A stretch of 33,256 nucleotides of DNA from a virus. Positions 1 to 33,256 of the stretch are shown one piece after another; the first letter of the stretch is position 1, and each line of letters opens with the position of its first letter. The notes beneath the pieces were generated by a model. It had not been told where the DNA came from and made no database searches. It saw only the letters and a list, made by a program, of their open reading frames with translations. Location of the stretch: positions 1 through 33,256 of IMG/VR virus record IMGVR_UViG_3300045988_130193. One strand, 5' to 3'. A program made the position numbers and the translations under genes.

Positions 1-119
1 TCTTTTTTTAATAAAGGTTTTACTGCCTCTAAAATGTCCTCGCAACTTCTGTAAGCATATTTACCGAAATCATTGTATTGTCCTTTTGGTGCTTTTAATT
101 CTTGCTGAATATTCATTAA
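1..119. repeat. Terminal overlap, identical to 33138..33256 (circular-contig closure)
   Basis: Base-by-base comparison: 1..119 equals 33138..33256. It carries the 5' end of the erf gene. Confidence 0.9.
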
Positions 120-163
120 TTTAATATTTATTTCTTTCATTTTCTTTGTTCTCCTTTTCTTTT

Positions 164-466
164 TTATTTGTGCGATTTACTTGATAAAAATGTAATTTTT
201 TCAGCATGGACTTCTAAATCTTTATCTTTTAATCTTTGCAAATTTCCTCTTACACCTATCGTATCGCCTTGTTCGCAATATTCAACGCAACTTTCAGCAA
301 CTTTATTAATTAACACAACATCTATAAAATCTGTATCATATTCTCCATTTATATTTTTATAACTTCTTGGTGTTGCTAAAGTGACTTTTGAATATACTTT
401 ATCTCCTCTTTCTTCTAATATAGGCTTATTAGTCAATCTTCCAACTAATATAACTTGATTTAACAT
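164..466 (-). CDS. ssb: Single-stranded DNA-binding protein (OB fold)
   Basis: N-terminus MLNQVILVGRLTNKP... and GDTIGVRGNL are typical SSB OB-fold motifs. It sits in the replication module and has a GGAG RBS. Confidence 0.85.
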   Translation of the reverse strand: MLNQVILVGRLTNKPILEERGDKVYSKVTLATPRSYKNINGEYDTDFIDVVLINKVAESCVEYCEQGDTIGVRGNLQRLKDKDLEVHAEKITFLSSKSHK

Positions 467-496
467 TTTCTTTTATCTCCTTTCATTTTCTTCTTA

Positions 497-525
497 ATTA
501 TACACCCTATTTTAATTTTTGTCAA
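497..525 (-). promoter_or_regulatory. Consensus sigma-A-type promoter upstream of ssb
   Basis: Minus strand reads TTGACA (525..520), a 17-nt spacer, then TGtTATAAT (-10 at 502..497). This is a perfect -35/-10 with an extended TG. Confidence 0.7.
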
Positions 526-540
526 TTGTGTTTTACATTT

Positions 541-1308
541 TTATTTAAAATCTTTTAATAATTCTTCCATTTCATTGTTTTCATTAGTTTCTACTTCTTC
601 TTTTTTTATATCAGCATCAAACCATTCGGGCTTATGCTCTATTTTTTTATTTCTTATTTTAAATTTTTTTTCATCTTCTTGTGCTTGTTGCACTGTTGTT
701 ATGGAATTATTTTTATAATTAACCAATATTGTATTTATATATTTTACATTATATTTTCCATTTAATACCGCTTGTTTAATTGCGTATCTAGTAAGTTCAT
801 TATCATTCCATTCTTTTATCATTTCAATTTCAATACCATTTAATGTTCTCCCAAAGTTTTGTTCTAAGAAATCATATATATTATTATTATTATTTATATT
901 ATTATATATTATATTATTATTTTTATCATTTTCTAAATACCCCCCTTTAGAATATTTAATACCCCCCTCATCATTTTCTAAATACCCCCTATTTAATTTT
1001 CTAAATACCTTTACTGGATATGGTGGACTTTGTATTTTTAATATTCTTCCCAATATTTGATTATCTTCTTTAATATATTCCGCATTTAAATATCCTTTAT
1101 CTATTAATTCATTAATTACTTGTGATACTCTTCCACTACTTATACCAAAGAATTCACTAAAATATTTATTACTAGCATAACAACCTTTTTCATTATCAAG
1201 ACTATCAATCTCTACTAGCATTACCTTTTGTTGAAGTGTTAATTCTTTGCTTTCCCATACCTCTTTTGGTATCCATATTCCTTTGAATGCTCTCTTATTA
1301 TCTTCCAC
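541..1308 (-). CDS. Replisome organizer / replication initiator (N-terminal wHTH plus C-terminal DnaD-like domain)
   Basis: HTH-like FGISSGRVSQVINELIDKGYL. C-terminal IYDFLEQNFGRTLNGIEIEMIKEWNDN...AIKQAVLNGKYNVKYINTIL matches the DnaD/DnaB_2 repeat pattern. GTG start with a GAGGTG RBS. Confidence 0.7.
   Translation of the reverse strand: MEDNKRAFKGIWIPKEVWESKELTLQQKVMLVEIDSLDNEKGCYASNKYFSEFFGISSGRVSQVINELIDKGYLNAEYIKEDNQILGRILKIQSPPYPVKVFRKLNRGYLENDEGGIKYSKGGYLENDKNNNIIYNNINNNNNIYDFLEQNFGRTLNGIEIEMIKEWNDNELTRYAIKQAVLNGKYNVKYINTILVNYKNNSITTVQQAQEDEKKFKIRNKKIEHKPEWFDADIKKEEVETNENNEMEELLKDFK
926..1010. repeat. Iteron-like direct repeats inside the organizer gene (candidate ori)
   Basis: The 14-mer attttctaaatacc occurs at 928..941, 973..986 and 996..1009 (spacing 45 and 23 bp). 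A degenerate copy lies at about 951..967. Copies 1 and 2 extend to tcattttctaaataccccc. Confidence 0.6.
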
Positions 1309-1331
1309 TTTACACCTCTTTCTAGGCTATG

Positions 1332-1398
1332 AAAAAAAGACTTGACGATAGGTAGGTTTATAAGGTGCAAGGACCTACCCATCATCAAATCTTTTTTT
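1332..1398 (-). terminator. Long hairpin plus U-run: intrinsic terminator / attenuator in the leader of the organizer gene
   Basis: A 26-bp stem (1332..1357 with 1373..1398). Its three non-Watson-Crick positions are G.U only in the minus-strand RNA. The stem is followed by U7 on the minus strand. Confidence 0.65.
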
Positions 1399-1413
1399 CT
1401 TGCACCTATATTA

Positions 1414-1448
1414 ATTATATATTATTTTTTTAAATAAATCAATATCAA
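1414..1448 (-). promoter_or_regulatory. Candidate promoter for the organizer gene
   Basis: Minus strand reads TTGATT (1442..1437), 17 nt, TATAAT (1419..1414). An overlapping alternative is TTGATA (1448..1443), 18 nt, TAATAT. Confidence 0.5.
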
Positions 1449-1569
1449 TTATTAAATTCTTCAAATTTTATACTTTCTAATTTCTTTTTTAGAGCATTAA
1501 TTTTATTTTCTGTACTTGTATAAGCATTTTTAAACCTTTTTAACGAGCATTCTTTATCTGCTAGTCTAT

Positions 1570-1914
1570 TTAACTATCTTTGCAGAAACGAGTTCCTAGA
1601 GCCTCAAAATAAGCCATAGCGGGCGCCTTTCCATCTCTTTCGGTATTCCAATTCTTTCTTTCTTCGGTTGTTTTTATTGCTCTGTCTATCTCTATTTGTG
1701 TTTTTAATTCTATTATGTCTTTAGTAAGCCTTGCTATTACTTCTCCTATTATGTAATTAAGATTAGAATAAACTTCTATATTATGAGCATATAAATACAT
1801 TGAATTAGGTTCATCTACAATCTTTTTAAATACTTCTTGATACATACTAGCAAGTTCTTTTTCACTTATGTTTTTTATATTAAAAGGGTTAAATAAGAAT
1901 AATTTTTCTTCCAT
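1570..1914 (-). CDS. Hypothetical protein
   Basis: 114-aa ORF with a GGAGG RBS. Its start is coupled (TAATG) to the upstream RHH gene. No motif recognised. Confidence 0.6.
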   Translation of the reverse strand: MEEKLFLFNPFNIKNISEKELASMYQEVFKKIVDEPNSMYLYAHNIEVYSNLNYIIGEVIARLTKDIIELKTQIEIDRAIKTTEERKNWNTERDGKAPAMAYFEALGTRFCKDS

Positions 1915-2072
1915 TATTTTCCTCCTTTTATTTTTTGCACTTTTTCAAGCATAGCCATTACTAAGAACGATGTCTTACTTTGTCCTGTTAATTTTGTTGC
2001 TTTTTCTAATTCATTAAACTCCCATTCAGAAAGCCTAATATTTAATACTTTTGTTTTTGTTTTCTTTCTCAT
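1914..2072 (-). CDS. Ribbon-helix-helix (CopG/Arc-like) DNA-binding protein, 52 aa (not in ORF track)
   Basis: Hand translation gives MRKKTKTKVLNIRLSEWEFNELEKATKLTGQSKTSFLVMAMLEKVQKIKGGK, a beta-strand/helix/helix RHH pattern. It has a GGAG RBS, and its stop overlaps the next ATG (TAATG). Confidence 0.6.
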   Translation of the reverse strand: MRKKTKTKVLNIRLSEWEFNELEKATKLTGQSKTSFLVMAMLEKVQKIKGGK

Positions 2073-2080
2073 ATTATCTC

Positions 2081-2287
2081 CTATCTACAATATTTGTTAT
2101 ATAATTCACAATATTGATTTTTATATTCTTTTAAATCTTCAATTTCTTCTTGTTGTTTTTCTATTTCTGCATAATAATCTTCTAATTTACTAACTAATTC
2201 CTCAACAGATACTAAATCTTGATTTTTAAATATATCATTTAATACGCCACTATTAATATCTTTTAAATTAATATAGACTTCGTTCAT
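2081..2287 (-). CDS. Hypothetical coiled-coil protein
   Basis: 68-aa ORF, start/stop-coupled with its neighbours. Confidence 0.5.
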   Translation of the reverse strand: MNEVYINLKDINSGVLNDIFKNQDLVSVEELVSKLEDYYAEIEKQQEEIEDLKEYKNQYCELYNKYCR

Positions 2288-2550
2288 TATCTAAACCTCC
2301 TTTTCTTTCTTGTTATTTCTTCTCTTTTTAATCTATCACACTCTTCTTTGCTTCTTACTTTAACAAACATATCATTAGGTAAAGTACAACCATATTTCTT
2401 TATTTGATATTTTTCTATTTCTATTATTAATTCTTCTAAATATTTGAAATTTCCATGTTCTTTTTTAAAGTTCTTTCTAAATGTATCTCTATTTGGTAAA
2501 CATTTATCTTTATACAAATTAAAGTAAAAGTTCAATTTAAATTCTTCCAT
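2287..2550 (-). CDS. Hypothetical basic protein
   Basis: 87-aa ORF with ATGA/TAATG coupling on both sides. Confidence 0.5.
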   Translation of the reverse strand: MEEFKLNFYFNLYKDKCLPNRDTFRKNFKKEHGNFKYLEELIIEIEKYQIKKYGCTLPNDMFVKVRSKEECDRLKREEITRKKRRFR

Positions 2551-2939
2551 TATTTCCCTCCTAATTCTTTATAATATTTTGTAACACCACTAACCCAATA
2601 TTTATTATCGCCATTATCGTTAATTCCAATAGGGCAATATTTATGTTGTATTAATTCAATAGTATCAAGTCCCATATCAATGTAGTTATTCTTTAAATTA
2701 CTTATAAAGAAATCAATTCCTTTATCTAAATCTTCAAATACCATTAATGAGCCATTTCTAAAATTACCACCTACATTGTTTTTTTCTTTAAATGCTACTG
2801 ATGTATATTTGCCTGTTTCGTGCATTGATATAGCAACTGCTAATCTCCAATCAACACCATAACTATCTGCTACTTCCTTGATTTTGCAAGATACTTCATC
2901 TAAAGTACACTCACTCGATAATTCTTCTATTTTTTCCAA
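2550..2939 (-). CDS. Peptidoglycan hydrolase-like domain (glucosaminidase/lysozyme-like); probably the C-terminal part of a frameshifted gene
   Basis: AVAISMHETGKYTSVAFKEKNNVGGNF...FEDLDKGIDFFISNLKNNY resembles the glucosaminidase (FlgJ-type) motif ..ESGwG.S.la...NN.FG. The only start is a TTG without an RBS, and the frame stays open upstream to the A8 tract. Confidence 0.45.
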   Translation of the reverse strand: MEKIEELSSECTLDEVSCKIKEVADSYGVDWRLAVAISMHETGKYTSVAFKEKNNVGGNFRNGSLMVFEDLDKGIDFFISNLKNNYIDMGLDTIELIQHKYCPIGINDNGDNKYWVSGVTKYYKELGGK

Positions 2940-3195
2940 ACTCTCTAATTCGGCATTTTTTTTGCGTTTTAAGAGACTTTTCTTCTTCTTGGTCTATTTG
3001 TATTACTTCTTTACTTTCGTTTGTTTCTGCTTTAGCAATTAAGTCTGAGCATATAAATAAGTTACTATATACAAGCCCACACATAAAACCTATGAAAAAT
3101 ATTATCAAAAACTTTTTAGCCTTAACCCAAGCCTTGTTTATTTCTTTTTTTCTTTTATAACCTTTTCTAGTCATTACCTCTTTATTCTTTTTCAT
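2911..3195 (-). CDS. Membrane-anchored protein (single TM), probable N-terminal part of the hydrolase gene
   Basis: Basic N-terminus followed by a TM helix (FLIIFFIGFMCGLVYSNLFI). The 3' end overlaps the next ORF by 29 nt, just after an A8 run. Confidence 0.5.
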   Translation of the reverse strand: MKKNKEVMTRKGYKRKKEINKAWVKAKKFLIIFFIGFMCGLVYSNLFICSDLIAKAETNESKEVIQIDQEEEKSLKTQKKCRIREFGKNRRIIE

Positions 3196-3213
3196 CTTTA
3201 TTCTCCCTTTCTT

Positions 3214-3420
3214 CTATTTAAATTTCTTCTTAAAGTAATTATAATTTAAAGTAAACACTTCAATTGCTAATACTAATATAAATACTCCAAACCATGTCAA
3301 TGTCGTTAATTCCTTACTTATAAATGGATATACAAGTATCATATACATATATTTAAGTATAATTCCAGCACTTGCAAATAGTCCTAATGCATTACCTAAT
3401 GGTACGATTATCTTTTTCAT
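3214..3420 (-). CDS. Small membrane protein (2 TM)
   Basis: 68 aa with two hydrophobic helices and an RBS. Confidence 0.55.
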   Translation of the reverse strand: MKKIIVPLGNALGLFASAGIILKYMYMILVYPFISKELTTLTWFGVFILVLAIEVFTLNYNYFKKKFK

Positions 3421-3506
3421 TATATTCTTTCTCCTTTCTTAATTCCATAATATTCATATAAGTCTCTATCTAGATTGTCTTTTAACCACTTAATCATCTT
3501 TTTCAT
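3420..3506 (-). CDS. Tiny ORF, 28 aa (not in track)
   Basis: MKKMIKWLKDNLDRDLYEYYGIKKGERI. GGAGG RBS at 7 nt. TAATG coupling at both ends. Confidence 0.4.
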   Translation of the reverse strand: MKKMIKWLKDNLDRDLYEYYGIKKGERI

Positions 3507-3742
3507 TATTTTTCCTCCATTACTATTACTTCTATCTTTTTGCCTTTTTCGAACCATACAACTGGATATATATATTTATCATTTACCGAATGTATTGATT
3601 TCCTTAAACTTTTGAAATCAAATATTCTATTTAATGTTTTTTTGCTTACTTTTACTACTTGATATTTATTTCCTCTTTTGCTAACTAATTCTTCTTTTTT
3701 TGCATTTTTTAAATATTCTTTAATTTCTTTTAATGTTCTCAT
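3506..3742 (-). CDS. Hypothetical protein
   Basis: 78-aa ORF, translationally coupled. Confidence 0.5.
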   Translation of the reverse strand: MRTLKEIKEYLKNAKKEELVSKRGNKYQVVKVSKKTLNRIFDFKSLRKSIHSVNDKYIYPVVWFEKGKKIEVIVMEEK

Positions 3743-3894
3743 TATAATTCGCCTCCTATCATTAAAATATACTTAGGTGTATATTCTTTACCAGTTATCT
3801 TATTATAAACGAATACTATTTCATTACCACTTAACACTGGTATATAACCTTTTTTATTTACTAATTTTTCAACCTTTTTTATTTCTCTTTTCAT
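3742..3894 (-). CDS. Small ORF, 50 aa (not in track)
   Basis: MKREIKKVEKLVNKKGYIPVLSGNEIVFVYNKITGKEYTPKYILMIGGEL. GGAGG RBS. TAATG coupling at both ends. Confidence 0.5.
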   Translation of the reverse strand: MKREIKKVEKLVNKKGYIPVLSGNEIVFVYNKITGKEYTPKYILMIGGEL

Positions 3895-4139
3895 TATTGT
3901 TCCTCCTTTATAATTTCCCATCCATTTCTAAAATCAATATTTATTTTTCTTTCTTTAAAAACTTGTTTTATTTTATTCATGTTGTTTTGGAATGTTTCCA
4001 TGTTATAATTTATACATTTATCATTTCTATTGTATTTATAAATATCAAACCATTTATTATAATTTTGTTGATTATAATTAAGTTTTTCAATTAAAACCTC
4101 ATTATTTTCATTTCTTAAATTTTTTAAATATTCTTTCAT
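3894..4139 (-). CDS. Hypothetical protein (start trimmed to MKEYLKNL...)
   Basis: The track ORF starts at 4193, inside the promoter. The ATG at 4139 is preceded by AGGAGG. Confidence 0.55.
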   Translation of the reverse strand: MKEYLKNLRNENNEVLIEKLNYNQQNYNKWFDIYKYNRNDKCINYNMETFQNNMNKIKQVFKERKINIDFRNGWEIIKEEQ

Positions 4140-4170
4140 TTTTTGTCCTCCTTGTCTCATTGACAATATA

Positions 4171-4200
4171 ATTGTACCATAATGTATGTACATTTGTCAA
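4171..4200 (-). promoter_or_regulatory. Promoter of the early/accessory operon, just after the late terminator
   Basis: Minus strand reads TTGACA (4200..4195), 18 nt, TACAAT (4176..4171). The -10 is flanked by the inverted heptamers TTGACAA/TTGTCAA (4194..4200 and 4160..4166). Confidence 0.6.
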
Positions 4201-4261
4201 TACATTAAATGAAATTTATTTAGTTTTTTTACATTTTTTTCGCAAAACCTTATAAAATAAA

Positions 4262-4290
4262 GAAAAAAAGAGTTAATTTTTTTTAACTCT
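4262..4290 (-). terminator. Intrinsic terminator after the endolysin gene
   Basis: Minus-strand RNA has the stem agaguuaa/uuaacucu (4290..4283 with 4276..4269) followed by a U-run (4268..4262). The stem is AT-rich and therefore weak. Confidence 0.55.
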
Positions 4291-4309
4291 CTTTAATATT
4301 TCTGATTAT

Positions 4310-5221
4310 TTATTCAATTGTTATTTGAAATTTAGTAGCACTAACTCCATACACCCCAGCGTAGCCATCCTGTCCATTAGTCTTTTCATTATCATGTTGA
4401 TAAGGGTAATTATTAACTTTATATTTTGCTTTTTTGTATGGTCTAATATTATTTGGTGTGTAGTAATAGCATTCTACACAATCAATAACATTTACTCCAT
4501 CACCAGCAAAACCATTATTAAAGTCATTAATGTCACATCCAGTAACAAATGGCAACCAGCCTTTTCCTTTAATATGAACTCTATATTTAATAGAACCTTT
4601 ATCTACTCTAATAGCAAGTCCAGTTATAGGGCTATTCTCCCAACCGGCATAATTCTCTAGATTTTTAACTTCTGAAAGCCAGCCATGTTTTTGAGTTTTA
4701 ACTCTGTAATAAACATTAACTTCATTTGAAACAGGTTTATCTTCTAATTTAGCCCTTATCATATTTAAGAACCTATCCCAACCTTTATCCATTGTTCTAT
4801 GAGGGCAATATTTTTTATCAGGTGCATAATCATAATGTCTTTTTACTACTGATATATCCCAACCATATTTTTTAAGTAAATCTGCTATTAATTCTGCTGC
4901 ATTTTCTTCTGCTTTGTCAAATCTTTCTCCACCAGATTTAGAATAACATATTTCTATTGCTATAGTTGTTCTGTTTCCTGGACCATTTCCATCAGATGCA
5001 TGCCAACCATTCCTATCAAGTGGAAGTCCTTGCACTGCTTCTTTGTCATCAACAGCATAGTGGAAAGATGTTTCATAGTCATTATTTGTCATATATGCTA
5101 TTTCATTTCTTGCACTTGCATCATTAGCAGTATTATGTACTGTTATTCCTTTTGGTGTCATTTCATAAGGACATTTTATTCCCCATTTGCTTTCTGGTAC
5201 TAATTTTTTTATTATTTCCAT
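4310..5221 (-). CDS. Endolysin: N-acetylmuramoyl-L-alanine amidase (Amidase_2/PGRP fold) with a C-terminal cell-wall-binding domain
   Basis: GITVHNTAN...SFHYAVDD...AIEICY...VKRHYD...KYCPH are the Amidase_2 zinc and catalytic motifs. It is the last gene of the late operon, directly after the holin. Confidence 0.9.
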   Translation of the reverse strand: MEIIKKLVPESKWGIKCPYEMTPKGITVHNTANDASARNEIAYMTNNDYETSFHYAVDDKEAVQGLPLDRNGWHASDGNGPGNRTTIAIEICYSKSGGERFDKAEENAAELIADLLKKYGWDISVVKRHYDYAPDKKYCPHRTMDKGWDRFLNMIRAKLEDKPVSNEVNVYYRVKTQKHGWLSEVKNLENYAGWENSPITGLAIRVDKGSIKYRVHIKGKGWLPFVTGCDINDFNNGFAGDGVNVIDCVECYYYTPNNIRPYKKAKYKVNNYPYQHDNEKTNGQDGYAGVYGVSATKFQITIE

Positions 5222-5226
5222 ATTAT

Positions 5227-5418
5227 CTACTCTCCTTTTTTATTTAACATATTTATTATTAAATTCATTACAGCACTTATACCACCAGCAACAGCACCTA
5301 TTAATAAAGATTTAACTACCTGCATATTGCTGAAATCACTATTTGGTAAAGTTACTGCTAAAGCACCTAAGAAACCTTGAATAAAGGTTTTTCCTGCTCT
5401 TATCAAAATATCTTTCAT
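5227..5418 (-). CDS. Holin
   Basis: 63 aa with two TM helices. The N-terminus RAGKTFIQGFLGAL is typical of small Gram-positive phage holins. It lies immediately upstream of the amidase. Confidence 0.65.
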   Translation of the reverse strand: MKDILIRAGKTFIQGFLGALAVTLPNSDFSNMQVVKSLLIGAVAGGISAVMNLIINMLNKKGE

Positions 5419-5419
5419 A

Positions 5420-5626
5420 TTAACACCTCTCTTTCAATTCTTTAATATCTTCTTTTATATACTTAATATCATCTTCTAGGTGATATGTTCTTTCTATTAC
5501 CGTGTTGTGTTTATCTACCTTTTTTTCTAATTGCTCTATTCTATATTTGATTAATTTAATTCCAGTAAGTGAACCTATACAAGTTCCCAAAAAAGATAAC
5601 ACTGCTACTATTATACTTCCTATCAT
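5420..5626 (-). CDS. Membrane-anchored coiled-coil protein of the lysis cassette (XhlA-like?)
   Basis: N-terminal TM helix followed by the coiled coil RIEQLEKKVDKHNTVIERT, which is reminiscent of XhlA. However, the TM helix is at the opposite end to XhlA. Confidence 0.4.
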   Translation of the reverse strand: MIGSIIVAVLSFLGTCIGSLTGIKLIKYRIEQLEKKVDKHNTVIERTYHLEDDIKYIKEDIKELKERC

Positions 5627-5638
5627 ATTTCCTCCTTT

Positions 5639-5848
5639 TTATTTTCCTTTATCCATATCTTCTTCAACATATAATTCATTTAACTTACTATCTTCAAAGT
5701 TATCTGCTAAAAAGATAATTGAAGCATAATAAGGTTTATGTTCTTCTTCTGTTTCAGTAGCAGGTGTATAAACATCATTAATATCTCTTATTTGTTTGTT
5801 TTCATCTGCTATTAATATTTTCTTTTCACCATATTTTCTTATTTCCAT
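5639..5848 (-). CDS. Hypothetical acidic protein
   Basis: 69-aa ORF with an RBS. Confidence 0.5.
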   Translation of the reverse strand: MEIRKYGEKKILIADENKQIRDINDVYTPATETEEEHKPYYASIIFLADNFEDSKLNELYVEEDMDKGK

Positions 5849-5858
5849 GATACACCTC

Positions 5859-7019
5859 CTAACTTACTGTCCATCCTTTTTCGGTAGCCGATGATAATGC
5901 TTGTTGTCCTTCTTCTGACTTTAACTTTGCTAAATTAGTGCTTCCAAGTACAACTTTTTGAGATTGGCAACCTTTTGTCTTTATATCATATAAACTATTT
6001 AATATATTTATTATAGATGCCACTGTCAATTTTGAACAAGATGACAATGTTAAAGTATATGTATAATTATTTGCTGTTGATGTAGTTAAATATGCTTTGC
6101 CTAAATTCGGGAAACCACTACTATGCATTAGATTAGTCACACTAACAAATGTTCTATATAAAGATGTCGCACTACTCATATCAAGTAATGGGAGAGATTT
6201 TAAAGTAGAGCATGCAAAAAATGTGCTTTCAAAGGTTTTAACTTTTGAGGTGTCAATAGCAGGTATATTTTGCAAACTTCTGCAATCCTCAAACATACTT
6301 GTCATATTAGTTACTTTACTAGTATTTAATGGTGGTATAGTTTGCAAATTTGTGCATCCCTTAAACATACTTGTCATAGTTGTAACATTTGATGTATCAA
6401 TAAAGGGTATTGCTTGTAACGAATTGCAATTAGCAAACATTTTACTCATGTCGGCAACACCACTAGTGTCTAATAATGGTATAGTGGTAATTGCAGTACA
6501 ATATTGAAACATACTAGCGCAACTATCGCCAGACATTGTTATTGTATCTGGTATCTTTTTTATAATAGCATTAACACCATTTGTATATTGAGTATTTGTA
6601 GCACCCGCTATAGTTGGTTTGAAATAATCATTTATATCAACACCACTTGTTTCAACATTTACTTCACTATAGCCATCTAATTCATCATCAGATGCTTTAT
6701 ACACTCCATTTGAAGTAATGTTTTTGGTACCTAATTTCAACACTGGTATATTTACATTAGCAGTTTCTTTTTCTCTTACATTATAAATACCATTTTTAGT
6801 AATTTCTATATTCCCTGTAGGTATTATGTATTCATCAGGTATTTTATCTACTGTTACTTTAGATAAACCATCATAGTTTTTATCTGGTACTATTTCTTGC
6901 TTTTCTTTTGTAGGGATGACTTCTTTTTCTTGCATATTTGCCATAACTATTGGTGGAAATGAAAAGTTAGTTTTCAATTTAAACAAAATCGGTTTTTTTA
7001 TTAATTTTAACCTAAACAT
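5859..7019 (-). CDS. Tail fibre / receptor-binding protein with BspA-type (DUF285) leucine-rich repeats
   Basis: About 6 tandem repeats of the form DTSxVTxMxxMFxxCxxLqxIP. The N-terminus has 'NG.Y.V..y..v.VnV' fibre repeats. AAGGAGG RBS 9 nt before the ATG at 7019. Confidence 0.65.
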   Translation of the reverse strand: MFRLKLIKKPILFKLKTNFSFPPIVMANMQEKEVIPTKEKQEIVPDKNYDGLSKVTVDKIPDEYIIPTGNIEITKNGIYNVREKETANVNIPVLKLGTKNITSNGVYKASDDELDGYSEVNVETSGVDINDYFKPTIAGATNTQYTNGVNAIIKKIPDTITMSGDSCASMFQYCTAITTIPLLDTSGVADMSKMFANCNSLQAIPFIDTSNVTTMTSMFKGCTNLQTIPPLNTSKVTNMTSMFEDCRSLQNIPAIDTSKVKTFESTFFACSTLKSLPLLDMSSATSLYRTFVSVTNLMHSSGFPNLGKAYLTTSTANNYTYTLTLSSCSKLTVASIINILNSLYDIKTKGCQSQKVVLGSTNLAKLKSEEGQQALSSATEKGWTVS

Positions 7020-7332
7020 CTAAAGGTTCCTCCTTTAAACTATCATACCAATATTCATCAATTATATAAGTGCCTCCTATTGTTTTCTTGTCTCCTTTAA
7101 ATAATACTCTTGCATCCATTTTTATTTTGCTATCAAAATTAAAGGTTTCTTCTTCTGTTAGCCATACTTTAAACACACCATTTTGATATGTTACTTCTTC
7201 GCCGGTTCCATCATATATTTTTGTTAAATTACCAATATTAAACTGCACTTTTAATACTGCTTTAATATCTAATTTATTATTTTCATTATCAACTATTTCA
7301 AATTCTAAATAAAACTGATTTCCTTGTTTCAT
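7012..7332 (-). CDS. Small beta-rich tail-associated protein
   Basis: 106-aa ORF in the fibre cluster. No specific motif recognised. Confidence 0.5.
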   Translation of the reverse strand: MKQGNQFYLEFEIVDNENNKLDIKAVLKVQFNIGNLTKIYDGTGEEVTYQNGVFKVWLTEEETFNFDSKIKMDARVLFKGDKKTIGGTYIIDEYWYDSLKEEPLDV

Positions 7333-7358
7333 TTATTCTACCTCCTTTTATTTTACAT

Positions 7359-7889
7359 TTAATCTGTTGTTTTTGTATAGCAAATGGTAAAAGTGGCATC
7401 TCCCTCAATATCAGGAGTAACAACTGTTATTTGATTATCGTTTTCTTTGCTTAAATAATAATTATCATATCTTACAGAAGTAAAATATTGTCTATTATCT
7501 CCATAAGCAAGGACTAAACTTATAGAAACAACCTTGTCTAAATTAGTTATACCTGTCGCTACAGTGGGGTAGCCGTCTTTTGGTACGGTACCAGTTACAA
7601 CTTTCCTATATATAGGCTTGCCATTTGTCCATTTACCTATTACTTGCTCTGATGTTGAATAATTAAACTTGTTATTTACTTCATTAATAGAATTTACTAA
7701 ATTATTTTTATTAGTAGTATTTAAACTTGATAAATTTCCTATTGCATTTGAATTATTAGTAGTGTTATCATCATTTGTATTAACTACTTCTTTTATTTCA
7801 TTTAAATCGCTAGCATTTACCTTGTTAATATCTGCTATGTCAGAATTAACATTTAATGCTACCTTATCTGTATATGTTATTTTACTCAT
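7359..7889 (-). CDS. Tail fibre protein, paralog B
   Basis: Contains IGNLSSLNTTNKNNLVNSINE, IGKWTNGKPIYRKVV and ...YTKTTD. These motifs are shared with 7900..8433. Confidence 0.6.
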   Translation of the reverse strand: MSKITYTDKVALNVNSDIADINKVNASDLNEIKEVVNTNDDNTTNNSNAIGNLSSLNTTNKNNLVNSINEVNNKFNYSTSEQVIGKWTNGKPIYRKVVTGTVPKDGYPTVATGITNLDKVVSISLVLAYGDNRQYFTSVRYDNYYLSKENDNQITVVTPDIEGDATFTICYTKTTD

Positions 7890-7899
7890 ATTTTACCTC

Positions 7900-8433
7900 C
7901 TAATCTGTTGTTTTTGTATATTTTAAGGTTATGTGTTTAGTCCAATTGTTACCCCAAGCACCATTTGCATAAAAGTTTATATTTGTAGGATTTACATAAC
8001 AATAAACTTTATCAGTAAGATTACCAACATATCCTATTAAAGGGAAATTATAAGATAAATAATCACTTGAACCTATGTTTGCCTCCATAAATGAAGCACC
8101 GAAATCTATAAAAATATTTTTAGCATTTTCTATATTGTGTGCTATTGATGTTGTTTCATTCGTTTTTATTGTTGAAGTAAATGTTATTGTCTTTCTATAC
8201 AAAGGCTTGCCATCTATCCATTTTCCAATAATTTTTTCAGTAGTAGAATATTCTTCAAGTCTTGCTTCATTTATAGCACCTACTATACTACTTTTATTAG
8301 TAGTATTTAATTGTGTTAAATCACCAATCTTTGTATCAATACTATTTCCACTTTTAAAACTAAAATTAATATTATCTGTACCGCTTATTTCATTTATTTG
8401 TATGTCGGTACTATCTTGCATATATTTTGCCAT
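7900..8433 (-). CDS. Tail fibre protein, paralog A
   Basis: Contains IGDLTQLNTTNKSSIVGAINE, IGKWIDGKPLYRKTI and ...YTKTTD. The G.L..L.T..K..lV.AINE motif is common in Firmicutes phage fibres. Confidence 0.6.
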   Translation of the reverse strand: MAKYMQDSTDIQINEISGTDNINFSFKSGNSIDTKIGDLTQLNTTNKSSIVGAINEARLEEYSTTEKIIGKWIDGKPLYRKTITFTSTIKTNETTSIAHNIENAKNIFIDFGASFMEANIGSSDYLSYNFPLIGYVGNLTDKVYCYVNPTNINFYANGAWGNNWTKHITLKYTKTTD

Positions 8434-8445
8434 ATTATTACCTCC

Positions 8446-10434
8446 TTAATAATATATTTTTTCATTATTATAAAATACTTCATCAACACCATAAAATACT
8501 TCATTAGGTTGTATCTTTTCATCTATATATACATCTTGTTTAATTTTATAAATCTTATTTATTTCTAATATTGGACTAATAGAACAATAAATCGTATTTT
8601 CATCATCTGATATAAAATCTATGCTTTTTATTTCTTTATTTACATAAATATTTATGATAGTTCTATAAAAATTGCCTATTGGAGCCCATATATTGTTTAT
8701 TATTCTATTTGTATTATCTGAGTAGTTAATTCTATATTTACTCATTTTCGCATTTTCATAGTCTACTAAATTAGATATACTATTATTTAGTCTGCTTGCT
8801 CCTATTGGATTAAGTATAGAATTAGTGTTATCGTTATCATTTCTTATTTGCAAAGTATTTATGAAATTTATGTTTAATGTTTCGTAAATATTTTTAACGA
8901 TAGTCTTTGAATTACTTATTAATATAGAATTAGTTTTGCCTAACAAGTTTTCTTTTGATATAATATCATCATTCAAATAAGTGTTTGGCACTTCAATTGT
9001 GCTTTGTGTTATTCTTCCACTTATTGTTTTATTATATAGATTTCTTGCAAATATTGGTATGTTTGAATTGTTATATAATATTCCAGAGTTAGGTACCATA
9101 CTGTCTAAGCCTTGATAAGGCAGTCCATTATAGTTACTTTCATTATATATCTCTAGTGTTGAATATAATTTGTTCCACAACTGGAATTGATAGTTATATA
9201 AATTGAATTGCTTTGTTACATTGTAAAAAACTATCGGATTAGGAATAGGTTGATTAATATTATCTTTTTCAACTAAATAAACTTGATTATTTGCTATTCT
9301 TCCTATATATAAGGTATAAGTAGAGGTGTTTGTAAAACATAACATGAATATACTTACATCGTTTCCTCTTATACTCATACCCAAGCCCCCATAATCTTGT
9401 CCATCTGTATAATTATTTATTATGAATTGATTGTTATATATTTCTACTACAGTACTATCTTTTATATTAAATATTTGATATAGAGCATATAAGTCTGTAT
9501 TCGGCCCACTATCTTTTACTTGATGTATGATAGCATAGAAATTATTTTTTTGTTTTATTTTTGCTATAGACCTAACGAATGATTCGCTATAATCTATAAT
9601 TTTTATGGAAGTAAGTGAAATATTATCTCCATTTTTATTATATACATTTAGTTTTTCATCACTTGCAAAACCTATCATTTGAAAATCAAGGCTATTCTGA
9701 CTGTCCCAATTCTGCCATATATCAATTACTTCATAAGAAACACTACTGCTAAAACTACTATCACTTTTAAATAATTTCCAATTGTTTTCCGCTCCTACAT
9801 TTATAGTAAGTTCCACCGCAATAGGCAATCTTCCTGTTGATGTTGTATTTGTTCCACCAAACAAATAGTTACCCCCGCCTATTCTTCTTCGTATGAAATT
9901 ATAATTATAATTATTTAAATTACTAGGAAATTCATAAGACTTCTTAATTATTAATTTATATTCTGTATCGCTAGGCAATTTAACAGTAGGATTGTTTAGC
10001 AAAAGAAATCTTAAAGTTCCCACTCCTGCTCCATGTCTTTCTATTGCCATTAAATTACCTGTTTCATCAACTTCTAAATTCTGTAATCTGTCTATATTTA
10101 CACCACTTGAAAATTTTGTAATTACTTGTATTAAGTTAAAACTAACATCTACGATAGCAATATATCCAGTTAAATCTCTATTTATATCATCGACAACACC
10201 ATAAATTAATGTCTTATCTAATCCCTCATCACTTGCATTCCTACTTTGTACTGAGCCATATATATATAATCTATATACTTCATGACCTTGTTTATTTAAT
10301 TCTGCTTTTAAATTATCAGTGAAGTTATTAGTTGTTTCTTTTATTTCTTCTATAGTAGGATTGTTTTCTCCAGTTTGTACTTCATATTTTCCACATAAAT
10401 AGGCTATAATCTTACTTTTAAAATCATTTGTCAT
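8446..10434 (-). CDS. Large tail tip/baseplate structural protein
   Basis: 662 aa, in the second position after the tape-measure gene. No catalytic motif recognised. Confidence 0.5.
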   Translation of the reverse strand: MTNDFKSKIIAYLCGKYEVQTGENNPTIEEIKETTNNFTDNLKAELNKQGHEVYRLYIYGSVQSRNASDEGLDKTLIYGVVDDINRDLTGYIAIVDVSFNLIQVITKFSSGVNIDRLQNLEVDETGNLMAIERHGAGVGTLRFLLLNNPTVKLPSDTEYKLIIKKSYEFPSNLNNYNYNFIRRRIGGGNYLFGGTNTTSTGRLPIAVELTINVGAENNWKLFKSDSSFSSSVSYEVIDIWQNWDSQNSLDFQMIGFASDEKLNVYNKNGDNISLTSIKIIDYSESFVRSIAKIKQKNNFYAIIHQVKDSGPNTDLYALYQIFNIKDSTVVEIYNNQFIINNYTDGQDYGGLGMSIRGNDVSIFMLCFTNTSTYTLYIGRIANNQVYLVEKDNINQPIPNPIVFYNVTKQFNLYNYQFQLWNKLYSTLEIYNESNYNGLPYQGLDSMVPNSGILYNNSNIPIFARNLYNKTISGRITQSTIEVPNTYLNDDIISKENLLGKTNSILISNSKTIVKNIYETLNINFINTLQIRNDNDNTNSILNPIGASRLNNSISNLVDYENAKMSKYRINYSDNTNRIINNIWAPIGNFYRTIINIYVNKEIKSIDFISDDENTIYCSISPILEINKIYKIKQDVYIDEKIQPNEVFYGVDEVFYNNEKIYY

Positions 10435-10443
10435 AATTACCTC

Positions 10444-11934
10444 CTAACTTGTAAATGGAGCATTTAGTATGCAATTTAAGACATTATCTCCAATAGCAGT
10501 AATCTCACTAATAGTCAAATTATTATATATAATATTTGCCGAGTTTTCTATATCAACATTTCTTGTTATACTTTCGCCCTCTTGAATATTGCCACTTGCT
10601 TTATTTCTTTGATTATCAAACCAATTTATTGCTCTTTCACTATTGAACGAACTTGATAATTCATAAGTATAGAATATCTTTTCTTGGTCTGTTGTATTTA
10701 TTACTTTTATTTCTTTCCTTTTTACCATATAATCTTGTATTAAATCATCAATAGGGGCATCGAAGTGTACTATTTGCCCGATATTGTAAATATCTTTATC
10801 ATCAGTTACTACCTTTAAATTAACTTCTGCACTACCTTTATATTTAATATATGATTGTCCTACCTTATCAAGTTCTGCACTTGAAAGAACATCGTTTCTA
10901 TTCTCATATCTTGCTATAATTCCTTTTCTTCCTGTTTGATTTGCTATTCTATCTACTTCATCATTATTATACACGATTTGTCTGCCTTTTACAAGGGGTT
11001 GATAAACTACTTGTATTTGAGTACCAGCAATATAACTAGCATCTGTTTCTATTTGATTTTTCCCTGGTGTATAATAGAAATCTGCATCTATTCCTATATC
11101 TTTATTTGTTTTTGTTGTAAATGTCTTAGGAACACCATTTACAGATATACTTGCTATTGAACCTATATTTGAACTTGTTAAGAAGTTATTGTCATATCCA
11201 TTAGCAATTAATATTTCTGTATAATTTATACTAGCATATACTTCATCTGACTGCATTATTTGTTTATTTCTATAATCTCTACTTCCATAATTGAAAGAAA
11301 TATCATTTATATTATTTTCTTCAAACCAAGCAACATTATATTCAATATTCTTTCCTCTTGTCATTAATGTAGGGTCATAAAAGTCAATAGCAACCTTATC
11401 TTCATCAATAAGCCTTGTAAACCATTTAGAGCCTGTTATATCTGCTAAATATTGAAATACATCATAGGCAGTCTTATTCTGTGTTGAATAAGCACCAATT
11501 ATATCATCAGCACCAAATATATTGATATTCCCTAGCACGAAGCCATAATCTTTAATGGCATCTATTATCATCTCTATTGCTTCTGTTATGGTCTTATTAC
11601 TTATAACAAAGTCTAAAGTCTCACCCTCACTAAGTAAAGTCTTAAAGTCTAATATTTGCAAACTACAAAAGTGAGGATATCTAGGATTAAGACTTATATT
11701 ACCAGAATTTTTTACTACACCGCAAAAAACAAGTACATCATCTTTATATATCTTGCATTTTGAATAATCTTTTGGATAATAAAATCTTGAAGTATAATTT
11801 TTGTCATTTTCCCAACTTTTTGGATAGCAATTATTAAGAATGGTGGAGGAAGTAGTAAGTATTTCCTCTGTTATGGTAAACTCTTTATTACATACTACTT
11901 CTTCATCGTTTATTAACATTTTTAATCTACTCAT
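10444..11934 (-). CDS. Tail structural protein at the distal-tail (Dit) position
   Basis: 496 aa. Its start overlaps the tape-measure stop. The call is positional only. Confidence 0.5.
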   Translation of the reverse strand: MSRLKMLINDEEVVCNKEFTITEEILTTSSTILNNCYPKSWENDKNYTSRFYYPKDYSKCKIYKDDVLVFCGVVKNSGNISLNPRYPHFCSLQILDFKTLLSEGETLDFVISNKTITEAIEMIIDAIKDYGFVLGNINIFGADDIIGAYSTQNKTAYDVFQYLADITGSKWFTRLIDEDKVAIDFYDPTLMTRGKNIEYNVAWFEENNINDISFNYGSRDYRNKQIMQSDEVYASINYTEILIANGYDNNFLTSSNIGSIASISVNGVPKTFTTKTNKDIGIDADFYYTPGKNQIETDASYIAGTQIQVVYQPLVKGRQIVYNNDEVDRIANQTGRKGIIARYENRNDVLSSAELDKVGQSYIKYKGSAEVNLKVVTDDKDIYNIGQIVHFDAPIDDLIQDYMVKRKEIKVINTTDQEKIFYTYELSSSFNSERAINWFDNQRNKASGNIQEGESITRNVDIENSANIIYNNLTISEITAIGDNVLNCILNAPFTS

Positions 11935-11936
11935 AT

Positions 11937-13127
11937 TTATGCTCCTCCCATTCCATAATTATAATCATTTTTAGAACCACCACTAAATGTCTTAATATTA
12001 TTAACCATTTGTCCTAATGGGTCTTGTTCCATATTATTATTTACTACTACATTAACTTGTGGGCTTAAATTAGTACTTGAACTTCCATAAAGGCTAGGGG
12101 ATAAACTAAACATATCATCAAACATTCCTCCGACTGTTGAATTAACTTGTCCTTTCATATCTTCCATACCTTTTTCTAATCCAACCATATTCATCTTACC
12201 TATCCAAGCAAATTCTGTTGATGGACTATGTACTCCAAATATCCCTCTAATTTTTTTCATTATTGAATTACCTATACCTGCTATCTTGTTAAGTACCCAA
12301 TCTTTAGCAGACTTAATACCATTCCAAAGACCTTGTATTAAATTTTTACCACAATCCCACATCATTTGTGGCATTTTTTTGAAATAATCAACTAAATCAA
12401 CAACAATTTCGCCTGCTCTTGCTAGCAATATAGGTATAGCATTTAATATACCAGCAATTAAGCCCCCTAATAATTTAAAACCAGCCTCTATGAATAAAGG
12501 TAAATTATCAATTAATATAGGTATAGTGCTAAGAATAGCATCTATTATGACTGGTATCAATGTAGGTAATTGCTCTGCTAATGCTTGAATAATCATAACT
12601 AGCCCTTGAATTAATGAAGTAAGTATAACTGGTAGCATATTTGCTAATTCTTGAATTATAGTAGGCAACATACCCATTAATATTTGAATAATACCAGGTA
12701 ATGCTTGAACTAACCCCATTATTAATGTTGAAGTTCCTTGTATTAGTGCTGGTAATACCGCTTGAAGTAAAGGACCAATTAAAGGTATCAAATTATTCAA
12801 TAAAGTAGTTAGGCCAGTTATTATTTGAGGTGCCATTTTTACTATAGCATTTGATATATTTGTTCCAGCAGTAGTAAAGGTACTTATTACTTCTTCAATT
12901 CCACCTGCACCACTTAGGAAATTACTAAATGCTGACTTAGCACTATTTATTGAACCGCTTATAGTAGTAGATGCTTCTTTTGCTGTCGTTCCTGTTACAT
13001 CTAATTCTCCTTGAATTACATGAATAGCATTAAATACATCATTTAAATTAGAAATGTCATAATGTACTCCTGATATCTTTTCGGCGTCAGCAAGTAATCT
13101 TTCCATTTCTGTTTTTGTGCCACCATA
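11937..13127 (-). CDS. Tape measure protein, exon 2 (396 aa)
   Basis: Begins YGGTKTEMERLLADAEK. Contains a long Gly/Ala/Ile/Leu-rich hydrophobic helical region typical of tape-measure proteins. In frame with exon 1 once 13128..13364 is removed. Confidence 0.85.
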   Translation of the reverse strand, partial: YGGTKTEMERLLADAEKISGVHYDISNLNDVFNAIHVIQGELDVTGTTAKEASTTISGSINSAKSAFSNFLSGAGGIEEVISTFTTAGTNISNAIVKMAPQIITGLTTLLNNLIPLIGPLLQAVLPALIQGTSTLIMGLVQALPGIIQILMGMLPTIIQELANMLPVILTSLIQGLVMIIQALAEQLPTLIPVIIDAILSTIPILIDNLPLFIEAGFKLLGGLIAGILNAIPILLARAGEIVVDLVDYFKKMPQMMWDCGKNLIQGLWNGIKSAKDWVLNKIAGIGNSIMKKIRGIFGVHSPSTEFAWIGKMNMVGLEKGMEDMKGQVNSTVGGMFDDMFSLSPSLYGSSSTNLSPQVNVVVNNNMEQDPLGQMVNNIKTFSGGSKNDYNYGMGGA

Positions 13128-13364
13128 CACTTGTTAACATAAAAGTTTTTTATCTTTTATTTCTATATATTTATCATCTATATAGTTCAGCATATCTTTT
13201 CACTTATATAAAGTGCCGAAGCCTCGTGGAGGTATTATATCTTTTCAACCTCTATGCGTTGCCCCTGACTATACTTTGTATAGCCTTCGGTTCTGATTGC
13301 CCTTTTTTTGATGGGTTTCCAGTTTAATTCTTCGGTTTATACTCGGCTATGGTGTTTAATTTCA
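13128..13364 (-). ncRNA. ORF-less group I intron (IA-like) in the tape measure gene
   Basis: P1 pairs exon cucggU (13370..13365) with GCCGAG (13347..13342). P10 pairs ACCAUA (13353..13348) with exon-2 UAUGGU (13127..13122). The terminal nucleotide is G at 13128. P3, P7, P8 and P9 pairings can be drawn, and there is an AAGAUAU J8/7-like segment. Confidence 0.8.
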
Positions 13365-13868
13365 ACCGAGTTTTAAGTTATCTAACATTGTGTAATTCTG
13401 CTTTGCAAAACCTTGATAAGCATTTTGAATATTCTCAATTGCAGTACCGAACTTATTTGAGTTATCAGCCATATCTTGAATAGCCATATCGCCGACTTTA
13501 GCAGCCTCTTCTGTATCTCCACCTAGACTTTGCAACAAACTAGCACTAAATGAAGTTATTTGCTCCATATATTTATTGGCATCAATTCCGGCTGTTGTAT
13601 AAGCCTTTTTAGAATTCTCTATGACTGTATCAGCACTATCTTTGAAAAGTGTCTCTACACCACCGATATTCTGCTCTAAATCAGCAACACCTTGTAAGGC
13701 ATCTTTACCAAGTCCTAATAAAGAACTACCGACTTTTTCAATAGCACTAGACATTAAGTTACCAATAGCAATAGTACTTGCTTTCAATTTACCGGCGACA
13801 CCATTAGTCTTTTTTTCTAGGTCTTTATCATCTCCTTTAAACTTGAAGATGACTTCTCCTCCATTCAT
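13365..13868 (-). CDS. Tape measure protein, exon 1 (168 aa)
   Basis: Ends ...NAYQGFAKQNYTMLDNLKLG, followed by an in-frame TGA that belongs to the intron. GGAGG RBS. Confidence 0.85.
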
Positions 13869-13884
13869 TTATTCCACCTCCTTG

Positions 13885-13921
13885 TTATAAAATAAAGGGC
13901 TGGGCTTTTAACCCAACCCTT
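13885..13921 (-). terminator. Hairpin plus U-rich tract between the major tail and tape measure genes (partial terminator/attenuator)
   Basis: Minus-strand RNA has a 10-bp stem aaggguuggg/cccagcccuu (13921..13912 with 13904..13895), followed by uauuuuau. The single non-Watson-Crick pair is G.U only on the minus strand. Confidence 0.6.
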
Positions 13922-13927
13922 ATAGGT

Positions 13928-14401
13928 TTATTGTGTTACAACTTCTCCTTTGCCAGTTACAACAATAGTTAATGCAAACTCGCCACTATCTTCAGCAGCA
14001 CCGCCTAAATCACTAAAGTTCAAAGTACAAGGTACTTTATATTTAGTATAAGTCAATGCTCCTTCTTGAACTCCTGTTAATAATTCGAATTGTACCAATT
14101 GATTGTTGAATTGAGCAACAGTACCATCTTTGATTAATGCATGAATATCGCCTAATATTTTAACTATAGAAGCATTATTCATGTCAATTTTAACAGTGGT
14201 ATCAATAGATATGGCAGCACCAGTGATTAAACTTCTTTGAATGGCATCGCACCAAACATACCAGTCTTGTTGTTCGAAATCAGTTGTCAAACCAACCTCG
14301 GTAGTTGTACACATGGCAGTAAATGCAGGTACTGCACTAGTACCAGTATTTAAACCTAAGTTTTTGATGACTTCTCTATTATTTACATAAAATTCATTCA
14401 T
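13928..14401 (-). CDS. Major tail protein
   Basis: 157 aa, immediately upstream of the tape-measure gene. Composition is beta-rich and Thr/Gly/Ala-rich. Followed by an attenuator hairpin, as expected for a highly expressed tube gene. Confidence 0.65.
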   Translation of the reverse strand: MNEFYVNNREVIKNLGLNTGTSAVPAFTAMCTTTEVGLTTDFEQQDWYVWCDAIQRSLITGAAISIDTTVKIDMNNASIVKILGDIHALIKDGTVAQFNNQLVQFELLTGVQEGALTYTKYKVPCTLNFSDLGGAAEDSGEFALTIVVTGKGEVVTQ

Positions 14402-14416
14402 ATTTACACTTCCTTT

Positions 14417-14860
14417 CTATAAATCTTTTTCATAAATCTTACTTATAATACATTGTAAGGTTGAATTATACCCAACTCTTCTGATATCCATGTACTCTAT
14501 TGCTTGTGGATTAACATATTGAGTAAATATAATTTGCCACCTTTCCAATTTTCCATTATTTTCAACTTCTATTCTTTCTGATTTTCCTATTAGATTACCT
14601 ATTAATAAAGATAATTCTTTACACTCTTTAATTGTAAGTCCATATATGTCAATCATATAATAATTATACATAGGCAATATATCGCCATAGAATACTTGTT
14701 TTTGTCCGCTTTGTTCTTGCACGACTATTACCCTACTATCATTATCATTTGTTGAATATTCGGCTTTTATTTTCCATTTGTCAGTGGTATAGCCACTAAC
14801 TATGTTTTGAAGATATTTAATTAAGATTAATTGTTTCTTTTCTAATAATTCTCTTGTCAT
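14417..14860 (-). CDS. Head-tail joining / tail-terminator-position protein
   Basis: 147 aa. The call rests on position within the connector gene block. Confidence 0.45.
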   Translation of the reverse strand: MTRELLEKKQLILIKYLQNIVSGYTTDKWKIKAEYSTNDNDSRVIVVQEQSGQKQVFYGDILPMYNYYMIDIYGLTIKECKELSLLIGNLIGKSERIEVENNGKLERWQIIFTQYVNPQAIEYMDIRRVGYNSTLQCIISKIYEKDL

Positions 14861-15216
14861 TTCAATTCATTCTCCTTTATAGCAATTCCAACGATACTCT
14901 TTTTTTGCTTAGTATATATTTCTTGATACCATTTACCAAAAGTACCAGGTTCCGTCCAATTAGTAGTATTAGGCATAACCCATACATATTTAGCATAGTT
15001 AGTATAAGAACCTATATAATAATCTCCATCACTTCCCCTAACTCCTGCTGCCATTGAAGTTTGTCTCATGTGAACCACTCCTTTTCTTCTTGACATAGGA
15101 ATATGAGGAAATGTTCTATCAAGTGTTTGCCTTGCTATTGCATACATTATCTTATCAGAAGCCTCTAATACTTCCTTTTTCTTTCCTGGATACCAATTTA
15201 CTTTAACATCAGCCAT
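14857..15216 (-). CDS. Head-tail joining protein (HK97 gp10-like position)
   Basis: 119 aa with ATGA overlaps on both sides. Positional call. Confidence 0.45.
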   Translation of the reverse strand: MADVKVNWYPGKKKEVLEASDKIMYAIARQTLDRTFPHIPMSRRKGVVHMRQTSMAAGVRGSDGDYYIGSYTNYAKYVWVMPNTTNWTEPGTFGKWYQEIYTKQKKSIVGIAIKENELK

Positions 15217-15536
15217 TATTTAACCACTATAATCTTATTCTCTACTCTATTAAATATCCAACTATCTTGAACTTTTAACACTGTATGAACTTTATTATCG
15301 GCATATTTGCCTAGATAGATAATTTGGTCTCCTACTTTTACATCAACAAGTCTTCCAACTTGATAATAGCCAGTAGCCTCAGGCACTGTATAAATACCGA
15401 ACCTTATAGCGCTTTCACAATCATAAGGGCAACATTTAATTGTGATTTCTTTATAATTAGTATCATCAAATACTTCATCGTTTTCATCACGATTAAATTG
15501 CCTTAATGTTGCTTTCATACCATTTACTAGAAACAT
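15216..15536 (-). CDS. Head closure / head-tail adaptor protein (start trimmed to MFLVNG...)
   Basis: The ATG at 15536 lies 1 nt after the upstream stop. The track's extension to 15617 overlaps the previous gene by 80 nt. Confidence 0.5.
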   Translation of the reverse strand: MFLVNGMKATLRQFNRDENDEVFDDTNYKEITIKCCPYDCESAIRFGIYTVPEATGYYQVGRLVDVKVGDQIIYLGKYADNKVHTVLKVQDSWIFNRVENKIIVVK

Positions 15537-15537
15537 T

Positions 15538-15918
15538 TTATTTGCCTCCAAATGGTATAGTAAGAGCCATATTACTAGACATTGGTGTACCTCTATATAG
15601 ATATCCATTATTAGCAAGTATTCTTAGTGCTAAAGTAGAATAATCAGTCTTTAAAGGTGAACTCATTGTTCCTGCTTTTATATCTTTATCAAAATCAACA
15701 AATGGAATATCGTGTTCTAATACGAACCTCATTTGTTCCATAGAAGCATTTTTAATAGGCAAAGGGACACTAATTGTATCCCAACTAGCATCCCTATATC
15801 TTAAGCCTATTTGTGAGAAAATCATCTCACTTACTGCTTCTATCTGCCAAGTTGAAATATCAGCATTTGAGTATTCGGGATATTTAATCTCGAATTCCTC
15901 TTTTGTGAAAAATTGCAT
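15538..15918 (-). CDS. Head-tail connector (gp6-like position)
   Basis: 126 aa, directly downstream of the capsid gene. Confidence 0.45.
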   Translation of the reverse strand: MQFFTKEEFEIKYPEYSNADISTWQIEAVSEMIFSQIGLRYRDASWDTISVPLPIKNASMEQMRFVLEHDIPFVDFDKDIKAGTMSSPLKTDYSTLALRILANNGYLYRGTPMSSNMALTIPFGGK

Positions 15919-15937
15919 TTTCCCACCTCATTTCTAT

Positions 15938-17092
15938 TTAGGCAATTACTATGTCGCCACTAAAGGCATTAGAGTAGTTACCATATTTATCAATACCATA
16001 TACAGAAACATGATAATTTCCTGCTTCAGTAGGTGTACCTGTGATAGCACCAGTTGTAGGGTTAAGTGTTAATCCTGCTGGTAAACCTGCTGCTTCGAAC
16101 TTATCAACACCAGTACCACTGAATGGAGTAGCCTGAGTATATGATTGTTCATGAGTTCCTGCATCGAATGAACCTGCAGATACAACAGGTAGACTTTCAA
16201 CTAATTTAATTACTGCTTCTGGTCTTACTACTTTTGCTCCAAACATTACATTTCCCTCAACAACGAAGTATCCTGGGTATCCAGGGAAGTTACCATTGTA
16301 TTGAGCGAATGAACTCCAGAATGTATCACCAACTGTACCAACTTCATTAGCAAAGTATCCAACTACATTTGTATTGTTACCTTCTTTATCTTTTTCTATT
16401 ACATTGCTATTGATTTGGAATACACTAACACCATAAGCATCAGCAACTTGTCCCATATCAACACCTTCAACACCTGCTCTTGTTTCAAATTTAAGAACTG
16501 ATGTTAAACTTGAGATAAAGTAAGCATAAGCATTTGAACTTAGTCCTAATAAGTATCCATCATATATGTTTCTATCGAACAATTTAGATTTTAAATCATT
16601 AATTAATTCAATAGTTTCATTTCCATTTGATGGAGCCCATTTAGTACATTGACCATCTGTATAAGCCATTGAACCATCTTGAGGTCCTGTAATATCAGCA
16701 TTTAATTTATTAAAGCCATATACATCAATTTGTCTAGAGATTTGAGCCTCTTTTAATTCGATTTGTCCCTCAATTGCTCTTTCGATACCACTACCCATTA
16801 CTATAGGGCTTACTCTAAATGAATAGTCCATAGGTAATTCAGTCAAGTCAACTTTTACTGAATTGTAAGTAGCAAGTTCGTTTGTAATTCCTCCTTGTGC
16901 GATTTCTACATTATTTCTTACATTTAATGCAGTGTCTAATTGCTTAACAATCTCAATAATTGGAGTGCCAGTTCTTCCAACTTCAAACCATCTTCTGTCT
17001 AGCATTTTATAGAATTGAGAATTGTAAAGTAAATTAGCATAAGTTCTTTTCATTAAACCTTGTAGGTCTAAATTAACTCCTGTAAAATTCAT
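15938..17092 (-). CDS. Major capsid protein with a C-terminal Ig-like domain
   Basis: 384 aa, following the scaffold gene. The C-terminus GLPAGLTLNPTTGAITGTPTEAGNYHVSVYG is the 'putative Ig' (He_PIG-type) motif. Confidence 0.7.
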   Translation of the reverse strand: MNFTGVNLDLQGLMKRTYANLLYNSQFYKMLDRRWFEVGRTGTPIIEIVKQLDTALNVRNNVEIAQGGITNELATYNSVKVDLTELPMDYSFRVSPIVMGSGIERAIEGQIELKEAQISRQIDVYGFNKLNADITGPQDGSMAYTDGQCTKWAPSNGNETIELINDLKSKLFDRNIYDGYLLGLSSNAYAYFISSLTSVLKFETRAGVEGVDMGQVADAYGVSVFQINSNVIEKDKEGNNTNVVGYFANEVGTVGDTFWSSFAQYNGNFPGYPGYFVVEGNVMFGAKVVRPEAVIKLVESLPVVSAGSFDAGTHEQSYTQATPFSGTGVDKFEAAGLPAGLTLNPTTGAITGTPTEAGNYHVSVYGIDKYGNYSNAFSGDIVIA

Positions 17093-17132
17093 AATTTCTT
17101 CCTCCTTTTCTTTCCTCTATATTTAACTAAAA

Positions 17133-17690
17133 TTACTTAGTTACAGGTATCATTAAATCTTTAATACTAGTACCTCTTGTTATCTTTATATCTTTACCAG
17201 TATTAGCATTGTTTCCATTTATTCCACCCTCATTAGGTGCTTGTGTAAATGGTATGTTATTCTTCTTTTCTGCTTCTGGGAAATATGTGTTTTTAAATCT
17301 AGTTACTATTTCCTCGATTGCCTTATCATCATCTTTTTCATCAGCATAAAGACTATTTCTTAACTTAACTACTTCATCAAAGTTTTCTTCTTTAAATCCT
17401 TTTTTAACAAGTTTATTTTCTAGACTTAATCTAGTCATCTTATCATTTGTTTCACTTAAAGTTTTAACAGTGTTGTTGTAGTTAGTTTCTAGGCTTGTAT
17501 AATCTCCTTGAAGTTTAGTATAATCTTCTTTCTTTACATAACCACTATAATCAGGCTTAGGAATATCGCTATTCTTTGTATAACCTTTATAAAGGTCTTT
17601 TTCCATAGCAGAAACATCTAGGTCATCATTACTTATAGTAATATCTTTATTTTTTAGATATTTAGTAATATCAAAATTCATATTTATCAT
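17133..17690 (-). CDS. Scaffolding protein
   Basis: 185 aa, acidic and coiled-coil, located between the MuF-like and capsid genes. The true start may be the ATG at 17681. Confidence 0.6.
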   Translation of the reverse strand: MINMNFDITKYLKNKDITISNDDLDVSAMEKDLYKGYTKNSDIPKPDYSGYVKKEDYTKLQGDYTSLETNYNNTVKTLSETNDKMTRLSLENKLVKKGFKEENFDEVVKLRNSLYADEKDDDKAIEEIVTRFKNTYFPEAEKKNNIPFTQAPNEGGINGNNANTGKDIKITRGTSIKDLMIPVTK

Positions 17691-17760
17691 TCTCCTTTTT
17701 TTAGAAGTGATAAAAGTGTGTCGCGACTGCTAACCTTTTATAGACTTAATAGCAATTGGT

Positions 17761-18735
17761 CTATTTATTTAATTCTTTTATAGTAGCATTTATCTTTTTT
17801 ATTTTAGTGTTTGTTTTATCCACCTCACTTCCATTTCCTAAATTTTCATATATCTTTTTATCATTTTTTAATTTAGTTCTTTTTAATTGTAGGGCTTGTA
17901 TTTTTTGCTTTTTTTCATAATCTTCTTGCCACTCATCAGAATTATAATCATTTTCTTGTATTTGGTCTTTATCCCAATATATAGTCCATTGGTGTCTGCA
18001 ATTAGGATGACCTACACCACCAGCAATTGCTTCTTCTTGCGGGTAGTATCTAACTCCATCAGAAGTATATCCACTTCCTCCATTTTTGTCATATACCTTA
18101 CCTTGATAAGGCATACACAAAGGACAAGCGAATGTATGGGCTGGTAAGTATAAAAGTTCTTTCTCTAATAAATTGGCATCGTACATTGTTCTATTCCATC
18201 CTGCATGATTAAGATTAGTGTTATAGAGCATTGAATTGTAATCTGCAATATTGTGCCAACTTCTTACTGAACCATCTTTATTATGGTATGGTATGATGGC
18301 TTGCACTTCATCGTATTTAGTTACTAGTTTAGATAGATAACTTTCTCTATCTATATAACTTTTGTTTGCTGTTTTTCTTCTGCCTTTATAATATTCATCA
18401 ATGTTATATTTATATTTCTTCTCTACGTTTTGGAATACTTTTTCACTTGCTAATTCATATATTTGTTTATATTCGGCATCGGGATTTAGTATCTTATTTC
18501 CCTCTAAATCTCTAGCCATTATCATATCTTCGAGTTCTTTTATTCTTTCAGCCATATATTTATGGTTTACCTTTTCCCATATTCTTGCTGTTTCTTTTTT
18601 GAACTCTGCTAGAGTTTTATTCTTGTATAGGTAATCGAAGAATACTCGTTTAGTTTCATACATTAGTTTATAATATTCATTTTTTGAATAGTAAGCACTA
18701 TCTTCTATAAATAAACTAAATGGGTCTTTCTTCAT
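17761..18735 (-). CDS. Head morphogenesis protein (SPP1 gp7 / Mu F-like)
   Basis: CPLCMPYQGKVYD...HPNCRHQW is the gp7/MuF C-terminal signature. It follows the portal gene. Confidence 0.75.
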   Translation of the reverse strand: MKKDPFSLFIEDSAYYSKNEYYKLMYETKRVFFDYLYKNKTLAEFKKETARIWEKVNHKYMAERIKELEDMIMARDLEGNKILNPDAEYKQIYELASEKVFQNVEKKYKYNIDEYYKGRRKTANKSYIDRESYLSKLVTKYDEVQAIIPYHNKDGSVRSWHNIADYNSMLYNTNLNHAGWNRTMYDANLLEKELLYLPAHTFACPLCMPYQGKVYDKNGGSGYTSDGVRYYPQEEAIAGGVGHPNCRHQWTIYWDKDQIQENDYNSDEWQEDYEKKQKIQALQLKRTKLKNDKKIYENLGNGSEVDKTNTKIKKINATIKELNK

Positions 18736-20099
18736 TATACCTCACCAAACTTAACTTGTATTGCTTCTTCTTCCTCTTTATTCGCATTGATTAATTCTTC
18801 TATTAATTTACTATTCTTACCTACATAGTCATCATCAATTAACTTATTAAGGATAGGTGTTATTATTTTTGCTTTTACACTATATGGAACACTTCCAACA
18901 CTTTGAATTCTATTTAATACTTGAAGTTTCTTCATATCATCGAATTTTTCATTTGCTCCATAATCCCAATTTAACTCGGTAGGTATTAGATTAACTTGTA
19001 TATTGTTCGCTTGCTGAGCCTTAACAACATTTTCTAGTAAATGATTTATTTGAGGCTCTATTTGTGTTTTTATTGCCTCAATAGTCATATCAGAATTATT
19101 CTTGCTTAAATCTATGCTATCAACATTCTGATAAGCATCTTTTTCATAACCAAATGTTGCAGGGCTTAGTCCAGCCATTTGAATTACTTGATAATCACAG
19201 AATTTAAACGAACTAATATATTCATTAAATCTAATATCACCTTGTAAAAACTCGAATAATTGATGGTCTTTATCTCCAGGTAATAAAGTGAAGTAATCCG
19301 CTAATTTTCCTACTGATAATGTATCTACTTTGTAATGATTAGAAGCAGGTTGCCAATTAGTTACTATATCGCCACTTTGATAGTGCTGACTTGTTACTAT
19401 CTTAGTTTTGGTCTTTTCTATTTCATCAACAAAGGTGTTGAATATTTCCATTTCTTCATTTAAGAACTTTTTACTATCTTTAAAGAAATTCTGACCTATA
19501 TCTATATTAATTAGATTTTCATAAGGTAATATGTACTTAGCAATGTATTCATTACCAGTCCTTAGATTAAATGTTCCTAAATCAACAGGTATTAACTTGC
19601 CACCTTTATCTTCTTTAAACGCTTCCATAGTCATATAAGTAATACCATTTTCTAACTTAATATTTCTATGAAGTTCATATATATCTTCTTTAGTAACAAA
19701 CTCTTGTATGATAGTACCACTTATTACTTTGTCATATTTTTGTACTAAATCATGTATATCTGATTTCTTGATGCACTCTAGATATATCTTATTATCAAAC
19801 TTATTTATTAATATGAAACTTTCTTCTTCATATACTGCTAATTCTAGGCTCTCTTTAAGTGTAGGCATTAACCAATTTATTGATAATCCCTCTGTCTGTG
19901 TTACTAAATCTGAGCCAAATATTTGATTTACTATATATGTAGCAACCTTTTTGCCACTAGGAGCAATTATATAGTCATTTCTCTTATAAATATTAGGCTT
20001 TCCATTAGTTATACCAGGTTGAGTTACTGTTGCCTCTACTCTTATATATGGAGCCTCTAAATAATTGTATGCTGATTTCAATCTCACTTGGTTATTCAT
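18735..20099 (-). CDS. Portal protein
   Basis: 454 aa, located between the terminase region and the MuF-like gene. Its stop overlaps the MuF start. Confidence 0.7.
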   Translation of the reverse strand: MNNQVRLKSAYNYLEAPYIRVEATVTQPGITNGKPNIYKRNDYIIAPSGKKVATYIVNQIFGSDLVTQTEGLSINWLMPTLKESLELAVYEEESFILINKFDNKIYLECIKKSDIHDLVQKYDKVISGTIIQEFVTKEDIYELHRNIKLENGITYMTMEAFKEDKGGKLIPVDLGTFNLRTGNEYIAKYILPYENLINIDIGQNFFKDSKKFLNEEMEIFNTFVDEIEKTKTKIVTSQHYQSGDIVTNWQPASNHYKVDTLSVGKLADYFTLLPGDKDHQLFEFLQGDIRFNEYISSFKFCDYQVIQMAGLSPATFGYEKDAYQNVDSIDLSKNNSDMTIEAIKTQIEPQINHLLENVVKAQQANNIQVNLIPTELNWDYGANEKFDDMKKLQVLNRIQSVGSVPYSVKAKIITPILNKLIDDDYVGKNSKLIEELINANKEEEEAIQVKFGEV

Positions 20100-20434
20100 T
20101 TAATATCAACTCCTTCATATATTAGAGTTTCAATATGAGCCTCTCTTTTCTTTTCATCAGTCAATTTATATTTATAACTTTGAACCACAATTTGTACTTT
20201 TCTATTAGTTCCTAGTAAATGTTTCATGCCTCTTACTTTTACTACATAAAACTTACCCATAGGTGCAAAGTCTTTATCTATTTTTCTTTTATCTATGCAT
20301 TGACCATTTAAATATAAATACAAAGTCCATTTCTTATTATTTATTAGATATTTTTTCAATTTTTGTGCTTTTTCCACAATTTTATCAATAATAATAGTAA
20401 AAATGTCACTTATTTTTTCTATTAGAGTTCTCAT
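20096..20434 (-). CDS. Hypothetical protein (start trimmed to MRTLIEK...)
   Basis: The ATG at 20434 is preceded by GAAAGGAG. The track's extension would run into the terminator hairpin. Confidence 0.5.
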   Translation of the reverse strand: MRTLIEKISDIFTIIIDKIVEKAQKLKKYLINNKKWTLYLYLNGQCIDKRKIDKDFAPMGKFYVVKVRGMKHLLGTNRKVQIVVQSYKYKLTDEKKREAHIETLIYEGVDIK

Positions 20435-20463
20435 TTTTAACTCCTTTCTATGTGTATAAATAA

Positions 20464-20498
20464 TAAAAAACATATAGTTATCTCTTTTTAACTATATG
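20464..20498 (-). terminator. Intrinsic terminator about 40 nt downstream of a consensus promoter
   Basis: Minus-strand RNA has a 9-bp stem cauauaguu/aacuauaug (20498..20490 with 20479..20471), followed by U6-7 (20470..20464). Confidence 0.65.
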
Positions 20499-20544
20499 CT
20501 TCTTATGTTTACGACACACTTTTTCGCACTTTTCTATCTCTTAA

Positions 20545-20573
20545 ATTATAGCATAATTATTTATTATTGTCAA
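20545..20573 (-). promoter_or_regulatory. Consensus promoter (cassette copy A)
   Basis: Minus strand reads TTGACA (20573..20568), 17 nt, TGcTATAAT (-10 at 20550..20545). The 18-bp core is identical to 27050..27067. Confidence 0.7.
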
Positions 20574-20781
20574 CATCTCTTTTATAACTTCTAATATGTA
20601 TGTAATGGGTAGGATATATTTCATATACTTCTATCATCTTACACTTAGGACAAGGATATTCTATTACCAGTGGAGTTTCTACTTCTATTCCCATCTTTTT
20701 TAGATTTTTATAATATTCTTCAATTTCTATCTTAAACAAATATCTTTTTGTAGATTTACAACGAATTTCGATTTTAATCAA
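20557..20781 (-). CDS. Small hypothetical protein (one CPKC motif)
   Basis: 74-aa ORF. Its 3' end carries the promoter cassette. Confidence 0.5.
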   Translation of the reverse strand: MIKIEIRCKSTKRYLFKIEIEEYYKNLKKMGIEVETPLVIEYPCPKCKMIEVYEIYPTHYIHIRSYKRDVDNNK

Positions 20782-20787
20782 CTCCTT

Positions 20788-22164
20788 TTATACTACTGGC
20801 GCTCTATCAGTTTCTTTAAATTCTATTATGATATACCTTAAGGCATCTATGTGGTCATCAAACTCTTTTACATAGGCTTCTTTACCACTTTTAGCACTTG
20901 CCTTTAAGTCATATCTATAACTTTCTAATTCAAGCATTCCATCATCTTTGCCACTATAAACTAATTCGCCACTATCGGTTATATGCTTAATTGCTTTTTG
21001 TTTGTATATAAGCAGATATCCCTTATAGAACAAAGATTGCATATATTGAACTCCCTCAACTACATTATCCATGCTTTTATTGATTAATGTATGTGATATA
21101 TTATCAGCAATTAGCCTATTATGGAAATGAGCGGCGGCACTATCTAATACCATAGTGGTAATAGGCACTTGTCCATACTCGCTTTTTAGATACAATAAGA
21201 ATAATCTTAATTGCTTGCTAAAATATTCAGTTGTAGGATTGTCTTGTTCTTCTTTAGCATTATGATAGTAATACTCTAGCCTTATTAATACCCATTTCTT
21301 ATTTACTTTATCATAAGCAAGGGCAATAGGTACAAAGGCTGTCGCATGGACCGAACCATAGTCTATTCCTATTCCTATTTCTCTAAAAGCATAATTATCT
21401 AAGTTGTCTATAGTATTTATAGTATTGAATACCCTACCAGTAGCAAGTATCCATCTATTAAATATCTTTTGTTCTCTTAGGTTTCCAGGTGGGAACATTT
21501 CTAATACCTTTCGCATTGCTTCTTCTGTTTTTATCTTAGGATTGTCATAGGGAAAGAAAGAATAATGCTTAGCATAAGGCTTCTTATCTATGTAGTCAAT
21601 TTTGTATGGGTGATTTTCCCCTCCCTCAACATTGAATGAATGTATAGTCTTTAAATAAGGGTGGTCTGCATAAGATACTTGTCTACCTGGGAACTCATTA
21701 AATGATTCTCTTAAATTATCCTGTGAGTATATTCTGGCACTTTCATCTATCCACTCAAATATCAAAGGTTTACCTAATATCTTATTGAATGCAAGAACAT
21801 TATTAAAACCAAAGAAATAGTACCTAATATTATATATCTCTAGATACTTTTCGTCAGTCTGCCACCTTAATATATAATCTCTTCCTTTTTTCAACTTCAT
21901 ATCATCTAGAAACTTTTTTAAAGGCTCTAATATGTTACCTTTTAATGTTTCTAAACTCCAACCAGTTATAGAACCGAAGTAATTTTCATTTGGATTATAG
22001 TTATACAAGACTTGAGCATATAAAATACACCCTAAACATATATCAAAGGTCTTGCCGCTCTGTGTACTTCCTAATACATATATTTCAGTTAGATTAGGAG
22101 TAAGTATATCATTTAGTAGTTGACTTTGCTTTTTTGATAGTGTTAGATTTAGATTTGTTTCCAT
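20788..22164 (-). CDS. terL: Terminase large subunit
   Basis: Walker A motif LGSTQSGKTF. 458 aa, with acidic nuclease-domain motifs near the C-terminus (DSAAAHF..., FDDHIDALRY). GGGAG RBS. Confidence 0.85.
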   Translation of the reverse strand: METNLNLTLSKKQSQLLNDILTPNLTEIYVLGSTQSGKTFDICLGCILYAQVLYNYNPNENYFGSITGWSLETLKGNILEPLKKFLDDMKLKKGRDYILRWQTDEKYLEIYNIRYYFFGFNNVLAFNKILGKPLIFEWIDESARIYSQDNLRESFNEFPGRQVSYADHPYLKTIHSFNVEGGENHPYKIDYIDKKPYAKHYSFFPYDNPKIKTEEAMRKVLEMFPPGNLREQKIFNRWILATGRVFNTINTIDNLDNYAFREIGIGIDYGSVHATAFVPIALAYDKVNKKWVLIRLEYYYHNAKEEQDNPTTEYFSKQLRLFLLYLKSEYGQVPITTMVLDSAAAHFHNRLIADNISHTLINKSMDNVVEGVQYMQSLFYKGYLLIYKQKAIKHITDSGELVYSGKDDGMLELESYRYDLKASAKSGKEAYVKEFDDHIDALRYIIIEFKETDRAPVV

Positions 22165-22345
22165 TTTCCAACTCCCTATCTATTTCTTCAATTCTTTGAG
22201 TAGTCTTTCCTTGACACTCATTGCTTTCTATATCTTTAATGATTAATTCTTTCTTTTCTAATTTTAGTTTTTCTTCGTTAGATACAATCAAGCCATTGCT
22301 ATCTTTGATTAAATATCTATCTTCTCTTAATTTAATAAACTCCAT
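22109..22345 (-). CDS. Hypothetical protein overlapping the terL start by 56 nt
   Basis: 78 aa with a strong AGGAGG RBS. Confidence 0.5.
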   Translation of the reverse strand: MEFIKLREDRYLIKDSNGLIVSNEEKLKLEKKELIIKDIESNECQGKTTQRIEEIDRELENGNKSKSNTIKKAKSTTK

Positions 22346-22354
22346 ATTTACCTC

Positions 22355-22597
22355 CTATTTAAGTCTAAATACTTGTCCATTATCAGAATACATACCATAT
22401 CCATTGCCTAAGTCTTTATATACTCTTCCATTATGTAATTTAATTTTACTTTCTGCTGTTTTTGGAGTAGTAGAGCCAACTTTAACGAACTTTGTAGGTA
22501 CTTCTACTTTTTCCTCTTGAACTTGTGGATTAACCGGTTTGTTATCTAGACTAATAATATCAACCTTTTTCTTTCCAGTGTTACTTTTTTTTGCCAT
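22355..22597 (-). CDS. Hypothetical basic protein (start trimmed to MAKKSNTGKKK...)
   Basis: The ATG at 22597 is preceded by AAAAAGGAGG. The track start at 22636 is a GTG without an RBS. Confidence 0.5.
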   Translation of the reverse strand: MAKKSNTGKKKVDIISLDNKPVNPQVQEEKVEVPTKFVKVGSTTPKTAESKIKLHNGRVYKDLGNGYGMYSDNGQVFRLK

Positions 22598-22720
22598 TTC
22601 TGACACCTCCTTTTTCTTTCCAGTGTTATTAAACACTACACTAATAATATGTCTAGTTTTCTAAAGTAGTTAGCCTATTAGAAATATAGTGCCACATTGG
22701 CGAACCTAACCTACACTTAC

Positions 22721-22922
22721 ATATTATCAGTGTACTGCTTAATAGCAGTACTGTTTTTATTTTTATCCGAATTTTATGGAGAAGTGCTCTTATAAGCACT
22801 ATACTGATGATATAATGGATTTCTATAGATTCAAACTACTCATGGAAAACAAGCCTAGAATAAAAACCTTTCCTCACTCGTTTTTTTATATATCATCAGT
22901 ATACTACCTATTAGAGTAGTAT
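22721..22922. repeat. Three 'ATATYATCAGTRT box plus hairpin' units in the 285-bp non-coding region
   Basis: Boxes lie at 22721..22733 (+), 22801..22813 (inverted) and 22890..22902 (+). Each abuts a different hairpin: 22732..22751, 22783..22800 and 22901..22922. Confidence 0.7.
22732..22764 (+). terminator. Plus-strand terminator-like hairpin plus T-run
   Basis: gtactgct-taat-agcagtac is followed by tgtttttattttt on the plus strand only. The plus strand has no genes. Confidence 0.45.
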
Positions 22923-23263
22923 TATAATTCATCTATTGTTAAATTGTATTTATATTCAAATAATTTCTTCTTTAATTTGTAAGTTTCTGTTCTAACTCCT
23001 TTGGTATCTTCTACTACCCATTTATCTTTTAATAAGTCAAAGTAATAGAAATCTGCTATATAGTAAATAGGTCTTATCTTTTTGCCTTTAGCATTTGTAT
23101 ATCCCTCTTGAAGCAAGAATTTTTTTTGTAGTTCTAGATTACAGATATAATCAGTGCTTTCTAATAATTCAAGGTCTTTATATCTCTGCATTTCTTTTTT
23201 ACTATCGAACTTTATTCCTTTATAGATAACTTTAGTATTGTGGTATTTATTCTTTATTATCAT
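22922..23263 (-). CDS. DUF1064-family nuclease-like protein
   Basis: NKYHNTKVIYKGIKFDSKKEMQRYKDLELLE...YIADFYY...VEDTKG matches the DUF1064 pattern (NKY.akK...dGi.FDSk.Ea.ry..L ... Y.aDF ... EDvKG). Confidence 0.7.
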   Translation of the reverse strand: MIIKNKYHNTKVIYKGIKFDSKKEMQRYKDLELLESTDYICNLELQKKFLLQEGYTNAKGKKIRPIYYIADFYYFDLLKDKWVVEDTKGVRTETYKLKKKLFEYKYNLTIDEL

Positions 23264-23633
23264 ATAACACACTCTCCAAATTACTGTTATCTATTACTTC
23301 CATTTTAATAGTAGGCATTACTCTCATTTCTCCTGTTGTTTCAACTTTATCAGTTTGTCCTAGATATTGTTTACCTAGAAATATAGCCATTGTAGGATTT
23401 TTTTCTGCTAATTTCCATTGAGTTCTACGAAGTGATATTTGGCCTTTTCCTCTTTTTATCTTGAATACTTCCGAAAATGTAGTTCCATAAGTTTTTTTGC
23501 ACCAACTATTTAAAGTATCATCTTCGACATCAAAGAAATCACATATTTCTAATAAAGTACATTGAAGCCCACACAAATTTTCAAATTGTTTCTTATCAAT
23601 TTTATCTTGTGCTGGCGTATCTCCTTTTACCAT
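23247..23633 (-). CDS. terS: Terminase small subunit (HTH type)
   Basis: N-terminal HTH, followed by RGKGQISLRRTQWKLAEKNPTMAIFLGKQYLGQTD. The 'gn.tm.IflgKn.LGq.D' block recurs in proteins annotated as TerS in Firmicutes phages (from memory). Confidence 0.55.
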   Translation of the reverse strand: MVKGDTPAQDKIDKKQFENLCGLQCTLLEICDFFDVEDDTLNSWCKKTYGTTFSEVFKIKRGKGQISLRRTQWKLAEKNPTMAIFLGKQYLGQTDKVETTGEMRVMPTIKMEVIDNSNLESVLYDNKE

Positions 23634-23649
23634 AATATCACTTCCTTTT

Positions 23650-24309
23650 TTATTTTAATTTTTTGCTTAAATATAAAAATGGTGTATCGCATATTGCTAT
23701 CATAATTTCTAATATAGTTGTTGTTGTAGCAATAGCAAATATTGTTTTTAAATCATATATACCTATGAATGCAAATATTGTAAAAAAATAATTTTCTAAA
23801 CAATTGCTTATTATTGTTGCTATATTATTTCTTACCCACATTTTATTTGGTATCTTCTTCTTTATTTTTTCAAATACTATTATATCTAACATATTGCTTA
23901 AATAACACATTACTATGCTTGATATACTTATTCTTAAATTAAATGTGAATATATTTTTTAGACTATCATTTACCATATCTAAATTATTTGGCTTAAATAA
24001 TAAACTAAATTGTGTTGCTATTGTAAACAATATTACTGATACTATTCCTATATTTATTGCTTTTCTGCTTTCTTTTGCACTATATTTTTCACTTAAAATA
24101 TCTGTTGCTAGAAATGTACTTGCAAACAATATGTTTCCTAATGTTGCTTGTAAACCTAATATATTAATATTTTTAGCAACTAATATATTTGCTGTCACCA
24201 AAGCAACTGCTAACCATACATACAACCCTTCTTTTTTAAATATTTTTTCTATTATTATTTCTATACTAAAACATAACACTATTCCTAATATACCTAATAA
24301 TATATTCAT
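23650..24309 (-). CDS. yhhQ: YhhQ/VUT-family queuosine-precursor (preQ0/preQ1) transporter
   Basis: Polytopic membrane protein. FASTFLATDILSEKY, LSNMLDIIVFEKIKK and VRNNIATIISNCLENYFFTIFAF align with E. coli YhhQ FIFLATDLTVRIF, LGQILDVHVFNRLRQ and TASTLFGNVSDTLAFFFIAF. Confidence 0.85.
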   Translation of the reverse strand: MNILLGILGIVLCFSIEIIIEKIFKKEGLYVWLAVALVTANILVAKNINILGLQATLGNILFASTFLATDILSEKYSAKESRKAINIGIVSVILFTIATQFSLLFKPNNLDMVNDSLKNIFTFNLRISISSIVMCYLSNMLDIIVFEKIKKKIPNKMWVRNNIATIISNCLENYFFTIFAFIGIYDLKTIFAIATTTTILEIMIAICDTPFLYLSKKLK

Positions 24310-24352
24310 AATATCACTCCTTAATTTTTTTATTGTAGGTTTTGGATAACTA

Positions 24353-25090
24353 CTAATCTTTGTTTACATTTTTCCATTTCATATAATAATGTTCTTGCAT
24401 CTGCATACCTAGTTTAAAACTTTCTGCCATTACTATATATCTTTTTGTTTTACTAAATTCTTTACTTACTTTTCTATTTCCTATTCTTCCATAAATACTT
24501 GCCTGTTTCCAACTGCTACTATCTACAAAATCAAAAGGAACTTCATCTAATATTTTTCTCCTTGTCATACCTAAACAATGTACTTTACAATTATATTTTC
24601 TTGCATACTTTAAAAACATCATATATTGATTATCTTTTATATCCTCATTTTTAAAACCCGTTATTGCAATTACTCTGCCTGCATAGTCTTTACACATTTT
24701 TTTATATTCTTCTATTCCTCTATTTTTATGCCACACAGGAATAATTTTATTTGATACACTTTCAAGTATCTTTCTTAATTCTAAAACTTTTTCATAACCA
24801 ATTATGTTGTCCACATCCATTTCAAAATAACCAACAATTTTTTCATTATCATTATTTTTTATAAACTCTGCATATTTTTTTGTATATTCTTCCCAATTAA
24901 CTTTTTTGCCTTTTTGGAATGAATGTGCTCCACTATCGATTATCATTAATTCACTTTTATTTAAAATAATTTCAAATATATCTTGTTTTAAATAATAATA
25001 TGAACACAATATATATTTATATTTAGGTATTAATTCATTTATTTTATTAAATTCTCCACTTGCTTCTAAACCACTTAAAAATACTTTCAT
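24353..25090 (-). CDS. dpdA: DpdA-like DNA-guanine transglycosylase (TGT superfamily)
   Basis: MIIDSGAHSF resembles the TGT 'TDSGGFQ' motif, and LGMT...FDFVDSSSW resembles the C-terminal Asp motif of DpdA. It is adjacent to yhhQ. Start taken at the ATG 25090, 1 nt after the ParB-like stop. Confidence 0.6.
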   Translation of the reverse strand: MKVFLSGLEASGEFNKINELIPKYKYILCSYYYLKQDIFEIILNKSELMIIDSGAHSFQKGKKVNWEEYTKKYAEFIKNNDNEKIVGYFEMDVDNIIGYEKVLELRKILESVSNKIIPVWHKNRGIEEYKKMCKDYAGRVIAITGFKNEDIKDNQYMMFLKYARKYNCKVHCLGMTRRKILDEVPFDFVDSSSWKQASIYGRIGNRKVSKEFSKTKRYIVMAESFKLGMQMQEHYYMKWKNVNKD

Positions 25091-25091
25091 T

Positions 25092-25601
25092 TTAATCTTT
25101 TGGTTGCTCCGCAATTTCTACTTTTTTAAAGTGAATTTTACTGTCTATATGATGGCAATGTGGGCATTCTAGTATATCTTTTTCAGGTTCTTCGTATTTT
25201 TCATCGGATAAATCGTCAACATTACTCCAGTCTATTTCATCGGTATTAAAATCAAACACACTCATATCAATATCTAAAATACTATCTAATTCTTCATCTA
25301 ACTTAGTATAGTCCCACATTGATTTTTCACTAACTTTATTATCTGCTAATCTAAATGCTTTTACTTGTTCTTCAGTTAAATCATCAGCAATTATACAAGG
25401 AATATCTTTTATTCCTAATTCTTTACTTGCTTTTATTCTTGTATGTCCTGCAATTATAACATTATCTTTGTCTATTACAATAGGTACTTTAAATCCAAAT
25501 TCTTTAATTGAATTTTTAACATATTCAACTGCTTCATCATTTATTCTAGGATTGTTATCATAAGGTATTAACTCATTTATATTTTTATATATTATTTCCA
25601 T
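25092..25601 (-). CDS. ParB N-terminal-domain (ParB/Srx) protein with a C-terminal CxxC motif
   Basis: LIPYDNNPR...IKEFGFKVPIVIDKDNVIIAGHTRIKASKELG...FRLADNK is the ParBc signature. There is no methylase domain. CPHCHH lies near the C-terminus. Confidence 0.8.
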   Translation of the reverse strand: MEIIYKNINELIPYDNNPRINDEAVEYVKNSIKEFGFKVPIVIDKDNVIIAGHTRIKASKELGIKDIPCIIADDLTEEQVKAFRLADNKVSEKSMWDYTKLDEELDSILDIDMSVFDFNTDEIDWSNVDDLSDEKYEEPEKDILECPHCHHIDSKIHFKKVEIAEQPKD

Positions 25602-25632
25602 TATTACCTCCCACTTTATTAATCTTTTAATT

Positions 25633-26046
25633 TTATTTTAACTCTGCCATTTCTAAATATTTATTATTGATTTCTTCTACATAAGATAAGGCTTTTTCCT
25701 TGCTATTATATGCCTTTGTTAAACCTAAGCCATTTTTAACTATCCATACTTGTGATACTTCTACTTCGGCATCTATGATAGTACCTTTGTCCTTTTCATT
25801 TTTAGTCTTAGTGTATTTATCTACTGCTTTTGTAATTTTAATTTTATTATATTTAATATTCTTATCTACTATTTTTTCAAATAATGCTTTCTTATAAGAT
25901 AATTCATCTAATTCTAAATATTCACATCCACATAATAAACTACCAATATTTAAAATTGCAACATTACCTTTCTCATCTTCATATTTTGCTATATCCTTAT
26001 TTACTTTTGTTATATTTTTATTAAATTTAATTAAATCTCTTTCCAT
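25633..26046 (-). CDS. Hypothetical protein
   Basis: 137-aa ORF. Confidence 0.5.
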   Translation of the reverse strand: MERDLIKFNKNITKVNKDIAKYEDEKGNVAILNIGSLLCGCEYLELDELSYKKALFEKIVDKNIKYNKIKITKAVDKYTKTKNEKDKGTIIDAEVEVSQVWIVKNGLGLTKAYNSKEKALSYVEEINNKYLEMAELK

Positions 26047-26049
26047 TTT

Positions 26050-26439
26050 TTATTTTCCTCCTAATTGACTTGTTTCTTTTAGTCTTCCTTTTAAATTATC
26101 AAACACTTCTTTTGTAGGTATAAATATTTGAGGTATCTGATTAATTCTTCGTAATTCTCTCCAATACTTTCGCTCTTCTTTATCTTTTATACTTGCTATG
26201 TTTATTGTTCTTGATTTTATAATGTCATACAAAGGCTCAGTTTTAGGTACACTTCCTAATTTCTTTTTAAATTCAAATAAACCTAATTGCATAAACTCTT
26301 TATATGAGATGTTTTCATATCTACTACAATAAAAAGCATAGGCTTGGTCTAAGTCTTCTTGATAAGCGAAGCAAAATATTGTCTTATTGCTTGTTTTTTT
26401 GCTATAATTATTCTTTATTTCCCTCACTGGGAGTATCAT
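26050..26439 (-). CDS. Hypothetical protein (start uncertain)
   Basis: 129-aa ORF overlapping the upstream gene by 32 nt. Weak RBS. Confidence 0.4.
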   Translation of the reverse strand: MILPVREIKNNYSKKTSNKTIFCFAYQEDLDQAYAFYCSRYENISYKEFMQLGLFEFKKKLGSVPKTEPLYDIIKSRTINIASIKDKEERKYWRELRRINQIPQIFIPTKEVFDNLKGRLKETSQLGGK

Positions 26440-26878
26440 CTAGTCCTTTGCTAATAATCTGTCCTAATTTAGAACTAAATAATTGTAGTTGCATAGGCTG
26501 TTCTGCTTCTGGTATGTTATCAATACCCATATCATCAAATAAATCTTTTATATTCTTGCCGAATAATTTTTCTATCATTTCATTTAATATGATTGCTTCT
26601 TCTAATTGAATATAAAATTTTTCATATTCTTGGTAATTAGTTTCATCATAAGTTATATGACCTTTTCCATCATCTTTTTTGATTATAAGGTCATTTTTTG
26701 TTATTCCTTGTTTACTTAATTCTTTATACATATTAAGTCTTGCTGTTGCTACTATTCCTTGCAATTTTTCAGCCATTTCAATTGTTCTTTTGAACTCAAT
26801 AGATACTTCTTTTTTATCTTTGCTAGTATATACTAATTTGTAAGTATCTAAATCAACTTTAATAAATTCATATTTCAT
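26408..26878 (-). CDS. Hypothetical acidic protein (start trimmed to MKYEF...)
   Basis: The ATG at 26878 is preceded by TGGAGGA. The track start is a TTG inside the RBS. Confidence 0.5.
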   Translation of the reverse strand: MKYEFIKVDLDTYKLVYTSKDKKEVSIEFKRTIEMAEKLQGIVATARLNMYKELSKQGITKNDLIIKKDDGKGHITYDETNYQEYEKFYIQLEEAIILNEMIEKLFGKNIKDLFDDMGIDNIPEAEQPMQLQLFSSKLGQIISKGLDDTPSEGNKE

Positions 26879-27050
26879 TTTATCCTCCAATTCTAAAAAA
26901 GTTAGAAACTATCAAACTCACTAAAGACAAACTCATAATTTCACAAGATTTTAAGGGAGAACAAAGACACAGCGCGCGTAATTATGGTAATATATGTATT
27001 TAAAAGAAAATAAATTAGTTTTTACTTGTTCTCCTACTTTTCCGCCTACT

Positions 27051-27079
27051 ATTATAGCATAATTATTTCTTTATTGCAA
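27051..27079 (-). promoter_or_regulatory. Promoter (cassette copy B)
   Basis: Minus strand reads TTGCAA (27079..27074), 17 nt, TGcTATAAT (-10 at 27056..27051). Confidence 0.65.
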
Positions 27080-27254
27080 CTAAATTATTACATCTTATGC
27101 AATATACTTCTTTTTTGCTGTTAGTCATAAATAAACTTTTTTTATGACACTTAGGGCATATTTCTTTTGGCTTTCTATTGTATGTATTATGTATTTCTTT
27201 TAATTTATCTTTTTCTTTTTTTCTTAATATTTTTCTTTCAATATTTTGGCTCAT
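27063..27254 (-). CDS. Small zinc-ribbon protein
   Basis: 63 aa with CPKC...CIRC. Its 3' end carries the promoter cassette. Confidence 0.55.
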   Translation of the reverse strand: MSQNIERKILRKKEKDKLKEIHNTYNRKPKEICPKCHKKSLFMTNSKKEVYCIRCNNLVAIKK

Positions 27255-27409
27255 TATCTATCTCTTCCTTTCAATTCTTCATCTATATCTCTTATCTGTT
27301 TAGCAAAATATTCAGTATAAAATTTATCTTTAAATTGCTTTGCCAATTTATACCTTTCTAAAAAGGATTGTCTTATCTTTAATAGTTCTCTTCTTCTATG
27401 ATGTTCCAT
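27254..27409 (-). CDS. Small ORF, 51 aa (not in track)
   Basis: MEHHRRRELLKIRQSFLERYKLAKQFKDKFYTEYFAKQIRDIDEELKGRDR. TAATG coupling at both ends. GAGG RBS. Confidence 0.45.
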   Translation of the reverse strand: MEHHRRRELLKIRQSFLERYKLAKQFKDKFYTEYFAKQIRDIDEELKGRDR

Positions 27410-27654
27410 TATTTTTCCTCATTATTCCATCCTAGTTCTTCTACTTGTTTGTTTATTGCTTGCAATAACTTAATATCAAAACTACTTGATTTATTACCTT
27501 CTCTATAAACTTTCACAACCTTATGATTCAAACTAAATTGTATTTGTGGGGTATATTTACCTGCTTTTTGATAATATATATCATCTAATGTTTCTTCAAA
27601 AAAACATTCATTATACTCATACCCCATCTCTTCAAACATCTCTTTAGCAGTCAT
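27409..27654 (-). CDS. Hypothetical protein
   Basis: 81-aa ORF, coupled. Confidence 0.5.
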   Translation of the reverse strand: MTAKEMFEEMGYEYNECFFEETLDDIYYQKAGKYTPQIQFSLNHKVVKVYREGNKSSSFDIKLLQAINKQVEELGWNNEEK

Positions 27655-27947
27655 TATTTATCATAATTCTCCTTTTCTATTATCATATTAATTGTACTTG
27701 CTTCCCCATTGTTAGGATTAAAGAACTCTATTGTAATTAAATTATCATTTATTGTTATTTCTTGAAAATTAGTCTGTTCTATATATCTTGCTATTCTTTC
27801 TGCTAGTATTACGCCATTCTCTATAACATTATTTTCATAATTAAATTTTTTAAACGATATATCATCAGGTGTGCTATTTTCTTCATCTATTTCCACACCA
27901 TAACAATTGTATTTAACTTTATATTTTGAATAAATATTTATATTCAT
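27654..27947 (-). CDS. Hypothetical protein
   Basis: 97-aa ORF, coupled. Confidence 0.5.
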   Translation of the reverse strand: MNINIYSKYKVKYNCYGVEIDEENSTPDDISFKKFNYENNVIENGVILAERIARYIEQTNFQEITINDNLITIEFFNPNNGEASTINMIIEKENYDK

Positions 27948-28141
27948 TTTTCATCAAATCTCCATTCTATATAACTTTTTAAATACCTTATTTGTATTGT
28001 TATTTTATGACTATTAATTTCTAATATAGTCCATTCTTTTTGCCCTATATAATGAGTTGCTCCTTTTGTGCTTGACATTATGTTATCTATAATTGAGCCA
28101 ATAGTTGAATAATTTAAACTAGTATTATTTATTATTTTCAT
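27944..28141 (-). CDS. Hypothetical protein
   Basis: 65-aa ORF with ATGA overlaps. Confidence 0.45.
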   Translation of the reverse strand: MKIINNTSLNYSTIGSIIDNIMSSTKGATHYIGQKEWTILEINSHKITIQIRYLKSYIEWRFDEK

Positions 28142-28344
28142 TTATTCCACCTCTTAAGTATCTCATAGCAACTTGTCATTTCATTTCTAGTTCTGCTGTC
28201 TGTTGACATCTCCATTTCTTGCTTTATTGAATGTAAGCAAAATGATATATCTTCTTTTAATTCTTTATTTTCTTTTTCTAATTGATTTATATAATCTCTA
28301 GTCTTTAATTGTGCAGTTCCTACAAAGACATATTCTTTATTCAT
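28138..28344 (-). CDS. Hypothetical protein
   Basis: 68-aa ORF with ATGA overlap. Confidence 0.45.
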   Translation of the reverse strand: MNKEYVFVGTAQLKTRDYINQLEKENKELKEDISFCLHSIKQEMEMSTDSRTRNEMTSCYEILKRWNK

Positions 28345-28890
28345 TTATTCCACCTCTTTTAACATATTTAATGCTTCTTCTATGTATTGTTCTATGTAAA
28401 CTTCTTCTCTTCTTCTTATATCTAATTCATGAAGCCCCTTTTTTAATTCTTCTATTGCTTTATCAATTACTTCTTTGTATTTTTGTAAAATGTCATCTGC
28501 TTCATCAAATTTATCTTCGCCAAGATTATTGCATATCCTTGCTAATCTATCTTTTTCATCTTCTAAATACTTTATAAACTCTTTTTGTTGAGTTATTAAT
28601 TTAGGTATATCTCCTATTGGTATTCCACAACAAGTTGTTAAACAATCTTGCTGTAAAACTTTATCTTTTGTTAATTCATGTGATAATATTTTATTTGTTG
28701 CTTTATATTCTTCAAGTTGTTTCTTTAATTCTTGATTTTCTTTTAATAAACCATCTAAATCAAGACATCTATATCCTTTACAATAAGGCTGTCCACAATT
28801 ACATTTAACAACTCTGTATCGTTTTTCAAATTCTTCTTCTGTTATTTTATCTATTTCACATCTTTGTTTTATAAATTCTTCTCTAGTCAT
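28345..28890 (-). CDS. Hypothetical Cys-cluster / coiled-coil protein
   Basis: 181 aa. KCNCGQPYCKGYRC cluster followed by long coiled coils. Confidence 0.5.
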   Translation of the reverse strand: MTREEFIKQRCEIDKITEEEFEKRYRVVKCNCGQPYCKGYRCLDLDGLLKENQELKKQLEEYKATNKILSHELTKDKVLQQDCLTTCCGIPIGDIPKLITQQKEFIKYLEDEKDRLARICNNLGEDKFDEADDILQKYKEVIDKAIEELKKGLHELDIRRREEVYIEQYIEEALNMLKEVE

Positions 28891-29187
28891 TTAATCATCA
28901 CTCTCTACTTTCTTAGTTAAATCAATTGTTACTTTGTTAATAAATAGTCCAATACCAAATAAAAGCATTGCTTCACAATCCCATTTGTCAGGACAGCCTT
29001 TTATCTTTTTCATATCATCAACACTAATTCCAAATAATTTACCATTGTTTCCATTAACCTCAAATCCCCATATTTCTTCAGTTTCTCCACATCCACATTC
29101 TTTCGTATCATATTCATAACCATAGTAGAAACCATAGTTTGTTGTTGTTAATACTGCATAATCATCATTAATTATTATATCAATCAT
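28891..29187 (-). CDS. Hypothetical protein
   Basis: 98-aa ORF. Confidence 0.5.
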   Translation of the reverse strand: MIDIIINDDYAVLTTTNYGFYYGYEYDTKECGCGETEEIWGFEVNGNNGKLFGISVDDMKKIKGCPDKWDCEAMLLFGIGLFINKVTIDLTKKVESDD

Positions 29188-29540
29188 TTGTTATCACTTC
29201 CTTCTAGTTCTTGCATTTTTTTAATTACATCTCCCAATCCATCAGAAAGACCTGTTTCATAAGAACCAAGACCATAAGTGCCTTCTTCATATTCTTTTAA
29301 CCATTCTTTTAACTTATTCCAATTATCTACTTGTTTTTCATATTTAAAAGCCCATTGTAAATCACAATCCAATTTTTCTTTTAATTGTTTGTTTTCTTGT
29401 TGTAAATCTTCTATGAATTTTAATAATATATATATTTCAGCATAAATAATATCGCTGTCTCCTATAAATTCATAAGAACCGCTTTTTACTAATGAATTAT
29501 TTTGTAAGATTTTAATAGTTTCTTTTACTACCTCATTCAT
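29184..29540 (-). CDS. Hypothetical coiled-coil protein
   Basis: 118-aa ORF. Confidence 0.5.
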   Translation of the reverse strand: MNEVVKETIKILQNNSLVKSGSYEFIGDSDIIYAEIYILLKFIEDLQQENKQLKEKLDCDLQWAFKYEKQVDNWNKLKEWLKEYEEGTYGLGSYETGLSDGLGDVIKKMQELEGSDNK

Positions 29541-29832
29541 CTTTCCACTCCTTAATCATTAGAATAAAATTTATTATTGCTATAATACCAATAACCCCCA
29601 ATATAATTAATGGTATATATAATATAAACATTTAATCATCTACTTTCTCTACTAGTCCATCTTTTATTAAGTCGCATAATAAATCTATTATTTTCATTTT
29701 TTCTTCCTCTCCAATCTTTTATATCCATTTATCATGTCTAATTCTTGATGTAATTGTTTTATTTCTTTTCTTGTTTGTTTTATTAGTTCATTTTTTAGAT
29801 ATAATAATTTCTTTATTTCTTTTTCACGTGAT

Positions 29833-30054
29833 TTAATCTTTATTTCCTTCCTCTAATTCGTTCATTTTATCTAATAACTTAAATTGGTCTACCCATTGAC
29901 AACCATCACTTGTATTGTAATATATTGAATTATTTTTAATATATTCTCTTAAACTATTCCAGTTGGATTGTAATTGATTGTTTTCTTCTTTTAAATTATC
30001 TAATGTTTCAATTATATCTTTACCTGTATCATTATCTATTAATCTATAACTCAT
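29833..30054 (-). CDS. Hypothetical protein
   Basis: 73-aa ORF. Confidence 0.45.
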   Translation of the reverse strand: MSYRLIDNDTGKDIIETLDNLKEENNQLQSNWNSLREYIKNNSIYYNTSDGCQWVDQFKLLDKMNELEEGNKD

Positions 30055-30059
30055 CTATT

Positions 30060-30197
30060 TCACCTACATTTATTTTCAATCCATATTCTCGCTAAAATAT
30101 AAATAATAATCACATTGTAAGCGTTAAGTTTATGTGCAATATAACAAAATGTTAAAGCTGATATAAATATCATTATTTCTTGTTTTAAAGTTTTCAT
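30060..30197 (-). CDS. Tiny membrane ORF, 45 aa (not in track)
   Basis: MKTLKQEIMIFISALTFCYIAHKLNAYNVIIIYILARIWIENKCR. ATGA overlap with the upstream stop. Weak RBS. Confidence 0.35.
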   Translation of the reverse strand: MKTLKQEIMIFISALTFCYIAHKLNAYNVIIIYILARIWIENKCR

Positions 30198-30475
30198 TTT
30201 TCTTCGCTTACCTTTTCTACTAAATCTGCTTTTATTAAATCTTTAATATATTTCTCATCCACTGTTACAAACATATCATCATAATTTTCAGTTATTCTTC
30301 TTGTTTCAAGTTCTATTTCAATAGTTACATAATAATCTACATTTTTAGAATAAATCATTTCACCTTTTACATCGTTGCCTGTTACTTCTGTCGTTCTATT
30401 CCACCAATCTTCTTGGAGTTTATAACCATACTTTTCTAATTCTTTTAAATCTACATTATCTTTAATCTTTAACAT
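30194..30475 (-). CDS. Hypothetical protein
   Basis: 93-aa ORF. Confidence 0.5.
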   Translation of the reverse strand: MLKIKDNVDLKELEKYGYKLQEDWWNRTTEVTGNDVKGEMIYSKNVDYYVTIEIELETRRITENYDDMFVTVDEKYIKDLIKADLVEKVSEEK

Positions 30476-30648
30476 TATCTTTTTCCCTCCTTATCTTCAT
30501 ATTCTATAGGTATTCCATAAATTGTTTCTACCACCTCAACAAAATCATCTTCAATTATTATTTTTGTATGTGGATGATGATTATTTTTTATATATTCAAT
30601 TAATGGCTGTGCCAATTCTTTTATTTTTTCTATTTTTTTATCTTTCAT
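30475..30648 (-). CDS. Small ORF, 57 aa (not in track)
   Basis: MKDKKIEKIKELAQPLIEYIKNNHHPHTKIIIEDDFVEVVETIYGIPIEYEDKEGKR. AGGAGG RBS. TAATG coupling to the next gene. Confidence 0.5.
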   Translation of the reverse strand: MKDKKIEKIKELAQPLIEYIKNNHHPHTKIIIEDDFVEVVETIYGIPIEYEDKEGKR

Positions 30649-30660
30649 TATTCTTCCTCC

Positions 30661-30864
30661 TTACCACTTATAAGTCAACATTAGATATAATATATAAATT
30701 AATATCGTTGCTAAGACTAATAAATTAATTATAATCAAATATGCTTTTATATCTTCTTGTTTATTCTTTTTTAGTGTTCTTAATTGTTCTCTTTCAGTCT
30801 TACTTGTAGGGAATTCTTTTTTTAATTTCCACATTTGATATTTACTTATCTTTTCCGGTTTCAT
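30661..30864 (-). CDS. Small membrane protein
   Basis: 67 aa with a C-terminal TM helix. Confidence 0.45.
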   Translation of the reverse strand: MKPEKISKYQMWKLKKEFPTSKTEREQLRTLKKNKQEDIKAYLIIINLLVLATILIYILYLMLTYKW

Positions 30865-31370
30865 TTTATCCTCCTAAAATCTTTGCAAGCCTCTGTATTT
30901 TTCGTTATTCTTATTTTTCTATATCTACAATAATATGTTGGTATCGAATTACTTTTTACTTGCCTTTTTTCTAATAATCTGCAATTTTTACATCTATCTT
31001 TTATTTCTTTTTTCTCTTCTGATATTATAATTCTTTCTCTAAGGTCGTTTTTCTTATCATATTTAAGTGTTTTCATTAACTCGGTAATACTTAATATATT
31101 CTCTTTTTTTACTAAATATTCGGCGCAATAGGTATGTATTTCATTTCTTAATGAAGTATCTTTGCCATTATCTAATGCTTGATGACATTTAATACATAAC
31201 ATAACCCCATTCTCTTTACAGCCTTTTCCACCATGTGCTCTTGATAAGAATATATGTGCTATTTGCAAAGCCCCATTATTTCCACAAAATACACACCTAT
31301 TATTATCTCTTTTTTTTATATACTTTCTTGTTTCTTTATCAAACTCGCAAAATTGACTTCTTATACTCAT
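30861..31370 (-). CDS. HNH endonuclease
   Basis: CVFCG...AHIF..(GG)..NGVMLCIKCH is the HNH beta-beta-alpha-metal motif. There is an extra C-terminal Cys cluster. Confidence 0.8.
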   Translation of the reverse strand: MSIRSQFCEFDKETRKYIKKRDNNRCVFCGNNGALQIAHIFLSRAHGGKGCKENGVMLCIKCHQALDNGKDTSLRNEIHTYCAEYLVKKENILSITELMKTLKYDKKNDLRERIIISEEKKEIKDRCKNCRLLEKRQVKSNSIPTYYCRYRKIRITKNTEACKDFRRIK

Positions 31371-31570
31371 TATCTTACCTCTTCAAAAAAATCTTTTATT
31401 TCGGCATTATTGTCTATACTTTTTGTTATAGCATATGCTGTTGTTTTTTTGCATAATGTTGCTTGATTATATATACTATTCATATACTGTCTAGTTATTC
31501 CAACTTCCTCTGCTACTTTTGCTTGATTTAATTTTATTTTATCAAATTTTTCTTTTTTAAATCTATACAT
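31370..31570 (-). CDS. HTH (XRE/Cro-like) DNA-binding protein
   Basis: LNQAKVAEEVGITRQYMNSIYN is a helix-turn-helix motif. 66 aa. Confidence 0.6.
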   Translation of the reverse strand: MYRFKKEKFDKIKLNQAKVAEEVGITRQYMNSIYNQATLCKKTTAYAITKSIDNNAEIKDFFEEVR

Positions 31571-31793
31571 CTTTTTCTTCCTTTCTCTTTAGAATATACT
31601 TTTTAAAACTGCAAGTTTTACCATAAATATTCTTTTTTGTTACCCATTCTTCATCAAATTCTATTCCATACTTATTTTTTATGTCGAATATTCTGGCACT
31701 TAACCTAGTTATAAATAATTTTGAATAACTTTCATAAGTAGTTATGCTTCCATGTTCATTTAGGTATTTAATTATCATTTCATTTTGTGTCAT
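31563..31793 (-). CDS. Winged-helix DNA-binding protein
   Basis: IIKYLNEHGSITTYESYSKLFITRLSARIFDIK. The 'RLSARI.DLK' pattern recurs in small phage wHTH proteins (from memory). Confidence 0.45.
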   Translation of the reverse strand: MTQNEMIIKYLNEHGSITTYESYSKLFITRLSARIFDIKNKYGIEFDEEWVTKKNIYGKTCSFKKYILKRKEEKDV

Positions 31794-32382
31794 TTTTATC
31801 CTCCAAATATTCTTTTACTAATTTCATTGCCATTTCTTCATTTACTGGCAATTTATAGAACTTTCTTTTTTCTTCTCTTAAATGTGTACCACTTACAAAT
31901 GATAATGGCATGTGATAACTTTGCTCATAGGCTATCTTATAAAGGTTAGTTTGATATGCTACATATTCTTTATCAAAAGTGGCTGTTCTTTTAAAATCAT
32001 TTACCCCTCTTTCACCATTCATTTCTATTATCTGGTCCAATCTACCTATTGCTACTGGAACATCATCTAGAAACAAGATTACTGGTATCTCTGAGGCTAT
32101 TACTTGCCATTTATAATGTTTCTTTAAGAATATGTAATTTTGAAGTTCTCTATTATTAAGGTCATTTATGCCATCTTCTTCATAATCTTGAATCGCTTGG
32201 TGCATTTCAGTACCTTTTTGGCTTGCTACTTCAAGTATTCTTTCATCTATTCCTTGATACTTATTTCCAAATTTCTTTTTTAATATTGTTGTTATAGAGG
32301 GAAGAATAATTCCATTACATATATAAAGATGACTATCTTCCCAATATTCTATAACATAATTACCTATAGTCCATGTTTGCAT
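31780..32382 (-). CDS. PD-(D/E)XK nuclease (RecB/Cas4-like recombination exonuclease)
   Basis: LPSITTIL...GTEMHQAIQ...GRLDQIIE...VNDFKRT fits the motif order of PD-(D/E)XK phage exonucleases. It is adjacent to erf. Confidence 0.55.
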   Translation of the reverse strand: MQTWTIGNYVIEYWEDSHLYICNGIILPSITTILKKKFGNKYQGIDERILEVASQKGTEMHQAIQDYEEDGINDLNNRELQNYIFLKKHYKWQVIASEIPVILFLDDVPVAIGRLDQIIEMNGERGVNDFKRTATFDKEYVAYQTNLYKIAYEQSYHMPLSFVSGTHLREEKRKFYKLPVNEEMAMKLVKEYLEDKNDTK

Positions 32383-32696
32383 TATTTAATTTTGATTAAT
32401 AATGAACTTTTAACTGGTGTGAATTCTACATAAGTATCATATAAATCAGGTAAATCTTTCTTGAACTTTGCTGTTCTAAATGTTTCTCTTTCTGTTGGTG
32501 CTTTATAAGTAATACTAATATTTTCATTTTCTAATTTTAAGATATTTTTCTCTTCCATTTCTTTTAATAAGATTTCTCTTATCTTTTCTTTTTTCTCTTT
32601 TAATGCTTTTTCTTCCTTGTCAATTAAAATTAATTCATCTGCTATAGTTTGTCTTAATTTAAATTCTTCCATTTCCTTTACTATTAAATTATTCAT
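32382..32696 (-). CDS. Hypothetical coiled-coil protein of the recombination module
   Basis: 104 aa, start/stop-coupled between erf and the nuclease. Confidence 0.5.
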   Translation of the reverse strand: MNNLIVKEMEEFKLRQTIADELILIDKEEKALKEKKEKIREILLKEMEEKNILKLENENISITYKAPTERETFRTAKFKKDLPDLYDTYVEFTPVKSSLLIKIK

Positions 32697-33253
32697 TATT
32701 TGTCCTCCTTTTTTGCAAATAGTTTACTTAATATTTCACTTGCTTTATTGATAGACATATCTTCTAGTCTTTCAAGATTATTTACTTCTAATAATTTTGT
32801 TAAGTTTTCTCCTTGATAATATTTAGATAATAATTCTATTTGCTTAGGGCTTGCCTTTTTATCTTCTTTTTCTTCTTTACTTTGAATATTAGTAGTATCA
32901 CTATCTTTATTATCATCTATTCCAAATAAACCGTTTAAAGCATATTTTCGAGCATAACTACTACTTGCTCCAGTTATTTGACTTCCATCCATTCCTTTTT
33001 TTGTTTCTTCTTCTCTTGCATAAGCACTATTACTTATAGTTGCCTCGCTTTCAGTATCAATAAGTGTTGCTGTTGCTTTTATGTAGTATCTATTTCCTAT
33101 ATATTGAAGTTCATCACTTATTGTTAACACTACCTTTTCTTTTTTTAATAAAGGTTTTACTGCCTCTAAAATGTCCTCGCAACTTCTGTAAGCATATTTA
33201 CCGAAATCATTGTATTGTCCTTTTGGTGCTTTTAATTCTTGCTGAATATTCAT
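32696..33253 (-). CDS. erf: Erf-family single-strand annealing protein
   Basis: KYAYRSCEDILEAVKPLL...GASSSYARKYALNGLFGIDDNKD are ERF-family motifs. A likelier start (MKEINIKL-MNIQQ..., GGAG RBS) lies 24 nt upstream, beyond the window end. It is visible at 138..140 because of the terminal overlap. Confidence 0.85.
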   Translation of the reverse strand: MNIQQELKAPKGQYNDFGKYAYRSCEDILEAVKPLLKKEKVVLTISDELQYIGNRYYIKATATLIDTESEATISNSAYAREEETKKGMDGSQITGASSSYARKYALNGLFGIDDNKDSDTTNIQSKEEKEDKKASPKQIELLSKYYQGENLTKLLEVNNLERLEDMSINKASEILSKLFAKKEDK

Positions 33254-33256
33254 TAA
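33138..33256. repeat. Terminal overlap, identical to 1..119
   Basis: Exact 119-nt identity with the window start. Confidence 0.9.

What the first reader, a model, noticed from the sequence alone, without database searches (positions are those of the whole stretch)
13128..13364. Tape measure gene split by a compact ORF-less group I intron
ORFs 13362..13868 and 11937..13130 are two halves of one tape-measure protein. The first ends ...QNYTMLDNLKLG. The second continues YGGTKTEMERLL after a spurious GTG. From memory, uninterrupted Firmicutes-phage tape-measure proteins carry this as one block (...MLDNLKLGYGGTK...). The 237 nt in between is visibly more GC-rich and more structured than its surroundings, and it shows the diagnostic group I geometry:
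- P1: the 5' exon ends in U, and cucggU (13370..13365) pairs with GCCGAG (13347..13342), giving the U.G wobble at the splice site.
- P10: the six nt immediately 5' of that guide, ACCAUA (13353..13348), are perfectly complementary to the first six nt of exon 2, UAUGGU (13127..13122).
- The last intron nucleotide is G (13128).
- P3: ccgaag 13335..13330 with cuucgg 13221..13216.
- P4/P5/P6 candidates lie in 13322..13267.
- P7: ucag 13268..13265 with cuga 13190..13187.
- An extra hairpin (13252..13228) lies between P7 and P3', as in subgroup IA phage introns.
- P8: cacuu/aagug 13215..13201, followed by an AAAAGAUAUG J8/7-like segment.
- P9 hairpin: 13185..13163.
Removing 13128..13364 restores the reading frame exactly, giving a 564-aa tape-measure protein. 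There is no homing endonuclease inside the intron. The free-standing HNH gene at 30861..31370 could act in trans, but that is speculation. Automated callers would report two unrelated tail ORFs here.
Basis: partly seen in the sequence, partly recalled or inferred. Interest (0 to 1): 0.85.

Follow-up and report, generated by a model that had tools for sequence, protein, structure and literature searches.

The report
Self-splicing intron splits phage tail gene
A 237-base group I intron with no gene of its own interrupts the tape-measure (tail-length) gene of an uncultivated gut phage; this is a real but familiar kind of element, and phage tape-measure genes are already known to carry such introns at this very spot.

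Summary
ORFs 13362..13868(-) and 11937..13130(-) are two halves of one tape-measure gene. They are separated by 237 nt (13128..13364) that behave as a group I intron.

- **Precise absence.** Contigs of the same phage lineage, about 93-95% identical in DNA, lack exactly these 237 nt and encode an uninterrupted 564-aa protein.
- **Same site elsewhere.** Lactococcus phage r1t and Streptococcus phage MissG1 carry an intervening sequence at the same KLG|YGGT position. MissG1 has the identical guide sequence, and Rfam recognises its intron.
- **Homology.** The core is homologous to the terminase intron of Lactobacillus phage JCL1032, whose introns are reported as self-splicing. It is also homologous to intervening sequences that split essential genes in many phages.
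- **Covariation.** A covariance model built from my structure finds 111 relatives, with 96.8% of cells paired against 32-44% in slid controls.

- P7 is GCAUA/UAUGC (13257..13253 / 13194..13190), not UCAG/CUGA.
- Rfam's Intron_gpI model does not hit the window. It also misses JCL1032, so that miss says little.
- The free-standing HNH gene is unrelated to the five intron-borne or intron-adjacent endonucleases (and JCL1032 ORF4) that I compared.

Verdict: new member of a known kind. The side finding is that this lineage has three intron sites within 100 nt, in many combinations.

The parts
13365..13868 (-). Exon 1 of the tape-measure gene (codons 1-168, ends ..NLKLG; last base U)
   Evidence: ORF list and sequence. 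Strong Shine-Dalgarno AAGGAGGTG upstream of the ATG. 93% identical in DNA to the intronless contig L006.
13128..13364 (-). Group I intron, 237 nt, no ORF. It begins with an in-frame UGA (13364..13362) and ends with G (13128).
   Evidence: Exactly this stretch is absent from intronless alleles. Stops in all three frames. CM R1 gives the only hit in the window here, at 13120..13372, 303 bits.
11937..13127 (-). Exon 2 of the tape-measure gene (codons 169-564 plus stop; begins UAUGGU = YG)
   Evidence: There is no Shine-Dalgarno before the apparent GTG start at 13130. PHROG tape-measure profiles run across the junction, e.g. phrog_6900 over residues 10-205.
13342..13353 (-). Internal guide sequence ACCAUA|GCCGAG. 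The 3' half pairs with the exon 1 end (P1, 13370..13365, U.G at the splice site). The 5' half pairs with the exon 2 start (P10, 13127..13122).
   Evidence: It is the only site in the window that can pair with the whole ligated junction. The guide is identical in the MissG1 intron at the same site. Exon and guide covary in r1t (CUGGGU/GCUCAG) and L007 (UUGGGU/GCUCAA).
13216..13335 (-). P3 (CCGAAG 13335..13330 with CUUCGG 13221..13216). It encloses P4-P6, the 5' strand of P7, and P7.1.
   Evidence: All 6 pairs show double changes and 97.9% of cells are paired across 108 distinct sequences. Recovered independently by RNAalifold.
13293..13322 (-). P4 (CUGG 13322..13319 with UCAG 13296..13293) and P5 (CCC 13315..13313 with GGG 13302..13300)
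   Evidence: (P4 99.2% paired; P5 77.1%).
13264..13290 (-). P6 (CC 13290..13289 plus GGCUAUAC 13285..13278, with GUAUAGUC 13274..13267 plus GG 13265..13264). This is the family's signature motif AACCGAAGGCU...GUCAGGGGCA.
   Evidence: (99-100% paired). The motif is found in more than 120 viral contigs.
13190..13257 (-). P7 (GCAUA 13257..13253 with UAUGC 13194..13190). It forms a pseudoknot with P3. The J8/7-like AAAAGA lies at 13200..13195.
   Evidence: P7 was not part of the CM structure, yet 96.8% of cells are paired and two positions show compensatory changes. Variants read directly in relatives are GACUA/UAGUC (L004), GCUUA/UAAGC (PMBT8) and GCGUA/UACGC (phiCP39-O).
13229..13252 (-). P7.1 hairpin (GAGGU 13252..13248 with ACCUC 13233..13229), with the conserved loop UGAA..AUAUAAU, followed by the conserved CACGAG
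   Evidence: 99.1% paired, all 5 pairs with double changes; conserved loop.
13201..13215 (-). P8 (CACUU with AAGUG)
   Evidence: The closing pair C-G becomes A-U in sister introns at the same site.
13139..13185 (-). P9 (CUAUAUA 13185..13179 with UAUAUAG 13169..13163) and P9.1 (AUAAAAG 13160..13154 with CUUUUAU 13145..13139, conserved loop GAUAAAAA)
   Evidence: 98-99% paired; P9.1 predicted as 7 bp.

Best explanation
Bases 13128..13364 on the minus strand are a compact group I intron of subgroup IA type. It has P1, P3-P9, P7.1, P9.1 and P10, but no P2 and no ORF, and it sits in phase 0 between codons 168 and 169 of the tape-measure gene.

**Inferred mechanism (the canonical one for the class)**
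1. In the late transcript, the guide sequence 13353..13342 pairs with the last six bases of exon 1. This is P1, with the U.G wobble marking the 5' splice site.
2. A free guanosine bound at P7 attacks that site.
3. The 5' half of the guide aligns exon 2 (P10), and the terminal G at 13128 takes the G-binding site.
4. The exons are ligated, giving an mRNA for one 564-aa tape-measure protein (..MLDNLKLG-YGGTKTEMERLL..).
5. Ribosomes on unspliced RNA stop at the UGA that forms the first intron codon. Exon 2 has no ribosome-binding site of its own.

**Shown here**
- The precise 237-nt presence/absence polymorphism.
- Restoration of the reading frame.
- The structure and its covariation.
- Homology to known introns.
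- Sharing of the insertion site with other phages.

**Inferred, not shown**
- Catalysis itself.
- The route of spread. With no endonuclease gene, the intron probably moves by recombination between co-infecting phages, or with a nuclease supplied in trans. One candidate source is the HNH_3/NUMOD4 gene inside the r1t-type intron that occupies the same site in sister phages.
For: **(1) Intronless alleles**
- Dozens of 564-aa proteins 95-98% identical to the conceptual product lie on ~32-33 kb contigs.
- Contig L006 aligns to window 11900-13900(-) as 1-537 and 774-2001 with nothing in between.
- Five of 19 IMG/VR contigs of the lineage are intronless.

**(2) Protein continuity**
- PHROG tape-measure profiles cross the junction in a single stretch.
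- The intronless Javan407 gene reads KLGFGGTK.

**(3) Same site in other phages**
- MissG1 carries an Rfam-recognised Intron_gpI (69 bits) after the same GGU, with the identical guide ACCAUAGCCGAG.
- r1t and L007 carry HNH-containing intervening sequences at the same site. Their guides covary with synonymous exon changes.

**(4) Homology of the core**
- blastn of the 237 nt hits unannotated gaps in split genes: terL, gyrA, RNA polymerase and major capsid.
- It hits the JCL1032 terL intron. The CDS is annotated as a join, and the 226-nt intron restores the Walker A motif GRKNG|KTT.
- JCL1032 introns are reported as self-splicing (Riipinen & Alatossava 2004, as cited in PMC6669764).

**(5) Structure**
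- CM R1 gives 111 hits, only one of them in the window.
- 96.8% of cells are paired against 32-44% when partners are slid. 53 of 56 pairs have double changes. The covariation score is 0.539 against 0.04-0.09.
- P7, which was not in the model, is also supported.
- MAFFT plus RNAalifold independently recovers P3-P9.1, with 34 of 46 pairs compensatory.

**(6) Sister contigs with several introns**
- Sister contigs carry up to three intervening sequences, separated by exons of 77 and 22 nt that stay in frame and conserved. This only makes sense if the RNA is spliced.

**(7) Precedent**
- Group I introns in tape-measure genes are documented. Known cases include ORF-less introns and different introns sharing one site with the same P1/IGS (PMC2504315).
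Against: - No Rfam RF00028 hit at the gathering score or at E<=10. This is weakened because the same model misses the JCL1032 terL intron, the r1t locus, L004 and L007, and scores L009 intron 2 below threshold.
- No transcript or biochemical data exist for this phage.
- The pair counts rest on a model-fitted alignment, which leans towards the structure. P1 and the terminal-G column are poorly aligned family-wide.
- The subgroup (IA1 versus IA2) and the exact G-binding geometry were not resolved.
Confidence: 0.93

Rival explanations
1. The 237 nt are a dead insertion, either an inactive intron remnant or another small mobile element. On this view the tape-measure gene is a pseudogene, or is expressed as two separate polypeptides.
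For: Gene callers do report separate 168-aa and 397-aa products, and many such fragments are in public collections. No splicing data exist. Rfam does not recognise the element.
Against: - The tape-measure protein is essential, and this allele recurs in several contigs with intact exons.
- Exon 2 has no ribosome-binding site.
- All core helices are intact, and sister copies differ by compensatory changes, e.g. the P8 pair C-G to A-U.
- The guide still matches both exon ends.
- Relatives have a 22-nt exon between two intervening sequences, which cannot be a separate protein.
Confidence: 0.04
2. Programmed translational bypassing, as in T4 gene 60. The ribosome would take off at GGU (13367..13365) before the UGA and land at the GGU at 13124..13122, skipping the gap without RNA splicing.
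For: A Gly codon is followed at once by a stop. A matching GGU lies just after the gap, and the gap is structured.
Against: - The bypass product would read KLG-GTK and lack Y-G, whereas intronless homologues read KLG[Y/F]GGTK. That is exactly the spliced product.
- The gap would be about 240 nt, against 50 nt in gene 60 (from memory).
- The gap has the conserved, covarying architecture of a group I intron and is homologous to introns in unrelated genes.
Confidence: 0.01
3. It is a group I intron, but it cannot splice on its own and depends on a host or phage protein cofactor. Splicing would then act as a regulated step in late gene expression.
For: The ribozyme is small and AT-rich (33% GC), lacks P2 and has short P4/P5 helices. 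Some group I introns are known to need protein help (general knowledge, from memory).
Against: Its homologue in the JCL1032 terL gene comes from a phage whose two introns are reported as self-splicing. All the core elements are present.
Confidence: 0.15

Closest known systems
Lactobacillus delbrueckii phage JCL1032 terminase (terL) group I intron (Riipinen & Alatossava 2004, as cited in PMC6669764)
   Same: - Same RNA family: P7 GCAUA/UAUGC, an identical P7.1 hairpin and loop, CACGAG, the J8/7 segment, the P9.1 loop GAUAAAAAG and the GAUAACA tail.
- Both are ORF-less and about 230 nt.
- blastn gives 94% identity over 35 nt, and CM R1 scores it at 78.5 bits.
   Different: - It sits in a different host gene, terL, splitting the Walker A motif.
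- Its guide sequence is different.
- Its P4-P6 region lacks the AACCGAAGGCU..GUCAGGGGCA motif.
- P3, P8, P9 and P9.1 differ by fully compensatory changes.
Lactococcus phage r1t ORF40-41-42 intron (van Sinderen et al. 1996; that it was described as a group I intron is from memory) and the same type in sister contig L007
   Same: - Same gene and the same insertion point (KLG|YGGT).
- P1 is built on the same exon bases, with guide/exon covariation.
   Different: - It carries an HNH-type homing endonuclease ORF and is about 790-930 nt long.
- Its core is a different lineage (..GUAACGACUAUCG.. / ..GAGAUAGUCUA..), related to MissG1 and not to the window.
- CM R1 does not hit it.
Streptococcus phage MissG1 tape-measure intron (annotated ncRNA; Rfam Intron_gpI, 69 bits)
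   Same: - Same site, with the identical 12-nt guide ACCAUAGCCGAG followed by UAUAAACC.
- ORF-less.
- CM R1 detects it at 64 bits.
   Different: - It is longer: about 280 nt from the splice sites, while the Rfam match 1936-2223 spans 288 nt and overlaps exon 1.
- Its P4-P6 region follows the Rfam consensus and its P7 is GACUA/UAGUC.
- Rfam recognises it, whereas the window intron is not recognised.
TMP-IVS1/2/3 group I introns of Bacillus cereus-group prophages (Tourasse & Kolsto 2008, PMC2504315)
   Same: - Several intron sites within one tape-measure gene.
- ORF-less or endonuclease-degenerate copies.
- Different introns at one site that share P1/IGS.
- Subgroups IA1/IA2.
   Different: - The hosts and tape-measure proteins are different (>1200 aa there).
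- I could not compare the insertion sites or the sequences directly.

Membership tests
Group I intron | P1 helix formed by the 5' exon end and an internal guide sequence, with a U.G wobble at the 5' splice site | tested here: met
   CUCGGU (13370..13365) pairs with GCCGAG (13347..13342) and the last exon base is U. Exon and guide covary in r1t and L007. It is the only fully complementary site in the window.
Group I intron | Terminal guanosine (omega-G) at the 3' end, and P10 pairing with the 3' exon | tested here: met
   G at 13128. ACCAUA (13353..13348) pairs with UAUGGU (13127..13122). The same arrangement is seen in MissG1. P10 could not be counted family-wide because its 5' strand lies in unaligned loop columns.
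Group I intron | Conserved core P3-P9 in the canonical order, with the P3/P7 pseudoknot, supported by covariation | tested here: met
   96.8% of cells paired against 32-44% in slid controls, and 53 of 56 pairs with double changes. P7 is supported although it was not in the model. RNAalifold on a MAFFT alignment recovers P3, P4, P5, P6, P7.1, P8, P9 and P9.1.
Group I intron | Score at or above the gathering threshold of Rfam RF00028 (Intron_gpI) | tested here: not met
   No hit at the gathering score on the whole window or at E<=10 on 13050..13450. As a control, the same model also misses the annotated JCL1032 terL intron and the r1t locus. This therefore reflects the model's coverage and is not evidence against membership.
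Group I intron | Precise absence from intronless alleles, with restoration of the host reading frame | tested here: met
   L006 and five IMG/VR contigs lack exactly the 237 nt. There are 564-aa homologues at 95-98% identity.
Group I intron | Homology to an intron shown experimentally to self-splice | tested here: met
   JCL1032 terL intron: blastn match, direct sequence comparison and CM R1 at 78.5 bits over the annotated join gap. Self-splicing of the JCL1032 introns is taken from the literature.
Group I intron | Guanosine- and Mg-dependent self-splicing of the transcript | not testable with these tools
   This needs in vitro transcription and splicing, or RT-PCR from infected cells.
Group I intron, subgroup IA | Extra helix or helices (P7.1/P7.2) between P7 and the 3' strand of P3 | tested here: met
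   Hairpin 13252..13229, 99.1% paired with all five pairs covarying. Larger relatives carry a second nested hairpin in its loop. IA1 versus IA2 was not resolved.
Mobile (homing) group I intron | Intron-encoded homing endonuclease ORF | tested here: not met
   Stops in all three frames, and 237 nt in total. The free-standing HNH gene at 30861..31370 shows no similarity to the five intron-borne or intron-adjacent endonucleases, or to JCL1032 ORF4, that were compared.
Programmed translational bypass (T4 gene 60 type) | A take-off and landing codon pair whose use yields the conserved protein sequence | tested here: not met
   GGU..UGA and a downstream GGU do exist. The bypass product would lack the Y-G that is present in all intronless homologues.

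The most novel reading that the evidence does not exclude
In this gut-phage lineage the first 500 nt of the tape-measure gene may be an arena where at least four intron lineages compete for three sites within 100 nt. On this reading the ORF-less window-type intron persists because, by occupying the KLG|YGGT site, it destroys the target of the HNH_3/NUMOD4 endonuclease carried by the r1t-type intron of co-infecting relatives. It would spread by 'collaborative homing' on that nuclease. It would also be one member of a large clade of compact (~210-260 nt), mostly ORF-less phage ribozymes that the standard Rfam model does not detect.
Probability: 0.15. Interest if true: 0.5.

Novelty: new member of a known kind. 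Interest (0 to 1): 0.33.

Why it matters
- **Annotation.** The gene should be annotated as one spliced 564-aa tape-measure protein, not as two unrelated tail ORFs. Public collections already hold hundreds of such 389- to 404-aa fragments.
- **Detection.** Rfam's Intron_gpI model misses this family entirely. The family has more than 100 members in viral contigs, so phage intron counts based on Rfam are underestimates. A dedicated covariance model recovers them easily.
- **Evolution.** The lineage is a natural series: intronless alleles, alleles with one, two or three introns, and endonuclease genes that are full-length, degenerate or absent. Such a series could be used to study intron gain, decay and loss in gut phages.
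- **Limits.** None of this changes what is known about how group I introns work.

Tried and rejected
- **Rfam.** I ran it at the gathering score on the whole window and at E<=10 on the locus. Nothing was found. I treat this as uninformative after the controls.
- **Known close relative.** megablast of 25 kb against known phages found no close relative. Only 64-99 nt next to the intron site match lactococcal phages.
- **Family alignment.** A plain MAFFT alignment of distant family members was too poor in the 5' third to use, so I switched to a CM-guided alignment.
- **P10, U.G and omega-G family-wide.** These could not be counted, because the P1 loop and the 3' tail vary in length.
Rejected, because those bases belong to P6.
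- **HNH gene in trans.** No similarity to the endonucleases compared, so the idea is unsupported. It is not excluded.
- **Pfam.** No hit on the spliced protein. The PHROG profiles were informative instead.
- **r1t paper.** The original paper (PMID 8730875) is not held in the library. Its description of the r1t element as a group I intron, and any splicing evidence it holds, rest on my memory.
- **Translational bypass.** Considered and rejected on the product sequence.

Full report
**1. The observation**

On the minus strand, ORF 13362..13868 (168 aa) ends ..QNYTMLDNLKLG and is followed by TGA. ORF 11937..13130 (397 aa) begins GTG-YGGTKTEMERLL. Deleting 13128..13364 (237 nt) joins GGU to UAU in frame and gives a 564-aa product.

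- Exon 1 has a strong ribosome-binding site (AAGGAGGTG). The apparent GTG start of the second ORF has none.
- The intervening stretch has stops in all three frames.
- It folds much better than shuffled sequence, with z = -4.55.
- Its 5' core reaches 42% GC. The whole element is 33%, against 32-36% for the exons and 27.9% for the window.

**2. Is it one gene?**

Yes, for three reasons.

- PHROG tape-measure profiles align across the junction in a single stretch. phrog_6900 covers residues 10-205, and phrog_3981 covers 13-505.
- A search of about 5.8 billion proteins found dozens of uninterrupted 564-aa proteins, 95-98% identical to the conceptual product, on ~32-33 kb contigs. The contigs I looked up are from gut metagenomes. 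The same search also found abundant 389-, 397- and 404-aa C-terminal fragments, which represent interrupted alleles.
- Contig L006 encodes one of the uninterrupted proteins. It aligns to window 11900..13900(-) as 1-537 and 774-2001 with nothing between, so the absence is exactly 237 nt, allowing for a one-base T/T ambiguity.
- The more distant, intronless Streptococcus phage Javan407 reads ..MLDNLKLGFGGTKEE...

**3. Is the insert a group I intron?**

Rfam RF00028 gives no hit at the gathering score or at E<=10 on 13050..13450. Controls show this is a limit of the model:

- It does find the MissG1 tape-measure intron (69 bits) and a second intron in L003 (77 bits).
- It misses the split r1t tape-measure locus and the JCL1032 terL intron, whose CDS is annotated as a join. 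It also misses L004 and L007.
- It scores L009 intron 2 at only 32 bits.

The positive evidence is comparative.

(a) *Same site in other phages.* MissG1 has its Rfam-recognised intron after the same ..AAA CUC GGU, with the identical guide ACCAUAGCCGAG, and exon 2 starts UAUGGUGGU. r1t and sister contig L007 carry HNH-containing intervening sequences at the same point. Their guides track synonymous exon changes: CUCGGU/GCCGAG in the window, CUGGGU/GCUCAG in r1t and UUGGGU/GCUCAA in L007.

(b) *Homology of the core.* blastn of the 237 nt against 50,697 phage records hits unannotated gaps inside split genes:

| Phage | Split gene |
|---|---|
| PMBT8, LIS04, vB_EauM-23, JCL1032 | terL |
| phiR1-37, BpSp | gyrA |
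| Aeromonas phage AhC3_1 | RNA polymerase |
| bajarodcaudo virus 1 | major capsid |

The JCL1032 terL intron (226 nt) restores the Walker A motif GRKNG|KTT. It matches the window element helix for helix:
- P7 and P7.1 are identical.
- P3, P8, P9 and P9.1 differ by fully compensatory changes.

JCL1032's introns are reported as self-splicing (Riipinen & Alatossava 2004, cited in PMC6669764).

(c) *Structure.* My model of the window element (coordinates) has P1, P3, P4, P5, P6, P7, P7.1, P8, P9, P9.1 and P10. It has no P2.

- A covariance model built from the window plus three sister copies found 111 matches at E<=1e-3 in 98 sources. Only one is in the window (13120..13372, 303 bits). The matches include JCL1032 (78.5 bits) and the Rfam-certified MissG1 intron (64 bits).
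- On that alignment, 96.8% of cells are paired against 32-44% when partners are slid by 1-3 columns. 53 of 56 pairs have changes on both sides. The covariation score is 0.539 against 0.04-0.09.
- The alignment is fitted to the model, which inflates these figures. Two checks answer this. P7 was not in the model and is still 96.8% paired with compensatory variants. An independent MAFFT plus RNAalifold run on 16 members recovers P3 through P9.1, with 34 of 46 pairs compensatory.
- The 12-nt guide is the only site on either strand of the window that can pair with the whole ligated junction. About 0.5 are expected per 33 kb, so about 5e-4 for one lying within 30 nt of the splice site.

**4.

- P7 is GCAUA (13257..13253) with UAUGC (13194..13190). 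The proposed UCAG (13268..13265) is part of the 3' strand of P6.
- The HNH gene at 30861..31370 is a weak HNH_2 match. It has no detectable similarity to the endonucleases compared (L003, L004, L007, r1t) or to JCL1032 ORF4.

**5. How it works**

The mechanism below is inferred from the class.

1. P1 presents the U.G pair.
2. Exogenous G bound at P7 cleaves the 5' splice site.
3. P10 and the terminal G at 13128 position the 3' splice site.
4. The exons are ligated.
5. The in-frame UGA at the first intron codon stops ribosomes on unspliced RNA.

The intron has no endonuclease gene, so its spread is probably passive (recombination) or helped in trans. Trans-acting homing endonucleases and collaborative homing are documented for ORF-less phage introns (PMC3984707).

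**6. Population context**

Among 19 IMG/VR contigs of this lineage there are three insertion sites within 100 nt: CDS position 405/406, 482/483 and 504/505. Configurations counted:

| Configuration | Contigs |
|---|---|
| No intron | 5 |
| Site C only, window type (L149, nearly identical to the window) | 1 |
| Site B only | 4 |
| Sites B + C | 4 |
| Sites A + B + C | 3 |
| Site A + an r1t-type intron at C | 1 |
| One unresolved 1129-nt insertion | 1 |

- Insert sizes fall in series: 863/419/362 nt at A, 843/388/314 nt at B, and 792 versus 230-237 nt at C. For site A the series runs from a full NUMOD4/HNH_3 ORF (L007) to a 41-aa NUMOD4 fragment (L009). For the rest, endonuclease decay is inferred from size alone.
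- In L009 the exons between introns are only 77 and 22 nt long.

**7. Comparison with what is known**

Group I introns in phage tape-measure genes are well documented. Tourasse & Kolsto (PMC2504315) describe three sites in Bacillus cereus-group prophage tape-measure genes, ORF-less copies, and different IA1 introns sharing one site with the same P1/IGS. Their Table 3 also lists a JCL1032 tape-measure intron. From memory, r1t (1996) is the earliest case at this motif. The window element is therefore a new member of a known kind. Two things are mildly new: the family is invisible to Rfam's model, and this lineage shows an unusually dense and variable cluster of introns.

**8. Verdict**

- The finding is correct in substance, with confidence about 0.93 that this is a splicing group I intron.
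- Interest is modest (0.33).
- Splicing itself remains untested.

Noticed in passing
L009 1366-1784, 1862-2249, 2272-2503 (also L150, L161, L163): Close relatives of this phage carry three intervening sequences in the same gene within 100 nt of coding sequence. The exons between them are only 77 and 22 nt. The middle one scores 32 bits (E=3.7e-6) with Rfam Intron_gpI, below the gathering score. The first carries a full or degenerate NUMOD4/HNH_3 gene.
   Followed up: partly
L146-L164 (19 IMG/VR contigs of the lineage): Seven different intron configurations occur at three sites, from none to three introns. Insert sizes fall in series (863/419/362, 843/388/314, 792 versus 230-237 nt) that look like stepwise decay of the endonuclease genes. 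The window's configuration (site C only) is rare, seen in 1 of 19.
   Followed up: partly
window 13334..13432: This is the only megablast-level similarity between 25 kb of the window and any of 50,697 known phage genomes. It covers the 64-99 nt of exon 1 (and, in r1t, the first 31 nt of the intron) next to the insertion site, at 83-91% identity to lactococcal P335-group phages, including intronless ones. It could reflect an unusually conserved target motif or co-conversion tracts. I did not resolve which.
   Followed up: no
Most CM hits are full-length and 226-320 nt, so they are ORF-less. Several contigs have two or three hits (L029, L030, L076, L100). I did not survey which genes they interrupt.
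   Followed up: partly
window 30861..31370 (-): A free-standing 169-aa HNH protein (Pfam HNH_2, E=4.5e-5) lies in the early region. It shows no similarity to the intron-borne or intron-adjacent endonucleases compared. Its role is unknown.
   Followed up: partly
window 13869..14401 (-): Only 59 nt separate the 157-aa ORF 13928..14401 from the tape-measure start. No pair of tail-chaperone ORFs with a frameshift is evident between a tail-tube candidate and the tape-measure gene. None of the upstream ORFs tested had a Pfam match.
   Followed up: no
window 13115..13327 (+): A 70-aa TTG ORF lies antisense to the intron. It is low-complexity and lies entirely within structured RNA, so it is almost certainly spurious.
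   Followed up: no
L003 (bajarodcaudo virus 1) 150-2810: The major capsid gene of this 98.6-kb phage is annotated in at least three pieces. Between them lie an 'intron associated endonuclease', a window-family intron with an ORF in its 5' half, and a separate Rfam-recognised group I intron (2496-2809, 77 bits).
   Followed up: no

Follow-up and report, generated by a model that had tools for sequence, protein, structure and literature searches.

A compact ParB-DpdA-YhhQ cassette in a complete phage genome: candidate 7-deazaguanine DNA modification supplied by precursor import

In a small gut phage, a module of three adjacent genes, encoding a small protein of the ParB/Srx fold, a phage-type DpdA transglycosylase and a transporter of the YhhQ family, probably exchanges some of the guanines in phage double-stranded DNA for an imported 7-deazaguanine with the assistance of the ParB-like protein, as judged from comparative sequence analysis. 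The modification of phage DNA by 7-deazaguanines is a known anti-restriction strategy. Hundreds of uncultured phages share the combination of a ParB-like gene, a dpdA-type gene and a supply gene, of which no description as a cassette was found in the searchable literature, and with the same gene order in more than 100 independent contigs it is more than a chance assembly.

Genome and cassette layout

The window, by which we mean the whole stretch of 33,256 nt that was analysed, is a complete and circular phage genome with a 119-bp terminal direct repeat. As a preliminary description of this DNA had stated, three open reading frames occur in succession upstream of terS; all are on the minus strand, co-directional and tightly packed (Table 1). 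The terS-like gene forms the downstream edge of the cassette, and the slot that the cassette occupies before the packaging genes is kept in related loci. The ATG of the DpdA gene, at 25090, follows the TAA of the ParB-like gene (25094-25092) with a spacing of 1 nt, again as had been described, and the YhhQ gene starts 43 nt downstream of the DpdA gene with an AAGGAG ribosome-binding site of its own. Promoter and terminator scans gave signals at chance level. When deposited phages were searched with the genome by megablast, the only match was a 64-99-bp tape-measure fragment, and no close cultured relative was found.

Table 1. Features of the cassette and its downstream boundary
Feature	Coordinates	Strand	Basis
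ParB/Srx-fold protein, putative accessory factor, 169 aa	25092..25601	-	Pfam ParB_N, phrog_620, AF2/Foldseek
ParB stop / DpdA start junction, TAA-A-ATG	25088..25094	-	sequence reading
Phage-type DpdA, TGT superfamily, 245 aa	24353..25090	-	phrog_887, tblastn, hhalign, AF2/Foldseek
YhhQ/COG1738 queuosine-precursor (preQ0/preQ1-class) transporter, 219 aa	23650..24309	-	Pfam Vut_1, TIGR00697
Small terminase subunit, terS-like	23247..23633	-	phrog_309 (E 1e-8); phrog_606 (E 2e-6)

The DpdA-type transglycosylase

The central gene of the cassette encodes a phage-type DpdA, homologous to an experimentally validated phage DpdA. The motifs by which it had been assigned to the TGT superfamily are present, DSG at residues 52-54 and DSSSW at residues 190-194, and independent comparisons agree with the assignment. 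The protein matches phrog_887 (E 6e-37), and tblastn recovers the DpdAs of phages 7-11, BCD7, BRock and Sonali (E 1e-19 to 8e-6) as well as that of phiFN37. On comparison by hhalign of a 103-sequence DpdA alignment with the CAjan DpdA (99.2%, E 9.4e-20, 183 columns), the DSGA, the histidine residues and the DSSSW line up with the corresponding CAjan motifs. The AF2 model (pLDDT 93, pTM 0.90) is a minimal TIM barrel without the Zn-binding subdomain, the RNA-binding extensions of TGTs being missing likewise, and in BFVD Foldseek matches it to phage models labelled 'queuine tRNA-ribosyltransferase' or DpdA (E 1e-25 to 1e-6, TM up to 0.91). The hhalign and Foldseek results thus place the protein inside the TGT/DpdA fold, on which the preliminary description had made its proposal depend. 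The residues D52(SGA), E90/D92/D94, H121, H171 and D190(SSSW) show no or almost no variation in alignments of 18 and of 103 homologues, and resemble in kind Asp95, Asp130, His181 and Asp256 of bacterial DpdA (PMC10164549), a mapping made by analogy and not by direct alignment. The family is represented in at least 502 IMG/VR stretches and amounts to about 1,500 clusters at 50% identity, yet is almost absent from cultured phages. Some homologues carry long N-terminal extensions, which were checked for ParB domains and contain none.

One prediction failed, in that the expected match to the Pfam TGT family PF01702 was not obtained, the Pfam scan returning no family at E<=0.01. The validated CAjan DpdA is likewise without a Pfam match, so that this outcome carries no information. 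Searches of PDB sequences by phmmer and with two HMM profiles returned noise only and reached no TGT or DpdA. As evidence against a DpdA, these failed routes are overruled by the Pfam-negative CAjan DpdA, by hhalign and by Foldseek. The label of dpdA and dpdB orthologues was nonetheless dropped for the cassette genes, because the bacterial DpdA model NF041059 (NCBIfam) gave no match at E<=0.1 and PADLOC gave no Dpd match at E<=1.

In the PDB the best Foldseek match of the model is the TGT-like Cap10 (E 3.5e-4, TM 0.62), followed by the TGT 4gg9, although both are weak matches (E about 1e-3 to 1e-4) amid generic TIM barrels. Since Cap10 is a protein-deazaguanylating enzyme of type IV CBASS (bioRxiv 10.1101/2025.04.06.647259), the target of the phage enzyme could in principle be protein, by a Cap10-like conjugation possibly serving counter-defence, or else RNA, by a queuosine-type modification of tRNA such as the early literature ascribed to phage TGT-like genes (PMC5699537); some relatives, moreover, pair DpdA with a QueC-family protein only, a superficial likeness to Cap9/Cap10. 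We regard a target other than DNA as very improbable. The profile match to the CAjan DpdA stands far above the Cap10 fold match, the constant partner of the enzyme is a DNA-associated ParB fold, the genome contains no tRNA genes, and the protein is without the Zn subdomain and RNA-binding extensions of TGTs.

Precursor supply

The third gene product, described beforehand as a clear YhhQ/VUT-family transporter, produced the Pfam match that had been predicted for it (Vut_1, PF02592, E 1.7e-34) and scored 151.2 bits against the NCBIfam equivalog TIGR00697, for which the cut-off is 50.95. Against the E. coli-type preQ0/preQ1 equivalog NF008406 it scored 56.8 bits, under the cut-off of 252. These models class it as a YhhQ-family queuosine-precursor transporter outside the E. 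coli-type preQ0/preQ1 equivalog. The substrate differs between members of the family, and because the NF008406 cut-off was missed, preQ0, preQ1, queuine and CDG are all candidates for the imported compound.

The absence of genes resembling folE, queD, queE and queC, claimed from the first inspection, was upheld: none of them turned up when the early and the late genome regions were scanned with Pfam, and unfiltered preQ0-synthesis HMMs run against all 105 six-frame ORFs of the genome reached at best 6.3 bits. It is because the genome is complete, has no preQ0 genes and encodes a YhhQ above the TIGR00697 cut-off that salvage is the reading adopted here.

How general this dependence on supply may be is seen from a comparison set of 120 unique related loci, 108 of which have enough downstream sequence, a supply gene being counted if located within 5 kb of DpdA. 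A 7-deazaguanine supply function was found in the downstream slot in 107 of the 108 and was missing in one. The function is provided by different means: by YhhQ alone (61 loci), by QueT, a queuosine-precursor transporter non-homologous to YhhQ (Pfam E 1e-26 to 1e-39; 16 loci, with four more carrying in-frame DpdA-QueT ORFs), by QueC/D/E together with FolE (15 loci) or by QueC together with YhhQ (11 loci). In the loci L073-L076 ParB-DpdA is immediately followed by the full preQ0 pathway, QueF excepted, and in the related phages the supply modules occupy one constant slot before the terminase genes. Such swapping strongly supports, at the level of gene content, a 7-deazaguanine DNA modification that would be fed by salvage in the present phage, and it is here that the original proposal of a DpdA-type modification supplied by precursor import finds its backing.

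Several apparent gene fusions were considered in the same loci. In four IMG/VR contigs DpdA and QueT form in-frame ORFs of 413 aa, but sister contigs carry overlapping or abutting genes, and for this reason the fusions are not regarded as proven. The candidates P0244 (DpdA with QueT) and P0321 (DpdA with Vut_1) were set aside as suggestive of read-through or frameshift at overlapping genes and count as evidence of adjacency only, and the ParB-N::DpdA hybrid of L053 looks like a deletion product.

The retention of supply genes also bears on the possibility that the DpdA-like protein is a diverged or silent singleton, the DNA modification being nil or trace and the cassette having another role or none. 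Experience with phages that encode DpdA without preQ0 synthesis genes gives this some substance, for among those tested Orion is unmodified and Salmonella phage 7-11 carries 0.02% of G as dADG, a functional divergence of singleton DpdAs being raised by the same authors (PMC6884629); likewise DpdA3, DpdA4 and the phiSM DpdA1 are inactive in E. coli (PMC10516641). Yet residues of catalytic type are invariant over the whole diversity of clusters in the family, and the keeping of a transporter or of a full synthesis pathway beside DpdA in all but one of the loci is hard to explain for a silent enzyme, through which no 7-deazaguanine would flow. Unlike Orion, moreover, the present phage has a supply route. 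We therefore hold a silent DpdA to be improbable, if less so than an RNA or protein target, and an active enzyme fed by its own importer remains the preferred reading.

The ParB-like protein

The first gene encodes, as had been described, a stand-alone ParB/Srx protein with a GHTR box and without a methylase domain. The predicted match to PF02195 was obtained (Pfam ParB_N, E 1.6e-8, 34.9 bits against a cut-off of 26.3), and phrog_620 is matched with E 2.3e-55. An NTP-binding-type ParB-N domain with NPR, GHTR (G52-H53-T54-R55) and DN boxes is followed by an acidic linker and a C-terminal CPxC (C146-P147-x-C149); the latter is invariant, as are the NPR, GHxR and DN boxes in alignments of 48 and of 46 DpdA-linked homologues. 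In the AF2 model, which contains no HTH, the N-domain (pLDDT about 90) has Noc, ParB CTPase domains, KorB, PadC and Srx as its top Foldseek matches, and phmmer finds the ParBs of M. xanthus and B. subtilis (E 1.6e-5). The modelled fold is that of the ParB/Srx (ParB-CTPase, PF02195) superfamily, and binding of NTP is predicted.

Two more specific identities were rejected. A canonical partition ParB is contradicted by the missing HTH and by TIGR00180, which gave 44.3 bits (cut-off 58.45) over positions 18-101 of 186 only. Membership of the DpdB family, the transglycosylase partner in the bacterial system, is contradicted by NCBIfam, where only models of ParB/Noc type and none of DpdB type were matched, and by architecture: DpdB is DndB-like, with DGQQR and a C-terminal helical (SspE-like) domain, whereas the phage protein is a classical ParB-N/Srx protein with GHTR and a CPxC tail. 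The earlier suggestion of a minimal DpdB-type partner accordingly fails as a statement of homology and stands as one of analogy, on account of the adjacency and the coupled junction described below; that the ParB-like protein is a functional analogue of DpdB is plausible. Its closer affinities lie elsewhere. The sole PADLOC match is to the N-terminal positions 14-147 of a 436-position ParB-MTase model, the protein belonging to a ParB-N clade otherwise fused to phage DNA methylases, and its nearest homologues, including a short 156-aa form, adjoin DpdA and Vut_1.

In about 95% of the related loci a ParB-like gene is directly upstream of DpdA, the distance being <=150 nt in 91/108 and <= about 800 nt in about 103/108. 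The gap is -4 or -1 nt in most, usually as a 4-nt ATGA overlap, and this overlap of stop and start suggests translational coupling. The adjacency persists over DpdA identities of 35-100% and over differing terminase, portal and replication backbones. A mirror-tree comparison gave r 0.55 for ParB-DpdA against r 0.41 for DpdA-YhhQ, a difference too weak to serve as an argument.

It may be asked whether such linkage has any functional content, or whether DpdA and YhhQ modify the DNA while the ParB-like gene is a separate late function travelling along with them, for example a timing regulator, an accessory of packaging or of the pac site beside terS, or a factor against host defence. Phage genomes abound in ParB-N proteins and fusions, which are often encoded upstream of terminase genes; ParBs (27%) and terminases (19.2%) are among the commonest domains beside phage 5mYOX genes (PMC13229309); phiFN37 has four ParB-like genes, one alone of which adjoins DpdA; and in L113, L114 and L118 no ParB is detectable upstream of DpdA. 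Other phage DpdAs, furthermore, work alone, as those of 9g, nt-1 and VH7D do in E. coli (PMC6884629, PMC10516641), so that the need for a partner is not general. Set against these points is an adjacency that holds, with stop/start overlap, over diverse backbones while the genes on the opposite flank of DpdA are exchanged freely. All of the nearest ParB homologues are linked to DpdA, and away from DpdA the ParB-N clade is fused to a methylase, that is, to another DNA-modifying enzyme. Dependence of DNA-modifying enzymes on ParB proteins has been demonstrated experimentally in two systems, the NTPase (ATPase) activity of DpdB being required by bacterial DpdA for preQ0 insertion (PMC10164549) and a small ParB without a DNA-binding domain being required by phage 5mYOX176 on dsDNA (PMC13229309; 2026). 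A passenger role of the ParB-like gene is thus rather unlikely, although of the alternatives considered it has the most in its favour, and we retain the reading of a partner of DpdA.

Relation to known modification systems

The CAjan/9g-type DpdA1 clusters (Hutinet 2019, Kot 2020, Cui 2023) contain a homologous transglycosylase, though the present protein is shorter than that of CAjan (245 against 306 aa) and about 23% identical to it, and they likewise form a late or DNA-metabolism cluster in a siphovirus-type genome, such that a post-replicative exchange of guanine would be expected here also. CAjan and 9g encode FolE, QueD, QueE and QueC, whereas in the present genome YhhQ is the sole phage-encoded supply. 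The CAjan cluster has a YhhQ-family gene too, and its deletion was without effect, CAjan also making preQ0 (PMC7544227). A Pfam scan of the unknown genes of the CAjan cluster revealed no ParB-like gene.

A lack of preQ0 synthesis genes is shared with the singleton-DpdA phages such as Orion and 7-11, for which host preQ0 or uptake was proposed and YhhQ noted in some phages, but no correlation of YhhQ with phage group was seen and a ParB partner was not mentioned (PMC6884629); in the loci compared here ParB and YhhQ or QueT are both near-obligatory neighbours. The preliminary description had taken the arrangement to be uncharacterised. This holds in part: precursor salvage by DpdA-only phages, with YhhQ in some, is already in print (PMC6884629, PMC5699537), while the obligate pairing with ParB and the swapping of supply modules were not found in the searchable literature.

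The bacterial Dpd system (Salmonella Montevideo; PMC10164549) similarly combines a TGT-fold transglycosylase with a ParB-superfamily protein, and yhhQ is at times embedded in bacterial dpd islands (PMC5699537). It differs in its DpdA, to which the NF041059 model is specific, and in the DpdC-K restriction genes, which the cassette phage lacks. In the 5mYOX176/ParB176 pair (PMC13229309) a small phage protein of the ParB fold, also devoid of a DNA-binding domain, is encoded beside an enzyme that modifies DNA bases after replication, a thymine dioxygenase, and among ParB-N::methylase fusions (PMC12704722) it is the N-terminus of the phage ParB-MTase proteins that the cassette ParB-N resembles most. 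Here the partner is a transglycosylase and not a dioxygenase (5mYOX) or methylase, and the C-terminal element is the short CPxC and not a ParB C-terminal dimerisation domain.

A working model and its implications

Taken in the order of events, the module would be expressed late and act on the phage's own dsDNA after replication. YhhQ, inserted in the host membrane, would import a free queuosine precursor, the phage itself making none; as the base finally used, preQ0 would be the most likely, with preQ1 or another 7-deazaguanine possible. DpdA would flip out the target guanine and then exchange the base, the alignment suggesting D52 as acid/base and D190 as nucleophile. The ParB-like protein, made in a fixed ratio to DpdA by virtue of the coupled stop and start, would be the accessory subunit of DpdA, a dimerising or clamping factor with an NTP-binding fold that allows DpdA to act on dsDNA or directs it there, in a manner comparable with DpdB, with the ParB activator of 5mYOX176 and with the ParB-N of phage methylase fusions. 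An NTP-driven mechanism is not assured, because in the 5mYOX system function was not abolished by mutation of the ParB NTP site (PMC13229309). As a likely benefit, progeny DNA would be shielded against restriction enzymes of the host or CRISPR nucleases.

Tentatively, and with less confidence than we place in the module itself, the model might be extended to a large and hitherto undescribed clade of gut and rumen phage DpdAs that would be obligately two-component. A minimal ParB-fold protein with the CPxC tail would form an NTP-regulated clamp or activator indispensable for the action of DpdA on dsDNA, and a phage-encoded importer, in some lineages fused to the enzyme (DpdA-QueT), would feed it directly. 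The anti-restriction modification of the DNA of these phages would then be governed by the supply of queuosine-family micronutrients from outside in the gut. Dependence on salvage would tie the restriction resistance of such phages to gut micronutrients of this family. DpdA-only phages have so far been unexplained, and the cassette with its relatives suggests the hypothesis that such phages encode both a precursor importer and a ParB-fold protein dedicated to DpdA; should DpdA need the latter, this would explain why several phage DpdAs are inactive when expressed alone. If true, transglycosylases would be the third class of enzymes, after methylases and dioxygenases, with which a repurposed ParB fold is associated.

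Among deposited phage genomes, this cassette arrangement was found in that of Fusobacterium phage phiFN37 (OR492271) alone, where the module is auto-annotated only and no discussion of it was found in the searchable literature. The order is ParB-like gene, DpdA (4-nt overlap), a small ORF, YhhQ and then packaging genes, and tblastn gives 32% identity for the DpdA across 98% of its length. The phiFN37 genome differs in its size of 85 kb, in the extra ORF between DpdA and YhhQ and in its three further ParB-like genes; as a cultured, triad-bearing phage it offers an entry point for experiments.

Genome context and organisation of the cassette

Because its ends carry an identical direct repeat of 119 bp, the window is taken to be a circularly assembled, complete genome of a phage, about 33.1 kb long; all its genes lie on the minus strand and its G+C content is about 28%. 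Public metagenomes hold one identical 33,256-bp contig and a near-identical scaffold of 33,192 bp, and human gut metagenomes have yielded contigs closely related to the window. In the order of transcription an early block, comprising ERF recombinase, PD-(D/E)XK nuclease, HTH protein, HNH endonuclease and small ORFs, precedes the triad, which is followed by terS, a DUF1064 resolvase-like protein, terL and the head and tail genes, and finally by an amidase (lysis), a DnaD-like protein and SSB, replication genes thus sitting at both ends of the window. The stand-alone HNH endonuclease and a DUF285 protein of the tail-fibre region have no link to the cassette; DUF285 (BspA-like repeat) proteins are typical of low-GC Firmicutes and Mollicutes.

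The three ORFs were called exactly where the preliminary description had placed them. The ParB-like gene is preceded by a GGGAGG ribosome-binding site, and its TAA stop (25094-25092) is separated, as described, by a single base from the dpdA ATG at 25090. A gap of 43 nt leads to yhhQ, with the site AAGGAG, and one of 16 nt to terS, whose site resembles that of yhhQ. Since a promoter and terminator scan within the three-gene block gave no signal above chance, the triad is read as a single transcription unit that continues into the packaging genes. The claim that folE, queD, queE and queC are missing holds over the complete genome, which contains none of the synthesis genes for 7-deazaguanine.

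Coordinates of features in the window and in the compared ParB-DpdA loci
Sequence	Coordinates	Strand	Feature
Window	1-119, 33138-33256		identical 119-bp terminal direct repeat
Window	164-466	-	SSB
Window	541-1308	-	DnaD-like protein
Window	5859-7019	-	DUF285 (BspA-like repeat) protein
Window	23247-23633	-	terS
Window	23650-24309	-	YhhQ, 219 aa
Window	24353-25090	-	DpdA, 245 aa
Window	25092-25601	-	ParB-like protein, 169 aa
Window	25130-25165	-	CPxC motif region, ParB-like residues 146-158
Window	30861-31370	-	HNH endonuclease
Window	32696-33253	-	ERF recombinase
L001 (phiFN37)	2772-4560, 7519-8004, 10922-11410		ParB-like proteins
L001 (phiFN37)	8805-9239		144-aa unknown protein
L014	3906-4261		short-chain dehydrogenase alone
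L051	4581-6086		short-chain dehydrogenase, then 276-aa unknown protein
L053	9788-10639		ParB-N/DpdA hybrid, 283 aa
L077	3921-4325		DUF6884 protein
L099, L100	7001-8242		in-frame DpdA-QueT ORF
L102, L103	7001-8245		in-frame DpdA-QueT ORF
L113	6236-6814		ORF upstream of DpdA
L118	6538-7050		ORF upstream of DpdA
L124	4122-4832		QueC
L124	5192-5851		YhhQ

Identity of the three proteins

Three lines of evidence assign the middle protein to the phage DpdAs. Its sequence hits phrog_887 (E 6e-37) and, by tblastn, the DpdAs of Salmonella phage 7-11, already counted among the DpdA phages (PMC6884629), and of Bacillus phage BCD7, whose dpdA has FolE, QueC, QueD and QueE as neighbours. When profiles were compared, DpdA of Escherichia phage CAjan, deletion of which abolishes dPreQ0 (PMC7544227), was matched at 99.2% probability (E 9.4e-20) along 183 columns, in which the motifs DSGA, His and DSSSW line up. 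Finally, an AlphaFold2 model (pLDDT 93, pTM 0.90) matches predicted structures of phage 'queuine tRNA-ribosyltransferases' (E 1e-25 to 1e-6). The anticipated Pfam match to PF01702 was not obtained, Pfam giving no match for this protein, but its absence is uninformative, because CAjan DpdA is itself Pfam-negative. Searching PDB sequences with HMMER found nothing, whether the query was the protein alone or a profile built from 18 or 103 homologues, and neither the bacterial DpdA model nor the PADLOC Dpd models matched.

The modelled protein is a minimal barrel lacking the Zn subdomain of TGTs. Its best matches among PDB structures are the TGT-like Cap10 and bacterial TGT, at weak scores (E about 1e-3 to 1e-4) that lie among generic TIM barrels. 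A Cap10-like enzyme acting on tRNA or protein is nevertheless disfavoured, as the similarity to DNA DpdA is much stronger, the partner is a ParB and the window genome contains no tRNA genes. Family-wide, D52-S-G-A, E90/D92/D94, H121, H171 and D190-S are invariant; by analogy these are the kinds of residue essential in bacterial DpdA, where one Asp serves as acid/base, another as nucleophile, and Asp/His recognise the base (PMC10164549). That the gene is a silent or diverged singleton is likewise disfavoured, both by the invariance of the catalytic residues and by the retention of a supply gene. Some homologues (P0322, P0255, P0291, P0363 and P0304) carry N-terminal extensions of 2-5 repeats of the first beta-strand motif (MKIFLSG / MNIYLAG...) with no ParB domain, and look as if the 5' end of the gene had been tandemly duplicated.

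The assignment of the 219-aa protein to the YhhQ/VUT family, as first described, is unambiguous from its sequence matches (Pfam Vut_1 E 1.7e-34; 151 bits on NCBIfam TIGR00697, 'queuosine precursor transporter', whose cut-off is 51). It falls below the cut-off of the E. coli-type preQ0/preQ1 equivalog, and its exact substrate may be preQ0, preQ1 or another 7-deazaguanine.

The ParB-like protein contains a ParB-N domain (Pfam E 1.6e-8; phrog_620 E 2e-55) and no HTH. Beyond the cassette it is most closely related to the N-terminal part of ParB::DNA-methylase fusions from phages (phrog_498, PADLOC MTase_II), and its gene shows nucleotide-level similarity to methylase genes of Streptococcus and Lactobacillus phages. 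The modelled N-domain (pLDDT ~90) can be superposed on the domains with which ParB, Noc and KorB bind CTP, as well as on PadC, sulfiredoxin and SerK. Two alignments of DpdA-linked homologues (48 and 46 sequences) show an invariant NPR box, G52-H53-x-R55, D87-N88 and, at the C-terminus, C146-P147-x-C149. The suggestion of a minimal DpdB-type partner stands only in part: the protein is not a DpdB, lacking the DGQQR motif, the C-terminal helical domain and any match to DndB/DpdB-type models, whereas a cognate accessory role to DpdA is supported by linkage and precedents. The CPxC motif follows an acidic linker, usually as CPxCHHxDxxxHFKKV; because the His residues after it are not universal, its two Cys cannot alone make a full intramolecular Zn site, and the motif may contribute to a metal site that is shared (hook-like) or may bind a partner.

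A conserved ParB-DpdA pair with interchangeable supply

The 90%-clustered collection contains 1,587 DpdA homologues, the family forms 1,531 clusters at 50% identity, and at least 502 IMG/VR stretches match. Contigs of the family were binned into Clostridia MAGs (Acutalibacteraceae, Lachnospiraceae, Clostridiaceae, Anaerobutyricum), L009-L015 being related prophages in such MAGs, and among deposited phage genomes only that of the cultured Fusobacterium phage phiFN37 has the same arrangement. We gathered 152 loci, 120 with a unique DpdA, and scored six-frame ORFs with HMMs built from sequences verified in this analysis. Upstream sequence sufficed in 108 loci. In 91 of them no more than 150 nt separated the end of the ParB-like ORF from the start of DpdA, the two usually overlapping by 4 nt, and in about 103 the distance was at most about 800 nt. 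The pair is kept from 100% to ~35% DpdA identity and across differing terminase, portal and replication modules. We therefore disfavour the view of the ParB-like gene as a co-travelling late gene with no catalytic role: adjacency is 95%, with coupling, whereas the other neighbour of DpdA is swapped.

For that neighbour 108 loci were scored, each extending at least 2.5 kb beyond the end of DpdA. It was YhhQ in 61, a separate QueT in 16, an in-frame DpdA-QueT ORF in 4, QueC/QueD/QueE with FolE (the de novo preQ0 pathway) in 15 and QueC with YhhQ in 11, a single locus having no supply gene. QueT (Pfam PF06177, E 1e-26 to 1e-39) is a queuosine-precursor transporter unrelated to YhhQ, and L073-L076 exemplify the complete pathway in the order ParB, DpdA, QueC, QueD, QueE, FolE, terminase. 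That one slot beside a constant ParB-DpdA pair can hold a transporter, a non-homologous transporter for the same class of metabolite or the complete pathway is a classic sign that these genes share a function, and indicates that the slot provides DpdA with a 7-deazaguanine. As QueF is missing from the de novo variants, preQ0 is the most likely base for this clade.

A proposed salvage-only modification module

With corrections concerning the Pfam TGT match and DpdB, the interpretation first offered gains support from the swapping of supply genes and the absence of synthesis genes. In the explanation that we consider rather probable, YhhQ would import the free base, DpdA would exchange it for guanine in the phage dsDNA after replication, and the ParB-like protein would be its cognate accessory. 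Protein identities, fold, conserved residues, linkage and the missing synthesis genes are established by the analysis; which base is inserted, how extensively the DNA would be modified, and what benefit against restriction would follow, we infer.

For the ParB-like protein, whose mechanism is presumed by analogy, there are three precedents. Bacterial DpdA requires the ATPase DpdB (PMC10164549); the thymine dioxygenase 5mYOX176 needs, specifically on dsDNA, a small phage ParB without DNA-binding domain (PMC13229309); and fusions of ParB-N to methylases, able to bind CTP, ATP or GTP, occur widely in phages (PMC12704722). A ParBc protein of unknown function also accompanies the phage cytosine carboxymethyltransferase CmoX (PMC12783734). 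Against the proposal, several phage DpdAs are active alone in E. coli, the DpdA-only phages so far assayed had no or trace modification, the CAjan delta-yhhQ mutant has no phenotype, and NTP-site mutants of ParB176 are still active.

It is established that phages encode DpdA, that yhhQ occurs in some clusters and that DpdA-only phages may salvage precursors (PMC6884629, PMC5699537, PMC7544227); in these studies YhhQ did not correlate with a phage group, and no ParB partner is mentioned. The full-text literature on DpdA with ParB, QueT or YhhQ, on ParB-fold surveys and on phiFN37, of which our coverage is incomplete, so that an earlier description is possible, yielded no phage ParB-DpdA pair or supply-module swapping. 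On this reading the cassette is a variant of the known phage 7-deazaguanine modules, made up of two components (ParB + DpdA) and fed by supply genes that can be exchanged; the window carries its minimal, salvage-only form.

Variant loci

The in-frame DpdA-QueT ORFs (413-414 aa; DpdA residues 1-243, QueT 264-408) have sister contigs in which dpdA and queT overlap out of frame or abut, and could be true fusions, programmed frameshifts or indel errors; a membrane importer tethered to a soluble DNA enzyme would be unusual. The 11 loci with ParB-DpdA, a QueC-family gene and YhhQ (among them L124, L129, L135, L138, L140 and L149) lack QueD, QueE and FolE, which suggests that 7-carboxy-7-deazaguanine is imported and turned into preQ0, or that the QueC-like enzyme makes another derivative. 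The genes that sometimes intervene between DpdA and the transporter (as in L001, L014, L051 and L077) could further modify the inserted base.

Among the few loci without a detectable ParB, L113 and L118 have an ORF upstream of DpdA with a ParB-like 'P-I-L-V-D...V-I-L-G' stretch; lacking the GHxR box and not recognised by the ParB HMM, it may, from this stretch, be a degenerate partner. In L053, which lies in a prophage of an isolate genome, a single ORF joins the first ~70 ParB-N residues, ending shortly after the GHTR box, with a DpdA that lacks its first ~34 residues, and QueT comes next; the ORF looks like the product of a deletion. Of the four ParB-like proteins of phage phiFN37, one is encoded directly after a PAPS-reductase-like gene, and these two may form a second ParB-plus-enzyme pair acting on DNA.
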